Origin: a virus
Taxonomy: Duplodnaviria > Caudoviricetes
Reading direction: 5' to 3' (one strand)
Length of the DNA stretch: 64,000 nt
IMG/VR virus record: IMGVR_UViG_3300021959_000031
Location: 1,565-65,564 of that record
Shown here piece after piece: positions 1 to 64,000 of this stretch. A program made the translations under genes and the position numbers. The notes below the pieces were generated by a model, which saw nothing but the letters and a program-made list of their open reading frames with translations, did not search any database and was not told where the DNA came from. Positions within the stretch are counted from its first letter, which is position 1. Every line of letters starts with the position of its first letter.

Positions 1-827
1 CGAAATCTTCAGTTGATCATAATTTTCAACTAGCATCTTACACGCCGCCTGAGATTAGCATTTCAGCATCCAACTACTACTTAGAGGTTGGAAGTTCAAC
101 TCAGAATCAAATATCTGTCGAGTTATCTAAAAATGATGCTGGATCTGCTGTTGAGATTTCACTACTAAAAGATGACTCACTCTTTGATTCAGAAAACTCC
201 TTGTATGGTGTTCAAATACAAGATATACCAAATCAATTTGGTTTCGAAAACCCCAACAATCCGAACTTAAGATACGATGCTGTTTTTTACGACTCCAGCC
301 AAGTTCAGTTGGACTCATTCAAATATACAGCAATTGCCGTATACTTAGCGGGATCTCCAAAGAAGCACAGCTCTTATGGTTTGGATACAAGAGTTTTTGG
401 TTTAAGGAATAGTAATGCTCCTCAAGGAGCTGATTCTAATTTTAGTTCTGATGATTTGTTTGTAGCTGGTGTATATCCATATTACTATGGAGTGAGTGAT
501 GTTCCTATGACTGGTCAATCGATCCAAGATCTCTTGAACACGAATGACCCGAGTATCAACGCAACTTTGAGTGATAACTCTGGTGATATCACAATTCAGT
601 ATGATTCGAATGACGAGTATCTGTGGTTTGCACAAGCAGGTGTATATGATCAGAAAAATATCTGGAAAGATGCTAATAGTTCTGGTGGTATCGAAGATGG
701 GGGTTTCATAGAAAATACAGGGGTCTATCAACTTTCAAGTGTTAATTGGAGTGGTGTTGATTACACTTTGTATCAGACTCCATCTAAGACAACTTCATAT
801 GAAGTCACTTACCAGGCTTCAACGTAA
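1..827 (+). CDS. 5'-partial virion structural protein (likely baseplate/tail-associated), C-terminal part
   Basis: Frame is open from position 3 to the stop at 827 (track starts it at 201); S/D/N/Y-rich; lies just upstream of the neck genes. Confidence 0.6.
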   Translation, partial: KSSVDHNFQLASYTPPEISISASNYYLEVGSSTQNQISVELSKNDAGSAVEISLLKDDSLFDSENSLYGVQIQDIPNQFGFENPNNPNLRYDAVFYDSSQVQLDSFKYTAIAVYLAGSPKKHSSYGLDTRVFGLRNSNAPQGADSNFSSDDLFVAGVYPYYYGVSDVPMTGQSIQDLLNTNDPSINATLSDNSGDITIQYDSNDEYLWFAQAGVYDQKNIWKDANSSGGIEDGGFIENTGVYQLSSVNWSGVDYTLYQTPSKTTSYEVTYQAST

Positions 828-948
828 TGTCATCTATCTCTTCTTCTTCCATGTGGAATCTTCCTGTTCCAGCCTTAAAGAAAACTTTATTGTTTTCTTT
901 TCTGTAAATCTCAATTCTATCCACTATCCCTAGACCGAACTTTGACAT
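805..948 (-). CDS. small hypothetical protein (47 aa, MSKFGLGIVDRIEIY...)
   Basis: Fills the gap between the structural gene and gp13; TATAAACA late-promoter variant upstream on the minus strand (966-973). Confidence 0.4.
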   Translation of the reverse strand: MSKFGLGIVDRIEIYRKENNKVFFKAGTGRFHMEEEEIDDITLKPGK

Positions 949-1027
949 TAAATTTGAAAATTTAGTGTTTATATAAATAATTTTATTCTTCATAATTATT
1001 GTTATTTATTCTTTTAAACTTTACACA

Positions 1028-1035
1028 TATAAATA
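1028..1035 (+). promoter_or_regulatory. T4-type late promoter TATAAATA (second copy at 972-979)
   Basis: Exact gp55 consensus, 5 nt before the gp13 ATG. Confidence 0.8.
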
Positions 1036-1040
1036 CATTT

Positions 1041-1796
1041 ATGGCAAGACCAACATCAAGAGAAGAGTTAGCTGCATATTGTTTGCGCTCACTTGGGGCT
1101 CCAGTTATCGAAATCAATTTAGATGAAGATCAGATTGAGGATAGGATTGATGAGGCTATTCAATTCTATCAAGAATATCACAGTGATTCTGTAGTAAGGA
1201 CTTTTGTCAAGCATAAAGTGACCCAAGATGAAATAAATGCAAGGGTGATTGAGTTGCCAGATTCAGTCATAAGCATAACGAGAGTTCTGAATATAACTGA
1301 TGGTGCAAGTGCTGATATGTTTAACGCAAAGTATCAGTTCCATTTGAACGATATATACGACTTTCAAACTAAGGGTGGTTCTACAGAAATGTTGAGTTAT
1401 GCTATGACTAAGGAACATATTGGTATGATTGAGCATATTCTCACTGGAAACTCTCAGCAAATAACATATTCAAGGCATAAAAACACACTTGAGATATTGA
1501 CTGACTGGAGTGAATATATAAAAGAGGATGAGTATATTATCATAGAATGTTACCAAACAATAAATCCAGAGCAATACACTGAAGTTTATAACGACATGGC
1601 TTTGAAGAAGTATCTTACATCTCTCTTGAAAAAGAATTGGGGTGCAAACTTGATCAAGTTCGAAGGTATGCAGTTGCCAGGTGGAGTCACTATTAATGGA
1701 AGACCGATCTATGATGATGCTGTAGCAGAACTAGAAAAAATGGAAGAAGAGTGGGATAACAAATACCAGCTCCCGATTGATTTTTTCTGCGGGTAG
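1041..1796 (+). CDS. gp13: neck protein gp13
   Basis: MARPTSREEL..YCLRSLGAPVIEIN..Q.EDRIDEA; C-terminal WG.NLIKFEGMQLPGGVT.NG; synteny. Confidence 0.92.
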   Translation: MARPTSREELAAYCLRSLGAPVIEINLDEDQIEDRIDEAIQFYQEYHSDSVVRTFVKHKVTQDEINARVIELPDSVISITRVLNITDGASADMFNAKYQFHLNDIYDFQTKGGSTEMLSYAMTKEHIGMIEHILTGNSQQITYSRHKNTLEILTDWSEYIKEDEYIIIECYQTINPEQYTEVYNDMALKKYLTSLLKKNWGANLIKFEGMQLPGGVTINGRPIYDDAVAELEKMEEEWDNKYQLPIDFFCG

Positions 1797-1815
1797 TTCA
1801 TTTACGATAACTTAT

Positions 1816-2739
1816 ATGGCTCTTAACAAATACTTCAGTAACAGCAAGGATTATGGCACTAATTCTGAGAGAGATCTTTATGATGACCTTATCATAGAGT
1901 CGATGCAAATTCATGGTGTAGATGTTCATTATATTCCAAGGAAAATCGTAAAGCAAGATTTTGTTTTAAACGAAGATTTGATTTCTAGGTTTGATGATGC
2001 ATTTGTTATAGAAATGTATGTTGATAGCACCGAGTCATTTGAGGGTGATGGTGAGTTGATGCAAAGATTTGGTTTGGAGATAAGAGATCAGGTTACACTC
2101 ACTGTTAGTAACAGGAGGTGGAATCAGCTTATTGGTAGACATGGTTATGATGAAAACACAACTAGACCAAAAGAAGGTGATTTGATCCATCTTCCAATGA
2201 CTAAGGGGTTGTTTGAAATTAAATTTGTAGATGATAAAAAACCCTTCTTCCAGCTAGGTCAACAACCAACATTTAAGCTCGTTTGTGAGTTGTTTGAGTA
2301 TGAGAGTCAAGAGATTGATACTGGAATTGATGAAGTTGATGACTTCCAATCAAACAACTCGAAAGGATTTAGCTTTGAAGTCGATACCCAAGTTGGTAAA
2401 TTTGAAGAAAACGAAACTCTATCTCTTTTACTTCCAGGTGGAATTTCTGGTGGTGTTGAGTTCTTTGGTTATGATTTTGAAGAGGGAGATAATGTAGTAA
2501 ACGTAGGTGCTTTGACATTTGATGATGGAAAATATCATAACCTTATAGAGAACACTACACTGACAGGTCTGACAAGTGGAGCAACTGCGACTATAAGTAA
2601 GTTATACGATCTCGAAGATGGAGATGGATTGGTGTTCCAGAATGATGAGGGTGCCCAAAACAGCACGTTCGCTACAACTGTTAGTGACTTTATAGATTTC
2701 AGTGAAACCAATCCATTTGGAGAACCCTTTAATTACTAA
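1816..2739 (+). CDS. gp14: neck protein gp14
   Basis: DLIIESMQIHG.DV.YIPR, FGLEIRD, RPKEGDLI, C-terminal DFSETNPFG. Confidence 0.92.
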   Translation: MALNKYFSNSKDYGTNSERDLYDDLIIESMQIHGVDVHYIPRKIVKQDFVLNEDLISRFDDAFVIEMYVDSTESFEGDGELMQRFGLEIRDQVTLTVSNRRWNQLIGRHGYDENTTRPKEGDLIHLPMTKGLFEIKFVDDKKPFFQLGQQPTFKLVCELFEYESQEIDTGIDEVDDFQSNNSKGFSFEVDTQVGKFEENETLSLLLPGGISGGVEFFGYDFEEGDNVVNVGALTFDDGKYHNLIENTTLTGLTSGATATISKLYDLEDGDGLVFQNDEGAQNSTFATTVSDFIDFSETNPFGEPFNY

Positions 2740-2743
2740 AAAG

Positions 2744-3511
2744 ATGTTAGGAAACGATTATTTTTACAATGAGAATATCAAGAAAACTGTTGCAGTTTTT
2801 GGTTCTGTTTTCAATGATATCTACATAGCAAAAAGAGGAAATGGTGGGGTGCAAGATATACAAAGAGTTCCTCTAGCTTACGCACCTAAAGAGAGATACT
2901 TGGCTAGAATTAATCAATCCGATAAAGGTGATGTTTCTATAAGACTTCCAAGGATGAGCTTTGAGGTTACGAGTATAGAATATGATTCAGAGACTAAGTT
3001 AAATAAACTTAACAGAACTATTCAAAGTAAAGATGGTGATGATTTCCGTGTTTGGCAGGCAGCTCCGTATAAGTTAGGGATGTCGTTGCACGTAATGAGT
3101 AGAGGTCAAGAAGAAGCTCTACAAGTTGTCGAACAGATATTACCGTTTTTCAATTCTACTTACTCGGTTACAGTTAAAGGAATGGAGGGTCCTGATAGCA
3201 AGACAGATATTCCAATAACATTAAACAGTGTAAATTTTGAAGATGATTATCAGGGTGATTTTGAAAGTAGTAGAAGGGTTGTGATCTATACTTTGGAGTT
3301 TAATATATCACTGAAGTTCGGTCTTCCTATCACTGGTGCAAAACAGGTTAAAAACATCACTACCAACTTCACTGACGACGATGGTGATATTCTAACTAGT
3401 GTTAATGTCAGAACTAAATATCGAGATCAGACTAAAGAAGATCACGAAGTTATTTGTGAGTTAGATTATGATTTTGATGTTAATGACTGGCCTGAAACTC
3501 CACCAGATTAA
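2744..3511 (+). CDS. gp15: tail sheath stabilizer/terminator gp15
   Basis: YFYNE.IKK.V.VFGSVFN, VPLAYAPKE, LPRMSFE, QVVEQILPFF. Confidence 0.92.
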   Translation: MLGNDYFYNENIKKTVAVFGSVFNDIYIAKRGNGGVQDIQRVPLAYAPKERYLARINQSDKGDVSIRLPRMSFEVTSIEYDSETKLNKLNRTIQSKDGDDFRVWQAAPYKLGMSLHVMSRGQEEALQVVEQILPFFNSTYSVTVKGMEGPDSKTDIPITLNSVNFEDDYQGDFESSRRVVIYTLEFNISLKFGLPITGAKQVKNITTNFTDDDGDILTSVNVRTKYRDQTKEDHEVICELDYDFDVNDWPETPPD

Positions 3512-3519
3512 ATTCTATT

Positions 3520-3981
3520 ATGGCATTCGATTCAGAAAAAAAATCAGAAATTCTAAAAAGCTTAGAGAGTAACTTGCCCGTTGAAGACAAGCAAGAGATA
3601 TCTAAGGTCGATGATTTGAAATTACCATCAACTCAGTCTGTTGTTGATGATGGTGAAGATGATTATAATTTTGCTAGAGAAAATATCAAAAAACTTATAG
3701 GAACTAGTGACGATGCTATCAACTTGATGCATGAACTTGCTTCAGAGGCAGAACACCCAAGAGCATTCGAAGTTCTTGCTACTATGATAAAGAATGCTTC
3801 TGATATGAACAATCAATTATTAGACTTGACCCAAAAAAGAAAAAAGCTTCTCAAAGATGACGAGAATAAATCTAACAAGTCAAATTCAAACACTACGAAT
3901 AATGTGATCTTTAGTGGAACTACAACTGACCTACAAAAGTTGTTGTCAAAAAAAGAAGATGATGTCATTGATGTAGATTAA
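3520..3981 (+). CDS. gp16: terminase small subunit
   Basis: DDYNFARENI, EHPRAFEV, NNVIFSGTTTDLQK; directly before gp17. Confidence 0.88.
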   Translation: MAFDSEKKSEILKSLESNLPVEDKQEISKVDDLKLPSTQSVVDDGEDDYNFARENIKKLIGTSDDAINLMHELASEAEHPRAFEVLATMIKNASDMNNQLLDLTQKRKKLLKDDENKSNKSNSNTTNNVIFSGTTTDLQKLLSKKEDDVIDVD

Positions 3982-3984
3982 ATA

Positions 3985-5568
3985 ATGAGCGAAAACAATG
4001 GTTACAACGGTAACTCTTTAGTTAAAGACGATGCTGTTCAGCAGAACTTTACGACTGAAGAGGTCAAGGAGTATGCAATGTGCATGAATGACATTGCTTA
4101 TTTCTGTGAAAACTATGTTAAAGTTATTTCTCTTGATGATGGGTTAGCTCCATTTAAACTAAGGGGTTATCAAAAAGACTTGGTTGATCATTATGAGGAA
4201 AATCGTTTCTCTGTAGTAAAAGCTTGTAGGCAAAGCGGAAAGAGTATCACATCAGTTGCTTATCTTCTTCATTATTTGGTATTCAATCCAGATAAGAAAG
4301 TTGCTATACTGGCAAACAAGGGGTCTACTGCTAGAGAGATGTTAGCTAGGTTGACACTAATGCTAGAGCATCTGCCATTCTTTCTTCAGCCTGGTTGCAA
4401 AACTCTAAACAAAGGAAATATTGTTTTTAGTAACAATAGTGAAGTTATTGCAGCTGCTACAAGTTCAAGCAGTATTCGAGGTTTAGCTATTCATGTTCTC
4501 ATGTTGGATGAGTTTGCTTTTGTTAATGATGCTGATGAGTTTTATACAAGTACATATCCCGTAATTTCTTCTGGTAAAGATACTAAAGTTATCATAACGA
4601 GTACTCCAAATGGAATTGGAAATATGTTTTATAAGATATGGGAGGGATCTCAGCAAAATGCTAATGAATTCAAACCATTTTCAATTGGATGGAGAGATGT
4701 TCCTGGAAGAGATGATGAGTGGAGAAAACAAACGATAGCGAACACAAGTGAAGCACAGTTCAAGCAAGAGTTTGAATGTGATTTTCTGGGTTCAAGTCAG
4801 ACTTTGATTGATGCTAATGTTCTTCTAGGTTTAACTAGTGGAAACCCCATTAAAGAGCAATATGATATTAAGTTTTATAGAGAGCCGATAGAGGGTCATG
4901 AATATGTATTATGTGCAGATGTTTCTAAGGGTAGAGGTCAAGATTACAGCACGTTTAGTGTAGTTGATGTAACTTCATCACCATTTGAGCAAGTAGCAAC
5001 TTACAGGCAGAACACAGTATCTCCATTATTGTTTCCAGATTTTATTATTAGAGCTGCCAAGATATACAATGATGCTTTAGTGGTGATAGAGAATAACGAT
5101 GTTGGGCAGGTTGTTTGTAATAGTGTTTATTATGATCACGAATATGACAACACATTCACAACAAGTTCAGTTAAGAGTAATGGTATTGGAGTTACAATGT
5201 CTACCAAAGTCAAAAGAATAGGTTGCTCTAATCTTAAGGATTTGCTTGAGGATAACCAAATCTTGATTGTTGATCCAGATACTATTTTAGAACTCAGTTC
5301 TTTTGCACCTAAAGGGAAAAGTTATGCGGCAACACAAGGGAACCACGATGATAGTGTTATGAACTTCGTTCTTTTTGCTTGGTTCGTTAGCACTGATGTT
5401 TTTCAGAGTATGTCGAACACAGAACTCAGAGAGTTACTTTATAAAGAGAAGCTTATGCAGATGGAAGAAGACTTACCTCCATTTGGTTTTATAAACAATG
5501 GAGTTGATAACACCAATAAAATACATGATCAGTTGGTCGAAGATGCAAAATCTTGGTCTAATCTTTAG
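3985..5568 (+). CDS. gp17: terminase large subunit
   Basis: Walker A RQSGKS, Walker B LMLDEFAF, ITSTPNG, nuclease DVSKGRGQDYS and HDD motifs. Confidence 0.97.
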   Translation: MSENNGYNGNSLVKDDAVQQNFTTEEVKEYAMCMNDIAYFCENYVKVISLDDGLAPFKLRGYQKDLVDHYEENRFSVVKACRQSGKSITSVAYLLHYLVFNPDKKVAILANKGSTAREMLARLTLMLEHLPFFLQPGCKTLNKGNIVFSNNSEVIAAATSSSSIRGLAIHVLMLDEFAFVNDADEFYTSTYPVISSGKDTKVIITSTPNGIGNMFYKIWEGSQQNANEFKPFSIGWRDVPGRDDEWRKQTIANTSEAQFKQEFECDFLGSSQTLIDANVLLGLTSGNPIKEQYDIKFYREPIEGHEYVLCADVSKGRGQDYSTFSVVDVTSSPFEQVATYRQNTVSPLLFPDFIIRAAKIYNDALVVIENNDVGQVVCNSVYYDHEYDNTFTTSSVKSNGIGVTMSTKVKRIGCSNLKDLLEDNQILIVDPDTILELSSFAPKGKSYAATQGNHDDSVMNFVLFAWFVSTDVFQSMSNTELRELLYKEKLMQMEEDLPPFGFINNGVDNTNKIHDQLVEDAKSWSNL

Positions 5569-5595
5569 CTTTAAGTTTTATGAAATTGTTGTTTT

Positions 5596-5603
5596 TATAA
5601 ATA
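5596..5603 (+). promoter_or_regulatory. late promoter TATAAATA for gp18
   Basis: Exact consensus in the intergenic gap. Confidence 0.8.
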
Positions 5604-5677
5604 AATCCATTGAGATTAAACCTTATTATGCTTAACTTATTATCAAAAATATAAACTAACCGAAAGGAAACAAACAA

Positions 5678-7402
5678 ATGGGATTTTTAGTATCACCTGG
5701 AGTCGAGGTCAATGAAATTGACTTGACAAACATCATCCCAGCTCTCTCCACTAGTATTGGAGCATATGCTGGGTATTTTAATTGGGGACCTGCTGGCGAA
5801 GTAGTCACAGTATCCTCTGAGAAGCAATTAGCACAAGTATTTGGGTCGCCTGAAAAAGCAGACTCAGCTGAGATATCATTCTTTACTGCAGCTAGTTTTT
5901 TGAAGTATGGAAACAATCTTAAAGTTTCTAGAGCAATTCCAACAGATGCGTATAACGCAAAATCTGGAACTGGTTCAGCAGACTTTACTATTTCAAACAG
6001 AGATGAACTTGAGCTTAATGCTGGAGGTCTTCAAACAGATGGAGCAGAAGTAGTTGCTCGTTATGTTGGAGAGCTTGGAAATAGCATTAAAACTTACATA
6101 GTTGACAGCGCAGTTTACGCTGATTCTCCACCACTTCCATCGAATGTTCTCGGTGCATTACCATATGCTCCCGATGACACTGTATTTGGATCAACTTTAG
6201 CTGGTGCTGGAATCAATGACGAAGTTCATGTGGTTGTGGTAGATGCTGATGGAAAAATCACAGGAACTAAAGATGCTATTCTTGAAGTTCATGCTGGTCT
6301 TTCAACTGCACAAAATGCTAAGAGTGAATATGGTGACAGTAACTATTTTGTTACAGTTATCAACAACAACTCTTCATTCATCTGGCTCGCTCCAGAAGCA
6401 ACTCCAACTGTTATCGATGAGGACACAGCTGATATTGTTAATGGATTCACATCTGCTGGATTAGATTTAGCTGGTGGTGCAACAGGAACTATGACAAGTG
6501 CAGGTCCTGTTGAGACTGCTTTGACATTCTTCGATGATGCAATCAAGATTGATGTTAACCTTCTTTTCGCACAAAACTTCGCAGATGGATCAACTTATAC
6601 TGGTTCAAGCACAGAGACAATCGACAACAAGTTGGTTGAAATTGCTAATGCTCGTAAGGATGCAATCTCGTTTATTTCTGCACCACTCAGTGTTGTAGAC
6701 CAGACAAGTGAAGATGCTAAGAAAGGAAAGATCCTAGACAAGTTTAATGGAATTTCTTCAAGTAGTTATATATTCTTTGATAGTTCACCCGCTTATGTTT
6801 ACAACAAATATCGTGATGGTTATGTTTGGATTCCACTATGTGGTCACATGGCTGGTCTTTGTGCTGGAACAGATGACGTTGCAGACCCTTGGTTCTCACC
6901 AGCTGGATACACAAGAGGAAACGTCCTCGGTGTAACTAAGTTGGCTTATAACCCAGGTCAAGTTGCAAGAGATGAGTTATACACAAAGCGTGTTAACCCT
7001 GTTGTTAGTTTTCCAGGTCAAGGAATCGTTCTTTTCGGTGACAAGACTGGTCTTACTAAGCCCTCTGCTTTTGATCGTATCAATGTTCGTAGACTATTCA
7101 CCACAATCGAAAAAGCAATTGCAACTGCTTCTAAGTTCCAGTTGTTTGAACTCAATGATGACTTCACACGTTCTACATTTAGAAACGCTGTTGAACCATA
7201 CTTGAGAGATGTTCAGGGTCGCCGTGGAATCACCGACTTCAAAGTTGTCTGTGACGAAACCAACAATACTGGTGACGTTATCGATGGCAATCGTTTTGTT
7301 GCTGATATCTACATCAAACCAACTCGTAGCATTAACTTCATATCGTTGAACTTTATTGCAACTAGAACTGGTGTTAGCTTCGATGAAATCATTGGAGAAT
7401 AG
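5678..7402 (+). CDS. gp18: tail sheath protein
   Basis: SPGVEVNEIDLT, WFSPAG..RG, FGDKT, FDRINVRRLF, YIKPTRSINFI. Confidence 0.97.
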   Translation: MGFLVSPGVEVNEIDLTNIIPALSTSIGAYAGYFNWGPAGEVVTVSSEKQLAQVFGSPEKADSAEISFFTAASFLKYGNNLKVSRAIPTDAYNAKSGTGSADFTISNRDELELNAGGLQTDGAEVVARYVGELGNSIKTYIVDSAVYADSPPLPSNVLGALPYAPDDTVFGSTLAGAGINDEVHVVVVDADGKITGTKDAILEVHAGLSTAQNAKSEYGDSNYFVTVINNNSSFIWLAPEATPTVIDEDTADIVNGFTSAGLDLAGGATGTMTSAGPVETALTFFDDAIKIDVNLLFAQNFADGSTYTGSSTETIDNKLVEIANARKDAISFISAPLSVVDQTSEDAKKGKILDKFNGISSSSYIFFDSSPAYVYNKYRDGYVWIPLCGHMAGLCAGTDDVADPWFSPAGYTRGNVLGVTKLAYNPGQVARDELYTKRVNPVVSFPGQGIVLFGDKTGLTKPSAFDRINVRRLFTTIEKAIATASKFQLFELNDDFTRSTFRNAVEPYLRDVQGRRGITDFKVVCDETNNTGDVIDGNRFVADIYIKPTRSINFISLNFIATRTGVSFDEIIGE

Positions 7403-7403
7403 T

Positions 7404-7411
7404 TATAAATA
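7404..7411 (+). promoter_or_regulatory. late promoter TATAAATA for gp19
   Basis: Exact consensus. Confidence 0.75.
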
Positions 7412-7442
7412 GTATTAATAAACATTAACAAAATACAAAAAT

Positions 7443-7979
7443 ATGTCTAATATATCTGATTTTAAAGCAAACTTTAACGGTGGGTCTAGAGCAAACTTGT
7501 TCAAGGCTATCGTTAATTTTCCTGGTGATAACAAGTCATTAACTGAACTGAGTTCTTTCATGATCAAGGGAGCATCTCTCCCCGCCAGTGTAATTGCAAA
7601 CATTGATGTTCCTTATAGGGGTCGTCAAATTAAAGTTGCAGGTGACCGCACATTCGAACCAATGACATTCACTGTTATCAATGATGGTAACATGGTGATT
7701 CGTAATGAGTTCGAAAAGTGGATGAATGCAATTAGCGCACATGAGGGTAATACTTCAGCATTCTCAACAGTTGGCAATCCTCTTGCTTACTATGCAGATG
7801 TTGAAATCTACCAGCTAGATCGCTCTGGAAGTGAAGTTCCAACTAAAGCATACAAGCTTATTGATGCTTATCCTACAAACGTAAGTGCAATCGAGTTGTC
7901 ATATGATGCCAACGATGCAGTTGAAGAGTTTACTGTAGAGATGAGTTTCCAATACTGGACTTCAAATACAACATCTTAA
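7443..7979 (+). CDS. gp19: tail tube protein
   Basis: GG.RANLF, ASLPAS, YRGRQIKVAGDRTF, YPTNVSAIELSYD, EEFTVE..FQYW. Confidence 0.96.
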   Translation: MSNISDFKANFNGGSRANLFKAIVNFPGDNKSLTELSSFMIKGASLPASVIANIDVPYRGRQIKVAGDRTFEPMTFTVINDGNMVIRNEFEKWMNAISAHEGNTSAFSTVGNPLAYYADVEIYQLDRSGSEVPTKAYKLIDAYPTNVSAIELSYDANDAVEEFTVEMSFQYWTSNTTS

Positions 7980-7997
7980 TTTAAAGAAAACAAAAAT

Positions 7998-8036
7998 CAG
8001 TTTCACTATGGGGCCTAAAATCCCATAGTGAAACTG
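7998..8036 (+). terminator. 15-bp perfect inverted-repeat hairpin after gp19
   Basis: CAGTTTCACTATGGG ... CCCATAGTGAAACTG; weak U tract. Confidence 0.6.
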
Positions 8037-8050
8037 TTATATATAATTAC

Positions 8051-9556
8051 ATGAATCTATTTGGATATGAAATAACTAAGAAGATCGATGCAGGGGAATC
8101 TAAAAAGCAGACCCCCGAGTTGCAATCGTTTGCGAACCCTATGGACTCTGAGGGTACATCTTATGTTAGTGCAGTTGGTGGTGGTGCAGGATTTAACACC
8201 CAAATTTTAGATTTAGATTCTCACTCATCTGGCAGTGAGAAAGATCTTATAAAAAAATATAGGCAGACCGCGGCGCAACCAGAGTGTGATATTGCAATCA
8301 ATGATATTTTAAATCAGGCTATAGTATCTGACACTGAAAGTCCTGTTAACTTAGTACTAGACAAAGTTGATTTGCCCGATAAGATTAAGACTAGTATCAA
8401 AAATGAATTTGAGTCTGTTCTTAATCTTTTAGACTTTAACTTTTCTGGTCATGACATTTTCAGAAGATGGTATATTGATGGGAAGTTGTATTACCATTTG
8501 CTTGTCGATAATGACAACCTTAAAGGTGGTATTCAAGAGGTAAGAATGGTTGATCCTTTGAATATAAAAAAGGTTAAAGAAGTTAAAAGAAAACTCGACA
8601 AGAACAGTGGTGTCGAGACTTCTTCATTGAGTAAAGAGTATTACGTTTATAGTGAATCTTCTGATTCTGGTTTAAAAAATAACGCGCTCAAGATTGACCC
8701 TAACAGTATCGTTTACACTCCAAGTGGTATGCTTGATGAGTATGGTAAATTTTCGATATCCTATTTACACAAGAGTATTAAGTTGGTGAACCAGTTGCGG
8801 GTCATGGAAGACTCTCTTGTTATCTACAGAATATCACGGGCACCAGAAAGAAGAATTTTCTACATCGATGTTGGAAACCTTCCAAAAGGTAAAGCAGAAG
8901 AGTATGTTCAAGGCATAATGAGCAAGTATAGGAACAAACTTGTCTATGATGCTACTAGTGGTGAGATCAGTGATGATAGAAAAACAATGAGTATGCTTGA
9001 AGATTTCTGGCTTCCTCGCCGTGAAGGTGGTAAGGGAACTGAGATAACAACTCTTCCTGGTGGTGAAAACCTAAGTCAAATTGACGATATCTTGTTTTTC
9101 CAGAAGAAACTATACAAGTCGTTAAACGTTCCAGTTGGGAGACTTGAAGAAGATAATGCATTTAGTGTTGGAAGAGCTAGTGAAATTACTAGAGATGAAG
9201 TCAAGTTTCAAAAGTTCATCAATAGATTGAGACTCAAGTTCAGCACACTGTTCATTGATATGCTGAAGGTTCAGTGCCTTCTTAAAGGTATCGTAACCAA
9301 AGATGAGTGGCCTCAAATACGTGAAAATGTGGAGATAGATTACTCAGAAGATAACTATTTCACAGAACTCAAAAACTTCGAAATAATGAGAGAGCGAATG
9401 GCTATGCTTCAAGATGTCGAAGATTATGTTGGAAAATACTTCAGTAAGTCTTGGGTTAGATCTAATGTGTTAAATATGACAGAGGATGATGTTGAAAAAC
9501 TAGAAAAGGAAATGGAGTCTGACGGTTCTAGAGATGAAGAAGAAGGAGAATTTTAA
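8051..9556 (+). CDS. gp20: portal vertex protein
   Basis: FRRWYIDG, EDSLVIYRISRAPERRIFYIDVGNLPK, EDFWLPRREGGKGTEITTLPGG. Confidence 0.97.
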   Translation: MNLFGYEITKKIDAGESKKQTPELQSFANPMDSEGTSYVSAVGGGAGFNTQILDLDSHSSGSEKDLIKKYRQTAAQPECDIAINDILNQAIVSDTESPVNLVLDKVDLPDKIKTSIKNEFESVLNLLDFNFSGHDIFRRWYIDGKLYYHLLVDNDNLKGGIQEVRMVDPLNIKKVKEVKRKLDKNSGVETSSLSKEYYVYSESSDSGLKNNALKIDPNSIVYTPSGMLDEYGKFSISYLHKSIKLVNQLRVMEDSLVIYRISRAPERRIFYIDVGNLPKGKAEEYVQGIMSKYRNKLVYDATSGEISDDRKTMSMLEDFWLPRREGGKGTEITTLPGGENLSQIDDILFFQKKLYKSLNVPVGRLEEDNAFSVGRASEITRDEVKFQKFINRLRLKFSTLFIDMLKVQCLLKGIVTKDEWPQIRENVEIDYSEDNYFTELKNFEIMRERMAMLQDVEDYVGKYFSKSWVRSNVLNMTEDDVEKLEKEMESDGSRDEEEGEF

Positions 9557-9568
9557 ATAAATAATAAG

Positions 9569-10189
9569 ATGAATGATTTAGTAAACAAAATAAAGCAGGG
9601 AAGCGAATCAGCTGACGAAGAATTTCAGAGTGGTATCTTAGACAAGGTTCGTGATGCACTGGATATGAAAAAAGTTGAGCTGGCTTCGAAAGTCTTCAAT
9701 TCAGAACCAATCGAAGAATCTACTAGGGAGATCGATATTGTTAAGGAAGCCGCCAACAAAATTATGAATCTTTCAGAAGCAGAAGTCGATGAAGAAGCAA
9801 AAAAGAATGCTGAAATTCTTAGAGATTTGTATTTAAAAGAGTTTCCAAATGGTTATGCTACAGTATCTAAAGCACCTCTAGGGAGTGATACTTTCTACTT
9901 GAAAGCTTATATCGGTAAGCCTGACACTTGGGCTAATGGAATATCTCAAAACGATGATCTTGCACATGCTTATCTTGTTACTAAAGACGGTGTTGAGTCT
10001 TCTCAGGGTATATCTTTGATGGTTGATCCAGAAAAGAAACATTTGGCAATGAGCAGAGTGAAGATTCCCTTCAGAAAGAAGAGTGGAAAAAATATGATTT
10101 CTGGAATGAAAAAACACTTCGCTAATATGAGAAAGATTGTAATGGCTAATAAAGATAAAATCTTTCATCGTAAAAATATCAAGCTATAA
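9569..10189 (+). CDS. gp67-like prohead core protein with extra C-terminal domain
   Basis: Position right after portal; N-terminal amphipathic segment (DLVNKIK..ADEEF..ILDKVRDALDMKKVELASKVF) resembles gp67; AATAAATA 5 nt upstream; C-terminal ~130-aa globular domain is extra. Confidence 0.65.
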   Translation: MNDLVNKIKQGSESADEEFQSGILDKVRDALDMKKVELASKVFNSEPIEESTREIDIVKEAANKIMNLSEAEVDEEAKKNAEILRDLYLKEFPNGYATVSKAPLGSDTFYLKAYIGKPDTWANGISQNDDLAHAYLVTKDGVESSQGISLMVDPEKKHLAMSRVKIPFRKKSGKNMISGMKKHFANMRKIVMANKDKIFHRKNIKL

Positions 10190-10193
10190 TCAA

Positions 10194-12497
10194 ATGAAGG
10201 AGTCAACAGAAAGCATTGAGTTTGTTTTAGATGAAAGCAAAGATCTTAAATTAAAAATACCCAATGATGTAATTAAGATCCATAAGCTATTCAAAAAGAA
10301 TGGCAAAAAACTCTATGTGGTTGGTGGAGCTGTAAGAGATGCAATACTTGGTAAATCACCAAAAGATTTTGATGTAGCGACTGATGCTAAACCAGATGAG
10401 GTTGAAAAGATAGCAAGGGATAATGGTATAAAAACTAAACCTGTTGGGAAGCAGTTTGGTGTTGTTTTGTATATTATCAATGGAGTGGAATATGAGATTG
10501 CAACATTTAGAAAAGATATTGGAAAGGGCAGAAGACCATCATCAGTAGATTATACTGATATTAAAGGTGATGTTAAAAGAAGAGATTTGACTGTGAATGC
10601 ATTATTCTATGATATTGATAAAAAAGAGATTGTAGATTTGGTTGGTGGTATTGCAGATTTAAAAAATAAAAACATCAGAACAGTTGGTAAAGCTAAAGAA
10701 AGATTTGATGAAGACCCCTTAAGAAAACTAAGGGCATTAAGATTTTGGACAAGAATGGGTGGTAAGTTAGATAAAGAGTTGTTAGACGCTTTACAAGATG
10801 ACTCATCATTAAAAGGAATCAGTTCAGAAAGAATTAGAGATGAGTTTATAAAGTCAATCAAATCATCAAAAAATACAGAAGAGTATATGGATATGTGTGA
10901 TAAGATTGGATTCACATCTCAGATATTCCCAAATCTAAAAGTATCAAAACCATATCCAAAAACAAATGACTTCATTTTGTTCTTGGCGTGGATATTAAGA
11001 GAGAATTCACCAATTGTATTAAATAGAGTTCTAAATGAGATAAGCTACACAAAGAAAGAAATACAAGAAATTGTTTATCTAATCAATCTTCAAGATTTCG
11101 AACCTGAAAATATTATTTCGTATAAGAAAAAACAATCTGAATCAGATGACAATAGGATTATTGCTTTTGGTAAAATGATTGGAAAAGATATGAAAAAGTT
11201 TGTCAATTTCAAGTTGTCACTTAAAGGGGCAGATATTCCATCTGATCTAAAAGGTCCCGAAAAGGGACAATGGATAAAAAATAAAGAAAAAGAGAATTTC
11301 ATGAAAAAATTAATAGAAAGCATTAAGTCGGGATCTGAAAAAGCTAGATCTGAGTTGAACGAGTTGTTGACTCAGAAAGTCAAAGTTCTTGTTAGTGAAG
11401 AGAAAAAGAATATAGCAAAGAATATTCTTAAAGAAGAGTCTATTACAGAGGATTTAGATCCTAATAGTGACGCTAAAGTTTGGATAGATGACTTTGTTAA
11501 AAGTGATGCACCTCAGTTCAAAGGGAAAACGAAAGAACAAAGAGTGAATATGGCATTAGGTGCTTACTATTCTGCTAGAAAAGAAGCTGGTCTTGAAGAA
11601 TCTATCGATCTTGAAGAAGCAACATTCAAGAACAAAGAGGTTGAGAAAAGATTTCTCGCATTGAAAAAGATGTCATCTTCTCAACTTAAGAAAGCTCACA
11701 GTGATGGTGTTGGTGGTTCTACTAGTGGTATGTCAGATGAAGACTTCATCAACGACATTCTTCTTTCAGAGTTTGGTATAAAGAAACTCAGTGAGGAAGC
11801 TGGTGTTTACTACACTTCTGATGGTGTTGAGTGGACTGGTCAAACACATTCACACCCGAATGGAAAAGTTATGACGGGAAAATCTCACACTGATGACAGT
11901 GTTGATCTACACACTATGGATGATTTGTCACCCGATGCTAAGAAAAAAGCAATGGAAGGTTCTGGATCTATGTCTGAGTCTGTAATGGATCAGAAGATGT
12001 GGGATAAGATCAAGAGGGGTGACAAACTAACAATTAGCTACGATGATAGCATAAGTGGTGGTAATAAAGTCACTCTTGTTGTAGTGAGTAAAAATATCGT
12101 TGGTAAGCAGAGGGTTGGTAAAATGACAATGAAGCGGGCAGATGGTAGTAGCAAGTTCAAATTCTACATTTACAATCGTGATGGTAAAATGGGCTTGGCA
12201 ATTGGCAATTTAGCAGCTAGCATGACAGATGTCGTGATGGAGAGTGAAGATGTTGAGGATCTTAAAGAGTGGGGTTCTTCAGACTGGTATAGTGTTATAA
12301 AATCAATGGACAAATACTTGAAAAAAGCAGGTGTTAATCCAGATACAATCACACAAGCCGCCCAAGATCAAGCAGATTTTTATTACGATGATATGGGATA
12401 TGATAGTGCTGAAGATGCTGTTCCAAGAATTATTGATATGTGGAAAATCAGATCTAAGACTGGTCAGAAGTTAATGGCAATGTTCGGTAAAAAATAA
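10194..12497 (+). CDS. class II tRNA nucleotidyltransferase (CCA-adding-like) fused to a gp67-like helix and several small domains
   Basis: Motif A VVGGAVRD..KDFDVAT, B RRDLTVNAL, D RFDEDPLR, E SSERIRDE in aa 1-370; then MKKLIESIKSGSEKARSEL..KNIAKNIL and further modules separated by xxE linkers. Confidence 0.88.
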   Translation: MKESTESIEFVLDESKDLKLKIPNDVIKIHKLFKKNGKKLYVVGGAVRDAILGKSPKDFDVATDAKPDEVEKIARDNGIKTKPVGKQFGVVLYIINGVEYEIATFRKDIGKGRRPSSVDYTDIKGDVKRRDLTVNALFYDIDKKEIVDLVGGIADLKNKNIRTVGKAKERFDEDPLRKLRALRFWTRMGGKLDKELLDALQDDSSLKGISSERIRDEFIKSIKSSKNTEEYMDMCDKIGFTSQIFPNLKVSKPYPKTNDFILFLAWILRENSPIVLNRVLNEISYTKKEIQEIVYLINLQDFEPENIISYKKKQSESDDNRIIAFGKMIGKDMKKFVNFKLSLKGADIPSDLKGPEKGQWIKNKEKENFMKKLIESIKSGSEKARSELNELLTQKVKVLVSEEKKNIAKNILKEESITEDLDPNSDAKVWIDDFVKSDAPQFKGKTKEQRVNMALGAYYSARKEAGLEESIDLEEATFKNKEVEKRFLALKKMSSSQLKKAHSDGVGGSTSGMSDEDFINDILLSEFGIKKLSEEAGVYYTSDGVEWTGQTHSHPNGKVMTGKSHTDDSVDLHTMDDLSPDAKKKAMEGSGSMSESVMDQKMWDKIKRGDKLTISYDDSISGGNKVTLVVVSKNIVGKQRVGKMTMKRADGSSKFKFYIYNRDGKMGLAIGNLAASMTDVVMESEDVEDLKEWGSSDWYSVIKSMDKYLKKAGVNPDTITQAAQDQADFYYDDMGYDSAEDAVPRIIDMWKIRSKTGQKLMAMFGKK

Positions 12498-12508
12498 AAT
12501 AAAATAAA

Positions 12509-12988
12509 ATGAAATCATTCGAAAATTATCTAGAAGAAGATTACGCAGAACTGCGTAGTTTTATTATTGAAGGTGTGGAGGTAACTATATCTGATTCAGA
12601 TCTCGATTCTTGTTTAGAAGAAATCGAAGATTTTAGTGATGATGTCAATGAGGCTCTGAACACTAGACAGAGGATGGATAGAAAGAACATGATGAAGAAG
12701 TATAAGCTTAACATAGCTCGCGGAAGGAAGAAAGCTGCGAAAAAGAGAGCTGGTCTTCCTAAGTTGAAAAGTAGAGCTATGAAAGCTGCTCGTAATCTTC
12801 TCATGAAAAAACTCTCCAAGGGTAAAGATAAGGCTAATATGTCTTTTGCTGAAAAGGAGAAGATAGAGAAGATACTTGATTCCAAGACAAAAAAGATAAA
12901 GGCGATTGCTAAAAAGCTTCTTCCTAAGATCATAAAGAAAGAGAAAGAGAAGCAGGCAATGAAGAAAAAAGGTGGTTCAGAAGAGTAA
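12509..12988 (+). CDS. gp68-like prohead core protein
   Basis: Acidic N-terminus and very basic C-terminal helix, immediately before gp21; starts MKSFENYLEE. Confidence 0.6.
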   Translation: MKSFENYLEEDYAELRSFIIEGVEVTISDSDLDSCLEEIEDFSDDVNEALNTRQRMDRKNMMKKYKLNIARGRKKAAKKRAGLPKLKSRAMKAARNLLMKKLSKGKDKANMSFAEKEKIEKILDSKTKKIKAIAKKLLPKIIKKEKEKQAMKKKGGSEE

Positions 12989-13024
12989 TATATCAAAATA
13001 AAACAATTCTAAACTTCTGAAATT

Positions 13025-13032
13025 TATAAATA
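13025..13032 (+). promoter_or_regulatory. late promoter TATAAATA for gp21
   Basis: Exact consensus 9 nt before ATG. Confidence 0.8.
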
Positions 13033-13041
13033 ATATCACAA

Positions 13042-13698
13042 ATGAAATTAATAACGGAGCATAGCGAAAACTTAGACTACATAACTGAATCATCAGAAAA
13101 TGGAGAGAAGAAGTTTGTTATCGAAGGCGTTTTCATGCAGGCTGATAAACTCAATAGGAATAAAAGAGTATACCCTAAAGAAATTTTAGAGAAGGCAGTT
13201 GATTCGTATGTCAAAGAGTATGTGAGCAAGGGTCGTGCAGTTGGTGAACTCAATCACCCTGAGGGCCCAGCAATCAACTTGGATAAAGTATCACATAGAA
13301 TCACTGAACTGAGTTGGAGCGGTTCTGATGTTATTGGTAGAGCTTTAGTTCTTGGAACTCCAATGGGTAACATTGTTAAAGGCTTAATCGAAGGTGGTTG
13401 CCAACTTGGAGTTAGTTCCCGTGGTGTTGGAACAGTTGGTAATAAAGATGGAAAAACAACAGTAAACAGTGACTTCGTTTTGTCAACAGTTGATATTGTT
13501 CAAGACCCCAGCGCACCCTCTGCATTCGTCAATGGCATCATGGAAGGTGTTGAATATTTCTATGAAGGTAATGATATTATTTCAATGGCTTCAGATAAAG
13601 CTTCTAAAAAGATGAGTAAACTCTCATCTAGTCAACTCGCAGAGCAACAAGTGAAGTTGTTCAAAGATTTCTTGTCAGAGATCAAAGTTGATATTTAA
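13042..13698 (+). CDS. gp21: prohead core protease
   Basis: MKLITE, IEGVFMQ...NRN.RVYP, GELNHP, LGVSSRG.G, DIVQDPSAPSAFV.GIMEG. Confidence 0.96.
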   Translation: MKLITEHSENLDYITESSENGEKKFVIEGVFMQADKLNRNKRVYPKEILEKAVDSYVKEYVSKGRAVGELNHPEGPAINLDKVSHRITELSWSGSDVIGRALVLGTPMGNIVKGLIEGGCQLGVSSRGVGTVGNKDGKTTVNSDFVLSTVDIVQDPSAPSAFVNGIMEGVEYFYEGNDIISMASDKASKKMSKLSSSQLAEQQVKLFKDFLSEIKVDI

Positions 13699-13813
13699 AA
13701 ATTTTTATATAATGGATAATGTGATTTGTATTATGGGATATGTTGTATAATTATGAGACTGAAATCCTTCTTGTGTTTCCTCTCCAAATCTAAAGAAAAC
13801 AAAGTAAAAAAAT

Positions 13814-15409
13814 ATGGAAAAAGATACTGATATCATTGAAGATATTACTGAATCCGATTTACTTTCTCTTGAAGAGTCAAAAGTAGAGGTTGATACTGAC
13901 ACTGTTGATAGTGACGAGGAAGAAATGGAAGAAGGTAATGAATTCACCAAAGCCGCCGCGAAAGCTCGTGTTGCAGGCGAGGAAGAGTTCGAATTTGAAG
14001 GTGAAGTTTATCCTACAGAAATCGACTTGGAAGTTGCCAAGAAGATTCTCGGTATGGAAGAAGATGTTGCTAAGATCAAGTCTGTTGCAAAATCTCTTAA
14101 GGTTGGTGATGTCACTAACTTTGGAGCTGTTGTTAAGAAAGGATCTGACTTCATCACGTTTAAAGCCAAAGACACTCCAGAAACTAAGATCAAGTTTGGT
14201 CAAAAGAAGTCTGGTGGTCAACTTGTGCTTGAACCACTTCAACTCATGAAAGAAGACTCTGAGCAAACTGAAGAAGTAGTTGCTGAAGAAGAAGTAGTCG
14301 AAACAACTCAAGAAGTAGTTGCAGATGAAACTGAAGAAGTAGTTGCTGAAGAAGTTGCAGAAGAAGAAGCTACTGAAGAAGAAGCTACTGAAGAAGTAGT
14401 TGCTGAAGAAGAAGCTACTGAAGAAGAAGTTGATACTGAGAACATCGATGAATCTGAAATGGCTGGATGGATAGCTTTCTACAACGGCAAGAAAGTAGAG
14501 ATCAAAAAGAGTGAAGCAAATGATCTATACGGAGCTAAGATGAAGGCTGCCAAAATGCTAAACGTACCTAAATCTAAGATGGGTCTCTTAGCTATCAAGC
14601 CTGGATACAATGAAGAAGTAGTTGCTGAAGATGAAGTTGACACTGAGAACATCAAGAAGTTGATCGAATCAGAAGAAGGTTTATCTGATGAGTTTAAAGC
14701 TAAATCCGCATTGATTTTCGAAACTGAGATTCGCAGTAAAGTGGATCAAGTTAAGGAGGAAATGCAACTTAAATATGACGCTCAACTTGAAGAAAAGGTT
14801 CAAGAAGTTGAAGAAGAGAATACTAAACAAATTGATGGATATCTCACTTATGCTGTTGAAGAATGGCTTGGAGAGAATAAGGTCGCTGTTGAGAGTTCAC
14901 TTCGCACAACTATTGCTGAAAACTTCATGAGTTCTCTCAAGGACTTGTTTGTTGAGCATTATGTCGAAGTTCCAGAAAGCAAGGTTGATCTTTTCTCTGA
15001 TCTTGAAGAAGAGACTAGTCAACTCAAAGATGATCTATCTGAAGCGAAGGAAATCATCGAACAACTTGTTGGTCGATTGGAAGTCTTCACTAAGGAAAAG
15101 ATTGTATCTGAAGCTTCTGAAGGTCTTGCTGAGACTCAAGTTGCGAAACTTGAATCTATGGTAGAATCTGTAGAGTTCGAAGATGCTGATTCATTCTGCA
15201 AAAGAGTTCAAACCCTTAAGGAGTTCTACTTCAATGTAGAATCCTCAATTAAAGAAGAAAAAGAATGTGAAGAAGAGGATGGTAGCTCTTCTTATGTCAC
15301 TACTGAAACTATTGTCGAAGAGACAGAAGTTGAGGAAGTGCCAAGCACAATGAAAAAATACCTAAATGCTATTACTCGTCTTGATCGTGCAAGCGTAAAG
15401 ATAAAGTAA
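13814..15409 (+). CDS. gp22: prohead core scaffold protein, enlarged by inserted domains and acidic repeats
   Basis: C-terminal half LSDEFKAK..LIFE, DGYLTYAVEEW..ENKVAVE...IAENFM.SLK.LFVEHY..VPE, M.KYL.AI; between gp21 and gp23. Confidence 0.92.
   Translation: MEKDTDIIEDITESDLLSLEESKVEVDTDTVDSDEEEMEEGNEFTKAAAKARVAGEEEFEFEGEVYPTEIDLEVAKKILGMEEDVAKIKSVAKSLKVGDVTNFGAVVKKGSDFITFKAKDTPETKIKFGQKKSGGQLVLEPLQLMKEDSEQTEEVVAEEEVVETTQEVVADETEEVVAEEVAEEEATEEEATEEVVAEEEATEEEVDTENIDESEMAGWIAFYNGKKVEIKKSEANDLYGAKMKAAKMLNVPKSKMGLLAIKPGYNEEVVAEDEVDTENIKKLIESEEGLSDEFKAKSALIFETEIRSKVDQVKEEMQLKYDAQLEEKVQEVEEENTKQIDGYLTYAVEEWLGENKVAVESSLRTTIAENFMSSLKDLFVEHYVEVPESKVDLFSDLEEETSQLKDDLSEAKEIIEQLVGRLEVFTKEKIVSEASEGLAETQVAKLESMVESVEFEDADSFCKRVQTLKEFYFNVESSIKEEKECEEEDGSSSYVTTETIVEETEVEEVPSTMKKYLNAITRLDRASVKIK
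14265..14446 (+). repeat. acidic tandem repeats (EEVVAEEE / EEEATEEE) within gp22
   Basis: Repeated GAAGAAGTAGTTGCTGAAGAA and GAAGAAGCTACTGAA units. Confidence 0.85.
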
Positions 15410-15446
15410 TAATTCCCATAAACAAAACACAAAAATAAAAACTATT

Positions 15447-16667
15447 ATGTTCAATTCAGAAGAATTAGAAAAAAAGTGGGCCCCAATTCTTGAGGCGTCC
15501 GATGCACCTGCGTTTGCTGATCAGCACCGCAAGGCAGTTACTTCCGTCCTGCTTGAAAACCAAGAGAAGGCTCTCCAAGAGGCTTCTGCTCAAGCAAGTT
15601 TCCTTAGTGAGCAAACTGATTCAGGCGATTCTGCCAACTGGAATCCAGTATTGATTAGCCTTGTTCGTCGTGCTACTCCAAACCTCATTGCTTATGACGT
15701 TTGTGGTGTTCAGCCAATGACTGGCCCAACTGGACTCATTTTCGCAATGAAGTCACGTTACCAGACAGCTGATACTGTTAACAGTCCTGCACAACACGCA
15801 GCTGGTGATGAAGCTCTCTTCAATGAGCCAACTCCTGGATTCTCTGGTTCACAATCCACTGCACTTGGTGAGCAACTTGGTAACACAGGTGCTTATGGTG
15901 AGATGGGCTTCACTGTTGAAAAAGTTTCTGTTGAAGCTAAGACACGCGCTCTTAAAGCTGAATACACAATGGAACTTGCACAAGATCTTAAAGCAATTCA
16001 TGGTCTTGATGCTGAAGCTGAGCTTGCAAGCATTCTCTCTACTGAGATCCTTGCTGAGACTAACCGTGAAATCATCGGTCTGATCAACTCATCTGCTAAA
16101 GCAGGTGGTGCAGCTGCTGGTGGTTCATTCAGCCTCAACACTGATGCTGATGGTCGTTGGGCAAATGAGAAGTTCAAATCACTTCTCTTCCAACTTGAGC
16201 TTGATGCTAACGCAATTGCCAAAGGCACTCGTCGTGGAAAAGGTAACTATGTTATCTGTTCCTCCAACGTTGCTTCTGCACTTGCCGCAGCTGGTGTTCT
16301 TGATTACTCAACTGCTCTTTCAACTAACCTCAATGTTGATGACACTGGTAATACCTTCGCTGGTATGATCAATGGTCGCATCAAGGTTTACGTTGATCCA
16401 TATGCCGCAGCTGATTACGCAACTGTTGGTTACAAGGGTACAAACTCTTACGATGCTGGTATCTTCTACTGCCCATACGTTCCTCTTACTATGGTTCGTG
16501 CAGTTGGTGAGAACACATTCCAACCTAAGATTGGTTTCAAGTCACGTTACGGAATTGCAAGTAACCCAATGGTTACTGATCCTGCATCTTCTACTGGCGG
16601 TCTTGCAGCTAATGCTAACCCATACTTCAGAAGTTTCTCTGTATCGGGTATCAATGTTGAAGACTAA
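15447..16667 (+). CDS. gp23: major capsid protein
   Basis: LLENQE, PVLISLVRR..PNLIAYDVCGVQPMTGPTGLIFAM, ELAQDLKAIHGLDAEAEL, FYCPYVPL, FQPKIGFKSRYG. Confidence 0.98.
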   Translation: MFNSEELEKKWAPILEASDAPAFADQHRKAVTSVLLENQEKALQEASAQASFLSEQTDSGDSANWNPVLISLVRRATPNLIAYDVCGVQPMTGPTGLIFAMKSRYQTADTVNSPAQHAAGDEALFNEPTPGFSGSQSTALGEQLGNTGAYGEMGFTVEKVSVEAKTRALKAEYTMELAQDLKAIHGLDAEAELASILSTEILAETNREIIGLINSSAKAGGAAAGGSFSLNTDADGRWANEKFKSLLFQLELDANAIAKGTRRGKGNYVICSSNVASALAAAGVLDYSTALSTNLNVDDTGNTFAGMINGRIKVYVDPYAAADYATVGYKGTNSYDAGIFYCPYVPLTMVRAVGENTFQPKIGFKSRYGIASNPMVTDPASSTGGLAANANPYFRSFSVSGINVED

Positions 16668-16692
16668 TTTCAACTAGAGATTAAAAACTATG

Positions 16693-16724
16693 GAGAGTCA
16701 CTCGAAAGAGTGGCTCTCTTTTTT
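16693..16724 (+). terminator. rho-independent terminator after gp23
   Basis: GAGAGTCACTC-GAAA-GAGTGGCTCTC followed by TTTTTT. Confidence 0.9.
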
Positions 16725-16726
16725 GT

Positions 16727-16734
16727 TATAAATA
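16727..16734 (+). promoter_or_regulatory. late promoter TATAAATA for gp3
   Basis: Exact consensus 5 nt before ATG. Confidence 0.8.
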
Positions 16735-16739
16735 AAAGT

Positions 16740-17198
16740 ATGACAGTAGAAAGAAATCTCCTATCAACTGACAACTTTAGAATATCATTCGGTGGTATTG
16801 ATAAACTTAAAAATGTAGAAATATATGCAGTTGGTTTGTCACTTCCTGGGTTCTCTATAGGAGAGGTGGCAACTAGTTTTTTAAACCACAATGGTTTTGT
16901 TCCAGGCGACACAGTTGAATATGAAACATTGAGTGTTACTTTTGCTTTAGATGAGAACTTAGAGGTATACAAAGAACTTCACTCTTGGATTGTAGATAAC
17001 AGTCAAACAGATCAAAGGATAGTTGAAGATATAACTATACAACTCTTAAGCAGTCATCTTAACGTTGTTATGGATTTAAAATTCGTAGATTCCTTTCCAA
17101 CAACTGTAGAAGGAGTCGAGTTAAACACAAGGCAAACTGATGATAACTTTGCTACATTCTCATCAACCTTTAGGTATGACAAGTTTTTGATAGAATAA
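16740..17198 (+). CDS. gp3: tail tube terminator/completion protein
   Basis: N.LS...F, LPG.SIG, PGD.VEYE.LSVTF.LDENLEVYKELH.WI, F.D.FPT; typical position after gp23. Confidence 0.82.
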   Translation: MTVERNLLSTDNFRISFGGIDKLKNVEIYAVGLSLPGFSIGEVATSFLNHNGFVPGDTVEYETLSVTFALDENLEVYKELHSWIVDNSQTDQRIVEDITIQLLSSHLNVVMDLKFVDSFPTTVEGVELNTRQTDDNFATFSSTFRYDKFLIE

Positions 17199-17220
17199 AA
17201 TCTTATATATAAATTATATT

Positions 17221-17667
17221 ATGGACATAGAATCGTTAATGAAAATGTGGGAGAGTGACTCTAAAATCGATCAAGTCGCTCTAGATGAATCAAGCATAAA
17301 AGGAGCTAGTCTTCACAGTAAATATCTTGAAGTTTATAGTGTATCCAAACTGAGATTGAAGAAGAAAGAGCTTGAGTTGGCTGTTCTCAAGAAGGATAAG
17401 TTTTTGTATTATAATGGTAAGATGTGTAAAGAGGAGATCGACAAGCATGGTTGGGAATATGATCCTTTTAATGGTCTGTCTAAGCCTCTAAAAAGTGACA
17501 TGTCTATGTATTACGATAGTGATAAAGACATGATTAACTGTAAGTTACAAATCGAATGTATAAAAACAATCGTAGATGCTTGTAAGGAGATACTCGAAAC
17601 TATTAAGTGGAGATCTCAAACAATTAAAAATATAATCGCTTGGAGAAGTTTTGAAGCTGGTGTTTAG
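17221..17667 (+). CDS. uvsY: recombination mediator UvsY
   Basis: MW..DSKID...LDE.S....LHSKYL, YYNGK, IKN.IAWR.F.AG; precedes uvsW. Confidence 0.9.
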   Translation: MDIESLMKMWESDSKIDQVALDESSIKGASLHSKYLEVYSVSKLRLKKKELELAVLKKDKFLYYNGKMCKEEIDKHGWEYDPFNGLSKPLKSDMSMYYDSDKDMINCKLQIECIKTIVDACKEILETIKWRSQTIKNIIAWRSFEAGV

Positions 17668-17671
17668 ATAA

Positions 17672-19186
17672 ATGGAATGCACATACAACATAGAAAAAGT
17701 CAATGAAGCACTTGTTAGGATAACTAGTGATGACAGTGGTGCATTAATGGATCTTAGTGAACAATTCACTTTCTATGCTGATGGGTATAAGTTTGTTCCT
17801 AGCTACAGAAACAAACTATGGGATGGAAAAATAAGATTGTGGAATTCAAGATATCAAACACTTCCATATGGTTTGATGGATCATGCTGTTAAGTTTGCAA
17901 TAAAAGCTGGATACACAGTTGACTTTAGTGATGAACTAAAAGAGAGTGAAGTCCCGACTAAAAAGGAATGTTTGTCGTTTGTTGAAAACTTAAAAATATC
18001 ACTAAACGGGAAGAAGATAACACCCAGAGATTATCAAGTGGAAAGCTTCCTTAAGATAGTGAGAGAGGGAAGAGTTCTCGTTGTTAGCCCAACTGGATCT
18101 GGTAAAAGTTTAATAATATATCTGGCAATAAGGTGGTTCTTGGAGAATGGAGATGGCAAGATTATCGTTGTAGTTCCTACGACAAGTTTAGTTGAGCAAA
18201 TGACTAAGGACTTCCAAGATTACTCAAGTAAGGATGATGAATTTGACATTGACTTGGATGTTCACAAGATTTATTCTGGAAAGGAAAAATTTAATATCGA
18301 TGCAGGTGTTGTTGTTACGACATGGCAAAGTGCAATCAAGCTACCAAAAGATTGGTTCAAACAGTTTGGTATGGCAATTGGAGATGAAGCACATCTTTTC
18401 AAGGCAAAAAGTCTTAATACAATAATGGGTAACTTAGTGAATGCAAGTTACAGGATAGGTGCTACGGGAACACTAGATGATAGTGTGTGTAATGAGTTGA
18501 CTTTAACAGGAAACTTCGGTCCAGTTTTTAATACTATAACCACGAAAGAATTAATAGAAAACAAAACTCTTGCAAAGCTTTCTATAAATTGCATTGTTTG
18601 TAATCATGATGATAATCTTAAGAAAGTTGTTTCAAAGATGGATTATAAGAGTGAGGTAGCAACTATCGTAGAGCATCCTCAGAGAAACAGCTTTATATCA
18701 AACTTAGCCTGCGATCAAAAAGGGAACACTCTGATACTTTTCAACTATGTAAAGAAGCATGGAAAACCTCTATATGAGATGATTAAAGAAAAGGCTGGAG
18801 ATGACAGAAGTGTTTTCTACGTTAGTGGTGAAGTCAAAACAGAAGATAGAGAAAGAGTTAGAGAATTAACCGAGAAAGAAACTGGAGTTATCATTGTAGC
18901 TTCCAGTCAAGTCTTCTCGACAGGCATAAATATAAAAGAGTTGCACAACATAATATTTGCAGCTCCAACAAAAAGTCAAGTTAGAGTTCTCCAGAGTATC
19001 GGTAGAGGTCTAAGAAGAAGCAAGCATAATAAAGATACAATTGTCTATGATATAGCAGATGACTTCTCGTGGAAGAAGAAAATCAACCATACAATGAGAC
19101 ATGCCAAGGATAGAATTAGTATATATACTAAACAGGGATTTGATTACAAGATACACAAAATAGAATTACCATACGATGAAACTTAG
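17672..19186 (+). CDS. uvsW: DNA helicase UvsW
   Basis: PRDYQ, SPTGSGKS, VPTTSLV.QM, GDEAH.FKAKSL, LQSIGRGLR. Confidence 0.95.
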   Translation: MECTYNIEKVNEALVRITSDDSGALMDLSEQFTFYADGYKFVPSYRNKLWDGKIRLWNSRYQTLPYGLMDHAVKFAIKAGYTVDFSDELKESEVPTKKECLSFVENLKISLNGKKITPRDYQVESFLKIVREGRVLVVSPTGSGKSLIIYLAIRWFLENGDGKIIVVVPTTSLVEQMTKDFQDYSSKDDEFDIDLDVHKIYSGKEKFNIDAGVVVTTWQSAIKLPKDWFKQFGMAIGDEAHLFKAKSLNTIMGNLVNASYRIGATGTLDDSVCNELTLTGNFGPVFNTITTKELIENKTLAKLSINCIVCNHDDNLKKVVSKMDYKSEVATIVEHPQRNSFISNLACDQKGNTLILFNYVKKHGKPLYEMIKEKAGDDRSVFYVSGEVKTEDRERVRELTEKETGVIIVASSQVFSTGINIKELHNIIFAAPTKSQVRVLQSIGRGLRRSKHNKDTIVYDIADDFSWKKKINHTMRHAKDRISIYTKQGFDYKIHKIELPYDET

Positions 19187-19619
19187 CAAAGAGTTAAAAG
19201 ATCACTTAGAAGCTTTAGATATTAGGGTTTACACAACAACTGCTGGCAGTATAATCATTGGAGAATGTTTAGAGGTTGCAGACAATGGTGTGGAAATAGA
19301 AAAACCTCTAATCATGAGTAATGTCTCTATTTTTGGTGGTGAAGAATCTTACATGAAAGAGTTGGTCAAAGACAATGACTTGAACAGCGCGTTTCTATTC
19401 GACACTGTTATAGAAACCGAAAGTTTTGCCTCACTTTCACTAAAGAAGAAGTATATAGATTCTCTCTTAGAGATAAAGATAATAGATCTTTTGTCAGAAG
19501 ACCTAAGTGATCCATCGGGATATTCATTCAACCAGGATTTTGAATCTAATGACCCTAAAGAGGATATAAGTATTGAAGATAGTCAATTTAATAAGAGATG
19601 GAAGGGATATATGAATTAA
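19176..19619 (+). CDS. hypothetical protein (uvsW-gp55 interval)
   Basis: 147-aa ORF overlapping the uvsW stop. Confidence 0.65.
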   Translation: MKLSKELKDHLEALDIRVYTTTAGSIIIGECLEVADNGVEIEKPLIMSNVSIFGGEESYMKELVKDNDLNSAFLFDTVIETESFASLSLKKKYIDSLLEIKIIDLLSEDLSDPSGYSFNQDFESNDPKEDISIEDSQFNKRWKGYMN

Positions 19620-19784
19620 TTTTTTCCCTTCGGGAAACCCCTTTGGGGTTATAACAACTTTTAATATTAATTTGTATCCAATCTAGATACAATATTGTTT
19701 TTATTCTTTATAATCATATTATACCATAGATTAATAATCTGTCAAGAAAAAAGATCAAAAACACAATAAAGTTTCATTTTTTTG

Positions 19785-19812
19785 TTTACAAATCTTGCTT
19801 TTAGTGTATAAT
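19785..19812 (+). promoter_or_regulatory. sigma70-like promoter for gp55
   Basis: TTTACA-16-TATAAT, 9 nt before ATG. Confidence 0.7.
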
Positions 19813-19821
19813 ATATAGATA

Positions 19822-20436
19822 ATGGAAAGAAAAAAGCAGACTAGGAAAAGAAAGAAAAAGGGAGAAAATTATATTGACAACAAAGTGTTCGCTTCTGCTG
19901 TTAGGGAGCATGTAGATGGTGTCAATATCGATATATCTAATGGAGATGACCCTAGACAGGTATCTGACTATATCGCAGAGTCTTTTTTGAAGATATCGAA
20001 TGGTTTGTCTATGGCTCCGAATTTTAAGGATTACAGCTATAGAGAAGATATGGTTATGGATGCAGTGGAGAACTGTATCAAAGCAATAAACAACTTCGAC
20101 TATAATAGACCTACGAGAACTGGAAAACCCAATCCATTCAGTTACTTCACTCAGATTAGTTATTTTGCATTCTTAAGAAGGATCGCAAAGGAGAAGAAAC
20201 AATCTGATATTAAGCAAAAACTCATTTCCTACTCATCTCCAGATGTGTTCGCCAACTTCGACAGTGATCAGAAAAATATGGGTGAGAGTATGGTTGGTAA
20301 GATGAAGATAACCAATGATACTTTCTGGAAAGATCCACAACTAGAACCAGAAGAAGGTTCTGAAGATATCGAAGGTGTCAAAAAGAAACCAAAGAAAAGA
20401 ATTTCTGGTGGGCCACTAAACGACTTCTTAGATTAA
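19822..20436 (+). CDS. gp55: late-transcription sigma factor
   Basis: YIDNK.F, YIAESFLKI..GLS..PNF..YSYREDMVMDAVENC, NPFSYFTQI.YFAFLRRIAKEKKQ. Confidence 0.95.
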   Translation: MERKKQTRKRKKKGENYIDNKVFASAVREHVDGVNIDISNGDDPRQVSDYIAESFLKISNGLSMAPNFKDYSYREDMVMDAVENCIKAINNFDYNRPTRTGKPNPFSYFTQISYFAFLRRIAKEKKQSDIKQKLISYSSPDVFANFDSDQKNMGESMVGKMKITNDTFWKDPQLEPEEGSEDIEGVKKKPKKRISGGPLNDFLD

Positions 20437-20452
20437 ATTATTTTTTTTTGTT

Positions 20453-21538
20453 ATGAGTAAAGTTGCAGTTATTACAGATACACATGCTGGTGTTAAAAAT
20501 GGTAGTGATATCTTTTTGGATTATTCTGAAAAGTTCTATAGAGATGTATTCTTTCCACATCTCTTGAACAACGGGATAACTAAGATACTTCATCTTGGTG
20601 ATTATTTTGACAACAGAAAAGTTGCCAATATGAAAGTTTTGATGAGGAACAAAGCCATGTTCTTGGATAAACTAAGAGAACATGGAATGACTATGGATAT
20701 CATTCCTGGAAATCATGACTGCTTCTTTAAGAACACTAACGACTTGTGTTCACTTGTTGAGATACTTCAACATTATGACGATGTTGTGAATATTCATATG
20801 AAGCCAACAGTCGTTGATTACTATGGTTTCAAGATAGCTCTTCTCCCTTGGATTAACAGTGAAAACCACGAAGAGAGTATGGAGTTTGTTAGAACTGCTA
20901 ACGCATCATTCCTAGGTGGTCACTTAGAGTTTGTTGGTTTTGAAATGATGAAAGGGGCACCACCAAATGCACATGGAATGGATGCATCTCCTTTCTCAAG
21001 ATACGATAAAGTTCTAACAGGTCATTTCCACACTAAAAGTAACATAGGAAATGTTTACTATCTAGGTTCTCCATTCGAACTGACATGGGCAGACTCAAAT
21101 GACCCTAAATATTTTCATGTTATAGATACTGAAACTAGAAAGTTAACTCCAGTGAGAAATAATCTCACGCTATATAATAAGTTGACTTACTCTGATAGGG
21201 GTGCCAGTGATGATATCGACCTGGAACTCAATAAACATAACTTCGAATCAGTTTCGGGTTCATTCGTCAAAGTGATAGTTGAGCATAAAGAGAACACTTT
21301 ATTGTTTGATAAATTCATAGATAAAGTTATAGATGAAGAACCTTTCGACTTGAAAATAGTGGAGAATCTTGATGAGTTTCTGGGTGAAAACGTTGATGAC
21401 GAAGGTGTTAACGTGGAAAACACAATTGATCTCCTCAACACTTATGTTGACAATATTGAGACTCCACTAGATAAGTATAAATTGAAATCGAAGTTGAATG
21501 AGCTGTATGTCCTAGCTCAAAATGATGATGCATTATGA
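20453..21538 (+). CDS. gp47: recombination endonuclease subunit (Mre11/SbcD-like)
   Basis: ITDTHAG, HLGDYFD.RK, PGNHD, GHLE, GHFH. Confidence 0.95.
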   Translation: MSKVAVITDTHAGVKNGSDIFLDYSEKFYRDVFFPHLLNNGITKILHLGDYFDNRKVANMKVLMRNKAMFLDKLREHGMTMDIIPGNHDCFFKNTNDLCSLVEILQHYDDVVNIHMKPTVVDYYGFKIALLPWINSENHEESMEFVRTANASFLGGHLEFVGFEMMKGAPPNAHGMDASPFSRYDKVLTGHFHTKSNIGNVYYLGSPFELTWADSNDPKYFHVIDTETRKLTPVRNNLTLYNKLTYSDRGASDDIDLELNKHNFESVSGSFVKVIVEHKENTLLFDKFIDKVIDEEPFDLKIVENLDEFLGENVDDEGVNVENTIDLLNTYVDNIETPLDKYKLKSKLNELYVLAQNDDAL

Positions 21539-23256
21539 TAATATTTAAAAAACTAACATACTCTAACTTTCTGAGCGTAGGTAGCAATGAAATCTCTATA
21601 GATTTTAATGATGTTCGCTCTACTTTAATTATAGGTCACAACGGCTCGGGTAAGAGTCTTATGCTTGATGCTTTGAGTTTCTCTCTGTTTGGTAAACCAC
21701 ATAGAGCAATCAATAAACCACAACTAATCAATAGCATAAATGCCAAGAAGTGTAAAACTGAAGTGGAATTTTCTATTGGTAGCAAAGACTACAAGATCAT
21801 TAGAGGTCTTAAGCCTAACATATTCGAAATATATGTAGATGGTGAGTTGATAAACCAAGAGTCACATACTAGGGATTACCAGAAGCTTTTAGAGAAGAAT
21901 ATACTGAAGCTGAATCATAAAAGCTTTCATCAAGTTGTTGTTCTTGGTAGTAGTAACTTTGTGCCATTCATGAAGCTTCCTGCTAGTCACAGAAGAGAGG
22001 TTATTGAAGATATTCTGGATATTGGTATATTCAGTAAGATGAACACCTTGCTTAAAGAAGATGTATCCAAGCTTAAAGATCAACTCAAAGATACTGAGTA
22101 TAACATAACACTGAACAAAGAGAAGATACGAATGCAGAATAAGCATATCGACAGTCTCGAAAGTATAAGTGAAGACAATATCAGTAAACTGAAAGAAGAG
22201 ATAAAGGAAATAGATGATCAAGTTGTTGTTCTGACTGAATCTAGTAATGAGATGACAGAAACCTACAAAGCAGAGTATCAAGAGACCTGTAAATTAAGAG
22301 ACAAGTGTGAGTTAGTATCAAAGAAACTGAGTTCATACGAGAATCAAATACTCAACAATATCAAAAAGATAAAAGATGACAGCTCTTTCTATCAAACTAA
22401 CGATACATGCCCAACTTGCCGACAAGATCTTTCTGAAGATATCAAGAAGGATAACATAAACTCCAATACAGAAAAATTAGAGAAGTTGGAGGGTGGTTAT
22501 AGTGATCTTAAAGAGTCCATAAAAGAAAATGTTGATTCTTCCGACAAGGTGAGAATCAAACTTAATGAGCTGTTTGAGATCAATAACCAACTTTCTACTA
22601 ATCAAATGCTGGTCAAGAATTTCGAGGCTAGAAAGAAAAGTTTAGAAGACCAACATAGCAAGGCATATAACAACGATGATCTAGTTAAAGCTAAGGGTGA
22701 GTTGTCTGTTATGAGAGATGAACAGAATTCATTATCAGTTGTTAGAGATGAACAGAGTGAAGAAAAGCAACTCGGTGATATTGTTAGTGAGTTGCTAAAA
22801 GATAGTGGAATAAAGACTAAGATAATTCGCCAATACTTACCCTTAATGAATCAAGTTATAAACAAGTATTTAAATCTTCTGGAGTTTCATGTTAGTTTTG
22901 AACTAGATGAAAGCTTCAATGAAACCATAAGATCTAGACATAGAGATGTATTCAGTTATTCGAGCTTCAGCGAGGGTGAGAAAGCTAGAATAAACCTAGC
23001 ACTTATATTTGCATGGAGACATATTGCATCCCTAAAGAATAGTGCTAACACAAATCTTTTAATTCTTGACGAGGTTTTCGATGGAAGTTTAGACACTAGT
23101 GGTGTTGAAAGCTTGACTAAAATAATGAACACACTCAATGAAGATACTAGTGTGTTTGTCATAAGCCACAATCAGGAGGTTATAGATAGCAAGTTCGATA
23201 GAAAGATAGAGTTTGAGAACAGAATGAACTTCACTAGGATCAAGTCGATATCCTAA
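21535..23256 (+). CDS. gp46: recombination ATPase subunit (Rad50/SbcC-like)
   Basis: GHNGSGKS, CPTC zinc hook, SFSEGEK, LILDEVFD, VISH. Confidence 0.95.
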   Translation: MIIFKKLTYSNFLSVGSNEISIDFNDVRSTLIIGHNGSGKSLMLDALSFSLFGKPHRAINKPQLINSINAKKCKTEVEFSIGSKDYKIIRGLKPNIFEIYVDGELINQESHTRDYQKLLEKNILKLNHKSFHQVVVLGSSNFVPFMKLPASHRREVIEDILDIGIFSKMNTLLKEDVSKLKDQLKDTEYNITLNKEKIRMQNKHIDSLESISEDNISKLKEEIKEIDDQVVVLTESSNEMTETYKAEYQETCKLRDKCELVSKKLSSYENQILNNIKKIKDDSSFYQTNDTCPTCRQDLSEDIKKDNINSNTEKLEKLEGGYSDLKESIKENVDSSDKVRIKLNELFEINNQLSTNQMLVKNFEARKKSLEDQHSKAYNNDDLVKAKGELSVMRDEQNSLSVVRDEQSEEKQLGDIVSELLKDSGIKTKIIRQYLPLMNQVINKYLNLLEFHVSFELDESFNETIRSRHRDVFSYSSFSEGEKARINLALIFAWRHIASLKNSANTNLLILDEVFDGSLDTSGVESLTKIMNTLNEDTSVFVISHNQEVIDSKFDRKIEFENRMNFTRIKSIS

Positions 23257-23318
23257 AGTGAATTTATATATACTTTTATCTTTACATTTTTCCGCTTTCG
23301 TGTTAAGTTATAACCACG

Positions 23319-25547
23319 ATGAGAGAAACACCACGAGCAATCAACATTGAAACGAAGAGTCAACTTGCAAGACTCTTAGCAAAAGAAGATATCACTGTTA
23401 CTGTTGGCAACTATAGTACAGCTTTCTTCGATATTAAAAACCGCGAACTTGGAATCCCTAACTGGGACTTCAGTGAGAAAGCTGTTCTGGACTTGCTAAT
23501 TGGTCACGAGGTTGGTCATGCACTGTATACACCTCAAGATGGTATCAATCTCTTTAAAGAAAGATTCCCTAAAGCGCCATTCGACATCTGCAATATCATT
23601 GAAGATATCAGAATTGAAAGAATCATTCAAGATACATACCCAGGATTGATTCATGCTTTCAAGAAAGGATATGCTCACTTCGTAGAAGAAGATCTTTTTG
23701 CCATTAAAGATAAAGACGTTTCTAAATTGAGTTTTGCTGATAGATTAAACATAAGAGCAAAAACGAGAAATGTTAGTTTAGTTCACTTGGATGATGAAGA
23801 AGAGTTATTCTATAATAAGTGTCTAAAAGCTGAGTCTTATGAAGAAGTGTTAGATCTATGTGAAGAGTTGATCGAAAAAATCGAAGATGAGCCTGAACAA
23901 GAACCAGCAGATCCAAACCCTGAAGATGGTCAAGATGTTCAAGATGGTCAAGATGGCGGAAATGAAACAGGTGACAATGAAGATGGTGATGATCTTGATG
24001 AAACACCTTCTAATGAAGACTTCAGTGATTCCAATGGTGATGAAGAAGATTCATCAGAAGATAAAGAATCTAATAAAGTTGAAGGTGATTCCAATGGTGA
24101 TCCAAGTTCCTCTGATTCTAGTGATTCACCTTCATCAGAACCAAGTAACAATAAAGATTTCGAAGATTTAGTTTCTGAAACTCAGAAAGCCCTTGAAGAT
24201 TCAATCTCTGAAAATAATAAAAATGACGAAGATACATTGATCTTAAAAACTCCAAGCGCCCAAGATTTCTTGGATTGCGTAGTTCCTTTTGAAGAGATTA
24301 GACTTGCTAGAAAGAATGGCAGAAACTACCAGTCAAACCTTTTTGATTACAATCCAGAAAAGAAACAAGAGTGGTTAGATTTTAAATCCGAAACTAAAAA
24401 AGGTGTTTCTATTCTATTGAAAGAATTTGAGAGAAGGAAAGCTGCCTTCCAATACAGTAGATCAGCTGAGTCAACGTCAGGTTCTATTGATGTTAACAAG
24501 CTTTTTTCATACAAGTATGATGATAAGATATTCAAAACTGTAACGACTCTAGCAAATGCAAAAAGTCATGGAATGCTGTTCTTCATCGATTACTCTGGTT
24601 CTATGTCTCGGTGTATTAGAGATGTGATTAGACAAACAATAGTGTTAGCAAATTTTTGTTACTCTGCAAATATACCTTTTGAAGTTTATGGTTTCACAAC
24701 ACCACAGTATCTTTCAAAGCAAAGACAAGATGATGTGAATACTGATACTCTAGGTTGGAAGTTACAGCTTAGACATCAACTTCAACTTTTTGAACTTCTT
24801 AACTCCAAACTGAAAAAGAATGATTTTGAAAAAGCTTGTGAAGAGTTATACGTTCAGTGTCTTTACAATTCTAACACTTTTAACTCAGTTTATGAAAATC
24901 TGGGTGGAACTCCTTTGACAGAATGTTTAATAGCAGCTCATCACATCTCCAAGAGGTTCAAAAAGAAAAACCCAATTCAGAAAGCAACTATCATGTTCTT
25001 GTCTGATGGTGAGGGTCAACCAGTTTCAATTAGAAGTAGTAACATCGAGAATGAAGTTTCCAATACACATTCCAGTTGGAAATGCAATAAGATCATGAAC
25101 GTTAATGGTAAGAATATCAATATCCAAAACTTTTGGACTGCTTACCCCGAATTAGTCGAATCACTAAGGAAAGCTGGAAATACTGTTATTGGATTCTTCG
25201 TTGCAGGTTCTCCAAAGCATAAAAAAAATCACATAGTCAATTCAATTCAATACTCTTCATTGAAAGTTGACCCCTATGATCATGCTGATTCGTTAATAGC
25301 TACAAGCAGGAAGAAGAAAGAAAAGCTTGTATCAGTTGATGGTGGTTATGGTTATGATAACTATTATATTCTAGACTCAAATAGCCTTAAGAATAAAGAA
25401 GGATCACTTGATGACGAAGAATTTGAAGTTGGAGATCTGAGCAAAGCCCGTGACAGAAACAAGATTTTCAATAAGTTCAAGAAGAAATCAGATAACAAGA
25501 AGACTCAAAAGAGTTTCTTGACAAAGTTCGCCGAAGTAATCTCGTAA
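23319..25547 (+). CDS. CobT-like protein: N-terminal HExxH peptidase-like domain, acidic linker, vWA domain
   Basis: LARLLAKE.I, HEVGHALYT, N.IEDIRIE, MIDAS DYSGSM, GGTPL, FLSDGE. Confidence 0.85.
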   Translation: MRETPRAINIETKSQLARLLAKEDITVTVGNYSTAFFDIKNRELGIPNWDFSEKAVLDLLIGHEVGHALYTPQDGINLFKERFPKAPFDICNIIEDIRIERIIQDTYPGLIHAFKKGYAHFVEEDLFAIKDKDVSKLSFADRLNIRAKTRNVSLVHLDDEEELFYNKCLKAESYEEVLDLCEELIEKIEDEPEQEPADPNPEDGQDVQDGQDGGNETGDNEDGDDLDETPSNEDFSDSNGDEEDSSEDKESNKVEGDSNGDPSSSDSSDSPSSEPSNNKDFEDLVSETQKALEDSISENNKNDEDTLILKTPSAQDFLDCVVPFEEIRLARKNGRNYQSNLFDYNPEKKQEWLDFKSETKKGVSILLKEFERRKAAFQYSRSAESTSGSIDVNKLFSYKYDDKIFKTVTTLANAKSHGMLFFIDYSGSMSRCIRDVIRQTIVLANFCYSANIPFEVYGFTTPQYLSKQRQDDVNTDTLGWKLQLRHQLQLFELLNSKLKKNDFEKACEELYVQCLYNSNTFNSVYENLGGTPLTECLIAAHHISKRFKKKNPIQKATIMFLSDGEGQPVSIRSSNIENEVSNTHSSWKCNKIMNVNGKNINIQNFWTAYPELVESLRKAGNTVIGFFVAGSPKHKKNHIVNSIQYSSLKVDPYDHADSLIATSRKKKEKLVSVDGGYGYDNYYILDSNSLKNKEGSLDDEEFEVGDLSKARDRNKIFNKFKKKSDNKKTQKSFLTKFAEVIS

Positions 25548-25575
25548 AAAAAGTGAATATACTATCATTTATATC

Positions 25576-25604
25576 TTTACAAAAAAATAAAAGTGTGATA
25601 TAAT
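25576..25604 (+). promoter_or_regulatory. sigma70-like promoter
   Basis: TTTACA-17-TATAAT with TG extension. Confidence 0.75.
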
Positions 25605-25656
25605 CGCTTGCGAAGGGAAAACAAGAAGTTAACCTCAATTGAAAAAAAAATACATT

Positions 25657-26841
25657 ATGAAAAATAACACCACAGAACAAATGTCCGTTGCTATCGAATT
25701 GATGGAGAAAAATCCATCATTTCCAGATCTCAAAACAAACCTCATCTACGATGCAGCTAGAGAAGCAGGAATGAAGTATAAAGATATCAAGTCTTCATTC
25801 TTAGTTAACAAAGTTAGCTGGGGAGTTTATCGAATTGATAGAGATATGAAACCATTAGAGTCTATCAGTGATGGTTCGATTAAAATCGAATCGCCAGTAG
25901 TCGAGTTATCTAGCTCCAGCTCTTTCAAACTTAATACAAGCTCTAATACAGTTGCTATTGTGCCTGAAGCTGACCCGACTTTCATCCAATGGGGTGAATT
26001 CAAATCCATCAAAGCAGTGATTGAATCTAACCAGTTCTTCCCTCTCTATATCAGCGGAATGAGTGGTAACGGGAAAACAATGATGGTGGAACAAGCCTGT
26101 GCAAAGACTAAACGTAAATATGTTCGACTTCAAATCTCACCAGAGACCGATGAAGATGATCTTATTGGTGGTTTTCGACTAGTCAATGGTGAAACTGTTT
26201 TCCATAAAGGCCCAGTTATCACCGCGATGGAAGAAGGATGTATCCTCCTTATTGATGAACTCGACCGAGGAACTAACAAAATCATGTGTTTGCAAGGTGT
26301 TCTAGAAGGTAAGCCAGTTCTGATTAAGAAGACTGGAGAGACTGCTTTCCCTGCTCCAGGATTTAATGTCATTGCTACTGCTAATAGCAAGGGTCGAGGT
26401 TCTGATGATGGACGATATTCAGCAGCTCAAATTATCGATGATGCATTTATCGAAAGGTTTGTTGCTTCAATCGATCAACCTTACCCAGAGTTTAATGTTG
26501 AGAAAAAGATTGTTTCCAAAGTCATGGAGAGTCTCGACATTAAAGATGATGAGTTTGCCGAAAAGCTTGTTAGTTGGAGTTCAATCATCCGCAAGACTTA
26601 TCAAGCAGATGGAGTTGATGAAGTAGTAAGCACTCGTCGCCTATGCCATATCGTCAAAGCATATGGAATTTTCAATGATCGACTCACTGCAATCAAGATG
26701 TGTATTACACGTTTCGAAGAAGAAACACGGGAAGCATTTCTCGATCTTTACACTAAGATTGATGGTGAAGTAGGAAAAGATTTGGGTGATCTCTCTAACG
26801 AGAGTCACACTGAACAAGGTGGTTCATCTGTTGTCCACTAA
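25657..26841 (+). CDS. CobS/MoxR-like AAA+ ATPase
   Basis: GMSGNGKT, ETDEDDLIGG, LLIDELD, FNVIATAN.KG.GSDDGR, ISTRRL-like VSTRRL. Confidence 0.9.
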   Translation: MKNNTTEQMSVAIELMEKNPSFPDLKTNLIYDAAREAGMKYKDIKSSFLVNKVSWGVYRIDRDMKPLESISDGSIKIESPVVELSSSSSFKLNTSSNTVAIVPEADPTFIQWGEFKSIKAVIESNQFFPLYISGMSGNGKTMMVEQACAKTKRKYVRLQISPETDEDDLIGGFRLVNGETVFHKGPVITAMEEGCILLIDELDRGTNKIMCLQGVLEGKPVLIKKTGETAFPAPGFNVIATANSKGRGSDDGRYSAAQIIDDAFIERFVASIDQPYPEFNVEKKIVSKVMESLDIKDDEFAEKLVSWSSIIRKTYQADGVDEVVSTRRLCHIVKAYGIFNDRLTAIKMCITRFEEETREAFLDLYTKIDGEVGKDLGDLSNESHTEQGGSSVVH

Positions 26842-26881
26842 TTAAAACAGATACTAAACAATAAAAAAAATAATAAATATT

Positions 26882-27136
26882 ATGACTAAAAAAGAAATCG
26901 CAAAGTTCCGAACTCAAGTTAAGCGCAATAGCCAACCACTTGCAATCACTAACATGCTTAGTGCTGGATACCAGTTCTCTGTTGATGATGCAATGCAAGC
27001 AGGAATTGCTGATCCACGAAGAGTTGTGAATCGTCTTCGCACTCAGAAGAATATTCCAATCTCACAAGATCTCTACGAAGTTCGCGGTGGAAAAACTGTT
27101 AAGCGTTACTCCTTGTCTTCCAAGAAGAATCGTTAA
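26882..27136 (+). CDS. small basic protein, probable winged helix-turn-helix
   Basis: L..G..FSV..A...GIADPRRVVNRLR pattern. Confidence 0.6.
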   Translation: MTKKEIAKFRTQVKRNSQPLAITNMLSAGYQFSVDDAMQAGIADPRRVVNRLRTQKNIPISQDLYEVRGGKTVKRYSLSSKKNR

Positions 27137-27143
27137 TATGGTA

Positions 27144-27184
27144 AGCGGGGATGTGTTCGTGGTGTTCACATTCCCGCTATTTTC
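27144..27184 (+). terminator. rho-independent terminator
   Basis: AGCGGGGATGTG...CACATTCCCGCT then ATTTTC. Confidence 0.7.
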
Positions 27185-27187
27185 TTA

Positions 27188-27216
27188 TTTACAAAACACC
27201 ATACATATAGTATAAT
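27188..27216 (+). promoter_or_regulatory. sigma70-like promoter for gp45
   Basis: TTTACA-17-TATAAT, only 5 nt before ATG. Confidence 0.75.
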
Positions 27217-27221
27217 AAATT

Positions 27222-27896
27222 ATGTCAAAATTATCAAAAGAAACAATAGAAGTTCTAACGAATTTCTCGACTATCAACCCGAACCTTGTCGTTAAAAAAG
27301 GTAGTGTGATCAATACTATTTCTGAAGCCAAGAACATCCTTGCTATTGCTCAAGTTGAAGAGAGCTTCGAATCTGATTTCGGTATCTACGACTTGAGTGA
27401 GTTTATCAATATTTTAAACTTAGTGGGTGATCCAAATTTAAACTTCAGTGATAACAGTGTTACTCTGAATGGTGACAACTGTAATGCTGTTTACAGATTT
27501 GCAGATGAGAGTATCCTCACTTCACCTAATCAAAAACTGAATATGCCTGAAGCTGATGTTGAAGTATCGATCAGCAGTGAGACTATCAATCAAATTAGAA
27601 AAGCATCTAGTGTGCTTAATCACAATATTGTTAGTCTTAAGGGTTCTGCTGGAAAGATCGAACTAGTAGTGAATGATCCTAATAACCCAACTGCAAATAC
27701 ATATAACATCACTCTTGATGAGGATAATGATTGCAAAGAAGATTTCGACTTCCAATTCTTGATTTCAAATTTCAAGTTTATTGGAGGAGACTATAAAGTG
27801 AAGATAAGTTCTAAGTTGATCTCCAATTGGAGTAACTTGTCTACTGGAAAAATCGAGTATTACATTGCACTCGAAAAAACATCAAAATTTGGATAA
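27222..27896 (+). CDS. gp45: sliding clamp
   Basis: KLSKETIEVL.NFSTIN..L, FGIYDL.EF, Y.V.IS, YYIALE. Confidence 0.95.
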   Translation: MSKLSKETIEVLTNFSTINPNLVVKKGSVINTISEAKNILAIAQVEESFESDFGIYDLSEFINILNLVGDPNLNFSDNSVTLNGDNCNAVYRFADESILTSPNQKLNMPEADVEVSISSETINQIRKASSVLNHNIVSLKGSAGKIELVVNDPNNPTANTYNITLDEDNDCKEDFDFQFLISNFKFIGGDYKVKISSKLISNWSNLSTGKIEYYIALEKTSKFG

Positions 27897-27908
27897 AACA
27901 AAAATAAC

Positions 27909-28199
27909 ATGAGTAAAGAAAAAGAAATTATTGAAGCTGAGGAAGTGAAAGAAGATTCTAAAATGGAAGTTGGGCCTGATACCTCAACAAATCCAACAGA
28001 ACCTTCTATCGTAGTATCTCTTGTTGGGGTTAAACTTATGTGCGATATCATTGATCTAGCATCTCTTCGAGGTGCATTTCAGCCAGGTGAGTTTAGCACA
28101 ATTGGAAATCTATACATCGAACTGAAGAAGCATCTTCCAGTAGACCCGACAAAGGAAACTGAAGAAGACTCTGATGATCAACCCGAATTGAATCTATAA
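27909..28199 (+). CDS. hypothetical protein
   Basis: 96-aa ORF; IIDLAS.RGAF...E..IG.LY motif seen in T4-like phages. Confidence 0.7.
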   Translation: MSKEKEIIEAEEVKEDSKMEVGPDTSTNPTEPSIVVSLVGVKLMCDIIDLASLRGAFQPGEFSTIGNLYIELKKHLPVDPTKETEEDSDDQPELNL

Positions 28200-28202
28200 T
28201 AT

Positions 28203-28454
28203 ATGGAATTCGAAAAAGAAGAAGAAAATGCTGTTTTCGTTAATGCTGTAAAGGAGCTATGTAAAGAGTATGATTTGATAGCAGACTCCAGATCACAAGT
28301 TAACGAGATCATTAAACAAGTTTCAGACTCTCTTAATATCCCTAAACCTATCATTAGAAAGGTTTCTAAGATATACCATAAGAAGAATGCAGCTGAAATT
28401 AAAAGTGAGAACGAGTTTGTTGATGAACTTTACAGTTCAATTTCTCTGAAGTAA
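28203..28454 (+). CDS. dsbA: DsbA-like dsDNA-binding protein
   Basis: Helical 83 aa, IPK.IIRKV.KIYHK.N..E...E.E...ELY pattern. Confidence 0.65.
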   Translation: MEFEKEEENAVFVNAVKELCKEYDLIADSRSQVNEIIKQVSDSLNIPKPIIRKVSKIYHKKNAAEIKSENEFVDELYSSISLK

Positions 28455-28469
28455 AAAAGAAAATATATT

Positions 28470-29405
28470 ATGATTGAAACATTGTGGGTTGAAAAATACA
28501 GACCCAAAACCATTGATGAGTGTATCTTACCTAAAGATCTTAAGGGAGTTTTTTCTGGCTTCGTTAAGAGTGGTGACATACCTAACATGATATTGTCTGG
28601 TTCTGCTGGTCTAGGGAAAACTACAGTTGCTAAAGCTTTATGCAATCAACTGGGCCTTGATTGGATAATCATCAATGGTTCTGAAGAGAGTGGTATCGAT
28701 ACACTTAGAAATAAGATAAAACAATTTGCATCAACAGTTAGTTTGGCTGGTGGGGTTAAAGTTGTTATCTTGGATGAAGCCGATTACCTTCAAGCACAAA
28801 GCACACAACCTGCATTGCGTGGTTTTATTGAAGAGTTTAGTAGCAATTGTAGATTTATTCTAACTTGCAACTTCAAAAACAGGATTATCGATCCACTACA
28901 CTCTAGGTGTTCTGTTATAGAATTCAACACTACCAAGTCACAGCTTGCTAGATTAGCAAGTAATTTCATGGATAGAGTTGAGTATATTCTAAAACAAGAA
29001 AATGTTTCATATGATAAGCAGACTATTGCTGAATTGATAATCAGACATGCCCCAGATTGGCGGCGTATTCTTAGTGAATGCCAGCGGTATGCTAGTGTGG
29101 GTGAAATACCCACTAGCATACTAGTTGGCAGTTCTGATGATAACATCAAAGAAGTTATTTCATATTGCAAAGATAAGAACTTCAAGAAGATGAGAATCTG
29201 GGTTGCTAACAACATCTCTCTTGATAGCTCTGTTATCTACAGAAAGATATATGATAATATTTCAGAAAGTGCAGTTTCAGAGAGTATCCCAGCTGCTGTT
29301 CTTATACTAGCTGATTACTCATACAAAGATGCAATGGTAGCTGACAAAGAGTTGAATTTATGTGCATGTTTTGTTGAGTTGATGGCTAATATAAACTGGA
29401 ATTAG
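28470..29405 (+). CDS. gp44: clamp loader large subunit
   Basis: LWVEKYRPKTI.ECILP, GSAGLGKTT, ILDEADYL, FILTCNFKNRII.PLHSRC. Confidence 0.96.
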   Translation: MIETLWVEKYRPKTIDECILPKDLKGVFSGFVKSGDIPNMILSGSAGLGKTTVAKALCNQLGLDWIIINGSEESGIDTLRNKIKQFASTVSLAGGVKVVILDEADYLQAQSTQPALRGFIEEFSSNCRFILTCNFKNRIIDPLHSRCSVIEFNTTKSQLARLASNFMDRVEYILKQENVSYDKQTIAELIIRHAPDWRRILSECQRYASVGEIPTSILVGSSDDNIKEVISYCKDKNFKKMRIWVANNISLDSSVIYRKIYDNISESAVSESIPAAVLILADYSYKDAMVADKELNLCACFVELMANINWN

Positions 29406-29762
29406 ATGCCAATTGATCACGATAATAGGATCTGTGAAGTTGATGGGTGCAACAGGCTCGCCAAGAAAACAGGCGCCAAGCTTAAAGATGGAACACCTTG
29501 CAGAGCTAGATTGTGCAACATTCATTCGAAAGCCAAATATAAAACTAAAGGTTGGCACGTTGTTTACAGGAAGGATTATTGTGAAAACATAGATGGAAGA
29601 TTGGGATTTAAATGTAAATGCAAAATAAGATATGATGGTCAGTTGAGTGTTGATCATATAGATGGCGACAACTCCAACAATGATGAAAAGAATTTGCAAA
29701 CGTTGTGCCACAATTGCCATGCATATAAAACATATATAAATGAAGACTACAGAAAAAGTTAA
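29406..29762 (+). CDS. HNH endonuclease (free-standing)
   Basis: VDHIDGDNSNN...NLQTLCHNCH; N-terminal C..GC...C..H zinc motif. Confidence 0.85.
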   Translation: MPIDHDNRICEVDGCNRLAKKTGAKLKDGTPCRARLCNIHSKAKYKTKGWHVVYRKDYCENIDGRLGFKCKCKIRYDGQLSVDHIDGDNSNNDEKNLQTLCHNCHAYKTYINEDYRKS

Positions 29763-30180
29763 CCTGTTTGATATTATAGCAAACATAAATGGTGGTAAAA
29801 AATCAAAGGATATACTGAGTGGTGTATCTGCATACAGTGAAGAAGTTTCACTAGATCCTAATGATCCAGAAAAAGCATACGCTTCATACATGATCAATAA
29901 AGGTTTTTCATACTTCAATGACACTGCTTGCCTTGCCAATGAAATGAACATTCATCACCATTTGCCCCCTCGGATGCAATATGACTTTTTAAGGAATACT
30001 ATTAGACCTAGGAAAAGGTTTAGCAAGTGGTTTAAAGGTATTACTGATAGTGAAGATATAGAGTTGATTAAAAAACACTATGATTACAGCAGTGTTAGAG
30101 CAAGAGAAGCTTATGAATTTTTTAATGAGGATCAATTGAAAGAGCTGAGAAGCCTGTATGACACTGGTGGAAAAGAATAA
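29740..30180 (+). CDS. gp62: clamp loader small subunit
   Basis: Y..YMIN.GFS.F.DT...ANEMN, QYDFL.N.IRPRKRFSKW, A.E....L. Confidence 0.92.
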   Translation: MKTTEKVNLFDIIANINGGKKSKDILSGVSAYSEEVSLDPNDPEKAYASYMINKGFSYFNDTACLANEMNIHHHLPPRMQYDFLRNTIRPRKRFSKWFKGITDSEDIELIKKHYDYSSVRAREAYEFFNEDQLKELRSLYDTGGKE

Positions 30181-30191
30181 ATAAACTAGTT

Positions 30192-30623
30192 ATGAATGAA
30201 CTAGAAAATGAAACAATTGATTGGGTGCCTAGTGATATGCTTGAAGTATATCTTAATGAACCAGACGACTTTCTCAAAGTAAAAGAAACACTAACCAGGA
30301 TTGGTGTATCATCTAATAGAGATACGAATGTTCTTTATCAGAGTTGCCACATCTTACACAAGCAGGGAAAGTATTTTATCCTTCACTTTAAGGAGCTTTT
30401 CATGCTTGATGGTAAACCTTCCACTTTCACACTTGATGATATGCAGAGGAGAAACACTATTGCAACTCTACTGAGTGATTGGAACTTGCTAACTATCGTT
30501 GACAGAGGTTCTTGTAAAGATTGCTCTAACTTGAAGAATATTAAGATCATATCCTTCAAAGAGAAAAGTGAATGGGAACTCAAAAGTAAATATAATATCG
30601 GTAATGTGAAAAAAACATACTAA
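30192..30623 (+). CDS. regA: translational repressor RegA
   Basis: EPDDFLKVKETLTRIG, LYQSCHILHKQGKYFI.HFKELF.LDG, RRNTIA.LL.DW. Confidence 0.96.
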   Translation: MNELENETIDWVPSDMLEVYLNEPDDFLKVKETLTRIGVSSNRDTNVLYQSCHILHKQGKYFILHFKELFMLDGKPSTFTLDDMQRRNTIATLLSDWNLLTIVDRGSCKDCSNLKNIKIISFKEKSEWELKSKYNIGNVKKTY

Positions 30624-30661
30624 ATCAATATAAGTAGATTTGTGACATGATAAGTTTTCGT

Positions 30662-30728
30662 GTTGCATGAGATGCCCTCGGGGTCTCAACTTAAATACAA
30701 CTTGCTTAAAAAGGAGTTAAAAAAAATG
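30662..30728 (+). promoter_or_regulatory. structured 5' leader of hsp20, ROSE-like RNA thermometer candidate
   Basis: Hairpin 30662-30690, then CTTGCTT (30701-30707) able to pair with SD AAGGAG (30711-30716) with a bulged G. Confidence 0.55.
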
Positions 30729-31166
30729 ACAATAACAAATAGAATAAATGGTGCAATGCCTCGTGCATTCGCAGTTGGTTTTGATTCGGTCTTTGATAGA
30801 CTTGAGTCACTTTCGGTAAATGAGAAAACATCTTATCCACCTCACAATGTAATTAAACATAGTGATAGTGAATTTGAAATCTCTCTTGCAGTTGCAGGGT
30901 TTAGCGATAAAGATTTATCGGTTAAACAAGATAAGGATCAACTTATCGTTTCATCTGATGGAGTTGATTTAAATGGTGATAAAGAATACCTTCATAAAGG
31001 AATTGGAACTCGCAGTTTCGTTAAAACCTTCACACTTGCTGAACATATCAGAGTGAATGAAGTTAGAATTACTGATGGAATTCTTTCAGTATACCTTAAC
31101 CTTGAGATACCTGATGAAATGAAACCTAAAACTTTCACCATATTGAATGAAAGTGCATCTGAGTAA
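30726..31166 (+). CDS. hsp20: small heat shock protein (Hsp20/IbpA-like)
   Basis: GFDSVFDRL, YPPHNV, ISLAVAGF, YLHKGI..RSF...FTLA, DGIL...L...IP. Confidence 0.93.
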   Translation: MTITNRINGAMPRAFAVGFDSVFDRLESLSVNEKTSYPPHNVIKHSDSEFEISLAVAGFSDKDLSVKQDKDQLIVSSDGVDLNGDKEYLHKGIGTRSFVKTFTLAEHIRVNEVRITDGILSVYLNLEIPDEMKPKTFTILNESASE

Positions 31167-31190
31167 ATCGAAAGTATAGCACCCAAAAAC

Positions 31191-31220
31191 AAGGCTCTTC
31201 AGAAATGGAGAGCCTTTGTT
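31191..31220 (+). terminator. rho-independent terminator after hsp20
   Basis: AAGGCTCTTCA-GAAA-TGGAGAGCCTT then TGTT. Confidence 0.75.
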
Positions 31221-31284
31221 ATGTGAACCAACAAATTTTAACAACTATCCAATTGTTTAATTCAAAATATTATAAATACTTAAC

Positions 31285-31638
31285 ATGTCTATTAAGTTCA
31301 AAAAGGGAAGCTTGGAGGAAGCTGCTCAGAAAATTCTAAATCCAGATATCGTTGAGGAAGCGGAATATAAGGGTAGAAAAGTTAAACTCAATGATCCATT
31401 CAGGTCTAATGATGAAAAAAAGAAGTTCTACGTTTATGTTAAGAACGAGAAAGGCAATGTGATAAAGCTAGGATTTGGTGACCCTAATACAGATATAAAA
31501 CGTGATAATCCAGCAAGGTTGAAAAGTTTCAGAGCAAGGCATAAATGTGATACAGATCCAGGACCCAAGTGGAAGGCTCGTTATTGGTCTTGTAAGTTTT
31601 GGGAGAAAGATAAAACTGTAACAGATCTTCTCAAATAG
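31285..31638 (+). CDS. conserved late hypothetical protein (probable head-internal)
   Basis: TATAAATA at 31271-31278; EEAEYKGRKVKLNDPFR..KKFYVYVKN..FGDP..RKSFRARH.C..ARYWSC-type motif common in T4-like phages. Confidence 0.8.
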   Translation: MSIKFKKGSLEEAAQKILNPDIVEEAEYKGRKVKLNDPFRSNDEKKKFYVYVKNEKGNVIKLGFGDPNTDIKRDNPARLKSFRARHKCDTDPGPKWKARYWSCKFWEKDKTVTDLLK

Positions 31639-31688
31639 AACCTCTGTATCCTATCTGGGTTTAAAAACCAGAAACATCAATTTTAGTA

Positions 31689-31717
31689 TTTACAAATCAT
31701 ATAATATGGTTTATAAT
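31689..31717 (+). promoter_or_regulatory. sigma70-like promoter for gp43
   Basis: TTTACA-17-TATAAT, 8 nt before ATG. Confidence 0.7.
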
Positions 31718-31725
31718 TACTTCAG

Positions 31726-34284
31726 ATGATAAGTGGATTTTATACTAGTGTAGATAGACATAAGAATAACCTAAAATACAGGGGTTATGATCATGATGGT
31801 AAGAAGATATACAATTCGTATAGATACCGACCTGAGTTATTCTTAGAGAGTAAAGATAAGGATGCAGAATGGAAGTCACTGAGTGGTAAGCCTCTCGAAA
31901 GTGTTAGATTCGATTCGATGAGCGAATGCACTAAGTTCATCAAGCAGTATGAAGACATACCATCTTTTCATGTATACGGAAATGAAAGGCATATACCAGC
32001 TTTCATTCAAAGTCAATTCCCCAACAAGGTAGAATATGATAAGAGAATGATTGACATTCTCTATATTGATATTGAAACTGCAATATCAGAAACAGCAGGA
32101 TTTTCTGATCCAGAAATTGCTGAACAAGAAATATTGACTATAGCTGTCAAGAGTTCCAGATGTGATACATATGTTGTTTGGGGTCTAAAAGATTATTCAA
32201 CTTCTAGCAGTAGTATACCTCATATTAAAAAGGAGTATAGAAAGTTCGATACAGAATTCGAAATGCTTGAAAACTTTTTGGATTGGTGGAGTGATCCAGA
32301 AAATACACCAGATGTTGTTACTGGTTGGAACACAACTTTCTTTGATATACCTTACATTATCAACAGAATTACCCGAGTTCTTGGAGAAACTCAAGTTAAA
32401 TGCTTAAGCCCTTGGAAAGACATTTCCACTAGAAAGGTGATGATGTTTGGAAAAGAGAAGATAAGTTATACAATATCTGGAATACAATCACTCGACTATT
32501 TGGATCTATTTAAGAAATTTACACTAAACACATATGGTCAACAAGAGTCTTATCGATTGGACAATATTGGTGAAGTCGTTCTTGGTCAAAGAAAGATTGA
32601 TTATTCTGATGTTGGTGGTCTTAAGGAACTGTATGAGTTAGACTTTCAAAGGTTCGTTGATTACAACATTGTTGATGTTGAACTTATTGAGAGATTCGAA
32701 GATAAGTTGGGTCTTATTGAATTAGTATTCACACTAGCATATCTTGGTGGTGTTAACTACACTGACACTCTAGGAACTGTCTCTATATGGGATAGTATTA
32801 TATTCAGAAAGCTTGCCAACAAGAAAATAGCAGTCCCACCATCCAAGAGAAGTGAAAAGCAATCTTATCCAGGTGGATTTGTTAAAGAAGTTATACCTGG
32901 GATGTATGATTGGGTTATGAGCTTTGACTTGAATAGTCTATATCCAAATATCATTATACAATATAATATGAGCCCAGAAACTCTAATCAGACACTCTGCC
33001 ATAACTGGAACAAACCCAGATAAAATATTGAACGATCCACGTAAGTTAACTGAAGATGATAATCTAGCAGTAGCTGCAAATGGAGCTGTATTCTCCAAAA
33101 CCAAGCAAGGTTTTCTTCCAGAGATTATTGAGGAACTTTATAATAATCGAAAGAAGATAAAGGGTAATATGTTAGGGAAGCAGAGCGAGATGGAATCTAT
33201 CAAGTCTGAGAAAAGAGAAGATAATCATTCGAAATTAGAATCTTTAGAAAAAGAAGTATCTCTTCTAGATACAGAGCAAATGGCTATTAAGATCTTGATG
33301 AACTCACTCTATGGTGCTTTAGGCAATCAATACTTTAGATATTTTGATATCAACATTGCTGAAGGAATCACTTTGACTGGTCAACTTATTATCAGGTGGG
33401 CAGAGAAGCATGTTAACGAATGGTTATCTAAGGATTTTCTTAAAGAAGATAAAATTAAAGATAGGATTATCGCAATCGACACTGACTCTGTTTACCTTAA
33501 TGTTAAAGATGTAGTGGATAAGTTTCAACCGAAAAACCCAGTCAAATTCTTGAGTGAGTTTGGTAGTAAAGCAATTGAACCTATGTTGTCTAAAGTATAT
33601 CAAGAGTTGGCTGATTTTACTTGTGCATATAAAAACACAATGGTTATGTCTAGAGAGTGCATCGCTGATAGAGCAATTTGGACTGCCAAGAAGAGGTATA
33701 TCCTTAATGTGCATAACAATGAAGGTGTTCAGTATAGCGAACCGAAAATAAAGATGATGGGAATCGAAGCTATCAAGAGTTCAACTCCTAAAGTTTGTAG
33801 AGTTGCGATGAAGGAAATGTTTAAAATTATGCTTAGTGGTGATGAGAAAAAAACACAAAAAGCTATAGAGTTATTCAAGACACATTTCAAAACTCTTCCT
33901 GCACATGATATAGCATCTCCAAGAGGTGTTACAAGTGTTACGAAATATTACGATTCTCAATCAACCTATATAAAAGGAACACCCATGCATTGTAGAGCAA
34001 GTTTGGTTTACAATAAAAGATTGGAGATTCTAGGTTTAGAAAATAAATACAAATCGATTCAGAATGGAGACAAGATTAAATTCGTATTTCTTAAGAAGGA
34101 GAATCCAACTGGAGAGAATGTTGTTGCTTTTCTTGAAGAACTTCCAGAAGAACTTGAACTAAGTCGTTACATAGATTATGAAATGCAGTTTCAAAAAGTA
34201 TTCTTAGATCCTATTGGGTTAATACTTAACGCTATAAAATGGTCGGCAGAAGAGAGATCTTCACTAGATGATTTTTTCTGTTAA
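31726..34284 (+). CDS. gp43: family B DNA polymerase
   Basis: Exo DIET, GWN..FFDIPY, YNIVDV; pol SFDLNSLYP, KILMNSLYG, IDTDS, KKRY; C-terminal clamp peptide SLDDFF. Confidence 0.98.
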   Translation: MISGFYTSVDRHKNNLKYRGYDHDGKKIYNSYRYRPELFLESKDKDAEWKSLSGKPLESVRFDSMSECTKFIKQYEDIPSFHVYGNERHIPAFIQSQFPNKVEYDKRMIDILYIDIETAISETAGFSDPEIAEQEILTIAVKSSRCDTYVVWGLKDYSTSSSSIPHIKKEYRKFDTEFEMLENFLDWWSDPENTPDVVTGWNTTFFDIPYIINRITRVLGETQVKCLSPWKDISTRKVMMFGKEKISYTISGIQSLDYLDLFKKFTLNTYGQQESYRLDNIGEVVLGQRKIDYSDVGGLKELYELDFQRFVDYNIVDVELIERFEDKLGLIELVFTLAYLGGVNYTDTLGTVSIWDSIIFRKLANKKIAVPPSKRSEKQSYPGGFVKEVIPGMYDWVMSFDLNSLYPNIIIQYNMSPETLIRHSAITGTNPDKILNDPRKLTEDDNLAVAANGAVFSKTKQGFLPEIIEELYNNRKKIKGNMLGKQSEMESIKSEKREDNHSKLESLEKEVSLLDTEQMAIKILMNSLYGALGNQYFRYFDINIAEGITLTGQLIIRWAEKHVNEWLSKDFLKEDKIKDRIIAIDTDSVYLNVKDVVDKFQPKNPVKFLSEFGSKAIEPMLSKVYQELADFTCAYKNTMVMSRECIADRAIWTAKKRYILNVHNNEGVQYSEPKIKMMGIEAIKSSTPKVCRVAMKEMFKIMLSGDEKKTQKAIELFKTHFKTLPAHDIASPRGVTSVTKYYDSQSTYIKGTPMHCRASLVYNKRLEILGLENKYKSIQNGDKIKFVFLKKENPTGENVVAFLEELPEELELSRYIDYEMQFQKVFLDPIGLILNAIKWSAEERSSLDDFFC

Positions 34285-34291
34285 AAAAAGT

Positions 34292-34320
34292 TTGACAACC
34301 AACGATAAAAAACATATAAT
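34292..34320 (+). promoter_or_regulatory. sigma70-like promoter
   Basis: TTGACA-17-TATAAT. Confidence 0.8.
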
Positions 34321-34336
34321 AACATCAACTTAAATT

Positions 34337-35281
34337 ATGGACTACACAGTTAACAAATACCCGATTTATATAATATCTAAAGGTAGAGCTGATACTAGAT
34401 TCACTTCAAGGTCACTAGAGGCTATGAATACACCATATAGAATAGTAATTGAAGAATCTGAGTATGATGACTATGCCGCAGTTATAGATCCTAAAAAAAT
34501 ACTGACTCTACCTAGTGATTTTCGAGAAGATCCTAGATATGCTAAACGATGTGAAGACACTGGATATCTCGGTGGATCTATTCCAGTTAGAAATTGGGTT
34601 TGGGAGCATTCCAAGAGTGAAGGTCATGCTAAACACTGGGTGCTAGATGACAATCTCAGATACTTTTTTAGATTCAATAACAATCGAAGAAGGAGAGTAA
34701 CGACTGGTGCTATCTTCAGAGCTGCAGAAGACTTCACTGATCGTTACGAGAATGTAAAATTAGCAGGACTGAACTACTGTATGTTCGTTATACCAACTAA
34801 GATAAGTTTACTAGAAACTCCATATTATCTCAACTCAAGGATCTACAGTTGCATTTTGATTTCCAATGATCTAGATGTTCGGTGGAGGGGTAAGTATAAT
34901 GAAGACACCGACTTATCATTGAGGGTTCTCAAGCAGGGTTACTGCACAATGTTGTTCAATACTTTCTTGTGTGGAAAAATCACAACGATGACAATGAAAG
35001 GTGGTAACACCGAAGACATATACAATGCTGGTGCCGAACAAGAATATGATGATCGATATACATTTGCCAAGTCACTGAAAGATCAACACCCAGATGTTGT
35101 GGAAATAACTAGGAGATTTAAAAGAACACACCACCTCGTTGATTACACATCTTTCAAGCAAAAGCCTATATACAAAGAAGGAATTGTTCCCGTATACGAA
35201 AACAATGAATATGGAATGGTCTTCAGAGAACCAACTGAACAACAAAAGGAAGCAGAAGAATCACACTGGAAGAAGAAATGA
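34337..35281 (+). CDS. TET-associated-type (TAGT/GREB1-like) DNA-base glycosyltransferase
   Basis: YPIYIISKGR, RNWVWEH, HWVLDDN, YSCILI, WRGKYNEDTDLSLRVL, MKGGNT. Confidence 0.8.
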   Translation: MDYTVNKYPIYIISKGRADTRFTSRSLEAMNTPYRIVIEESEYDDYAAVIDPKKILTLPSDFREDPRYAKRCEDTGYLGGSIPVRNWVWEHSKSEGHAKHWVLDDNLRYFFRFNNNRRRRVTTGAIFRAAEDFTDRYENVKLAGLNYCMFVIPTKISLLETPYYLNSRIYSCILISNDLDVRWRGKYNEDTDLSLRVLKQGYCTMLFNTFLCGKITTMTMKGGNTEDIYNAGAEQEYDDRYTFAKSLKDQHPDVVEITRRFKRTHHLVDYTSFKQKPIYKEGIVPVYENNEYGMVFREPTEQQKEAEESHWKKK

Positions 35282-35562
35282 GTAAGAAACAAGTAAGAAA
35301 CGTAAACACTGTTGATAATAACATCTTTCTTAGAGCTGAAGGTGCAGAAGATGTTATGCATGGATGGTGGGGCATGCCTGAGTATAAGCACAATGAATAC
35401 TGCCATGCTAAATTAGAGATTGCATTTGAGAGTGAAGATGATATAAAACATTTTGTTGAAGCAACTGGGTTATCTGTTAAAGAAGCATCAACATGCTTTT
35501 GGTATCCAGAATTTGCATATGATAAAGATCACACCTGGAGATGGATGAATGATGAAAATTAA
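35278..35562 (+). CDS. small glycosyltransferase-associated protein
   Basis: WWGMPEY..., I.F.SEDD..F, WYPE; overlaps the GT stop. Confidence 0.7.
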   Translation: MSKKQVRNVNTVDNNIFLRAEGAEDVMHGWWGMPEYKHNEYCHAKLEIAFESEDDIKHFVEATGLSVKEASTCFWYPEFAYDKDHTWRWMNDEN

Positions 35563-35722
35563 AAAAAGAATTAACGTTAGATTCGAAGACGCTGAGAAGA
35601 TGGTTGAGTTTGGTAAACTTTTGAGTATCAAACATCTGACCAAGAAAACTAAGCGAATTGTTTACAAGAAACCAGAAGACCCCTTTTCCAGTTTTTTCTC
35701 AGAACAAGATAGTGACCAATAA
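35552..35722 (+). CDS. 56-aa protein, likely paralogue of the preceding small protein (not in ORF track)
   Basis: MKIKKRINVRFEDAEKMVEFGKLLSIKHLTKKTKRIVY...; fills the gap exactly. Confidence 0.65.
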   Translation: MKIKKRINVRFEDAEKMVEFGKLLSIKHLTKKTKRIVYKKPEDPFSSFFSEQDSDQ

Positions 35723-35725
35723 GAT

Positions 35726-36664
35726 ATGGAGTATAGCCTTACAATATTTAATTCTATATTCGACAACAAGACGCATCGAAAGATGTCATTCGATAGTTGG
35801 GAAGAAGTAGAAAAGCTATTTTTAGATTTAAGTAAGCAAGATGGTTATAAACCCAAAAAAGGTGAGTTTAAAAAAGGATCACCTTTGATCAGTCCAGCTG
35901 TATACAAAGAAAACACTACGCGGGCTAATGCAAATGTCATTTCTTGGGGTGGTTGGGCCGCACTTGATATTGATGAATATGATTGTTCATTCAAGCAAGT
36001 GATCGATAGCTTTAAAGATATACGTCATATACTTTATAACAGCTCAAGCTCAACAGAAGAAAAGCCTAAATTTAGAGTCGTAATACCTTTTGAGAGAAGT
36101 ATCAAATCAGAAGAAATAAAAGGTTTATGGTATGCAATTAACTCTGAGTTCAATTCGTTTGCAGACCCCCAAACTAAAGACTTATCAAGGATGTATTATG
36201 TTCCAGCAAAATATCCTAATGCATATTCATTCTTTAGATATAACGAAGAAGCTAAGATGGTTGATGTAGATGCGTTAATGAAAAAACATCCATTTATAGT
36301 TCCACAAGAAAATTCTTTTCGTAGTCAGTTGAGTGAAGAAATGAGAGATAAGTTACTTAAGTATAGAACAGATCAACTCAACAACAAAGACGTAAAGTGG
36401 TCATCTTACCATGATTGCCCCTTCGTATCAAGAGAAGTTGTTAACCAATATAGATGCATAACAGAATCTGGTTGGTATCACGCCATGTATAAGATAATGG
36501 TAAGCATAGTTGCAAAAGCTATAAAGAAGAGTTACCCCATACAAACACATGAAGTTGTATCTCTATGCAAAGAGATAGATAATGATACAGGTGGTTGGTA
36601 TAAAAGCAGACCATTGGATTTAGAAGCTAAAAGAGCCATTGATTTTGGTATGCACAATTTCTAA
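35726..36664 (+). CDS. primase-polymerase (AEP)-like protein
   Basis: ISPAVY....R.N.NV, AALDID, Y.S.SS...KPKFRVVIP, DPQTKDLSRMYYVP. Confidence 0.75.
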   Translation: MEYSLTIFNSIFDNKTHRKMSFDSWEEVEKLFLDLSKQDGYKPKKGEFKKGSPLISPAVYKENTTRANANVISWGGWAALDIDEYDCSFKQVIDSFKDIRHILYNSSSSTEEKPKFRVVIPFERSIKSEEIKGLWYAINSEFNSFADPQTKDLSRMYYVPAKYPNAYSFFRYNEEAKMVDVDALMKKHPFIVPQENSFRSQLSEEMRDKLLKYRTDQLNNKDVKWSSYHDCPFVSREVVNQYRCITESGWYHAMYKIMVSIVAKAIKKSYPIQTHEVVSLCKEIDNDTGGWYKSRPLDLEAKRAIDFGMHNF

Positions 36665-36681
36665 TAATTATAAATAAAGTT

Positions 36682-36963
36682 ATGGCTAAGAAAAATAAAA
36701 AAACAAAGGGTTCTCTCTTTGCTAAAGTTAAAAAAACTCTTAAACCTTCTGCCGAAGAAGTGGTTGCTGAAGAAGAAGCTACTGAAGAAGTTATTGAAGA
36801 AGTTGTTGCTGAACCTAAAGCTAAGAAAACTACAGCTAAGAAAAAGAATATCGTAAAACTTGGAGGAAAAGATATCGATGTTGATGCATTAACACCTCGC
36901 GAAGTTAGAAAGTTAGTTGGTGAGTGGGGTAGAAGTAAGTTGAAATCTTTAGGGATTATCTAA
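36682..36963 (+). CDS. late hypothetical protein with basic ends and gp22-like acidic repeat
   Basis: TATAAATA at 36669-36676; EEVVAEEEATEE repeat. Confidence 0.75.
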   Translation: MAKKNKKTKGSLFAKVKKTLKPSAEEVVAEEEATEEVIEEVVAEPKAKKTTAKKKNIVKLGGKDIDVDALTPREVRKLVGEWGRSKLKSLGII

Positions 36964-36990
36964 GCTCTTACAAACCAATATAAATCTACA

Positions 36991-37022
36991 AACCCCAATG
37001 ACTGTCATGGTCTTTGGGGTTT
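36991..37022 (+). terminator. probable terminator
   Basis: AACCCCAATGAC...GTCTTTGGGGTT then TT. Confidence 0.55.
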
Positions 37023-37044
37023 GTCATGTATAGATATATTAGTC

Positions 37045-37269
37045 ATGCAAAAAGAAAAAGAAGTCATAGGGAAAATCAAAAGTATTATTTCAGACTTGAA
37101 ATACGTTATGGATAGTTCAGACATAGAGAAGTCAATTTCTAAAATAACAGTTGTTATAGATGAATACGAAAAGTCTAACGATTTGAATTTGGGTGAATTG
37201 GAAAACCAACTTATAATGGAAAATGAACTCAGAATAAAACTATCCAAACATTGTGATGATGGATATTAA
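37045..37269 (+). CDS. hypothetical protein
   Basis: ORF with ATG at 37045 (MQKEKEVIG...). Confidence 0.55.
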   Translation: MQKEKEVIGKIKSIISDLKYVMDSSDIEKSISKITVVIDEYEKSNDLNLGELENQLIMENELRIKLSKHCDDGY

Positions 37270-37357
37270 GTAAAGGAAACTCGAAATTAGTGTTTGACTT
37301 TTCGTGGTTTTATGATAGGTTGTAATCGTGATTGAGAGAAAAGATCACTAAAACATT

Positions 37358-37582
37358 ATGACAAGAGTAGCAGAGAAAGTTGCCAAACTTACAACAAGGA
37401 TCACAGAAGAAGATGTTCTGTCACTTTACGAATCGAGAGACTCATTAGATAACTCAGAATATGTTTTCGATGGTTTGGATTTGATAGAAGAGTTGGAAGC
37501 TGACGAACTTGAAGATTTATTACATCACACAGAAAGATTGATATTTTCGTTGACTAATCACACTTTTCGTGATAAAGTGTAA
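37358..37582 (+). CDS. early hypothetical protein
   Basis: Preceded by TTGACT-16-TAGGTT promoter (37294-37321). Confidence 0.7.
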   Translation: MTRVAEKVAKLTTRITEEDVLSLYESRDSLDNSEYVFDGLDLIEELEADELEDLLHHTERLIFSLTNHTFRDKV

Positions 37583-37608
37583 CCACAATCGAGAGAGATT
37601 ATATTATG
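37550..37608 (+). promoter_or_regulatory. early promoter-leader cassette
   Basis: TTGACT-17-TAAAGT-GTAACCACAATCGAGAGAGATTATATT-ATG. Confidence 0.8.
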
Positions 37609-37821
37609 AAAAAAAACAACAACAACAGCAAAGTGAGTGACGAAGTGCATTATGAAATTGTGGTTAAAGTCAGAGAGATCGTTGGTGGTCACCTGCTGAT
37701 GAATGAGAAGCTCAAATGCCAACATAACCGAGAGATGCTTGATGAGATCATCGAAGACCTAATTATGTATCGTAACACTCTCCCAAGTGTATCCGACCTA
37801 GAAGCTTGCAACGTAATCTAA
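37606..37821 (+). CDS. early hypothetical protein
   Basis: Starts at the ATG of the repeated leader. Confidence 0.7.
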   Translation: MKKNNNNSKVSDEVHYEIVVKVREIVGGHLLMNEKLKCQHNREMLDEIIEDLIMYRNTLPSVSDLEACNVI

Positions 37822-37830
37822 CACAAAACT

Positions 37831-38328
37831 ATGGAAGATGAAGCTTTAAAATTTGCGACTATGGCGCATGGTGATCAGAAGAGAAAATATACTGACGAAC
37901 CATATATTATCCACCCTATCGCTGTGGCTGAAATTGTGAAGTCTGTAGAACACACGGACGAAATGATTGCCGCGGCATTGCTTCATGATGTTGTAGAAGA
38001 CACTCCATTTACTATCGATGATATTTTCGATAGGTTTGGTGATAATGTCGGCGAACTTGTAAGTTGGTTAACTGACGTTAGTAGACCTGAGGATGGTAAT
38101 AGAAAAATAAGAAAGCGTATAGATAGAGAGCATATTGCAGAAGCACCCGCAGACGCGCAAACTATCAAAATAGCTGACTTGATACATAACACGGGAAGTA
38201 TAGAAAGATACGATCCAAGTTTCTGGAAAGTATACAAGCAAGAAAAAATTGATTTACTTGGTGTTCTAACTAAAGGTGATGCAACCTTACGTAAGATTGC
38301 TTATGAATTAACAGGAACACTAATATAA
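37831..38328 (+). CDS. HD-domain phosphohydrolase, Mesh1/SpoT-hydrolase-like
   Basis: AH.DQKRK...[31 protein letters not shown]. Confidence 0.88.
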
Positions 38329-38335
38329 TAAAATT

Positions 38336-38650
38336 ATGCAAGAATACACAGTAAAAGTAAAGGCTAATGGCAACAAGCGTTGGTATCAGAATGATATGTT
38401 TCATCGGTTAGATGGGCCTGCTATTGAATGGGCTGATGGAAGTAAGTTTTGGTTTCAAAATGGCAATCTTCATCGCGAAGATGGGCCTGCAGTTGAATGT
38501 GTTAATGGCTATAAGGCTTGGTATATTGGCGGTGAACAACTTACCGAAGATGAGTTTAACAATAGAACTAGCAATGTAGAGGTAACTCTTGAGGACATTG
38601 CTAAAGCTATGAATATAGACGTTGACAAGCTTCGCATTAAGGAACATTGA
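38336..38650 (+). CDS. HRxDGPA-repeat protein 1 (2 repeats)
   Basis: ORF; repeat family. Confidence 0.88.
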   Translation: MQEYTVKVKANGNKRWYQNDMFHRLDGPAIEWADGSKFWFQNGNLHREDGPAVECVNGYKAWYIGGEQLTEDEFNNRTSNVEVTLEDIAKAMNIDVDKLRIKEH

Positions 38651-38662
38651 TATAATAAGATT

Positions 38663-38974
38663 ATGGAAGAATACACAGTACAAGTATATGCTAAGGGTAA
38701 TAGGTCTTGGTATCAAGATGGTAAGTTTCACCGTCTAGATGGTCCTGCTATTGAACAGACTAATGGAAGTAAATTTTGGTATCAAAATGACAAGCGTCAT
38801 AGGTTAGATGGGCCTGCTGTTGAAGATGCTAATGGCTATAAGGCTTGGTTTATTGACGGTAAAGAGCTTACTGAAGAAGAGTTTAACAATCGTGACAAAG
38901 TAGAAGTAACTCTAGAGGATATCGCCGAAGCTATGAACATCGATGTTGACAAGCTTCGCATTAAGGAACACTAA
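38663..38974 (+). CDS. HRxDGPA-repeat protein 2 (2 repeats)
   Basis: ORF; repeat family. Confidence 0.88.
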   Translation: MEEYTVQVYAKGNRSWYQDGKFHRLDGPAIEQTNGSKFWYQNDKRHRLDGPAVEDANGYKAWFIDGKELTEEEFNNRDKVEVTLEDIAEAMNIDVDKLRIKEH

Positions 38975-38986
38975 TATAATAAAATT

Positions 38987-39517
38987 ATGGAAGAGTACAA
39001 AGTAAAGGTATATGCTAATGGTAATAGGGATTGGTATCAGAATGGCAAGCGTCATAGGTTAGATGGGCCTGCTTCTGAATATGCTAATGGAACAAAGTAT
39101 TGGTATCAGAATGGCAAGCGTCATAGGTTAGATGGGCCTGCTTCTGAATATGCTAATGGAACAAAGTATTGGTATCAAAATGACAAGCGTCATCGTCTAG
39201 ACGGGCCTGCAATTGAATCGTCTGATGGTAGTAAGGATTGGTATCAGAATGACAAGCGTCATAGGTTGGACGGCCCTGCAATTGAAGAAGCTAATGGTTA
39301 TAAGTCTTGGTGGCAAAATGGTATGCGCCATCGTCTAGACGGTCCTGCTTGTGAATATGCTGATGGTTATAAGGAATGGTATATTGACGGTGAACAACTT
39401 ACCGAAGAGGAGTTTAACAATAGAACTAGCAATGTAGAAGTAAATGAAGTAACTCTCGAAGATATCGCAAAAGCTATGAATATAGACGTTGATAAATTAC
39501 TCATTAAGGAACACTAA
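38987..39517 (+). CDS. HRxDGPA-repeat protein 3 (5 repeats)
   Basis: ORF; first two units are identical 69-bp copies. Confidence 0.88.
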   Translation: MEEYKVKVYANGNRDWYQNGKRHRLDGPASEYANGTKYWYQNGKRHRLDGPASEYANGTKYWYQNDKRHRLDGPAIESSDGSKDWYQNDKRHRLDGPAIEEANGYKSWWQNGMRHRLDGPACEYADGYKEWYIDGEQLTEEEFNNRTSNVEVNEVTLEDIAKAMNIDVDKLLIKEH

Positions 39518-39529
39518 TATAATAAAATT

Positions 39530-39910
39530 ATGGAAGAATACACAGTAAAGGTAAATGATAGTGGAGCAAAGTTTTGGTATCAAAATGATAAACTACATCG
39601 GTTAGATGGACCTGCTTCTGAATATGCTAGTGGTAGTAAGGCTTGGTATCAAAATGGTAAGCTTCATCGGTTAGATGGACCTGCAATTGAATGGTCTGAT
39701 GGTAGTAAGGTTTGGTATCAGAACAATAAGCGTCATCGCGAAGATGGACCTGCAATTGATGATGCTGATGGTTATAAGGAATGGTATATCGAAGGTAAAC
39801 GGCTTACCGAAGAGAAGTTTAACAATCGTAATAAAGTCGAAGTAACTCTAGAGGATATCGCCGAAGCTATGAATATAGACGTTGATAAGCTCCGCATTAA
39901 GGAACACTGA
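39530..39910 (+). CDS. HRxDGPA-repeat protein 4 (3 repeats)
   Basis: ORF; repeat family. Confidence 0.88.
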   Translation: MEEYTVKVNDSGAKFWYQNDKLHRLDGPASEYASGSKAWYQNGKLHRLDGPAIEWSDGSKVWYQNNKRHREDGPAIDDADGYKEWYIEGKRLTEEKFNNRNKVEVTLEDIAEAMNIDVDKLRIKEH

Positions 39911-39922
39911 TATAATAAAATT

Positions 39923-40243
39923 ATGCAAGAATACACAGTAAAGGTAAATCAATATGGCAACAAGTATTGGTATCAAAATGGTAAACTTCATAGGTTAGAT
40001 GGACCTGCTTGTGAATTTGCTAATGGTAACAAGTATTGGTGGAAAAACAATAAGCGTCATCGCGAAGATGGGCCTGCTGTTGAAGATGCTAATGGCTATA
40101 AGGCTTGGTTTATTGACGGTAAAGAGCTTAGTGAAGAAGAGTTTAATGATAGAACTAGCAATGTAGAAGTAACTCTAGAGGATATTGCTAAAGCCATGAA
40201 CATCGACGTTGATAAGCTAAGGGTTAAAGGAACACTAATATAA
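39923..40243 (+). CDS. HRxDGPA-repeat protein 5 (2 repeats; shifted C-terminus KGTLI)
   Basis: ORF; repeat family. Confidence 0.88.
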   Translation: MQEYTVKVNQYGNKYWYQNGKLHRLDGPACEFANGNKYWWKNNKRHREDGPAVEDANGYKAWFIDGKELSEEEFNDRTSNVEVTLEDIAKAMNIDVDKLRVKGTLI

Positions 40244-40250
40244 TTAGATC

Positions 40251-40346
40251 ATGGAGACAGTAATTGAAGAAGTTTTAGGATTCGTAATGGGGATAGTATT
40301 AATGGTTGGTATTATCTTTGTTATTGTCGAACTAATATGTGATTGA
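40251..40346 (+). CDS. 31-aa single-helix membrane peptide (not in ORF track)
   Basis: METVIEEVLGFVMGIVLMVGIIFVIVELICD; sits between array junction sequences. Confidence 0.5.
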   Translation: METVIEEVLGFVMGIVLMVGIIFVIVELICD

Positions 40347-40381
40347 TGGACAGGAAGTAGTAACACTAATATAATAATAGT

Positions 40382-40762
40382 ATGCAAGAATACACAGTAA
40401 AAGTATATCCTAATGGCGACAAGTATTGGTATCAGAATGACAAGCGTCATCGCGAAGATGGGCCTGCTATTGAATGGGCTAGTGGCTGTAAGGAATGGTA
40501 TCAGAATGACAAGCGTCATCGCGAAGATGGGCCTGCTATTGAATTTGCTAATGGCAACAAGCTTTGGTATCAAAATGGTAAACTACATCGCGAAGATGGG
40601 CCTGCGATTGAATATGCTAATGGCTATAAGGCTTGGTATATCGAAGGTAAAGAGCTTACCGAAGAAGAGTTCAATGCTCGCAATAAAGTCGAAGTAACTC
40701 TTGAGGATATCGCCGAAGCTATGAACATTGATGTAAAGAAACTACGCATTAAGGAAAACTAA
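40382..40762 (+). CDS. HRxDGPA-repeat protein 6 (3 repeats)
   Basis: ORF; repeat family. Confidence 0.88.
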   Translation: MQEYTVKVYPNGDKYWYQNDKRHREDGPAIEWASGCKEWYQNDKRHREDGPAIEFANGNKLWYQNGKLHREDGPAIEYANGYKAWYIEGKELTEEEFNARNKVEVTLEDIAEAMNIDVKKLRIKEN

Positions 40763-40774
40763 CATAATAAAATT

Positions 40775-41305
40775 ATGGAAGAATATAAAGTAAGAGTATA
40801 TGATAATGGTAATAAGCTTTGGTATCAGAATGGCAAGCGTCATAGGTTAGATGGGCCTGCAATTGATTGGGCTAATGACAATAAGTCTTGGTGGCAAAAT
40901 GGTAAGTGCCATCGGTTAGATGGTCCTGCCATTGAACGGGCTAATGGAGATAAGCTTTGGTATCAGAATGACAAGCGCCATCGGCTAGACGGGCCTGCTA
41001 TTGAACGGGCTGATGGATATAAGGCTTGGCTTCAAAATGACGAGTTTCATCGACTAGATGGGCCTGCTATGGAATATGCTAATGGAACTAAGTATTGGTA
41101 TCAAAATGGTAAGTGTCATCGCGAAGACGGGCCTGCAATTGAATGGTCTGATGGTGATAAGCATTGGTTTATCGAAGGTGAAAAACTTACTGAAGAAGAG
41201 TTTAACAATAGAACTAGCAATGTAGAAGTAAATGAAGTAACTCTGGAAGATATTGCAGAAGCAATGAACATTGATGTTGATAAGCTCCGCATTAAGGAAC
41301 ACTAA
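40775..41305 (+). CDS. HRxDGPA-repeat protein 7 (5 repeats)
   Basis: ORF; repeat family. Confidence 0.88.
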   Translation: MEEYKVRVYDNGNKLWYQNGKRHRLDGPAIDWANDNKSWWQNGKCHRLDGPAIERANGDKLWYQNDKRHRLDGPAIERADGYKAWLQNDEFHRLDGPAMEYANGTKYWYQNGKCHREDGPAIEWSDGDKHWFIEGEKLTEEEFNNRTSNVEVNEVTLEDIAEAMNIDVDKLRIKEH

Positions 41306-41317
41306 TATAGTAAGATT

Positions 41318-41659
41318 ATGAAAAAAAGCACAGAAGTGAAGATGGTGAAATGCCTTTCTCAAGATAACCTAAAATCTTACCTTTTCGGAAAAGCCCGCGA
41401 ATTTGCCAGCGAGTCTTACGAAAATGTTGATTGGGACAAAACAGAGCATGGTAATTTTGGTAAGTATTATTTTGAGGAGTTCTTAGAGTACATCGAAGAT
41501 GATAGACCAGAACAAATAAACTTGCTGATAGAAAAAGAGCTAGAATGTGAAATGTCACTATCAGAATGTGAAGATTTGGATGCATATGTAGATTCGATCA
41601 TAACTCAAGACGAATACCACATCAATAACATTGTTATTTTTAGAGATTTAATTTTTTAA
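41318..41659 (+). CDS. acidic hypothetical protein
   Basis: 113-aa ORF using the array spacer as its start context. Confidence 0.7.
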   Translation: MKKSTEVKMVKCLSQDNLKSYLFGKAREFASESYENVDWDKTEHGNFGKYYFEEFLEYIEDDRPEQINLLIEKELECEMSLSECEDLDAYVDSIITQDEYHINNIVIFRDLIF

Positions 41660-41663
41660 GAAC

Positions 41664-41810
41664 ATGAATGAATTAGAAGAAATTCTGGATAGTCTTAGAG
41701 ATTATTATAGTGATGAATACCAACTGGAAAGAGAGTTCGTTTTAGAGCTTGTTCAGATTGGTTATGATCCAGATCATGCAACATCAATAGCATTAGACTT
41801 GATAAAATAA
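41664..41810 (+). CDS. 48-aa acidic hypothetical protein (not in ORF track)
   Basis: MNELEEILDSLRDYYSDEYQLEREF...; fills the gap before the uvsX promoter. Confidence 0.55.
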   Translation: MNELEEILDSLRDYYSDEYQLEREFVLELVQIGYDPDHATSIALDLIK

Positions 41811-41824
41811 ACTCCAATTTTTAA

Positions 41825-41852
41825 TTGACAAAGATAAAAAATAATATATAAT
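41825..41852 (+). promoter_or_regulatory. sigma70-like promoter for uvsX
   Basis: TTGACA-16-TATAAT, 6 nt before ATG. Confidence 0.75.
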
Positions 41853-41858
41853 AAACAC

Positions 41859-42932
41859 ATGGCAATATTAGATAAACTAAAAAAGAATTGCAGGACTGCT
41901 CAAGCGGAAGTTCTGTCAGAAAGTAAGTTCTTTACTAGGGAAATGGTCCCGACATCAGTACCGATGATCAACGCAGCTCTTAGTGGTAAGTTAGATGGGG
42001 GTCTTTCTTCTGGACTAACTGTGTTAGCAGGACCCAGTAAGCACTTCAAAACATCATTCGCCTTATTAATGGCGAGTGCATATTTAAAGCATCATGAAGA
42101 CTCTGCTCTTCTTTTCTATGACAGTGAATTTGGATCTCCACAAGGATATTTCGAAAGTTTTGGGATAGACACATCAAGAGTTCTTCATACACCTGTCACT
42201 AATATCGAAGAGTTGAAATTCGACATCATTAATCAACTCAGTGAGTTGGATCGTAATGATAAGGTTATCATAGTGATCGATAGTATTGGTAACATTGCGA
42301 GCAAAAAGGAAGTCGAAGATGCAGAAAACATGAAGAGTGTTGCTGATATGACCCGCGCAAAAGCACTAAAAGGTTTGTTCAGAATGGTAACACCTTTCTT
42401 GTCAATGAAAGACATTCCTCTTCTGGCAATTAACCACACCTATCAAACACAAGAAATGTTCAGTAAAGCAGTTGTCAGTGGTGGCACAGGCGTAATGTAT
42501 TCTGCTGATAACGTTTGGATTATTGGTAGACAACAAGACAAAGTTGGAACAGAAATTCAAGGTTATCACTTCATTGTTAATATTGAAAAGTCACGTTTCG
42601 TTAAAGAGAAAAGTAAGATTCCAATTAGTGTTAGTTGGAGTGGTGGTATTGAGAAGTGGAGTGGATTACTTGAAGTTGCAATCGATGGTGGTTATGCACA
42701 CAAACCTAAGAATGGATGGTATAATGCTAAAGACCCAGAAACTGGTGATGATCTTCATGCATCTAACTGTCGAGCTAAAGACACACTGAATAAAGAGTTT
42801 TGGGCCCCAATCTTTGAGAAGACTGATTTTGCTGATTACGTTAAAAACAAATATACAATTGGCATGACTAAGATGTTAGTTGATGAAGATGAGGTAGAAA
42901 CTGAAGCTGTTGAGGAGGTGGAAAATGATTAA
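41859..42932 (+). CDS. uvsX: RecA-like recombinase UvsX
   Basis: LAGPSKHFKT, FYDSEFG, IDSIGN.ASKKE, DMTRAK, NHTY, SGGTG. Confidence 0.96.
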   Translation: MAILDKLKKNCRTAQAEVLSESKFFTREMVPTSVPMINAALSGKLDGGLSSGLTVLAGPSKHFKTSFALLMASAYLKHHEDSALLFYDSEFGSPQGYFESFGIDTSRVLHTPVTNIEELKFDIINQLSELDRNDKVIIVIDSIGNIASKKEVEDAENMKSVADMTRAKALKGLFRMVTPFLSMKDIPLLAINHTYQTQEMFSKAVVSGGTGVMYSADNVWIIGRQQDKVGTEIQGYHFIVNIEKSRFVKEKSKIPISVSWSGGIEKWSGLLEVAIDGGYAHKPKNGWYNAKDPETGDDLHASNCRAKDTLNKEFWAPIFEKTDFADYVKNKYTIGMTKMLVDEDEVETEAVEEVEND

Positions 42933-43233
42933 TGATTCAGATTACAAATTAATTGATGGTGTAAATGCAAAAACATATAGTGTTGAATGTTTGTTTGACA
43001 AATATAAAGGTATAGTGTATACTTACTCCACTGTTAAGATGAATGAAGAGGTAGTTGATGGTGAAAACATCTGCAGGCTATCATTCAACTATAAAGTAGA
43101 ATCTATACCAGAAAGTGTAGATGGTGACGCTCTTAAAGACGATGTAGATTTCCAAAACCATATTGGAGAAATACTCGCACATATAATTACAAATTACGAA
43201 TACCAAATTGGAAATAATGACGAAAACCCTTGA
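42925..43233 (+). CDS. conserved hypothetical protein (uvsX-gp41 interval)
   Basis: YKG.VY.Y..VK, LSFNY, FQNHIGEIL; occupies the gp40 position. Confidence 0.7.
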   Translation: MINDSDYKLIDGVNAKTYSVECLFDKYKGIVYTYSTVKMNEEVVDGENICRLSFNYKVESIPESVDGDALKDDVDFQNHIGEILAHIITNYEYQIGNNDENP

Positions 43234-44602
43234 AGAAGTTATACTTAGTAACTTAATATATAATGAAAACTTTTGCAGAAAAGCATTACCTCACATTAAA
43301 AGTGATTATTTCCAAGGTTCTGATAGATCAGTATATGAATTGATAACTTCTTTTATTGAGAAGTATAACAAGCTCCCCGATACTAAAGTATTAAGCATAG
43401 AGTTTCAGAAGTCAGATTTGGCTGGAAACCAAGATGCTAATGAGATACATTCTATAATCACTGGATTAGAAGATGAATCCACCGATAGTGATTGGTTAGT
43501 CGATACTACTGAAAAATGGTGCAAGGATCGCGCTTTGCATTTAGCTGTAATGGAGTGTATTACTATCATTGATGGTAAACATCAAGATAAAGCTGAAGGT
43601 GCAATGCCTGACATTCTTGACAAAGCACTAGGAGTCACATTCAATACAGAAGTTGGTCATGATTATATTGATCAATCTGATTCACGTTTTGATTTCTATC
43701 ACTTGGATGAGAAGAAAATGCCATTTGACCTTGAAATGCTGAACAAAATAACCAATGGTGGTGTTCCAAACAAAACTCTAAATTGCATTCTTGCTGGAAC
43801 AGGTGTGGGTAAAAGTTTAGCGATGTGTCACTTTGCTTCTAGCGCACTTGCACAAGGTAAGAACGTGTTGTATATAACATTAGAGATGGCTGAAAAGAGA
43901 ATCGCAGAAAGGATCGATGCGAATCTTATGGATGTAAGAATAGATCAACTAAAGAATCTAACTAAGGAAAAATTCGATAGTAAGATAGATGGTATATCTA
44001 AAAAAACACAAGGTAAATTAATTGTAAAAGAATATCCTACTGCTAGCGCACACTCTGGTCACTTTAGAGCTTTGCTAACTGAACTCAAGATGAAGAAGAA
44101 ATTCATGCCTGATGTTATTTACATCGATTATCTTAATATTTGTGCTAGTTCAAGAATTAAAGGATTGAGTGGTGGAGTCAATACATATAGTTTAATCAAG
44201 AGTATTGCTGAAGAACTTCGTGGATTAGCTGTTGAATTCGATGTTCCGATTTGGAGTGCAACACAGGTAACAAGAGGTGGATTTGACAATAGTGATATTG
44301 AGTTGACTGACACTAGTGAGAGTTTTGGATTACCCGCAACGTGTGACCTTATGATTGCTTTAATATCCAATGAGCAACTTGAGAATATGAATCAAGTTAT
44401 GGTTAAGCAACTTAAGAATCGATATAACGACATAACATCACTGAAGAGGTTTACATTAGGAATTGATAGATCTAAAATGAGGCTATATGATATTGATGAC
44501 CCGACTGATGGTCTAGTTTCATCAAATGACTCACCTCCTCAACAGAATACATTCGTTAATAGAGGTAGAACAACAGAGGGATTCAGCGACTTTAAAACTT
44601 GA
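43217..44602 (+). CDS. gp41: replicative DNA helicase
   Basis: LAGTGVGKSL.MCH, YITLEMAE, KEYPT, IDYLNIC, AEELRG, SATQ.TR, SESFGLPAT.D. Confidence 0.96.
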   Translation: MTKTLEEVILSNLIYNENFCRKALPHIKSDYFQGSDRSVYELITSFIEKYNKLPDTKVLSIEFQKSDLAGNQDANEIHSIITGLEDESTDSDWLVDTTEKWCKDRALHLAVMECITIIDGKHQDKAEGAMPDILDKALGVTFNTEVGHDYIDQSDSRFDFYHLDEKKMPFDLEMLNKITNGGVPNKTLNCILAGTGVGKSLAMCHFASSALAQGKNVLYITLEMAEKRIAERIDANLMDVRIDQLKNLTKEKFDSKIDGISKKTQGKLIVKEYPTASAHSGHFRALLTELKMKKKFMPDVIYIDYLNICASSRIKGLSGGVNTYSLIKSIAEELRGLAVEFDVPIWSATQVTRGGFDNSDIELTDTSESFGLPATCDLMIALISNEQLENMNQVMVKQLKNRYNDITSLKRFTLGIDRSKMRLYDIDDPTDGLVSSNDSPPQQNTFVNRGRTTEGFSDFKT

Positions 44603-44619
44603 TATATACCTTTGTATAT

Positions 44620-45177
44620 ATGAAGTTAAAAAAGAATCAAGGTATATATTTTCGAAAATCTGTTCAAGAACTTGTAGAGAATAAAATAGACCTACATTTT
44701 TCAAGAACAAAAAAAGTAGATGATTGTGGAGGTTACTTCTGCCCCGAAACTAAAAGCTTAAGAGTTGCTATTTGGAATAAGGATTGGTTCTCTATATTCA
44801 TTCACGAATATAATCATTTTAAGCAATGGTATGAGCAAACCGATCTTTGGAAGAGTGTAGAAGCTGTCGATTTTTTCAATGATTTCCCCGATAAGTATTC
44901 TTTGCCAACCCAACTTATGGAGCAGGAGTGCGATAAAATGGTTTATCGTGATATTGTTCGATTTGAACTGGAAGGTATGGATAACTACATATGTGAATCA
45001 AATGCATACCACGTTTCTTATGTGAATATGGTTGATGAGAAAAAGTTCCCAAGTCTAGCTCCTTTCAGATTCAAGGATATATTAAATCTGTGCCCCGAAG
45101 ATAGGTTCTTCGAAGCTTCTGAACTGAAAAAGCCCAGTAAAGAGTTATACGACTTAATAAGTGAAAAATGTTTCTAA
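44620..45177 (+). CDS. hypothetical protein with HExxH zinc-metallopeptidase motif
   Basis: CGGYF, IFIHEYNHFKQW, downstream EQECD. Confidence 0.65.
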   Translation: MKLKKNQGIYFRKSVQELVENKIDLHFSRTKKVDDCGGYFCPETKSLRVAIWNKDWFSIFIHEYNHFKQWYEQTDLWKSVEAVDFFNDFPDKYSLPTQLMEQECDKMVYRDIVRFELEGMDNYICESNAYHVSYVNMVDEKKFPSLAPFRFKDILNLCPEDRFFEASELKKPSKELYDLISEKCF

Positions 45178-45256
45178 CTTATCATTGTTAGTCGCTTCAT
45201 ATCAGTGACTAACATAGATATAAGTATAAATAGTTAATAAACTTATAAAGACAATA

Positions 45257-45625
45257 ATGAGTAAAAAATACTTAAGCTTTCAAGATTTCACACTATGTGA
45301 AGCAATAGCTACTGGCACACTTGATAAAGCATTGTCACTTATAAGTGGTTATCTAAAGAAAAACACAAGCCATAACTTCTCTCAAGTCGATGATAAATTC
45401 TCAGGACCCGATGAAACTGTCGGGACTAGAATGCTTTCAGATGATGGCATATCAATCCAACTAAATTGGAGTGAAACTAAAAACGAATCCAATGAACTTC
45501 ATAGTGTTGATGTTATGTTTGGTGAAGGAAAGAAAACTTTAAACCTTGAAAAGAGCCTAAGCTTAGTTAAAACACTACCAATTTTGGTTAATTTTATTAA
45601 TGGTAGCTATGATAGAAAACTCTAA
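45257..45625 (+). CDS. late hypothetical protein
   Basis: TATAAATA at 45225-45232; N-terminus YLSFQDFTLCE. Confidence 0.7.
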   Translation: MSKKYLSFQDFTLCEAIATGTLDKALSLISGYLKKNTSHNFSQVDDKFSGPDETVGTRMLSDDGISIQLNWSETKNESNELHSVDVMFGEGKKTLNLEKSLSLVKTLPILVNFINGSYDRKL

Positions 45626-45914
45626 ACTATTTAATTTTATGCGAAACGATACTAAAGATGATGATCAGTATTCCAAAGATGCTATGGATATGCTATCAAA
45701 CATTAAGAAAAGATTGGAAGATATTAAGAAGGAAAACAAAGATTCCAATTCTGTGATAACTTCTAAAGTTAGAAAAACTCCAAAGATCGTTATAGAGAAG
45801 AGAGCTGTGCTTCATGCAAGAAGATTTATAGCTGAGAAGAACCTGCCAATTTCCATTGAGTCAGATCTAGTATCAAGGCTAATTCCAATCATAGAAACAA
45901 TTGAAAACATCTAA
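45609..45914 (+). CDS. hypothetical protein
   Basis: ORF overlapping the previous stop. Confidence 0.6.
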   Translation: MIENSKLFNFMRNDTKDDDQYSKDAMDMLSNIKKRLEDIKKENKDSNSVITSKVRKTPKIVIEKRAVLHARRFIAEKNLPISIESDLVSRLIPIIETIENI

Positions 45915-45915
45915 A

Positions 45916-46689
45916 ATGAAATCTTTCAGGTCTTTTGTAGAGTCTAGGAAAAACCCAATCGTTATATCGACGGGTAATTTCAATCCACCAAGCAACAACT
46001 GCTTGAATATAATAGAGAGGGCTTCTGCATTGGCTGAAGGTGATAACTATAGAATATATTCATCAACTGAAAGTGATGAGGAGTTTCAACCTTTAGAGTA
46101 TAATCAAAAGATTGACTTTATGCGTAAAATGTTTAGTTCACATGGCAGGAATATTATAAGAGATGTCAATGTGAAGAATGCTCTTGAAGCTGTTAAAAAA
46201 GCACACTCTGATGGTTATAACAAGCTTACTTACATATCAGAAGATGATTCAGTCGATGCTTACAAGACTCTGTTCAAAGCACACAATGTAGAATCCCTTT
46301 TCGAGTTTGGTATTGAAGTTGTTGGTGTTAAATCAGAGATGATCAACGAATCCATGTTGGTAGAGAGTGTTAAAGAGAACGACTTGAAGACTTTTTCACG
46401 GGGAATACCAAAGACTTATGGAGATTCTATAAAGTTATTTAACGCTGTTCGGGTTGGTCTAGGCCTCGAAGAGTCACACAACTTCAGAACACATATTCAA
46501 ATCGCTGATAGCTGTGAGTTGAGGGATCTTTATATAACGAATAAGATATTCAATATACAAGATGAAGTTGAAAGCACTAAAGATGGAAAAATTTACAAGG
46601 TAAAGGAAAGGCATAGCAATTATGTCGTAGTAGAAAACGAAAACGAAAACAAAAAGTTCTTTATAAAAGACATAAAACCAATAAAATGA
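45916..46689 (+). CDS. degenerate cytidylyltransferase-like (HIGH-type) protein
   Basis: GNFNPP, PL.Y.QKI.FMRKMF..H, LFNAVR.GLGL, R..Y...IFN match the T4-like cytidylyltransferase family; HxGH residues replaced. Confidence 0.65.
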   Translation: MKSFRSFVESRKNPIVISTGNFNPPSNNCLNIIERASALAEGDNYRIYSSTESDEEFQPLEYNQKIDFMRKMFSSHGRNIIRDVNVKNALEAVKKAHSDGYNKLTYISEDDSVDAYKTLFKAHNVESLFEFGIEVVGVKSEMINESMLVESVKENDLKTFSRGIPKTYGDSIKLFNAVRVGLGLEESHNFRTHIQIADSCELRDLYITNKIFNIQDEVESTKDGKIYKVKERHSNYVVVENENENKKFFIKDIKPIK

Positions 46690-47042
46690 AAAGTTTAAAC
46701 GAAATAACAACATCATATGCTGTTAAACAGAACAGTGATGTGGAAATTGAAAAAATGATAGTCGAATCCAATGAAGTGTTGGATGAGCCCCAGTGCGATG
46801 TTACTTCAGTTCTTTCTGATATATGTGATGCTCTTGGATTGAGTGATGATCTGTATACGACTCTATCAAAAGTGGAAACTATCGATGAAGACTCTGCAAA
46901 ACTAATATCCGACTCTATCTCCAAGCTGAACGAGGCTTATCAAATGATAGATCGGAAATATGGCATAGTCGAATCCAAGACTAAAAACTCAAGTGCAATC
47001 ATAGATGCTGAAAATATCTTCCTAGAGGATATCGTTTCTTAA
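46686..47042 (+). CDS. acidic hypothetical protein
   Basis: 118-aa ORF, ATGA overlap. Confidence 0.65.
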   Translation: MKSLNEITTSYAVKQNSDVEIEKMIVESNEVLDEPQCDVTSVLSDICDALGLSDDLYTTLSKVETIDEDSAKLISDSISKLNEAYQMIDRKYGIVESKTKNSSAIIDAENIFLEDIVS

Positions 47043-47076
47043 GTTTCTCAACCTCCAATCTTATATATAATATAGC

Positions 47077-47445
47077 ATGATTGGTAATGATGAACTAAAC
47101 AAAGAAAATTTTGCTTTATATGCAGCTAAGAACTACACCAATAAGAGGGTATTGGATGTAGAAGAATTCTACGAAGATCTATCTAGCTTCAAGTATGTGC
47201 AGAAACTCTTTACTAGATACGAAAGAACAAATGAGATAAAAGAGAGATTGGTTCTTAACCATTTGATTAACATCTACAATGTTTTTAAGTTCAATTCTGC
47301 CACAAAAATGTTATTTTTTAAGTTGAACAGTAAACACCATCCAGCATTAAAAACCTTTTTGATTTACCTTAATTACATCAAGGTCGATGATTTTATAAAT
47401 ATCCACTGTGATTTGTATATCACTAAAAAACTTCAAAACATCTAA
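47077..47445 (+). CDS. conserved T4-like hypothetical protein
   Basis: ELN.ENF.LYAAKNY, EEFYEDL..FKY, ERLVLNH.I..YNVF, LKTFL.YLN. Confidence 0.8.
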   Translation: MIGNDELNKENFALYAAKNYTNKRVLDVEEFYEDLSSFKYVQKLFTRYERTNEIKERLVLNHLINIYNVFKFNSATKMLFFKLNSKHHPALKTFLIYLNYIKVDDFINIHCDLYITKKLQNI

Positions 47446-47447
47446 AC

Positions 47448-48029
47448 ATGGGACTATTAAGCAGAGCGGGAGATACATACTATGCACTGAGGTTTCTCAG
47501 ATTGCTAACAACTCCTTGGAAAAAAACCAATGCGTATAAAGCTGGAATAATTGGTGACAAGGGTCAGTTGCTTAAAAAGCCAGAGACTAGTGAGGAGAAG
47601 AGTGTTTATAACGTCTTCCATAAACTTGTATATAACTTGAAGAGGTTGCTGACTAAATTACCATTCGGTCAGAGTGTTATTGGTAGATATGCTTCTGCAT
47701 TATACTTGATCAAAGAGCATACTGGTTTATCTGATGAACTCATAGGAGAATGCCTGTATGAGTTATATGGTTTCAACCCAGCTAAAGAAGATTTAATCAC
47801 AGAATCCTTTTACACTAATCAAGATGATCAGCTATACTCTGGTGAATATAGTGTGAAAGATGGCTGTATATTTTTAAATGGTGACTACTTGAAATGCAAA
47901 GGTGACTCTGTATATTGTAATGAAGATACAACACCCGTTGGTGAAATATTCGGGATTCCAGTTTTCAAGTTAGTTCATTTAAAAACTAAGAATATTATAT
48001 ATACTACAACTCACGATATCGAAGCATGA
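47448..48029 (+). CDS. conserved T4-like late hypothetical protein
   Basis: DTYY.LRFLRLLTTPW.KT.AYK.GII; TATAAATA at 47394-47401. Confidence 0.8.
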   Translation: MGLLSRAGDTYYALRFLRLLTTPWKKTNAYKAGIIGDKGQLLKKPETSEEKSVYNVFHKLVYNLKRLLTKLPFGQSVIGRYASALYLIKEHTGLSDELIGECLYELYGFNPAKEDLITESFYTNQDDQLYSGEYSVKDGCIFLNGDYLKCKGDSVYCNEDTTPVGEIFGIPVFKLVHLKTKNIIYTTTHDIEA

Positions 48030-48334
48030 AAAAAGAAGACACCACTAGTTCAGCAGTAGCTGGAAACCCACAACCATTATTTCAGAAGTCTAAGCACGAT
48101 GAGATGCAAGGCCCAAACTGGAGAATGTTCAACGTTCCTATGGAAACATTTGTAAAGTTTGAATCTGGAAGGTATAAGTTTGAAAGGTGGTCTAAATATT
48201 TGAATCTTGAAGATGAAAATCAAGGTGAAATTTATCGATATGCTAAGAGACAACGAAAGAACACTGTTGTTCTTCGATGTGAAGAGACTGGGGCTTTAAG
48301 AGCTATTTTTCGTAAAGGTAATATGAGAAAATAG
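48026..48334 (+). CDS. conserved hypothetical protein
   Basis: F.V..E.F.KF..G..KFERWSKYL, VLR.E.TGALRAI. Confidence 0.75.
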   Translation: MKKEDTTSSAVAGNPQPLFQKSKHDEMQGPNWRMFNVPMETFVKFESGRYKFERWSKYLNLEDENQGEIYRYAKRQRKNTVVLRCEETGALRAIFRKGNMRK

Positions 48335-48428
48335 AACTTTATTGTTTACAAAGCCCGAGTTTATAATATAATGCACAAGTTACAAACTTGATGTATCAAC
48401 CAACACCGAATAAAAGAAAAGAAAAAAA

Positions 48429-49463
48429 ATGTCTAGTACTACTCCTGCGAAAAAGCCACAACTCACAATATGGGATGAACAAATATCCCGAAAGCCTAAC
48501 ATGTTCCCTTGGACTACGAAATATATTCGTTCAATGCATGATAATTTTTGGACCGATAGGAAGTTCAATTTTTCGGCTGATGTTCACCATTTTAAGACTG
48601 TTTTAAACGATCAGTATAGAGAAATAATCGTAAGGGATCTTAGTGCTATTGGTCAAATCGAGATTGCTGTAAAAACATTCTGGGCTAAACTTGGTGATAA
48701 CCTTCCACACCCAGCACTACAGGATCTAGGATATGTTATGGCTAACACTGAAGTTGTTCACAACGAAGCTTATGAAAGATTGATCAGTGTTCTTGGTTTA
48801 GATGATGTTTTCGAAGAGAACTTAAAACTCGACTGTGTTAAAGGTAGAGTCAAATATCTTAAGAAGTATACTCATAGATTCTATAAGGATAGCAAAAAAC
48901 AATACTTGTATGCACTGATTCTCTTTACGCTTTTTGTCGAGAATGTTTCACTTTTCAGTCAATTCTATGTAATCAACTGGTTTGCAAGAACTAAGAATGT
49001 TCTTCCCGCAACTGATCAGCAGGTAATGTATACTCGAAACGAAGAGAACATCCATGCTCAAGTTGGTGCTGAGATCATCAACGAAATCAGAAAGCAAACA
49101 CCAGAACTTTTTGATGATGAACTTAGGGATAGGATCACACATGAAGCTGGAGAAGCTTTTAAAGCAGAATCAAAGATTATTGATTGGATCGTCAATGGAA
49201 TCGATGAGGTTGTAGAGGAAGAAGGTGACCAGCAAGTTGGATTGAGCGCACCTATCCTAAAAGAATTTATTAAAGATAGAATCAATCTTAGCTTGGATAT
49301 GATTGGTTGGGATAAGCTCTTTGATGTTGATGAAGATCTCTTGTCAAAAACTCAGTGGTTCAACGAAGAGCTGCATGGTAACAACAGAACAGATTTCTTT
49401 AATCAAACCCCAGTTGAATATAGCAAAAACAACAAGTCATATGATGAAGATGACTTATTTTAA
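48429..49463 (+). CDS. nrdB: class Ia ribonucleotide reductase beta subunit
   Basis: EVVH..AY, VENVSLFSQF, NEENIH diiron ligands; C-terminal DFF....EY; TTTACA-16-TATAAT at 48345-48372. Confidence 0.93.
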   Translation: MSSTTPAKKPQLTIWDEQISRKPNMFPWTTKYIRSMHDNFWTDRKFNFSADVHHFKTVLNDQYREIIVRDLSAIGQIEIAVKTFWAKLGDNLPHPALQDLGYVMANTEVVHNEAYERLISVLGLDDVFEENLKLDCVKGRVKYLKKYTHRFYKDSKKQYLYALILFTLFVENVSLFSQFYVINWFARTKNVLPATDQQVMYTRNEENIHAQVGAEIINEIRKQTPELFDDELRDRITHEAGEAFKAESKIIDWIVNGIDEVVEEEGDQQVGLSAPILKEFIKDRINLSLDMIGWDKLFDVDEDLLSKTQWFNEELHGNNRTDFFNQTPVEYSKNNKSYDEDDLF

Positions 49464-49492
49464 GTAAACGAAAAAGTAATATATAAGATATA

Positions 49493-51151
49493 ATGAGTGA
49501 TAAAATTGAATGGTTGAATAGGAATTCTAGAAAGTTTTTAAAAGAAGGATATTTAACAGAAGGTGAAGAACCAGAAGACAGACTTAAAGACATAGCAAGA
49601 GGTGCAGAAGATATACTAGGGATCAGTGGGTTTGCTGAAAAATTCCTTGGTTATCTCTATAGAAACTTCTACAGTTTGAGTAGCCCAGTTTGGTGCAACT
49701 TTAACAGGGAGAGAGGTCTTCCAATCTCTTGCTTTGGTTCTTATATTCCAGACAAGTTAGAACACATCTGTGGTCATAAAGTTGGTGAAGTATCAATGAT
49801 GACTAAAAACAGTGGTGGAACAAGTGCATACTTTGGTGACGTTCGTGCCCGTGGAACTACTATCGGAAAGGATTGTGGAACTAGCACTGGTCCTGTTCAC
49901 TTCATGGAGATATATGAATCTCTGATGAATGTTGTGGCTCAAGGTTCAATGCGTAGGGGTGCTTTTGCGGCTTATATGCCTGTAGATCATCCAGACATTG
50001 AAGAGTTCTTGGAGATCATGGAAGAAGGAAATCCCCTACAAAAAATAAGTATAGGTGTTTGTATTTCTGATGAATGGATGCATGACATGTTAGAAAATGA
50101 TAACAAAGTCAACAAGAAAATCTGGGGTAAGATAATCAAAAAGAAATTTGAATCTGGATACCCATACATCTTCTTCTCTGATAACGTTAATAAAGGGGCT
50201 CCACAAGTTTACAAAGATAAGAGCAAAACTATCCATGCTAGTAACCTTTGCAGTGAGATCATGCTCTCTAGCAGTGAAGATGAGAGCTTTGTGTGTTGCT
50301 TGAGTAGTTTGAACTTGAGTAAATGGGAAGAGATTCAAGAAACAGATGCAATTGAAACAATGGTTTACTTCTTGGACGCAGTAATGTCTGAGTTCATCAC
50401 TAAAACTGATGGAATGCCATTTATGGAAAGTGCCAGAAACTTTGCTATCAGACAAAGGGCCCTTGGTATGGGTGCTTTAGGTTGGCATGACTATTTGATC
50501 AAAAACATGATTCCATTTGAGAGCTTGGAAGCACAACTACACAATACTCAGATTTGGTCAACGATAAGAACTAGGGCAGACAAAGCAACTAAAGAACTTG
50601 CTGACATGTTTGGAGAACCAGAATTATTGGAGGGTTATGGAAGAAGGAACACTACAACTCTAGCTGTAGCCCCAACTGTTAGTAGTTCATTTATTCATGG
50701 TCAAGTATCACAGGGCATTGAACCGAACATGGATAACTACTTTACCAATAACAATGCTAAGGGTAAGTTCAGCTACAGAAATCCATATCTGAAAGAAATC
50801 CTAAAAAAGAAAGGTGAGGATTCCAGAGAAACTTGGGATAGTATTCTTAGAAGAGGTGGGAGTGTTCAACATCTGGAGTTTTTAAGTGATCACGAAAAGG
50901 ATGTGTTTAAAACTTGGGGTGAGATTAGCCAAAAGGAGATCATCATCCAAGCTGCACAGAGACAACAATTCATTGATCAAGGTCAATCGTTGAATGTTAT
51001 GATTGATCCAGAAACTCCAGCCAGAGAGGTTAGTAAGTTGATGATATATGCATGGAAGCAAGGTGTTAAAAGTTTATACTATCAACGAAGTGCAAACCCA
51101 GCACAGAAGTTGGCTAGGGAGATTAACGAATGCTCAACCTGCGAAGGATAA
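49493..51151 (+). CDS. nrdA: class Ia ribonucleotide reductase alpha subunit (short, no ATP cone)
   Basis: LPISCF, SNLCSEI, CCLSSLN, APTVSSS, IDQGQSLN, KSLYY, C-terminal CSTC. Confidence 0.95.
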   Translation: MSDKIEWLNRNSRKFLKEGYLTEGEEPEDRLKDIARGAEDILGISGFAEKFLGYLYRNFYSLSSPVWCNFNRERGLPISCFGSYIPDKLEHICGHKVGEVSMMTKNSGGTSAYFGDVRARGTTIGKDCGTSTGPVHFMEIYESLMNVVAQGSMRRGAFAAYMPVDHPDIEEFLEIMEEGNPLQKISIGVCISDEWMHDMLENDNKVNKKIWGKIIKKKFESGYPYIFFSDNVNKGAPQVYKDKSKTIHASNLCSEIMLSSSEDESFVCCLSSLNLSKWEEIQETDAIETMVYFLDAVMSEFITKTDGMPFMESARNFAIRQRALGMGALGWHDYLIKNMIPFESLEAQLHNTQIWSTIRTRADKATKELADMFGEPELLEGYGRRNTTTLAVAPTVSSSFIHGQVSQGIEPNMDNYFTNNNAKGKFSYRNPYLKEILKKKGEDSRETWDSILRRGGSVQHLEFLSDHEKDVFKTWGEISQKEIIIQAAQRQQFIDQGQSLNVMIDPETPAREVSKLMIYAWKQGVKSLYYQRSANPAQKLAREINECSTCEG

Positions 51152-51152
51152 C

Positions 51153-51359
51153 ATGATACACGAACACAAATGCAATTTCTGTAGGGCTCAATATGAAATA
51201 TATTGGGATGATGACCCCATCTCCTTTTCGACTGGTGTTGAAGATGTAGATGATGACCACAACGACAACCACGAAGAATTTCTTCCAGAATATTGTCCTT
51301 TTTGTGGAACTCATATACATTGCAGTGATGCAGATCAAACTCCACAATTCGAAGGTTAA
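51153..51359 (+). CDS. small zinc-ribbon protein
   Basis: CNFC ... YCPFCG. Confidence 0.7.
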   Translation: MIHEHKCNFCRAQYEIYWDDDPISFSTGVEDVDDDHNDNHEEFLPEYCPFCGTHIHCSDADQTPQFEG

Positions 51360-51368
51360 ACAAAAATC

Positions 51369-51400
51369 GGGTGTAGAAAATTCTCTGCACCCCTTTTTTT
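51369..51400 (+). terminator. rho-independent terminator
   Basis: GGGTGTAGA...TCTGCACCC then T7. Confidence 0.8.
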
Positions 51401-51403
51401 ATC

Positions 51404-51462
51404 TTTACATTTTTGCGGTTTCGTGTTAGGTTGTAACCACAATCGAGAGAGATTATATTATG
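51404..51462 (+). promoter_or_regulatory. early promoter-leader cassette
   Basis: TTTACA-17-TAGGTT-GTAACCACAATCGAGAGAGATTATATT-ATG. Confidence 0.8.
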
Positions 51463-51720
51463 ACAAAAACATACAATGTAAAAAAAGAAGCCGCCAAGTT
51501 AACTTTAGCTGAGTATAAGAAGTTGGAAGCTGGGAATGATCATTCCCGATGCTACGAGATTCTTGCTGTTTATGGTGAAGATAGAGAAGCACTAGAAGTC
51601 GCAAAATTCAACACTGAGTTTCGAAACAAGTTTGGTTATTGCAACACTGCATTGAGGGATGAAGCTCATGAGTTATGCAATCACTATTATGCTCTTCTAG
51701 TATCTGATGCTAACAGCTAA
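51460..51720 (+). CDS. early hypothetical protein
   Basis: Starts at the cassette ATG. Confidence 0.75.
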   Translation: MTKTYNVKKEAAKLTLAEYKKLEAGNDHSRCYEILAVYGEDREALEVAKFNTEFRNKFGYCNTALRDEAHELCNHYYALLVSDANS

Positions 51721-51896
51721 TTAAAATAATATGGAAAAAATACTAATATTCTTTGCTTCTATTTTGATATCCTTTTGGATTGTGAGTGTTTCATTTTTCT
51801 TGATTTCACTACTAATCGATACAGTTTTTACAAAGAAAGAAAATGTCTAGCGAAAGCCTAGTGTCTATACGCAAAGAGGATTCCATTGAAGATAAC

Positions 51897-51971
51897 AAAT
51901 GAAGTTTTTTGTTGACGAATCGTGCTTTTCGTGATAAGTTGTAAACACAATCGAGAGAGATTATATTATGA
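51897..51971 (+). repeat. 75-bp early promoter-leader direct repeat, copy 1 (copy 2 at 52277-52351)
   Basis: TTGACG-17-TAAGTT plus leader; copies differ at 3 positions. Confidence 0.9.
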
Positions 51972-52282
51972 GTGATGACAAAAAAAATCCACAAGTTGGA
52001 ATATTAAACCGAGCTAAAGGACAATCTTTACTTTCAAGATTACTAGATGGTGACAGGTCGTTTGATAAGGATGAAATTGATGCTGAGGTTCAAGACATGG
52101 ATACAGAATCTCTAAAGTCTATAATCAGATCATTTAATATGCCACTCTCTAAGCTTGAAAATACTCGTGATGCAGTTACATTCGCAAATATCTTCCCCTT
52201 ACATAGTGGGATTGAGTCAGCAAGAGATTATCAAATCCAACAAGTATTAAAAGAGTTAGATAGAAGAGATCGAAAAAAATGA
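51968..52282 (+). CDS. early hypothetical protein
   Basis: Starts at the cassette ATG; bracketed by the direct repeats. Confidence 0.75.
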   Translation: MSDDKKNPQVGILNRAKGQSLLSRLLDGDRSFDKDEIDAEVQDMDTESLKSIIRSFNMPLSKLENTRDAVTFANIFPLHSGIESARDYQIQQVLKELDRRDRKK

Positions 52283-52347
52283 AGCTTTTTGTTGACGAAT
52301 CGCGCTTTTCGTGATAAGTTGTAAACACAATCGAGAGGGATTATATT

Positions 52348-52521
52348 ATGAAAACACTTAAACAAATCAAAAAGGTAATTGAAGAAAATTATGAATCGAA
52401 CAATCCTACTTACGCGGGATTGAGTTCATCAGAGATTGGAGAGCATAGTCGGTCGATTATGTTTGGAGATGATATGGAAGCATTTCCAGATGAAAAAGAG
52501 TGGTCTGCAATTACAGATTAA
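52348..52521 (+). CDS. 57-aa early hypothetical protein (not in ORF track)
   Basis: MKTLKQIKKVIEENYE...; starts at the cassette ATG. Confidence 0.7.
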   Translation: MKTLKQIKKVIEENYESNNPTYAGLSSSEIGEHSRSIMFGDDMEAFPDEKEWSAITD

Positions 52522-52632
52522 TCTTTTGTGACAGGTTTTAACTACAATCAAGAGAGATTATATCATAATCGCAGGCATCCCTTGGATATACCTTTCCCCG
52601 AAGTTCTATAACCACTACGACAAATTTAAATA

Positions 52633-52866
52633 ATGACAGCTACAGATTACATAGAAAAAGAAATTACACCAGTCAAAGGAGGTGTTGTGTGGTCACCTCA
52701 TCATTACATATTGACTAGAGGATATGGTTATGTTCACAAAATACTTGATGTGAAAAAGAAGATACGAGATGGTAAAGAGAACTTCCTGTTAACAGTAAAA
52801 ACTAAAGCACCTTCAGGGGCTATCGTGAATAATAATCATGAAGTTTGGCTGGATGAAATTGATTGA
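52633..52866 (+). CDS. hypothetical protein
   Basis: 77-aa ORF. Confidence 0.6.
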   Translation: MTATDYIEKEITPVKGGVVWSPHHYILTRGYGYVHKILDVKKKIRDGKENFLLTVKTKAPSGAIVNNNHEVWLDEID

Positions 52867-53028
52867 ATGAGATACGAACTTAATAAACTAAAATTAAAAT
52901 GTTGGAATGATGCACTGGATGAGTATTTGGAATATAAAAAGAAAAATCCAAAATGCAAATGGAGCGAGTGGTATACACTTAAAAAAGTTTCGGGCATTAT
53001 AAAAGAAAAGGAAAAAAAACATGAATAA
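52867..53028 (+). CDS. 53-aa basic hypothetical protein (not in ORF track)
   Basis: MRYELNKLKLKCWNDAL...; abuts the previous stop. Confidence 0.5.
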   Translation: MRYELNKLKLKCWNDALDEYLEYKKKNPKCKWSEWYTLKKVSGIIKEKEKKHE

Positions 53029-53152
53029 AAAAGAAGAGAATGTTGTTGACAAATCACACAACATTGAATAGAATATGCTTACGAAAGTTAAAGAAAAACA
53101 ATCAAGTTTTTATCCTAGCACTATCTACTATAACTTCAGTTCACCAAAAACA

Positions 53153-53407
53153 ATGAAAACAGAAATCATCAACTATATACAGGACAGGTATAACCAATGG
53201 AATGAATTAGGTAGAACATATCCAGAGCCAAACATCGGGGTGGAAACAGTGTGCCAAGACCTAGGTGCAAGGCTCATGCCTTACAAAACAAAGCGTCAGA
53301 TAAAAAGCATCATAAACCACATTTTGACAACATCAGACACGCTAGAAAGCTCAATTGGAGTTGATGACTGGAGTGGTCGAGAGTGCAGAGTATTCAACCC
53401 GCGATAA
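53153..53407 (+). CDS. hypothetical protein
   Basis: TTGACA-17-TAGAAT at 53046-53074 makes ATG 53075 unlikely; start set at MKTEIINY. Confidence 0.6.
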   Translation: MKTEIINYIQDRYNQWNELGRTYPEPNIGVETVCQDLGARLMPYKTKRQIKSIINHILTTSDTLESSIGVDDWSGRECRVFNPR

Positions 53408-53409
53408 AA

Positions 53410-53535
53410 ATGACAACAGAAGAAGAAGAAATCTGCTCAGAGTGTGGCTCGAAAAATATGTCTTACCTTGCAACCTATGCAGATGACGACGAGGAATGGG
53501 TGTGCAGTGATTGTGGGGCAGGGACTCACGACTGA
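53410..53535 (+). CDS. 41-aa zinc-ribbon peptide (not in ORF track)
   Basis: CSECGS ... WVCSDCG. Confidence 0.6.
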   Translation: MTTEEEEICSECGSKNMSYLATYADDDEEWVCSDCGAGTHD

Positions 53536-53587
53536 TTCACCCTTGATAAGGTAAAATAACTAACAATGAACAAAGGAAAAAAAGATA

Positions 53588-53875
53588 ATGAGTGATGAGA
53601 GAACAATAACTTTTCGGGTTAATAGAACAGAAATAACCCGTAATGAAGAGATTTGGTTAACAGAAATTACACTTGACGAGATAAGAAAGAGTAAACCATT
53701 TCAAACTAAGGGAATCAGTGATGAAGAAGTTATCCTTCAGGTAGAATTATGCCCCGAAGATTATATGGAGCTGTATGAAGGAAAGATGACAAATAAGAGG
53801 TTGGAAACTATTGACATTAAAGATCATGTTGAAACTATCGTTGATGATGCAGTCAATTGCATTACCAACCTTTAA
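53588..53875 (+). CDS. hypothetical protein
   Basis: 95-aa ORF. Confidence 0.6.
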   Translation: MSDERTITFRVNRTEITRNEEIWLTEITLDEIRKSKPFQTKGISDEEVILQVELCPEDYMELYEGKMTNKRLETIDIKDHVETIVDDAVNCITNL

Positions 53876-53883
53876 GAAAAATT

Positions 53884-54081
53884 ATGAAAAATAAAAAAAC
53901 AGATTGGAATTTAGTTGCAGTATTATTGAGTATAGCCGCTCTAGGTATTTTGGTTTGTGGCATGGCTAAATGGATCGACGAACAGTCGCGCCGCATTGAT
54001 ACTCTAGAATTAGAAGTCATATCACTACAAGGGTCAAAACCAAAACGATCAAAGGTTATCTGGCACGGTAATACATATTAG
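53884..54081 (+). CDS. small membrane-anchored protein
   Basis: Hydrophobic helix LVAVLLSIAALGILVCGM then short coiled coil. Confidence 0.6.
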   Translation: MKNKKTDWNLVAVLLSIAALGILVCGMAKWIDEQSRRIDTLELEVISLQGSKPKRSKVIWHGNTY

Positions 54082-54101
54082 CATAACAATGTTGTGAAAT
54101 T

Positions 54102-54254
54102 ATGAATGAAAAAACATCTATCGTAAAATTTTCTGATGGAACTATAGCAGTTGGAGATACTAGTAGTAACTCCTTTGCTGATTTCATTATAGATATAATG
54201 GAAGAGAATCAATGCATTGTTGTTGATGTATCTCTATTCACTAACAGCAAATAA
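54102..54254 (+). CDS. 50-aa hypothetical protein (not in ORF track)
   Basis: MNEKTSIVKFSDG... Confidence 0.45.
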   Translation: MNEKTSIVKFSDGTIAVGDTSSNSFADFIIDIMEENQCIVVDVSLFTNSK

Positions 54255-54268
54255 AAACAAAAGAAATT

Positions 54269-54436
54269 ATGGGAAAAAGACAAATAAAAGGAAGAACTAA
54301 AGATGGTCAAGGTCGAGGAAAAACTCAAGGTAGAACCTGGGGGCCTATGGTCTATAATGAAATCGTTGGATACAAAGTTACTCCAAAGGTACATTCCGCC
54401 ATCATGAGTAAACAGAAAAAGAAAAAATCGAAGTAG
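54269..54436 (+). CDS. 55-aa highly basic protein (not in ORF track)
   Basis: MGKRQIKGRTKDGQGRGKTQGRTWG...KQKKKKSK. Confidence 0.55.
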   Translation: MGKRQIKGRTKDGQGRGKTQGRTWGPMVYNEIVGYKVTPKVHSAIMSKQKKKKSK

Positions 54437-54541
54437 AGTATGCCTGTCTCCCTTGGATGGTGCAGTCCCCTATCACTCATTTTCTTTCTTTGTGTTGTAT
54501 TCGGCAAGAAGGGTGTAGATTCAAATAAAACATTTTAAACG

Positions 54542-54769
54542 ATGGATACTAAAACTCAAATACTAACTAACATACTGCTGACTCTTTGCTTTGCTTTTGT
54601 TGTTCATGTTTCACTAGAAACACAAAACAGCATAAAAAAAATCCAAGATCAGATGAATTCTTTTGATCTTAGAGATGAGATCTACTTTAAAGCAAAGATG
54701 CGAGTGATAGAGAGTATCGAAAAGCAGATAGAAGAAGACGAAAGAAACAACTCAACCTATAGTTTATAA
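54542..54769 (+). CDS. small membrane-anchored coiled-coil protein
   Basis: N-terminal hydrophobic segment. Confidence 0.55.
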   Translation: MDTKTQILTNILLTLCFAFVVHVSLETQNSIKKIQDQMNSFDLRDEIYFKAKMRVIESIEKQIEEDERNNSTYSL

Positions 54770-54784
54770 TATAGTGGTTATAGA

Positions 54785-55090
54785 ATGAGTGATAAAATAA
54801 AAGCGGCAATTAGTCTAAGGGATAAAGCCAAAAAACAGCTTGAAGGTTTCGACAGATTGGTAGTGAGTCTCTCAATTGAGGATTTAGATCCAGATTTCTT
54901 CAACAGGGGTGAGCCTGGAAAAGTTAGTATTGAATCCAGAAACCCCACTATCTTGACAAAGAACAGGCATCTGTTAGCAAAATACAGAAGAGGTATTTCT
55001 GTTAAGATCAACGATTTGGAATTTCCAGCAAGTCAGGTAACTGATGATTTATGGGAACATTTGTTGGAAGAGCATTCTAAAAAAAGATAA
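54785..55090 (+). CDS. hypothetical protein
   Basis: 101-aa ORF. Confidence 0.6.
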   Translation: MSDKIKAAISLRDKAKKQLEGFDRLVVSLSIEDLDPDFFNRGEPGKVSIESRNPTILTKNRHLLAKYRRGISVKINDLEFPASQVTDDLWEHLLEEHSKKR

Positions 55091-55155
55091 CTTTGTTGTT
55101 TACAAATATGCACTTCATGTTATAGTGCAACCAGAATCAAGAGAGATTATATATT

Positions 55156-55311
55156 ATGGTAACTAAAATTACAATTGAAGCAAGTGACACTAAAGACCTC
55201 ATTAAACGTCTTGACCAAATTAAAGATGCTATAGAATCTAATAGTATTGAAGACTATGCGTTAATGGATGGTTCTTTTCAAATAGGATCTTCAAATTTAC
55301 AAGTGGATTAA
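55156..55311 (+). CDS. 51-aa early hypothetical protein (not in ORF track)
   Basis: Behind TTTACA-16-TATAGT (55099-55126) and AATCAAGAGAGATTATATATT leader. Confidence 0.65.
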   Translation: MVTKITIEASDTKDLIKRLDQIKDAIESNSIEDYALMDGSFQIGSSNLQVD

Positions 55312-55326
55312 TGAAAACTAGCAAAG
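55248..55326 (+). repeat. 79-bp direct repeat, copy 1 (copy 2 at 56477-56555)
   Basis: 76/79 identical; brackets the thyX segment. Confidence 0.9.
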
Positions 55327-55517
55327 AGATATTCAAGAGGTGCCGAGCTGCATATGAACGTGCAGAGTGTTTCCTTGCAGATCAGATGAAAAAGGATTCG
55401 AACGAAGTCGATGTTATGTATGCACTTAAGAAAGAAATAAGCAAGCATCTTTCATACGATATTAAAAGCGAGTATTTGTATGATATGATACGATACAATA
55501 AAAATAAAATGAACTAG
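55311..55517 (+). CDS. hypothetical protein
   Basis: TAATG overlap with the upstream ORF. Confidence 0.6.
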   Translation: MKTSKEIFKRCRAAYERAECFLADQMKKDSNEVDVMYALKKEISKHLSYDIKSEYLYDMIRYNKNKMN

Positions 55518-55538
55518 CAATCACTAGTATGATATTAA

Positions 55539-55730
55539 ATGAAAAAGGAATTAGAAAAAATAGCAAAAAAACACCTGGGTATTGAAGAGTTAGAATCTGA
55601 TCGCAGTTTGGATTTGAGGATGTTTTCCCTCTCTCAAATAAAAAAAGCTCTTGAATCTGCATATGCGGCGGGAGCAGACGGCTTCAAGTTTAACATATCA
55701 GAAAGCACAACACCTGACGGAATATTATAA
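55539..55730 (+). CDS. hypothetical phage protein
   Basis: LEKIAKKHLGIE.LE...S.D......IKKALESAYAAG motif common in phage small proteins. Confidence 0.7.
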   Translation: MKKELEKIAKKHLGIEELESDRSLDLRMFSLSQIKKALESAYAAGADGFKFNISESTTPDGIL

Positions 55731-55837
55731 TATGAAAGAATTTGTAATTGACACGACACTTATATTTGCCTTTATAGTCTTAGTGTATGCAACACTAATC
55801 TTTATATCAGAAGCATTTTAAGATAGATAATAAATTA

Positions 55838-56479
55838 ATGAGTAAAATAGTAAAACTAATCAGCGTGACTCCCGATGCAGAAGCGACAATGGGTCGTGTT
55901 GCAAGAGTGAGTAATCCATCAAATCAAAATAACCCAGAAATTGCTGGCTTATTAAAATATTGCGTTAAGCATCAACATTGGTCAGTCTTTGAGCAATCAT
56001 TCATGACACTTGAGATTGAAACTAATCGAGGCATTGCCGCGCAAATCTTAAGGCACAGAAGCTTTACATATCAAGAGTTTTCTCAGAGATATGCAGATAG
56101 TTCTATGTTGTCAGATTTAATTCCAATGTTTGATTTGAGAAGCCAAGATACAAAGAACAGGCAGAATTCCATTGATGATATTGATGAATCTGTTAAAGAA
56201 TCTTTTGAAACGAAAATCAAAGAACATCTACTTGACAGTATGTTTCTGTATCAAGAGATGCTCGATGCTAACATCGCTAAAGAATGTGCTAGATTTATTC
56301 TACCGTTAGCAACTCCAACTCGTATCTATATGAGCGGTTCATGTAGAAGTTGGATTCACTATATTGATTTGAGAAGTGGTAATGGAACACAACTTGAGCA
56401 TATGAATATTGCAAATGCCTGTAAAGAAATTTTTGTAGAGCAATTCCCGACAGTTGCAGAAGCACTAGAATGGAAATGA
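55838..56479 (+). CDS. thyX: flavin-dependent thymidylate synthase
   Basis: ARVSNP, HWSVFEQ, QILRHRSFTYQEFSQRY, ECARFILP, RSWIHY..LR, TQLEH. Confidence 0.95.
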   Translation: MSKIVKLISVTPDAEATMGRVARVSNPSNQNNPEIAGLLKYCVKHQHWSVFEQSFMTLEIETNRGIAAQILRHRSFTYQEFSQRYADSSMLSDLIPMFDLRSQDTKNRQNSIDDIDESVKESFETKIKEHLLDSMFLYQEMLDANIAKECARFILPLATPTRIYMSGSCRSWIHYIDLRSGNGTQLEHMNIANACKEIFVEQFPTVAEALEWK

Positions 56480-56658
56480 AGACTATACGTTAATGGATGG
56501 TTCTTTTTAAATAGGATCTTCAAATTTACAAGCGGATTAATGAAAACTAGCAAAGGGTGCCGATAATAGCATTGTTAGTAATCCAAACATTTAATCAAGT
56601 TTTTAGTTTCCATATTTATACACAACGGTGAACACCATTTTCGTATAAATAGATCTAT

Positions 56659-59600
56659 ATGGCGTGGAAAAAAATAAACGATCTTAACTGGCAATACGAC
56701 AATGATCCTCCTAATCCTGGTGGCGCACTTACTACATTGTGGGAAACAGGTACTTCTGGAATAAGAACAAACCAATCTGGTGATGAACTTTATACAAACT
56801 GTAGAATTGTTGGTTCAAATATGGATTCAGTTCCTAGCGAATTAAACAAAACATATTGGGATGGTAAATCTTTAAAGTTGTATAATGAAGTTCTTGAACT
56901 AGATCCTATTGTTTCTAGTCAAGCGCCAGCATCAACGCGACCAGTCCAACAAGGGCAGGTTTGTGAGTTTGACGGGGTGGATGATTATGTCGAACTACCC
57001 GCACAGGTGCTATCTCTCAACCAAGCATGGAGCATCGAGGTTGATTTTAAATATCTTGCAACTCCGACATATCGCACTCTCTATGGTGAGGGTAACAGCG
57101 CAACGGGGACACCTCATATCAACCTCGGGATATCAGGAACACACTCCAGACTTTATTTTTATTGGAGGTCGGACAATAACACCATAATAATAAACGAAGC
57201 CCTTTTTCCCGTCTATAGCGGCAACAGGCACACTGTAAAGGTTGCTTTCGACGGGGTGGACGAAGTAACATTCTGGAAAGACGGAGTGAACACTGACACC
57301 TTTACCGTCACACCGTTAGCGACCACCGTTGACCGTACCACAATCGGAGCTTTGGGTAGAAATAACGAGGTCAGCTTCGCCAATGCTCAGATATCCCACG
57401 TTAAAACAACTCAAAGCGGATCAACTGTTGCACAATACAACCTCAACCACGCCAGCGGCACGACCGCCTACGACTCCAGCGGTAACGGCAATGACGGCAC
57501 GCTTCAAAACGGAGCGGCGTTTGTGGTGGATAACACGTTGCCACCAGAGGCAGATAAGCTTAATCTGGAGGGGTATGGAGCATCAAACATTATAACAAAA
57601 ACAGGTTCAACAGCATGGACAGACGGTCCTTATTCAGTGGAAAGCTCAACAGGTGACTTTATAATGTCAACCCGATCTGTAAGCACGGGTTCAAATAACA
57701 AGTTTATGTTTGGTTGCAACTCAGACCCCACAACAAGCGGCGGGTTTGCTACTCTTGATTACGCTATATATTTAACAGGTTCAGCTGTTCAAGTGTGGGA
57801 GGCGGGGACATCGAGAGGGGCGTTCGGTAATCATACATTCGGTGATTTATTTGAGATTAGGCGCGCAGGATCTACGGTTTCATACTGGAAAAATGGGGTT
57901 CTGTTTTACACATCATCCACAACGACATCGGCAGAGATGTGGATTGATACAGCGGGAAACAACAATGGTTCAATGCTGGGTCATTTGGCTATTAATGGTG
58001 CATATGTGAATCTTGTTGGTGCAACAGGGTATGATGTGGAAAACGCCTACATCCCACGCGACGAAAGCGACCCGACGAATGACATTTTCGGCAACCCGCT
58101 ACAATACAGCGGAAGCGTCTACCCGCGCCGCCCAGAGTATCGCAACAGCTACGCGGCGAGCTTTGATGGATCAAATGATCGGTTAGAATGCTCAACTAAC
58201 GCACTGGTGAGGAGAGGGAATGTGGTAGAATTTAAAGTGAAGGTTGATTACCAAGCCAACCAAACAACTAGCATCATTGCTAGTAATCACAGTAGTAATT
58301 CTAGCACTTGTTTCTCGCCACACATGCGTCTTGTTCACAACAGCAACCAAATAATATTCTACGGTTGTCGAGGAGCGCCCTACCCTTATTGGAGTATTGA
58401 TTCATCATTTTACGGTGTGTGGCACACAATAAAGCTTCGTATGCACAACACCAACGGAACGTTTATTTATCTATCAATTGACGGCGGCGATGAAGTTCGT
58501 ATAGACGCTGGTATAACAACAAGTCCAGGCGATTGGGGTGGAACTAGAGACACATATTGGGCATTTGGAACTGGCAAAAACATGGAGCTTTCAGATGTTA
58601 AGATATTTACAACCGAATCTGATTATAACTCAAACAACCCCATTATACACCACCCACTCACAGAGGGTGCAGGAGACACCGTTTACGATGTTTCTGGAAA
58701 CGGCAACCACGGAACGATAAACGACGCATCCACAGCCACCGAGGGTGCGGGCTTTTGGGCTGGCAGGATAGACGGCGAGGCGAACGCGCTGAATAATAAC
58801 AACGGGTTCAGCAAGCGGATGTTTTTTGATGGTGTTGATGATGAAGTTGAACTGAATGTATCACCAAACGAGCTTGTGGAAACTGGTGTTTTTGACATGT
58901 CCGTTGAAATAGTTTGGGACTCATCAAAGATTGCTTCTTATGGGAGGTTTTTATGGTTTATGACGGCTGGGGGATTTTTTAGGCTACAACGTGATAGTAA
59001 TACCAGCACTTTTAGGTTATGGGCTAGACAGGGTGCTGGTTTGGACATTATCCCAAAAACAGGTTTTGTAATATCAGCAGATACAAATCACGTCATAAGG
59101 CTTGTTGGCAATGGTGTTAACTGCATGATTTATCTTGATGGCAGTCTAATTAATACAGTGACAATGAACACCGCCAATTTCTACACACCTACATGGAGCA
59201 AGGTTTCTTTGGGGGAGGCGTCCTCCTCACAATTTAAAGGCACAATATACAATTGGTCTTTAATTACAGCGTCAATCACACAACAGCTTAACGGCTACGG
59301 CAACACAGATGCAGATTGGACTGATCAAAGCGGGAACGGTAATGACGGCACGGTCAACGGATCACCCGCATTGCTCCGCATACCCGCCGATACATCAGAG
59401 CCAACGAAAGATGTATTTGGCGATACTCTCACAAACCCAGCCATTACAGACGGCTACAACGGTGCGGAGACTGAGCTTGACGCATACAATATCGCAGAGG
59501 GGAACAACCCATCGCCAGCAACAAGTGGTCATTCGGCATTAGATGCAATCGAATCTGGTACAGAATTTACATCAGACGATTCAGTCTATAACAGAATAAC

Positions 59601-59694
59601 ATCAGCAGCTGAAGACGACAGGCTTATTACCTTTACAGAGGATTTAACAGGTGATGATAAAACGCTCGCAGAAAAATACACACAAAACCCGTAA
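56659..59694 (+). CDS. large virion protein with repeated LamG/concanavalin-A-like lectin modules (putative fibre/receptor-binding)
   Basis: TATAAATA at 56644-56651; three FDG.(D/N)D...D.SGNGN.GT modules. Confidence 0.75.
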   Translation: MAWKKINDLNWQYDNDPPNPGGALTTLWETGTSGIRTNQSGDELYTNCRIVGSNMDSVPSELNKTYWDGKSLKLYNEVLELDPIVSSQAPASTRPVQQGQVCEFDGVDDYVELPAQVLSLNQAWSIEVDFKYLATPTYRTLYGEGNSATGTPHINLGISGTHSRLYFYWRSDNNTIIINEALFPVYSGNRHTVKVAFDGVDEVTFWKDGVNTDTFTVTPLATTVDRTTIGALGRNNEVSFANAQISHVKTTQSGSTVAQYNLNHASGTTAYDSSGNGNDGTLQNGAAFVVDNTLPPEADKLNLEGYGASNIITKTGSTAWTDGPYSVESSTGDFIMSTRSVSTGSNNKFMFGCNSDPTTSGGFATLDYAIYLTGSAVQVWEAGTSRGAFGNHTFGDLFEIRRAGSTVSYWKNGVLFYTSSTTTSAEMWIDTAGNNNGSMLGHLAINGAYVNLVGATGYDVENAYIPRDESDPTNDIFGNPLQYSGSVYPRRPEYRNSYAASFDGSNDRLECSTNALVRRGNVVEFKVKVDYQANQTTSIIASNHSSNSSTCFSPHMRLVHNSNQIIFYGCRGAPYPYWSIDSSFYGVWHTIKLRMHNTNGTFIYLSIDGGDEVRIDAGITTSPGDWGGTRDTYWAFGTGKNMELSDVKIFTTESDYNSNNPIIHHPLTEGAGDTVYDVSGNGNHGTINDASTATEGAGFWAGRIDGEANALNNNNGFSKRMFFDGVDDEVELNVSPNELVETGVFDMSVEIVWDSSKIASYGRFLWFMTAGGFFRLQRDSNTSTFRLWARQGAGLDIIPKTGFVISADTNHVIRLVGNGVNCMIYLDGSLINTVTMNTANFYTPTWSKVSLGEASSSQFKGTIYNWSLITASITQQLNGYGNTDADWTDQSGNGNDGTVNGSPALLRIPADTSEPTKDVFGDTLTNPAITDGYNGAETELDAYNIAEGNNPSPATSGHSALDAIESGTEFTSDDSVYNRITSAAEDDRLITFTEDLTGDDKTLAEKYTQNP

Positions 59695-59703
59695 ATAAAA
59701 AAA

Positions 59704-60174
59704 ATGATTAAAGCAACTATACCAATGTCAGTTCTTCAAACTGATACACAAATTCAACCTCTTGCATTATATTCAATAATGGCAGGAGTTCATCCAGAGC
59801 GTAACAGAGAAAACGTTACTTATAATATCGAAAATGAATTCTTTACACTTGACTATGCTAAACTCGTTGTTTCTAAAGGTGGTGAAGTTCAAAACTTTCC
59901 CCTGTTTATTGAAATCGATGCAGAATCAGATGAAGTTGATTCTGGTTTAATAGGTTCAACTATTACAGATGAAGAGGAAGTTGTGACAAGCAACACCTGG
60001 TCTACATGGATGTTACCTAATCACAGTGTCTTAGAACGTGCTGGAAGACTGTTTGTTGGAACGAATGCTCACACTGGTTCAGACCTGCCATTCTCAGAAC
60101 TATTGAGTATAAGTGATAAGCTCATCTTACCTTCAGATCTTCCAGAAGAAGAAGAAGTCGTCGAATCAGAGTAA
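59704..60174 (+). CDS. hypothetical protein, probable partner of the lectin-domain protein
   Basis: 156-aa ORF 9 nt downstream. Confidence 0.7.
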   Translation: MIKATIPMSVLQTDTQIQPLALYSIMAGVHPERNRENVTYNIENEFFTLDYAKLVVSKGGEVQNFPLFIEIDAESDEVDSGLIGSTITDEEEVVTSNTWSTWMLPNHSVLERAGRLFVGTNAHTGSDLPFSELLSISDKLILPSDLPEEEEVVESE

Positions 60175-60515
60175 TATTACGAATTGTATATCTTTTTAAG
60201 ATACGCTTCGAATTCTTCAACCTTTTGTTTACGATCAAGCCAAAGGATATACTCCTTTGAAAGAAACAAGATTGCTGGTTTTTAACCATAGATCACATGT
60301 GATTAGTGGATTGACCTAAGAGAGGTGTGAATTTATTTTTATGCACTATGAGGAATTAAAAAGAAAGTGAAAAAGAAAAATTATTAAAAAGCACGAATAT
60401 GTTTTTAATAATGGTTTCATAATAGATGCAATCAACATTCTTCTTCTTTATTTTCTATTAAAAATAATAAATGTTTTATCTTTACATTTATTTCCATCAA
60501 CGATATAAAAAGTGT

Positions 60516-61442
60516 ATGAAATTAGGATTAGTATGTATTAGCGAGATGTTGAAGCTTGAAGAGAAAGTTCATAGCAAAACTATGACCAGAAAGAAGTTCC
60601 TCTCTGAAGAAAAAACATCAAGCCTAGTTGATTTGTCTAATAGAATTCTGGATAACACCCGTGTTCTAAAGAAAACGATTGAAATGTGTAGCAGAAATGG
60701 AATATCACATTTACGTGTTAGTAGTAGTATGTTTCCTTTAGTCACTGATGAAACACTTGGATTGGAGTATAGTGATCTTCCAGACATGACCAGCATTATC
60801 CAAGAGTTGAACTCTTGTGGAGAACTTGCAAGAAACCTCAATATCTCTTTGAGTTGTCACCCCAGTCAATTCAATGTTCTTAGTAGCTTAAACCCAGATG
60901 TAGTCAGAAGAACAATACGAGAGTTAAACCACGAAAGTCAGGTTATGGATTGGCTTGGGTGTGATTCTGATTATAGTTCACCAATGTGTTTACATCTTAG
61001 TAGATCACCCAAAAGCGAAACTGATGAAGAGTATCGTGATCTATTCTGTGAAGCATTCTCTAAGTGTAGTCAAGGTGTTAAGAATCGTTTAGTTTTGGAG
61101 AATGAAGATAAAGGTTATTGGAGTTGTGAAAACTTATATAATGTTTTCAAAGGTGTAGCTCCATTCGTTTATGACAACCTCCATGATCAGTGTAATCCCT
61201 CCAGCTTAAATTGTTCTGAGCATTGGGCAAGTCTGTTCAAAGAAACCTGGGGAAACCATACACCCGTTTTTCATTGGAGCGAAGGTATCGATGGAACTAG
61301 AAAACATACAGATTATTTCACACATATTCCAAATGTCGTAGAATCTAACGATGATGTTACTTGGGAGTGTGAAGTAAAAGCAAAGGATTTAGCTATATGC
61401 AAAGTTCTGAATCAAGTTGATTGTGGGTTACTCACTGTATAA
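60516..61442 (+). CDS. uvsE: UV-damage endonuclease
   Basis: LGLVCIS, RVSS.MFP, SCHP.QF.VL.S, RLVLENED, YDNLH, HWSE, E.EVKAKD.AI; TTTACA-17-TATAAA at 60481-60509. Confidence 0.9.
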   Translation: MKLGLVCISEMLKLEEKVHSKTMTRKKFLSEEKTSSLVDLSNRILDNTRVLKKTIEMCSRNGISHLRVSSSMFPLVTDETLGLEYSDLPDMTSIIQELNSCGELARNLNISLSCHPSQFNVLSSLNPDVVRRTIRELNHESQVMDWLGCDSDYSSPMCLHLSRSPKSETDEEYRDLFCEAFSKCSQGVKNRLVLENEDKGYWSCENLYNVFKGVAPFVYDNLHDQCNPSSLNCSEHWASLFKETWGNHTPVFHWSEGIDGTRKHTDYFTHIPNVVESNDDVTWECEVKAKDLAICKVLNQVDCGLLTV

Positions 61443-61572
61443 AGAATCATGTCATTAAGAGAACTGGTTAACAAGTTGTCTGGTGGAATAAACTCATAAA
61501 AAAAATCATTTTGTAGTTTACATCTCAAAATATTTGTGATATATTATAATCACAATCGAGAGAAACTATATT

Positions 61573-61770
61573 ATGGAACAAGCCAAAATCATTCTTAGTA
61601 ATTCGGATAAGTCTTATGCTCTTAGTCATGACTTAAGTGACAGTGATATGGTAGGGTTTATAAACGATATGAATGAAGAAGCTATAAGGCTTGAGATTCA
61701 GAGAGATAGTTCTGTGAGAATGAATGAACACTTGATGACCCCACAGGGTAGTGTTTATGATGCTTGGTAA
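61573..61770 (+). CDS. early hypothetical protein
   Basis: Behind TTTACA-17-TATATT (61517-61545) and CACAATCGAGAGAAACTATATT leader. Confidence 0.7.
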   Translation: MEQAKIILSNSDKSYALSHDLSDSDMVGFINDMNEEAIRLEIQRDSSVRMNEHLMTPQGSVYDAW

Positions 61771-61791
61771 AACAACCCAAAATAATAAATT

Positions 61792-61965
61792 ATGTATACA
61801 GTAGAAGTTAAAGACATGGAGAATAACAATGAATGGAGACAGGTAAAAAGTGGAAAGTCTTATGATGATGTTCTCAGTACAGTTAACCTTTTTGCAGTTG
61901 GTTTTGGTGGATTAGATTCTGTCAGGGTCAAAAAAGATGGAGTTGTTATTTCTGGGCCCAAATAA
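61792..61965 (+). CDS. 57-aa hypothetical protein (not in ORF track)
   Basis: MYTVEVKDMENNNEWRQV... Confidence 0.55.
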   Translation: MYTVEVKDMENNNEWRQVKSGKSYDDVLSTVNLFAVGFGGLDSVRVKKDGVVISGPK

Positions 61966-61972
61966 TAATGAT

Positions 61973-62057
61973 GCTCCTGTGCGCCGAGTGGTCGAAGGCG
62001 CTCCGCTCATAACGGAGGACGTAAGATACAACACTGGTTCGAATCCAGTCGGGAGTA
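61973..62057 (+). tRNA. tRNA with CAU anticodon and long variable arm (probably Ile2; Met not excluded), no encoded CCA
   Basis: Acceptor GCTCCTG/CGGGAGT, D-arm GCC..GGC, anticodon arm CTCCG-CTCATAA-CGGAG, 15-nt variable region, T-arm ACTGG-TTCGAAT-CCAGT, discriminator A then CTT. Confidence 0.88.
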
Positions 62058-62123
62058 CTTTATTATTACAACTCATCTAAAAATAGAGATATTATATATA
62101 AATTAGTAACTACAATACAAACT

Positions 62124-62312
62124 ATGATAGAAGCAATATTATCTGCAATCGTATTGATTCTTTTGTTCTGCTTCTTTTTTTTTCTTTACTTGGAGGATAT
62201 TTACAATGTAGGTTTCAGAAAAGAAGATGATCGGAGACTTTTGGAATCTTTAGTTCTAACTATAGTAATTGTTTTTGCAATTGGCATTTCATATTTCATA
62301 TTCATTTACTGA
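62124..62312 (+). CDS. small two-helix membrane protein
   Basis: Two hydrophobic segments. Confidence 0.55.
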   Translation: MIEAILSAIVLILLFCFFFFLYLEDIYNVGFRKEDDRRLLESLVLTIVIVFAIGISYFIFIY

Positions 62313-62497
62313 TGTTAGCACAAATAGAAAAATACCTAGACGATAAAATCCATCAAGAGGTTATGGATGCAGCTATAGTAGTCGATAAAACACCTACTAT
62401 TTTCTTCCTTAAAGCTGGTGCTATTTTTGCTGTAACAATCTTACTAGCATTTCTAATGAGAAAGTGGAAGATTAGTAGAATGAAAAATAAAAACTAG
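62312..62497 (+). CDS. small membrane protein
   Basis: One hydrophobic segment with basic tail; TGATG overlap. Confidence 0.55.
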   Translation: MLAQIEKYLDDKIHQEVMDAAIVVDKTPTIFFLKAGAIFAVTILLAFLMRKWKISRMKNKN

Positions 62498-62586
62498 AAT
62501 GGAACTTAACACTGTATATCAAATCCTTTTGGTTTTTTGCTTCCTTGGAACTGTAATATACTCTTTAAGAGTTTAGGTTAAAGGTG

Positions 62587-63411
62587 TTATGCAGGATCAT
62601 CTACTAGAACAATATCGAATGTTCCTCCTACACTAACCTGACCACTCCCCAGGTTTTTACCACGAAGTTCGATGTCGGTCTTTTCTGGAAACTCAAGCGG
62701 TACGGGGAATTGAACAACAACACTGTTTCTAAAAACTTCAACAAGCTGCTTGACAGTGAAAACAGAATCAGGTTCATTGCTACGAGTGAACAAACCCACC
62801 ATTGCAGCTTTATTATCTTTTGTTGATGTTGCTTGCATACGAATCAGATATGCTTTCTTTCCAGCAGGAACTGTGAATGTTGCTTGTAATGTTTGGTTAT
62901 CGTATGTAGGATCTAAAACAGCAAGATCTAGGCCTCCAACTGTTGCTGTTATTACACCCTCTGCTGATGAACTAGAACCAGCTGTTTCAACTCTCATTCG
63001 AAAAAGTCGAATAAAAGAACCATTCGATACAGCGGGGTTAATTCCATCCAAGGCGATTGTTTCTGTGATAGTATCGTAGTTAGCATCTAAACCCTCAAGA
63101 TTCACTGTTCTTGCACCCGATCCAGTCTCACTATCATTGCTACTATCAGATACAACACTAACAGGACCAGCATTTGTTGGATAAGTGAAGTTTTCTGAAC
63201 CCACGTAAATTGGCTCGAAAGAAGTTCCAACAGTATCATTGAAACCAAACTTATTAACGTGCTTGTAACCCTCTATTTTTCCAGCCGCTATTGGAATATT
63301 TAAATTAGAACTACCCTGAATACTACCATCCTTATCAGCAACCATAACAACCTCATACAAAGAGTCGTTATCGCCTCTAAGTTTTTTCTTGATGTTGTTC
63401 CATATAGCCAT
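62587..63411 (-). CDS. late, probably virion structural protein
   Basis: LYEVVMVAD, IAAG...G...VNKFGFN, GARTV..EGLD.NY, F.RLFRM; TATAAGTA late-promoter variant 5 nt upstream (63417-63424). Confidence 0.78.
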   Translation of the reverse strand: MAIWNNIKKKLRGDNDSLYEVVMVADKDGSIQGSSNLNIPIAAGKIEGYKHVNKFGFNDTVGTSFEPIYVGSENFTYPTNAGPVSVVSDSSNDSETGSGARTVNLEGLDANYDTITETIALDGINPAVSNGSFIRLFRMRVETAGSSSSAEGVITATVGGLDLAVLDPTYDNQTLQATFTVPAGKKAYLIRMQATSTKDNKAAMVGLFTRSNEPDSVFTVKQLVEVFRNSVVVQFPVPLEFPEKTDIELRGKNLGSGQVSVGGTFDIVLVDDPA

Positions 63412-63479
63412 AGAGTTACTTATATAAAACAGTAACCCTATTAGTGATAGTGTGAGCGTGAAATAAAGCAATTTTTCTC

Positions 63480-63538
63480 TTTACATTTTTCCGCTTTAGT
63501 GTTAGGTTGTGACCACAATCGAGAGAGATTATATCATG
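63480..63538 (+). promoter_or_regulatory. early promoter-leader cassette
   Basis: TTTACA-17-TAGGTT-GTGACCACAATCGAGAGAGATTATATC-ATG. Confidence 0.8.
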
Positions 63539-63718
63539 AAAACAGTAAAAGAACTAAAACTAGAAGTTGGCGACAAAACAAATTATGGAGTAGTTGTTTC
63601 GGTCGAAAGTGAGTATATTGAAGTTAAAGCAAAATATACCCCTAAAACAAAACTAACTCCATCATCAAGAAAGATCGGAAAAAACGTGAGGATTTTTGAC
63701 ACTATTGTGAAAGTCTAA
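63536..63718 (+). CDS. 60-aa early protein paralogous to a domain inside gp22
   Basis: LEVGDKTNYGVVV...KAKYTPKTK vs gp22 LKVGDVTNFGAVV...KAKDTPETK. Confidence 0.8.
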   Translation: MKTVKELKLEVGDKTNYGVVVSVESEYIEVKAKYTPKTKLTPSSRKIGKNVRIFDTIVKV

Positions 63719-63747
63719 TTATCTCACAAGAAGCGAAAACTAATATT

Positions 63748-64000
63748 ATGGCTACTAAAACAATATTTGTTCTGAAGGATAACGGGAACAATTACAGCGA
63801 CGAGTCTGTGATTGAAATTCACGAAAGCAAAGAGAACGCCGAAGCGTCACGCGACGAACACGCAAAGAACCATCCGAGCTACCAGTTCTGGGTGGAAGAG
63901 GATCTTCTTTTTTTAGCAACCCCAGAGGTGACTCACAGAGTCTCGACTGGTGATGATGCTGCGGATGGTGCAATGAAAGGCATTAAAGCTAAAGAAAGAT
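63748..64000 (+). CDS. 3'-partial hypothetical protein
   Basis: MATKTIFVLKDNGNNYSDESVIEIH...; open to the window end. Confidence 0.55.
   Translation, partial: MATKTIFVLKDNGNNYSDESVIEIHESKENAEASRDEHAKNHPSYQFWVEEDLLFLATPEVTHRVSTGDDAADGAMKGIKAKER

What the first reader, a model, noticed from the sequence alone, without database searches (positions are those of the whole stretch)
9569..15409. Prohead-core genes look like protease-processed cargo polyproteins: a candidate capsid-loading and delivery system
Seen: three of the five ORFs between portal and capsid are much larger than T4 gp67 (~80 aa) and gp22 (~270 aa). 9569 is a gp67-like helix plus a ~130-aa domain; 10194 is a nucleotidyltransferase plus a second gp67-like helix plus about five small modules; gp22 (531 aa) carries three small modules. 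Junctions repeatedly carry hydrophobic-x-E motifs (VLDE/S, LIE/S, ITE/D, DLEE/A, LSE/E, MSE/S, LKE/W in 10194; MEE/G, MEE/D, MKE/D, IDE/S in gp22; LSE/A in 9569), like FLSE/Q at the gp23 N-terminus. Established: T4 gp21 cleaves core proteins after Glu in (L/I)-x-E, and some head-internal proteins (IPs, Alt) are injected into the host. Inference: foreign domains are loaded into the head by fusion to core proteins, cut free by gp21 and ejected with the DNA.
Basis: partly seen in the sequence, partly recalled or inferred. Interest (0 to 1): 0.88.

Follow-up and report, generated by a model that had tools for sequence, protein, structure and literature searches.

The report
Phage head-core genes carrying cargo modules
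In this marine T4-like phage the small head-core and scaffold genes have grown into strings of swappable protein modules, one of them a tRNA-repair enzyme, joined by linkers that look like cutting sites of the phage's own head protease, which suggests a way of loading proteins into the capsid.

Summary
Between portal (8051-9556) and capsid gene (15447-16667) lie ORF206, ORF767, ORF159, the gp21 protease and a 531-aa gp22. ORF767 is a class II CCA-adding enzyme fused to a T4 gp67-like helix and five small modules. gp22 carries three extra N-terminal modules.

The hydrophobic-x-Glu motif is not enriched overall, but it is strongly tied to junctions.
- Four ORF767 modules recur in 2007 metagenomic representative proteins.
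- A motif lies at the module's N-edge in 161 of 172 copies, against 23% by chance.
- Relatives 88-99% identical differ by whole modules, with breaks at these linkers.
- Polyprotein N-termini resemble the T4 capsid-targeting leader.

Most related phages keep such polyproteins in a separate gene cluster. Fusion to gp67 and gp22 is special to this small lineage.

Cleavage, packaging and ejection remain untested. I read this as a new variant of T4's leader-targeted, gp21-processed internal-protein system (confidence about 0.55). I found no description of it in the literature I searched.

The parts
7998..8036 (+). Terminator-like hairpin before the portal gene; upstream end of the portal-to-gp23 block
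   Evidence: 16-pair stem with 7 GC pairs, followed by a T-run
8051..9556 (+). gp20 portal protein
   Evidence: Portal_T4, 1.5e-168
9569..9718 (+). ORF206 residues 1-50: gp67-like helix, ending in (I/L)-E-E50
   Evidence: 32% identity to ORF767 370-419, E=0.002; conserved in 4 of 4 family members. Direct match to T4 gp67 is not significant (E=0.74).
9719..9793 (+). ORF206 residues 51-75: variable linker that holds LSE70
   Evidence: indels in all three relatives; P0328 lacks residues 55-73
9794..10186 (+). ORF206 residues 76-206: conserved C-terminal domain of unknown function
   Evidence: nearly invariant; no Pfam family; only 3 clusters in 5.8 billion proteins in the length range searched; no usable Atlas hit.
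10194..10235 (+). ORF767 residues 1-14: N-terminal leader ending VLDE14, absent from free-standing NTase relatives
   Evidence: relatives start MSN-LKLKIP, or carry L-x-E-S directly before the same point
10236..11300 (+). ORF767 residues 15-369: class II CCA-adding tRNA nucleotidyltransferase
   Evidence: PolyA_pol 3e-35 and RNA-binding domain 1.3e-5; 6ibp 3e-34, catalytic motifs aligned; 65-82% identity to hundreds of phage-type relatives.
11301..11450 (+). ORF767 residues 370-419: gp67-like helix that starts with Met370 and ends ILKE414 / SITE419
   Evidence: 39.7% identity to T4 gp67 1-58, E=1e-5; phrog_1064 'prohead' 4.3e-5. Pfam GP67 below cut-off.
11451..11600 (+). ORF767 residues 420-469: module A, ending GLEE469
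   Evidence: 79 copies in 77 of 149 representative proteins; motif exactly at P3-P1 in 71 of 79
11619..11795 (+). ORF767 residues 476-534: module B, preceded by DLEE475 and ending KLSE534
   Evidence: conserved in P0003 and P0004; no copies among the 149 representatives.
11796..11978 (+). ORF767 residues 535-595: module C, ending SMSE595
   Evidence: replaced by an unrelated block in P0003 and deleted in P0004; 6 copies elsewhere.
11979..12269 (+). ORF767 residues 596-692: module D, a small beta-barrel, ending DLKE692
   Evidence: 62 internal copies, motif within -8..+1 in 61; strands at 611-683, pLDDT >90 for most of it.
12270..12494 (+). ORF767 residues 693-767: module E, a four-helix unit
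   Evidence: 25 copies, motif near the edge in 23; helices at 695-765; it forms the N-terminus of a 247-aa protein in L020.
12509..12988 (+). ORF159: basic protein in the gp68 position, with a leader like the T4 capsid-targeting sequence (CTS) (MKSFENYLEE)
   Evidence: the family has 19 short stand-alone forms and 11 long forms, and also occurs as a module inside NTase polyproteins (2.4e-10 to 4e-8). T4 gp68 is not detected by the family profile.
13025..13032 (+). TATAAATA, T4 late-promoter-like box before gp21
   Evidence: 12 matches in the window against 5.6 expected, 11 of them on the + strand
13042..13698 (+). gp21 prohead protease
   Evidence: Peptidase_S77 2.6e-41; 47% identity to T4 gp21; itself enriched in the motif (12 vs 5.4, p=0.001).
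13814..13933 (+). gp22 residues 1-40: acidic leader ending EMEE40
13934..14062 (+). gp22 residues 41-83: module 1, ending GMEE83
   Evidence: conserved in 5 of 5; a similar block is seen in P0194 and P0198 (by eye).
14063..14254 (+). gp22 residues 84-147: module 2, ending LMKE147
   Evidence: homologous block in P0177 and P0199; in P0199 it is followed at LKE by a copy of module A
14255..14452 (+). gp22 residues 148-213: acidic Glu/Val/Ala repeats of variable length, ending NIDE213
   Evidence: length differs in every relative
14453..14617 (+). gp22 residues 214-268: module 3, a recent insertion
   Evidence: present in the window only, of 5 aligned; 67-91% identical copies in about 45 proteins that are not gp22.
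14645..15373 (+). gp22 residues 278-520: T4-type scaffold domain
   Evidence: T4_CASP 1.8e-56
15447..15611 (+). gp23 residues 1-55: predicted propeptide ending FLSE55
   Evidence: BLAST alignment to T4 gp23 (residues 6-402 against 8-521). FLSE55 lines up with T4 FLTE65 by eye and by my own residue count. That T4 is cut there is recalled, not taken from a call.
16692..16719 (+). Terminator-like hairpin after gp23
   Evidence: 12-pair stem with 6 GC pairs, followed by a T-run

Best explanation
The genes between portal and capsid encode precursor polyproteins of the prohead core.

**Proposed mechanism.** A T4-type targeting element brings each precursor into the assembling core. That element is a short N-terminal leader, a gp67-like helix, or the gp22 scaffold itself. 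The gp21 protease then cuts after Glu in hydrophobic-x-Glu linkers and frees the attached units inside the head: a CCA-adding enzyme and about nine small domains of unknown function. Some of these are then likely to leave with the DNA, as the T4 internal proteins (IPs) and Alt do.

**Origin of the modules.** They come from a large pool shared among marine T4-like phages. Most of those phages keep the modules in a separate cluster of leader-bearing polyproteins. This lineage has fused some of them to core and scaffold genes.

**Shown here.** The architecture, the mobility of the modules, the tie between motif and junction, the leader resemblance, and the placement in a late-gene block.

**Inferred.** Cleavage, packaging, ejection, and any role after entry.
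For: 1. **Discrete, mobile modules.** ORF767 residues 370-767 hit 2007 representative proteins (E<=0.001). The hits fall in four separate blocks of the query, at varied places in proteins of 63-1303 aa. gp22 module 3 occurs at 67-91% identity in about 45 proteins that are not scaffolds.

2. **Motif at junctions.** Hydrophobic-x-Glu lies within -8..+1 of the module's N-edge in 72/79 (A), 5/6 (C), 61/62 (D) and 23/25 (E) copies. That is 161/172, against 23% expected per 10-residue window in the same proteins. For module A it sits exactly at P3-P1 in 71/79, against 2.6%. The sequence further upstream is not conserved.

3. **NTase boundary.** Wherever anything precedes the NTase domain, L-x-E-S comes directly before it. 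A cut there would leave nearly the N-terminus of the free enzymes.

4. **Indels at linkers.** Relatives 88-99% identical differ by whole modules. All three ORF767 breakpoints lie within 2 residues of a motif Glu. The chance is about 0.117 for each one.

5. **Independent domains.** The model of residues 585-767 (pLDDT 87) shows two independent domains. Its low-confidence stretches are 585-593 and 686-689, directly upstream of SMSE595 and DLKE692.

6. **Leaders.**
   - 78 of 144 representative polyproteins have the motif Glu at positions 6-14, against 18% in internal controls and 11/53 in other window ORFs.
   - 30/144 start M-[KR]-x-[FYL], against 2.3%.
   - The T4 ipII and ipIII leader read from the T4 record is MKTYQEFIAE, and ORF159 starts MKSFENYLEE.

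7. **Link to core proteins.** There is a gp67-like helix in ORF767 and fusion to a bona fide gp22. The ORF159 domain is embedded in NTase polyproteins.

8. **Late block.** Terminator-like hairpins bracket portal to gp23, and a late-promoter-like box stands before gp21.

9. **Published basis.** gp21 cuts after L/I-X-E. A 10-residue leader suffices for head targeting. IPs and Alt are ejected (PMC9026906, sections and passages read).
Against: - No protein-level data exist for this phage or any relative I found.
- The motif is short, and its total count in the four proteins is not above composition-matched shuffles.
- Its conservation at module edges could partly belong to the modules' own folds, or to recombination joints.
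- The NTase/gp67 junction has no site, so the enzyme would stay attached to the helix.
- Pfam GP67 is below its cut-off, and T4 gp68 is not found by the ORF159 family profile.
- In 0 of 76 related loci do the polyproteins lie beside a portal, gp21, gp22 or gp23 homologue within the flanks held (at most 6 kb). Their link to the head in those phages therefore rests on leaders and linkers alone.
- Most genes here lack a clear ribosome-binding site, so internal initiation at Met370 cannot be excluded.
- The modules' functions are unknown: 0 fold matches at E<=0.001 in the PDB and in BFVD.
Confidence: 0.55

Rival explanations
1. The proteins are ordinary uncut multidomain proteins. The acidic hydrophobic-x-Glu stretches are flexible linkers and favoured recombination joints, and nothing is cleaved or packaged. 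The NTase works in the cytoplasm, for example on phage tRNA.
For: The motif is not enriched overall. Linkers such as ESVELDE recur and could serve as microhomology for shuffling. The one tRNA gene in the window has no encoded CCA, which gives the enzyme a conventional job. Related polyproteins are not beside head genes.
Against: Only P3 and P1 are kept while the other linker positions vary. That pattern points to selection on the protein rather than on DNA homology. It also does not explain the fusion to a scaffold protein and to a gp67-like helix, the placement in the late head block, or the T4-like leaders.
Confidence: 0.2
2. The proteins are cut by gp21, but the pieces are scaffold ballast. 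They help build or size the core and are then degraded and expelled, as most T4 gp22 and gp67 fragments are. They are not delivered to the next host.
For: T4 gp22, gp67 and gp68 are cut into fragments that mostly leave the head (PMC9026906, passage read). gp22 here has long acidic repeats of variable length. The modules have no recognisable function.
Against: An enzyme with all catalytic motifs kept is a costly filler, as are well-folded domains conserved across thousands of proteins. The turnover of modules between near-identical phages resembles the variable T4 internal-protein loci, which the T4 head review describes as a diverse set of defence proteins sharing only the leader (PMC3012670, passage read).
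Confidence: 0.15
3. ORF767 yields two products. A full-length protein and a shorter one starting at Met370 are both made, so the gp67-like core protein is produced on its own and the NTase fusion is incidental.
For: Residue 370 is Met and aligns with Met1 of T4 gp67. The upstream DNA is A-rich, like the leaders of other genes here. T4 uses internal starts in genes 17 and 21 (annotation; PMC9026906).
Against: The in-frame fusion is kept in all 4 sequence clusters that have it, from several sources. No stop or frameshift separates the parts. This reading does not exclude packaging of the long form.
Confidence: 0.08
4. The long ORFs are assembly or frame artefacts that join neighbouring genes.
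For: The window comes from a metagenomic virus record of 65,564 bases estimated 36% complete.
Against: The same fused ORFs occur in P0002-P0004 and in locus L004, from other assemblies, at 88-99% identity and with the same gene order.
Confidence: 0.02

Closest known systems
T4 internal proteins (IPI, IPII, IPIII) and Alt: capsid-targeting-sequence cargo processed by gp21
   Same: Both have a short N-terminal leader ending in hydrophobic-x-Glu: the T4 ipII/ipIII leader MKTYQEFIAE and ORF159 MKSFENYLEE, and many polyprotein leaders such as MKTFKQLIAE. Both have a gp21-family protease next door, and cargo that varies between close relatives. The published T4 facts are L/I-X-E cleavage, a 10-residue leader that is sufficient for targeting, and ejection of IPs and Alt (PMC9026906; PMC3012670).
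   Different: T4 cargo is one protein per gene with one leader. Here up to six units are strung in one polypeptide with internal linkers, and some are fused to core or scaffold proteins rather than to a leader. The cargo includes a tRNA nucleotidyltransferase. No experimental data exist.
T4 prohead core proteins gp67, gp68 and gp22
   Same: The position between portal and capsid gene is the same. There is a gp67-like helix (39.7% identity over 58 residues) and a T4_CASP scaffold domain (1.8e-56).
   Different: The sizes are 206, 767, 159 and 531 aa, against 80, 141 and 269 aa in T4. The extra mass consists of foreign modules. The gp68 relationship is positional only.
Polyvalent proteins of phages and conjugative elements (Iyer et al. 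2017, PMC5512222)
   Same: Many domains sit in one polypeptide. Such proteins are encoded by phages with portal-terminase systems and are predicted to be packaged and delivered with the DNA (passages read).
   Different: None of the hallmark domains named in the passages I read was found by Pfam in the window's proteins. The passages shown gave no case of a T4-type leader, gp21-type linkers or fusion to a scaffold. The word 'prohead' occurs once in that paper, in a passage that was not shown to me.
Propeptide-processed head and ejection proteins of giant phages (phiKZ, 201phi2-1, SPN3US)
   Same: Many head-internal proteins are cut after Glu by a gp21-related protease, and propeptides are thought to target them to the head (PMC9026906; listing of PMC5694885 and PMC7411985).
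   Different: Their motif is S/A-X-E, and the proteins are separate genes, not shuffled module strings. The phage here is a T4-like marine myovirus, not a giant phage.
Free-standing phage CCA-adding enzymes
   Same: The fold and catalytic motifs are the same. 504 phage records encode relatives.
   Different: None of those 504 records covers 80% of ORF767. Here the enzyme carries a leader, a gp67-like helix and five modules, and it sits among late head genes.

Membership tests
T4 gp67 (Pfam PF17634) | Sequence match to the family model at the curated threshold | tested here: not met
   ORF767 residues 370-427 score 17.2 bits (E=0.0069) against a cut-off of 27. ORF206 has no hit.
T4 gp67 (Pfam PF17634) | Pairwise similarity to T4 gp67 itself, and position directly after the portal gene | tested here: met
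   ORF767 370-426 against T4 gp67 1-58, 39.7% identity, E=1e-5; phrog_1064 'prohead' 4.3e-5. Gene order. ORF206 is linked only through ORF767 (E=0.002).
T4 gp68 | Sequence homology to T4 gp68 | tested here: not met
   27% identity over 62 residues, E=0.02; a profile of 20 ORF159-family sequences gives no hit to T4 gp68 at E<=10. Only the position and the basic composition agree.
T4 gp22 scaffold (PF25623 T4_CASP) | Family model above the cut-off; position between protease and capsid gene | tested here: met
   191.9 bits against a cut-off of 27, residues 278-520. E=2e-28 against T4 gp22.
gp21 prohead protease (Peptidase_S77) | Family model above the cut-off | tested here: met
   141.7 bits against a cut-off of 27; 47% identity to T4 gp21 over 143 residues.
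Class II CCA-adding enzyme | Head domain with the GGxVRD, DxD, RRD and EDxxR motifs | tested here: met
   PolyA_pol 121.7 bits; alignment to 6ibp shows all four motifs. The motif names are recalled.
Class II CCA-adding enzyme | Addition of CCA, rather than poly(A), to tRNA | not testable with these tools
   Poly(A) polymerases score nearly as well (3aqm, 7e-31).
T4-type CTS-targeted internal proteins | N-terminal leader of about 10-19 residues ending in L/I-x-Glu | tested here: met
   ORF159 begins MKSFENYLEE, and the ORF767 leader ends VLDE14; such leaders are enriched in 144 representative polyproteins.
T4-type CTS-targeted internal proteins | Cleavage of the leader by gp21 | not testable with these tools
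   Needs proteomics or an in vitro assay.
T4-type CTS-targeted internal proteins | Presence inside mature heads and ejection with the DNA | not testable with these tools
   I found no virion proteome for any relative. The Melnitz paper has 'proteom' only in its reference list.
Polyvalent proteins (Iyer et al. 2017) | 2-15 domains in one polypeptide, encoded by a phage with a portal-terminase system | tested here: met
   seven units in ORF767. Portal and TerL are in the window.
Polyvalent proteins (Iyer et al. 2017) | Hallmark conflict domains (peptidases, ARTs, kinases, ParB-type and others) | tested here: not met
   Pfam finds none of these in the window's proteins or in the 10 polyproteins scanned. 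It finds only DUF3008, DUF7230 and a weak HNH match.

The most novel reading that the evidence does not exclude
Marine T4-like phages may share a combinatorial cargo system.

- Thousands of polyproteins are built from a common pool of small domains and RNA-repair-type enzymes: a CCA-adding enzyme, an HD hydrolase, a cytidylyltransferase-like domain and a ligase-like domain.
- Each precursor is addressed to the prohead by a T4-like leader or by fusion to a core protein.
- Each unit is released by the head protease at hydrophobic-x-Glu linkers.
- The same linker would serve both as the cutting site and as the joint at which modules are swapped between phages.
- The released units would be injected with the DNA as a ready-made, fast-evolving counter-defence and tRNA-repair kit.
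Probability: 0.3. Interest if true: 0.85.

Novelty: new variant of a known kind. Interest (0 to 1): 0.72.

Why it matters
Loading proteins into a T4 head through a short leader, with release by gp21, is well studied in coliphages and is used in engineering. Until now it has been a matter of a few single-protein genes.

If the reading is right, abundant ocean phages use the same device on a much larger scale. They would string many units in one precursor and even use the scaffold as a carrier. That would assign a role to a large block of 'hypothetical' marine phage protein: 2007 representative clusters from four modules alone.

It would also suggest that enzymes acting on tRNA can be delivered with the genome. 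And it gives a direct test, because a cultured relative, Melnitz on OM43, carries such a cluster.

Tried and rejected
- **Overall motif enrichment.** Negative for ORF206, ORF767, ORF159 and gp22, so the argument rests on junction position only.
- **AlphaFold2 of full-length ORF767.** With a 3-sequence alignment the result was unusable (mean pLDDT 38.8).
- **First module alignment A1.** It was misaligned: module A copies were placed on module E. I did not use it.
- **Fold searches of the D+E model.** 0 matches at E<=0.001 in the PDB and in BFVD. The weak SH3/WYL/Tudor-like rows are not evidence.
- **ORF206 C-terminal domain.** No Pfam family, 3 clusters only, and no usable Atlas hit.
- **gp68 homology of ORF159.** Not supported.
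- **Nearest records.** The phage collection has no near relative at DNA level; the best record covers 8% of the region. Only 5 of 50,697 records hold any C-terminal module.
- **Assembly artefact.** Rejected.
- **Literature.** Six full-text searches ran. None listed a paper that describes leader- or linker-bearing polyproteins or a capsid-borne CCA-adding enzyme in marine T4-like phages. The pelagimyophage paper PMC7029224 holds none of the six terms I asked for.
- **Untested label.** The 'ligase-like' label for the C-terminal domain of P0005, P0068 and P0121 and for the Melnitz 419-aa protein is my reading of a K-x-D-G motif. No tool tested it.


Full report
**What is there.** The window is part of a 65.6-kb metagenomic virus record estimated 36% complete. 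It carries a T4-type late block in this order: TerL, sheath, tube, portal (8051-9556), ORF206, ORF767, ORF159, gp21 protease, gp22 scaffold, gp23 capsid protein, then uvsY and uvsW. Terminator-like hairpins at 7998-8036 and 16692-16719 bracket portal to gp23. The T4 late-promoter-like box TATAAATA occurs 12 times against 5.6 expected, 11 of them on the + strand, and one stands at 13025 just before gp21.

The nearest isolates are marine Kyanoviridae. No record in the phage collection covers 80% of the region or of ORF767.

**Sizes.** T4 has gp67 of 80 aa, gp68 of 141 aa and gp22 of 269 aa. Phage C48C1 has 122 aa and 46 aa between portal and protease, and a 361-aa scaffold. Here the corresponding proteins are 206, 767, 159 and 531 aa.

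**Anatomy of ORF767.**
- Residues 15-369 are a class II CCA-adding enzyme: PolyA_pol head 3e-35, best solved relative 6ibp at 3e-34, catalytic motifs aligned.
- Residues 370-426 begin with Met and are 39.7% identical to T4 gp67 residues 1-58 (E=1e-5). The Pfam GP67 model stays below its cut-off (17.2 against 27 bits).
- ORF206 residues 1-50 resemble this helix (E=0.002).
- Five units follow: A 420-469, B 476-534, C 535-595, D 596-692 and E 693-767.

A search of 1.84 billion representative proteins with residues 370-767 gave 2007 hits at E<=0.001. The matched stretches fall in four separate blocks of the query, which are A, C, D and E. They lie at varied positions in proteins of 63 to 1303 aa. 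B had no copy among the 149 representatives examined.

A model of residues 585-767 built on a 30-sequence alignment reached pLDDT 87. It shows a beta-barrel (strands 611-683) and a four-helix unit (695-765). The low-confidence stretches are at 585-593 and 686-689, directly upstream of SMSE595 and DLKE692.

**Anatomy of gp22.** The T4_CASP scaffold domain covers residues 278-520. Before it lie an acidic leader, module 1 (41-83), module 2 (84-147), acidic repeats of variable length (148-213) and module 3 (214-268). Of five aligned sequences at 80-94% identity, only the window has module 3. The same module occurs at 67-91% identity in about 45 proteins that lack a scaffold domain. It is therefore a recent insertion into the scaffold gene. 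Module 2 recurs in P0177 and P0199; in P0199 a copy of module A follows it directly after LKE.

**The motif.** Their total number is not above composition-matched shuffles in any of the four proteins (ORF767 18 vs 15.3, p=0.24; gp22 36 vs 30.6, p=0.13). Only gp21 itself is enriched (12 vs 5.4, p=0.001). The bare count therefore proves nothing.

Position is another matter. In 149 representative proteins, which are at most 50% identical to one another, a hydrophobic-x-Glu lies within -8..+1 of the module's N-edge in 161 of 172 copies. By module that is 72/79 (A), 5/6 (C), 61/62 (D) and 23/25 (E). The same proteins give 23% per 10-residue window by chance. For module A the motif is exactly at P3-P1 in 71 of 79 copies, against 2.6%. 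The residues further upstream differ from protein to protein.

The same holds at the start of the NTase domain. Free enzymes begin MSN-LKLKIP. Wherever a leader or another domain precedes, L-x-E-S stands directly before that point.

Between the window and relatives 88-99% identical, the differences are whole modules:
- P0004 has an 81-residue block inserted after GLEES470.
- Module C is swapped in P0003 and deleted in P0004.

All three ORF767 breakpoints lie within two residues of a motif Glu; 11.7% of positions do so by chance. gp23 keeps FLSE55, aligned with T4 FLTE65.

One junction does not fit. There is no site between the NTase and the gp67-like helix. Also, LSE70 in ORF206 sits in a linker that one relative lacks, while (I/L)-E-E50 is kept in all four family members.

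**Leaders.** The T4 record gives MKTYQEFIAE for ipII and ipIII, and MKTFKEFTS...ITE for ipI. ORF159 starts MKSFENYLEE, and its stand-alone relatives start MKSFKDF, MYSFKDYL or MIGFKEYLSE. Many polyproteins start in the same way.

Among 144 representatives that begin with Met:
- 78 have the motif Glu at positions 6-14, against 18% of internal control windows and 11 of 53 other window ORFs.
- 30 begin M-[KR]-x-[FYL], against 2.3% of controls.

**Wider context.** The NTase has 572 relatives at E<=0.001. Of the 120 listed, four (P0001-P0004) share the fusion with the gp67-like helix and the modules. The others share mainly the enzyme, joined to other parts: an HD domain, a cytidylyltransferase-like domain, a HAD-like domain and others. 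In L001 one 1652-aa protein holds a cytidylyltransferase-like domain, an ORF159-like basic segment (2.4e-10), an HD domain, the NTase and a further C-terminal domain. It lies upstream of TerL and portal, not in the portal-protease slot.

I fetched 76 viral loci with two polyproteins as queries. None has a portal, gp21, gp22 or gp23 homologue within the flanks held, which were at most 6 kb. Sixty-four have homologues of the Melnitz 419-aa or 651-aa proteins beside the match, often with an ORF159-like gene between them.

The cultured phage Melnitz has this cluster, with leaders such as MKKFSEIIE. Only Melnitz-type phages and C48C1 hold any C-terminal module of ORF767, which is 5 of 50,697 records.

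So the pool of leader-and-linker polyproteins is widespread, while its fusion to gp67 and gp22 is a feature of this small lineage.

**Mechanism.** Published work on T4 establishes the following:
- gp21 cuts after Glu in L/I-X-E.
- The core holds gp21, gp22, gp67, gp68, Alt and the IPs.
- The first 10 residues of IPIII suffice for head targeting, with positions 8 and 10 needed for processing.
- IPs and Alt enter the host (PMC9026906, passages and section 2.6 read; PMC3012670, passages).

On that basis I infer that these precursors enter the prohead core through a leader, a gp67-like helix or the scaffold. gp21 would then cut them at the linkers, and at least some pieces would stay in the head and leave with the DNA. 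The late-block placement of a tRNA enzyme fits use in the next infection better than use in the current one. This last point is inference.

**What remains open.** Cleavage, packaging and ejection have not been tested. The small modules have no known function: Pfam gives only DUF3008 and DUF7230 in relatives, and the fold searches found nothing at E<=0.001. Internal initiation at Met370 is possible. The single tRNA gene in the window lacks an encoded CCA, which gives the enzyme an ordinary alternative role.

**Novelty.** The principle is known from T4 and, in another form, from giant phages and from 'polyvalent proteins' (PMC5512222, passages read). Three things are new here:
- the multi-unit precursor format with internal protease-type linkers;
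- the use of gp67 and gp22 as carriers;
- the nature of the cargo.

Six literature searches listed no paper on this, and term look-ups in two marine phage papers found nothing relevant.

Noticed in passing
window 38336-41305: A tandem array of seven similar ORFs of 103-176 aa on the + strand. Each begins M-[QE]-E-Y-[TK]-V and carries a shared W-Y-Q-[ND] motif within its first 24 residues. It looks like a paralogue family of unknown function.
   Followed up: no
window 45916-46689 and 46686-47042: Two further ORFs have T4-leader-like starts (MKSFRSFVES, MKSLNEITTS). By eye, the first resembles the cytidylyltransferase-like N-terminus of the Melnitz 651-aa protein but with the nucleotide-binding motif changed. 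Pfam finds nothing. They may be further head-cargo candidates outside the head block.
   Followed up: partly
window 61973-62058: The only tRNA gene is called Met, with anticodon CAT. It is 86 nt long and has no encoded 3' CCA.
   Followed up: partly
window 13042-13698: The gp21 protease is itself enriched in hydrophobic-x-Glu (12 against 5.4 expected, p=0.001), with LITE6 and YITE16 near its N-terminus. This recalls the proposed self-cleavage of T4 gp21 at LIE-9 (PMC9026906).
   Followed up: no
L001 1278-6236: A 1652-aa single ORF joins a cytidylyltransferase-like domain, a zinc-ribbon-like stretch, an ORF159-like basic segment, an HD domain, a CCA-adding enzyme and a C-terminal domain of about 390 aa with a K-x-D-G motif. 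It looks like a complete RNA-end repair set in one chain.
   Followed up: partly
L020 3745-7729: In another phage, module E of ORF767 heads a 247-aa protein. That protein follows an 874-aa and a 230-aa protein which share a D-G-[HN]-H-R motif (ParB-like by eye), next to a family B DNA polymerase-like ORF.
   Followed up: no
window 15447-16667: gp23 is only 406 aa, against 521 in T4. The BLAST alignment spans T4 residues 8-521 with long gaps, so a T4 insertion is probably missing.
   Followed up: no
L021 (Melnitz) 3473-11059: Eight consecutive 'hypothetical' genes of the cultured phage Melnitz lie here, and most of the seven whose starts were read begin with leader-like sequences ending in hydrophobic-x-Glu. 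Between them they include an ORF159-like basic protein and polyproteins with module D. This is a ready experimental system.
   Followed up: partly

What the first reader, a model, noticed from the sequence alone, without database searches (positions are those of the whole stretch)
10194..12497. CCA-adding-like tRNA nucleotidyltransferase fused to a gp67-like core helix inside the head operon
Seen: aa ~15-370 hold intact class II NTase motifs (GGAVRD..DFD, RRD, EDPLR, SERIRDE). GKQFG stands where poly(A) polymerases have their G.RF.L signature, and there is a short RKDIGKGRRP loop and no HD domain. It runs in frame into MKKLIESIKSGSEKARSEL...KNIAKNIL (ATG 11301), which resembles the N-terminus of the neighbouring 9569 protein. 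A 14-aa leader ends in VLDE. Established: such enzymes build or repair tRNA 3' CCA, and several host defences attack tRNAs. Inference: late expression and fusion to a core helix suggest a virion-packaged tRNA repair/maturation enzyme that acts right after injection.
Basis: partly seen in the sequence, partly recalled or inferred. Interest (0 to 1): 0.82.

Follow-up and report, generated by a model that had tools for sequence, protein, structure and literature searches.

The report
tRNA-end enzyme fused to capsid-core protein
An uncultured marine T4-like phage has a CCA-adding-type RNA enzyme joined in one reading frame to a capsid-core protein, in a form that looks built to be cut loose inside the capsid and injected with the DNA, which has not been described for this kind of enzyme.

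Summary
ORF 10194-12497 (767 aa) lies between portal gene 20 and prohead protease gene 21 of an uncultured marine T4-like phage. Residues 15-369 are a class II nucleotidyltransferase (PF01743, 121.7 bits). Its best solved matches are CCA-adding enzymes. It is about equally close to PcnB poly(A) polymerase and has no HD domain. Residue 370 (ATG 11301) aligns with Met1 of T4 gp67 (40% identity over 58 aa). Five small modules follow. Contigs from three independent DNA runs and three related proteins (99, 90 and 88% identical) carry the same junction, so it is not an assembly error. Other relatives have the gp67 part as a separate gene. The nucleotidyltransferase cassette recurs in at least 119 copies in other architectures. 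Wherever anything precedes it (54 of 54), an L/I-x-E motif, the T4 gp21 cleavage motif, comes directly before it. The motif also follows it in 82 of 85 copies. Borders of the small modules carry aliphatic-x-Glu about 4.4 times more often than expected, but not L/I-x-Asp. My best reading, at about 50%, is cargo drawn into the prohead core, released by the prohead protease and injected. Packaging, cleavage and enzyme specificity are all inferred. It is a new variant of a known kind. Interest 0.72.

The parts
10194..12497 (+). Whole ORF of 767 aa: leader, nucleotidyltransferase cassette, gp67-like segment and five small modules
   Evidence: ORF; same architecture in P0003, P0004, P0005; contigs of 3 independent DNA runs bridge the junction
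10194..10235 (+). 14-aa leader MKESTESIEFVLDE, ending in L-D-E. This is a candidate propeptide and a gp21-type cleavage site before Ser15.
   Evidence: In one search, 5 of 5 head-core genes have L/I-x-E in the first 16 aa against 5 of 42 other genes. Leaderless relatives begin at the aligned position.
10236..11300 (+). Class II nucleotidyltransferase cassette, aa 15-369. The PolyA_pol head is at aa 40-162 (10311-10679) and the RNA-binding domain at aa 192-249 (10767-10940).
11301..11435 (+). gp67-like prohead-core segment, aa 370-414. It starts at the ATG that matches Met1 of T4 gp67. L-I-E (aa 373-375) and L-K-E (aa 412-414) sit where T4 gp67 has L-I-E.
   Evidence: Pfam and PHROG
11454..11600 (+). 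Module M2 (LDP..AKVWIDDFVKSDAPQFKGK..AGLEE), a widespread small module
   Evidence: at least 542 viral-contig stretches; 130 hits in 128 proteins; border motifs
11619..11795 (+). Module M3 (ATFKNKEVEKRF...GIKKLSE)
11799..11966 (+). Module M4, a swappable cassette. In P0004, P0122 and a contig of run X6 it is replaced by a different stretch (11795-11974 replaced by 240 nt).
11979..12242 (+). Module M5, a small beta-barrel (six strands, block pLDDT 84-95)
   Evidence: no significant fold match
12264..12494 (+). Module M6, a four-helix unit (WGSSDW...; block pLDDT 92-98 over most of it)
9569..10189 (+). Neighbouring ORF of 206 aa whose first 50 aa are also gp67-like. It is probably the first gp67 paralogue of this phage.
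12509..12988 (+). Neighbouring ORF of 159 aa in the gene-68 position. Its N-terminus MKSFENYLEE closely resembles the T4 IPII/IPIII capsid targeting sequence MKTYQEFIAE, and its C-terminal half is basic.
   Evidence: homology to T4 gp68 not shown
13042..13698 (+). Prohead protease (gp21, Peptidase S77 type), the presumed processing enzyme
   Evidence: 46% identity to T4 gp21 over 145 aa, E 5e-35
8051..9556 (+). Portal protein (gp20), the upstream limit of the core-gene slot
   Evidence: window order sheath, tube, portal, 9569, target, 12509, gp21, gp22, gp23 matches T4 order 18-19-20-67-68-21-22-23
7404..7411 (+). T4-type late promoter motif TATAAATA, the nearest one upstream of the target. 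The next is at 13025-13032, before gp21.

Best explanation
The gene encodes capsid cargo.

**What is shown**
- A class II tRNA nucleotidyltransferase cassette of the CCA-adding/poly(A) polymerase family was recombined onto the start codon of a second gp67 (prohead core) gene.
- This happened in an uncultured marine T4-like phage, between portal gene 20 and protease gene 21.

**What is inferred**
- The 767-aa protein is made late, as part of the tube-portal-core transcription unit.
- It enters the assembling prohead core through its gp67-like helix and possibly through its 14-aa leader.
- The gp21-type prohead protease then cuts it after aliphatic-x-Glu motifs. The main predicted sites are VLDE14|S and KLIE375|S, with several more between the small C-terminal modules.
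- This would free a nucleotidyltransferase of about 361 residues inside the head. It is probably too large to leave the capsid, so it would be ejected with the DNA into the next host.
- There it would restore or extend tRNA 3' ends before any phage gene is expressed. That could counter host tRNA-directed defences or mature phage tRNAs that lack an encoded CCA.
For: **1. Position and homology**
- The gene order matches T4 18-19-20-67-68-21-22-23.
- Residue 370 aligns with Met1 of T4 gp67 (40% over 58 aa, E 2e-5; hhalign probability 82%).
- The two L-I-E positions of T4 gp67 are matched by L-I-E and L-K-E.

**2. The fusion is real and recent**
- Three related proteins carry it, and contigs from three independent DNA runs bridge it.
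- Relatives P0122, P0063 and P0065 (417-546 aa) begin at the gp67 Met as separate genes.

**3. The cassette has conserved boundaries**
- I examined 119 nucleotidyltransferase domains in 118 of the 120 listed homologues. Of these, 65 start directly at the cassette boundary.
- All 54 that are preceded by at least 4 residues have L/I-x-E just before the cassette, in 18 distinct upstream contexts.
- Of the 96 domains checked for a C-terminal anchor, 86 had one and 85 had at least 6 residues after it. L/I-x-E lies within 12 residues after the anchor in 82 of those 85, leading into different downstream domains.

**4. Module borders across the family**
- L/I-x-E occurs at 121 of 168 borders (27.3 expected) and V/M-x-E at 75 of 168 (15.7 expected).
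- L/I-x-D occurs at 10 of 168 (19.3 expected) and K/R-x-E at 16 of 168 (19.3 expected).
- The preference for Glu over Asp matches what a review reports for T4 gp21 (PMC9026906, passages read).

**5. Within the window**
- Five of 5 consecutive head-core genes, the target included, have L/I-x-E within their first 16 residues, against 5 of 42 other genes (Fisher p 1.6e-4).
- L/I-x-E density is 0.85 per 100 aa in the nucleotidyltransferase part, like sheath and portal. It is 2.26 in the C-terminal half, nearer to gp21 (3.67) and gp22 (3.01).

**6. Protease and expression**
- The protease is 46% identical to T4 gp21.
- The T4-type late promoter motif sits at 7404 and 13025, with none before 10194 or 11301.

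**7. Precedent**
- T4 packages Alt and the internal proteins through N-terminal propeptides of 10-19 aa that gp21 removes. Foreign proteins fused to such a sequence are packaged and delivered (PMC9026906; PMC3012670; passages read).

**8. Enzyme**
- The catalytic motifs are intact and the best solved matches are CCA-adding enzymes.
- Close relatives pair the same cassette with an HD phosphohydrolase domain.
- The one tRNA gene in the window has no encoded CCA.
Against: - No virion, proteome or cleavage data exist for this uncultured phage.
- Within this one protein, the placement of L/I-x-E sites in low-confidence linkers is not significant (7 of 13, p 0.13; C-terminal half 6 of 9, p 0.07). 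The key site KLIE375 lies in a predicted continuous helix.
- The leader does not have the hydrophobic residues at positions 4 and 7 that matter for T4 targeting.
- Pfam GP67 scores below its cut-off.
- The conserved border motifs could partly be inherited linker sequence or recombination joints rather than protease sites. The counted instances are related sequences, so the p-values overstate independence.
- In the other phage lineage the cassette lies 4-13 kb upstream of the portal, not in the core slot.
- Three of the five records searched for a portal (fragments, 28-46% complete) hold the cassette in open frames of 373-555 aa with no portal in the record. The cassette therefore also exists outside head modules.
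- Enzyme specificity is unresolved.
- RNA-library contigs cover parts of the gene but none bridges 11301, and DNA carry-over cannot be excluded.
Confidence: 0.5

Rival explanations
1. Cytoplasmic enzyme, incidental fusion. The nucleotidyltransferase landed in the head operon and lost the stop before gene 67. It works in the infected cell late in infection, repairing or maturing tRNAs, and is not packaged. The gp67 part acts as a core protein, either as the fusion or from its own retained ATG 11301.
For: - Relatives encode the cassette alone or with non-capsid domains (open frames of 373-555 aa in G003-G005; P0067 of 423 aa).
- Phage tRNA nucleotidyltransferases are common stand-alone genes outside head modules. 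504 phage records match the protein, and 0 of them cover at least 80% of it.
- The A-rich stretch before 11301 resembles the leaders of real starts in this phage, which lacks Shine-Dalgarno sites. Internal initiation therefore cannot be excluded.
- The gp67-like part exists as a separate gene in relatives.
Against: - The fusion is kept in at least three diverged relatives (88-99% identity) and in several independent samples.
- A leader ending in L-x-E is kept in front of the cassette, although 65 of 119 relatives do without any leader.
- A full-length product fused to a core protein would be drawn into proheads unless it is excluded in some way.
- The A-rich stretch before 11301 encodes the conserved K-N-K-E-K-E-N-F end of the cassette, so it is not specific evidence for a start.
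Confidence: 0.3
2. The enzyme is not a tRNA CCA-adding or repair enzyme. It could be a poly(A) polymerase, or another RNA 3'-tailing enzyme that marks host or phage RNAs for decay. This holds whether or not it is packaged.
For: - The NCBIfam PcnB subfamily model scores 186.6 bits and the best CCA equivalog 184.7 bits. Both are below their cut-offs.
- E. coli poly(A) polymerase 3aqm matches at E 7e-31, against 3e-34 for the best CCA-adding enzyme.
- The H-G-T seen in the two best CCA-adding matches is F-G-V here.
Against: - The top matches are CCA-adding enzymes both by sequence and by fold, over about 350-400 columns.
- PHROG 2244 'tRNA nucleotidyltransferase' gives E 3.7e-58.
- Relatives add an HD domain after the cassette. 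From recall, that pairing is known from the multifunctional CCA addition/repair protein of E. coli.
- The fold model of the head domain has low confidence, so the fold ranking is weak evidence.
Confidence: 0.17
3. Artefact: a chimeric assembly, or a sequencing error that hides a stop or frameshift between the two halves.
For: - The window is a metagenome-assembled fragment estimated 36% complete.
- One RNA-library contig has an extra A at 10867, in a run of A.
Against: - Contigs from three DNA runs of three different studies bridge 11301 with no indel or stop.
- Three diverged relatives keep the frame.
- The junction falls exactly at the conserved end of the cassette and at Met1 of gp67.
Confidence: 0.02

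Closest known systems
T4 internal proteins IPI, IPII, IPIII and Alt (cargo with a capsid targeting sequence, processed by gp21 and injected)
   Same: The gene sits in a T4-type head-gene setting. It has an N-terminal propeptide of 10-19 aa ending in L/I-x-E, the neighbouring protease is a gp21 homologue, and the expected cargo is an enzyme or anti-defence protein delivered with the DNA (PMC9026906 and PMC3012670, passages read; T4 N-termini).
   Different: - The cargo is a CCA-adding-type nucleotidyltransferase. None of the papers I searched reports this.
- It is fused to a gp67 homologue inside the 20-21 slot rather than encoded elsewhere with only a targeting sequence.
- Its leader is a poor match to MKTYQEFIAE.
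T4 gp67 prohead core protein (Pfam PF17634, PHROG 1064)
   Same: It sits at the same position, after gene 20. It is 40% identical over the first 58 residues, starting from Met1, and the L-I-E sites are conserved.
   Different: - T4 gp67 is an 80-aa stand-alone protein with a poly-acidic tail.
- Here the homologous helix is internal. It follows 369 residues of leader and enzyme and is followed by about 350 residues of small modules.
- A second gp67-like gene (9569) lies just upstream.
- The Pfam score is below the cut-off.
Stand-alone phage tRNA nucleotidyltransferases (PHROG 2244; for example Aeromonas phage CC2, Ruegeria phages, mycobacteriophages)
   Same: They share the same class II domain, at 28-40% identity over aa 2-411 at most.
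   Different: In those phages the matches cover at most 52% of the query: 0 of 504 records cover at least 80% of it. Of the 40 listed matches, 23 carry a nucleotidyltransferase or poly(A) polymerase annotation, and none of the annotations names a capsid-core part.
Polyvalent proteins of phages and conjugative elements (Iyer et al. 2017, PMC5512222; passages read)
   Same: These are multidomain proteins that combine conflict-related enzyme domains. They are predicted to be packaged in the head, injected with the DNA and cut into pieces.
   Different: - Pfam finds no MuF or portal fusion and no built-in peptidase domain here.
- Processing would be done by the separate S77 prohead protease at L/I-x-E linkers.
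- In the passages I read, 'CCA-adding' occurs 0 times, and RNA ligases were stated not to associate with polyvalent 2H domains.
Ejection proteins of giant phages (phiKZ/SPN3US type), processed by the prohead protease
   Same: Many head-internal proteins, enzymes among them, are cut by the prohead protease after short x-E motifs and ejected (SPN3US papers PMC5694885 and PMC7411985: search listing and abstracts only).
   Different: This is a different phage group with a different cleavage motif. No tRNA nucleotidyltransferase is reported in what I saw.

Membership tests
Class II nucleotidyltransferase (CCA-adding enzyme / poly(A) polymerase superfamily, PF01743 + PF12627) | PolyA_pol head domain above Pfam's gathering score | tested here: met
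   121.7 bits against cut-off 23, aa 40-162
Class II nucleotidyltransferase (CCA-adding enzyme / poly(A) polymerase superfamily, PF01743 + PF12627) | Catalytic and nucleotide-binding motifs (GGxVRD..DxD, RRD, EDxxR, SxERxxxE) intact | tested here: met
All are present and aligned to the CCA-adding enzyme 6ibp.
Class II nucleotidyltransferase (CCA-adding enzyme / poly(A) polymerase superfamily, PF01743 + PF12627) | RNA-binding neck/body domain (PF12627) | tested here: met
   25.3 bits against cut-off 22, aa 192-249. The fold matches span about 350-400 columns of CCA-adding enzymes, but the model has low confidence.
CCA tRNA nucleotidyltransferase, equivalog level (NCBIfam NF009814 and related) | Score above the curated equivalog cut-off | tested here: not met
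   184.7 bits against cut-off 290. All other CCA equivalogs are also below their cut-offs.
PcnB poly(A) polymerase (NCBIfam TIGR01942 / NF008634) | Score above the curated cut-off | tested here: not met
   186.6 bits against 305.65, and 114.7 against 702
CCA tRNA nucleotidyltransferase, equivalog level (NCBIfam NF009814 and related) | Adds C, C, A to tRNA 3' ends and stops | not testable with these tools
   Needs an enzyme assay
T4 gp67 prohead core protein (PF17634) | Pfam GP67 above the gathering score | tested here: not met
   17.2 bits against cut-off 27, aa 370-427
T4 gp67 prohead core protein (PF17634) | Direct similarity to T4 gp67 from its first residue | tested here: met
   BLASTP 40% over 58 aa, E 2e-5; hhalign probability 82%, E 1.1e-5; PHROG 1064 E 4.3e-5
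T4 gp67 prohead core protein (PF17634) | Gene lies between portal gene 20 and protease gene 21 | tested here: met
T4 gp67 prohead core protein (PF17634) | Component of the prohead core, cut by gp21 | not testable with these tools
   Only the conserved L-I-E and L-K-E positions are seen
T4-type cargo with a capsid targeting sequence | N-terminal propeptide of 10-19 residues ending in L/I-x-E | tested here: met
   14 residues ending in L-D-E; definition from PMC9026906
T4-type cargo with a capsid targeting sequence | Sequence likeness to the T4 IPII/IPIII targeting sequence, with hydrophobic residues at positions 4 and 7 | tested here: not met
   The target has Ser at positions 4 and 7. The neighbouring ORF 12509 (MKSFENYLEE) does match.
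T4-type cargo with a capsid targeting sequence | Found in virions and delivered to the host | not testable with these tools
   Uncultured phage
Polyvalent proteins (Iyer et al. 2017) | Fusion to MuF/portal-type head-packaging domains, or built-in peptidase domains | tested here: not met
   No such Pfam domain in the 767-aa protein

The most novel reading that the evidence does not exclude
The window gene is one member of a large, undescribed class of 'beads-on-a-string' capsid cargo proteins in marine phages that have T4-type portals and S77 prohead proteases.

- Enzyme cassettes and many small modules are joined by aliphatic-x-Glu linkers. The enzymes include the CCA-adding-type nucleotidyltransferase, an HD phosphohydrolase, and cytidylyltransferase-like and P-loop kinase domains.
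- The linkers would serve both as prohead-protease cut sites and as the joints at which cassettes are exchanged between phages.
- These phages would then inject a ready-made RNA-end repair kit with their DNA.

The C-terminal half alone finds 2007 cluster representatives at E <= 0.001, and one module occurs in at least 542 viral-contig stretches.
Probability: 0.35. Interest if true: 0.85.

Novelty: new variant of a known kind. Interest (0 to 1): 0.72.

Why it matters
Several bacterial defences stop phages by cutting or altering tRNAs. Known phage answers, such as T4 polynucleotide kinase with RNA ligase or phage-encoded tRNAs, must first be expressed.

An RNA-end repair enzyme already present in the capsid would act before any phage gene is read. 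That would be a new class of injected counter-defence.

The finding also suggests that T4-type capsid targeting and gp21 processing are used in the ocean as a general delivery system for exchangeable enzyme cassettes. This is testable by virus-particle metaproteomics and by simple co-expression of the protease with its substrate.

The L/I-x-E-bounded cassettes would also give a rule for predicting capsid cargo in uncultured phages.

Tried and rejected
**Leads that found nothing or were dropped**
- **Homology of ORF 12509 to T4 gp68.** BLASTP gave E 0.38 and Pfam found nothing. It stays a positional analogue only.
- **Basic C-terminal tails of the nucleotidyltransferase-HD relatives as homologues of ORF 12509.** BLASTP against P0022 gave E 1.2. 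I dropped the idea.
- **RNA-ligase-like domain at the C-terminus of the long relatives (L011 aa 776-1205), guessed from a K-x-D-G-like motif.** There was no PDB hit and no PHROG hit. I do not claim it.
- **Genomic context of the stand-alone gp67-part genes.**
  - The one metagenome scan returned only 3 distant module hits.
  - A scan of viral contigs for the junction peptide found 0 stretches.
  - So I could not see whether those relatives lack the nucleotidyltransferase or have it as a separate upstream gene.
- **DNA search of the phage collection with 9500-13000.** No match.
- **Binding of the gp67-like segment to the scaffold protein gp22 (complex prediction).** The tool gave no answer (score 0.00). 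This is evidence neither for nor against binding.
- **Fold searches of modules M5+M6.** There were 0 matches at E <= 0.001 in the PDB and 0 in BFVD. Weak likeness of the beta-barrel to unnamed proteins of T4-like phages is only a lead.
- **ESM Atlas search of the C-terminal part.** No usable hit.
- **Linker test within this one protein.** Not significant.
- **RNA runs.** The contigs cover parts of the gene but do not bridge 11301, so they say nothing about one transcript or internal starts.
- **Shine-Dalgarno analysis.** The phage has essentially no such sites (median +0.4 kcal/mol over 47 starts). It cannot decide whether 11301 is used as a start.

**Limits of what I could see**
- Supplementary files of papers were not seen. 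Virion proteome tables of marine T4-like phages, if any exist there, could bear on the packaging claim.
Full report
**1. What is there**

The window is a 64-kb piece of a 65.6-kb IMG/VR viral record estimated 36% complete. It has about 36% G+C. Its genes run in the T4 order:
- sheath (5678-7402)
- tube (7443-7979)
- portal (8051-9556)
- a 206-aa ORF (9569-10189)
- the target (10194-12497)
- a 159-aa ORF (12509-12988)
- prohead protease (13042-13698)
- scaffold (13814-15409)
- major capsid protein (15447-16667)

This comes, compared with T4 genes 18-19-20-67-68-21-22-23. The nearest cultured phages by major capsid protein are only 52-57% identical: Stenotrophomonas DLP_6, Methylophilales phage Melnitz and Pelagibacter phages HTVC008M and Mosig. 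This is therefore an uncultured marine T4-like myovirus. Independent marine and estuary metagenomes hold the stretch: 20 of the 24 listed runs, from 14 studies.

**2. The observation**

The 767-aa ORF is as described.

*Nucleotidyltransferase part.*
- Residues 40-162 match the PolyA_pol head domain (E 3.1e-35) and residues 192-249 match its RNA-binding domain. No HD domain is found.
- PHROG 2244 'tRNA nucleotidyltransferase' covers residues 37-403 (E 3.7e-58).
- The best solved relatives are CCA-adding enzymes (6ibp at 3e-34, human TRNT1, B. stearothermophilus). E. coli poly(A) polymerase is close behind (3aqm, 7e-31).
- The NCBIfam PcnB subfamily and CCA equivalog models score alike (186.6 and 184.7 bits) and both stay below their cut-offs.
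- A fold search with a low-confidence full-length model (mean pLDDT 64.9) again ranks CCA-adding enzymes first.
- The enzyme class is secure. The specificity is not.

*Capsid-core part.*
- From residue 370 (ATG 11301) the protein aligns with T4 gp67 from Met1 to Met1: 40% identity over 58 residues, E 2e-5, hhalign probability 82%.
- L-I-E and L-K-E sit where T4 gp67 has its two L-I-E motifs.
- The upstream ORF 9569 starts with a weaker copy of the same helix. The phage therefore has two gp67-like genes, one of them carrying the enzyme.

**3. The fusion is real and recent**

- Three related proteins from other assemblies keep the whole architecture (99%, 90% and 88% identity).
- Contigs from three DNA runs of three studies cross 11301 with no stop or indel.
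- Proteins P0122 (417 aa), P0063 (491 aa) and P0065 (546 aa) start at the gp67-like Met and are 67-72% identical to the C-terminal half. In some relatives that half is therefore a separate gene.
- I could not fetch their contigs (contig look-up closed). Whether a nucleotidyltransferase gene lies upstream of them is open.

**4. The nucleotidyltransferase is a mobile cassette**

- Hundreds of metagenome proteins carry the same domain at 54-83% identity in other architectures. It occurs alone, followed by an HD domain, with a cytidylyltransferase-like domain, with a HAD-like (DUF2608) region, or doubled, in proteins of up to about 1300 aa.
- In locus L003 the domain is 83% identical to the window's. 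There it sits inside a 1652-aa protein two genes upstream of the large terminase, and the portal of that phage is only 28% identical to the window's.
- In two nearly complete genomes of 173 and 181 kb, the cassette protein lies about 10-13 kb upstream of the portal on the same strand. For the 181-kb record this assumes the linear record is circularly permuted.
- The enzyme domain has therefore moved between phage lineages far more recently than their structural genes diverged. This last point is an inference.

**5. Boundaries of the cassette**

I examined 119 cassette copies in the proteins.
- 65 copies start right at the boundary (M-S-N-L-K-L..., or a shorter start).
- All 54 copies preceded by at least four residues have L/I-x-E directly before the cassette, in 18 different upstream contexts: short leaders, HD domains and other domains.
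- After the conserved end (K-E-K-E-N-F/Y), L/I-x-E follows within 12 residues in 82 of the 85 copies that have an anchor and at least six further residues. These lead into at least 15 different continuations.
- In the window protein, the usual L-x-E after E-N-F is replaced by M-K-K-L-I-E, which is the start of gp67 with its own L-I-E.

**6. The C-terminal half is a string of modules**

- It has five modules after the gp67-like helix (M2-M6; coordinates are in the parts list).
- A full search of 1.8 billion cluster representatives found 2007 proteins at E <= 0.001. They match single modules, in proteins of 63-1303 aa and in different orders.
- One module (K-S-D-A-P-Q-F...) occurs in at least 542 stretches of viral contigs.
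- In a more distant T4-like contig (L053) it lies between portal and protease.
- M4 is replaced by an unrelated stretch in P0004 and P0122 and in a contig of run X6.
- M5 folds as a small beta-barrel and M6 as four helices, both with high confidence. Neither has a significant match in the PDB or BFVD.

**7. Border motif test**

The test covered four kinds of module border, counting each distinct flank once. Results for 168 borders:

| Motif at border | Observed | Expected |
|---|---|---|
| L/I-x-E | 121 | 27.3 |
| V/M-x-E | 75 | 15.7 |
| A/G/S/T-x-E | 54 | 34.4 |
| K/R-x-E | 16 | 19.3 |
| L/I-x-D | 10 | 19.3 |

- The border signal is aliphatic-x-Glu specifically, not general acidity.
- A review of T4 head assembly states that gp21 cuts after Glu in L/I-x-E and that Asp at that place blocks processing. 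It also states that internal proteins carry 10-19-residue N-terminal targeting propeptides, and that gp67 and gp68 are core proteins cut into fragments (PMC9026906, passages read).
- The window's protease is 46% identical to T4 gp21.

Caveats:
- The instances are related sequences.
- Part of the motif may be inherited with the module.
- Within the window protein alone, the link between sites and predicted linkers is not significant.

**8. Other signs in the window**

- Five of 5 consecutive head-core genes (target, 12509, protease, scaffold, capsid protein) have L/I-x-E within the first 16 residues, against 5 of 42 other genes (p 1.6e-4).
- ORF 12509 begins MKSFENYLEE. T4 IPII and IPIII begin MKTYQEFIAE.
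- The target's own leader is a poor match apart from its L-D-E end.
- L/I-x-E density is low in the enzyme part (0.85 per 100 aa) and higher in the C-terminal half (2.26), nearer to protease and scaffold (3.67 and 3.01).
- The T4 late promoter motif TATAAATA occurs 12 times, 11 of them on the + strand and mostly just before genes. It sits at 7404 and 13025 and not before 10194 or 11301. The target is therefore probably read as part of a late tube-portal-core transcript (inference).
- The phage lacks Shine-Dalgarno sites, so use of ATG 11301 as an extra start can neither be shown nor excluded.

**9. Most likely mechanism**

See Best explanation. Shown here:
- the architecture
- its conservation
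- the homologies
- the cassette and module boundaries
- the motif statistics

Inferred:
- late expression
- entry into the prohead core
- cleavage at VLDE14 and KLIE375 and between the modules
- retention of the roughly 361-residue enzyme in the head
- ejection, and action on tRNA 3' ends

The single tRNA gene in the window (61973-62058) has no encoded CCA. This fits a need for CCA addition but is common among phage tRNAs.

**10. Comparison with what is known, and novelty**

The principle of cargo targeted to the T4 prohead core, trimmed by gp21 and injected is established for Alt and the internal proteins. Polyvalent injected proteins have been proposed for other phages (PMC5512222, passages; PMC7824862, passages).

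Three things appear to be new:
- the cargo, a CCA-adding-type enzyme
- the carrier, a fusion to a gp67 paralogue inside the 20-21 slot
- the wider pattern of L/I-x-E-bounded cassettes

Four full-text searches found no paper describing a virion-packaged tRNA nucleotidyltransferase or a gp67 fusion (listings and abstracts seen). In the polyvalent-protein paper, 'CCA-adding' occurs 0 times. Subscription-only papers and supplements were not visible.

**11. Verdict**

The finding is a new variant of a known kind. Interest is 0.72. Confidence in the packaging-and-processing mechanism is about 0.5.

Noticed in passing
window 12509-12988: A 159-aa ORF in the gene-68 position starts MKSFENYLEE. This matches the T4 IPII/IPIII capsid targeting sequence MKTYQEFIAE closely, position by position, and the C-terminal half is very basic. 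PHROG 23027 (unknown function) gives E 1.2e-9. Homologues lie within 1-3 kb of the K-S-D-A-P-Q-F module in many viral contigs.
   Followed up: partly
window 45916-46689: A cytidyltransferase-like ORF (PHROG 395, E 1e-33; no Pfam hit at E <= 0.001) begins MKSFRSFVES, which also resembles the T4 targeting sequence, although it lies far from the head genes. Relatives (P0132, P0137) fuse this domain to a P-loop kinase (Zeta_toxin/AAA_33) and to the M2 module.
   Followed up: partly
window 38336-41305: A tandem array of eight paralogous small genes (104-176 aa), each starting M-[QE]-E-Y-[TK]-V-[KQR]-V with a W-Y-Q-N-x-K-x-H-R-x-D-G-P-A motif. Pfam gives only a sub-threshold DUF6745 hit for one member.
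   Followed up: partly
window 61973-62058: A tRNA gene with anticodon CAT, 86 nt long, so it has an unusually long variable region for a Met-type tRNA. It has no encoded 3' CCA; the next bases are CTT.
   Followed up: partly
window 11795-11974: Population polymorphism. In a 4.9-kb contig of run X6, and in proteins P0004 and P0122, module M4 is replaced by an unrelated stretch of 240 nt (about 80 aa). Loose ends of contigs cluster at 11197-11319, near the fusion junction, as expected if cassettes are exchanged there.
   Followed up: partly
window 10867: One metatranscriptome contig (run X11, depth about 7) has an extra A in a run of A inside the nucleotidyltransferase part. No DNA run shows it. 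It is probably an assembly or slippage error.
   Followed up: no
window, whole: Gene starts have essentially no Shine-Dalgarno complementarity (median +0.4 kcal/mol over 47 starts) and sit in A/T-rich leaders. The T4 late promoter motif TATAAATA occurs 12 times, against 5.6 expected, and 11 of those are on the + strand.
   Followed up: partly
window 37831-38328: A stand-alone HD_4 domain protein (E 2.3e-17), of the HD type that Pfam names HD_4. It is separate from the target, which has no HD domain.
   Followed up: no
window 56000-60000: A G+C rise to 0.42-0.44, against about 0.36 elsewhere, coincides with a 1011-aa ORF (56659-59694) that has no Pfam match and is preceded by a late promoter motif at 56644.
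   Followed up: no
L011 1-8838: A giant ORF of at least 2925 aa lies directly upstream of the 1205-aa nucleotidyltransferase polyprotein in a 173-kb, 95%-complete phage genome. I did not analyse it.
   Followed up: no
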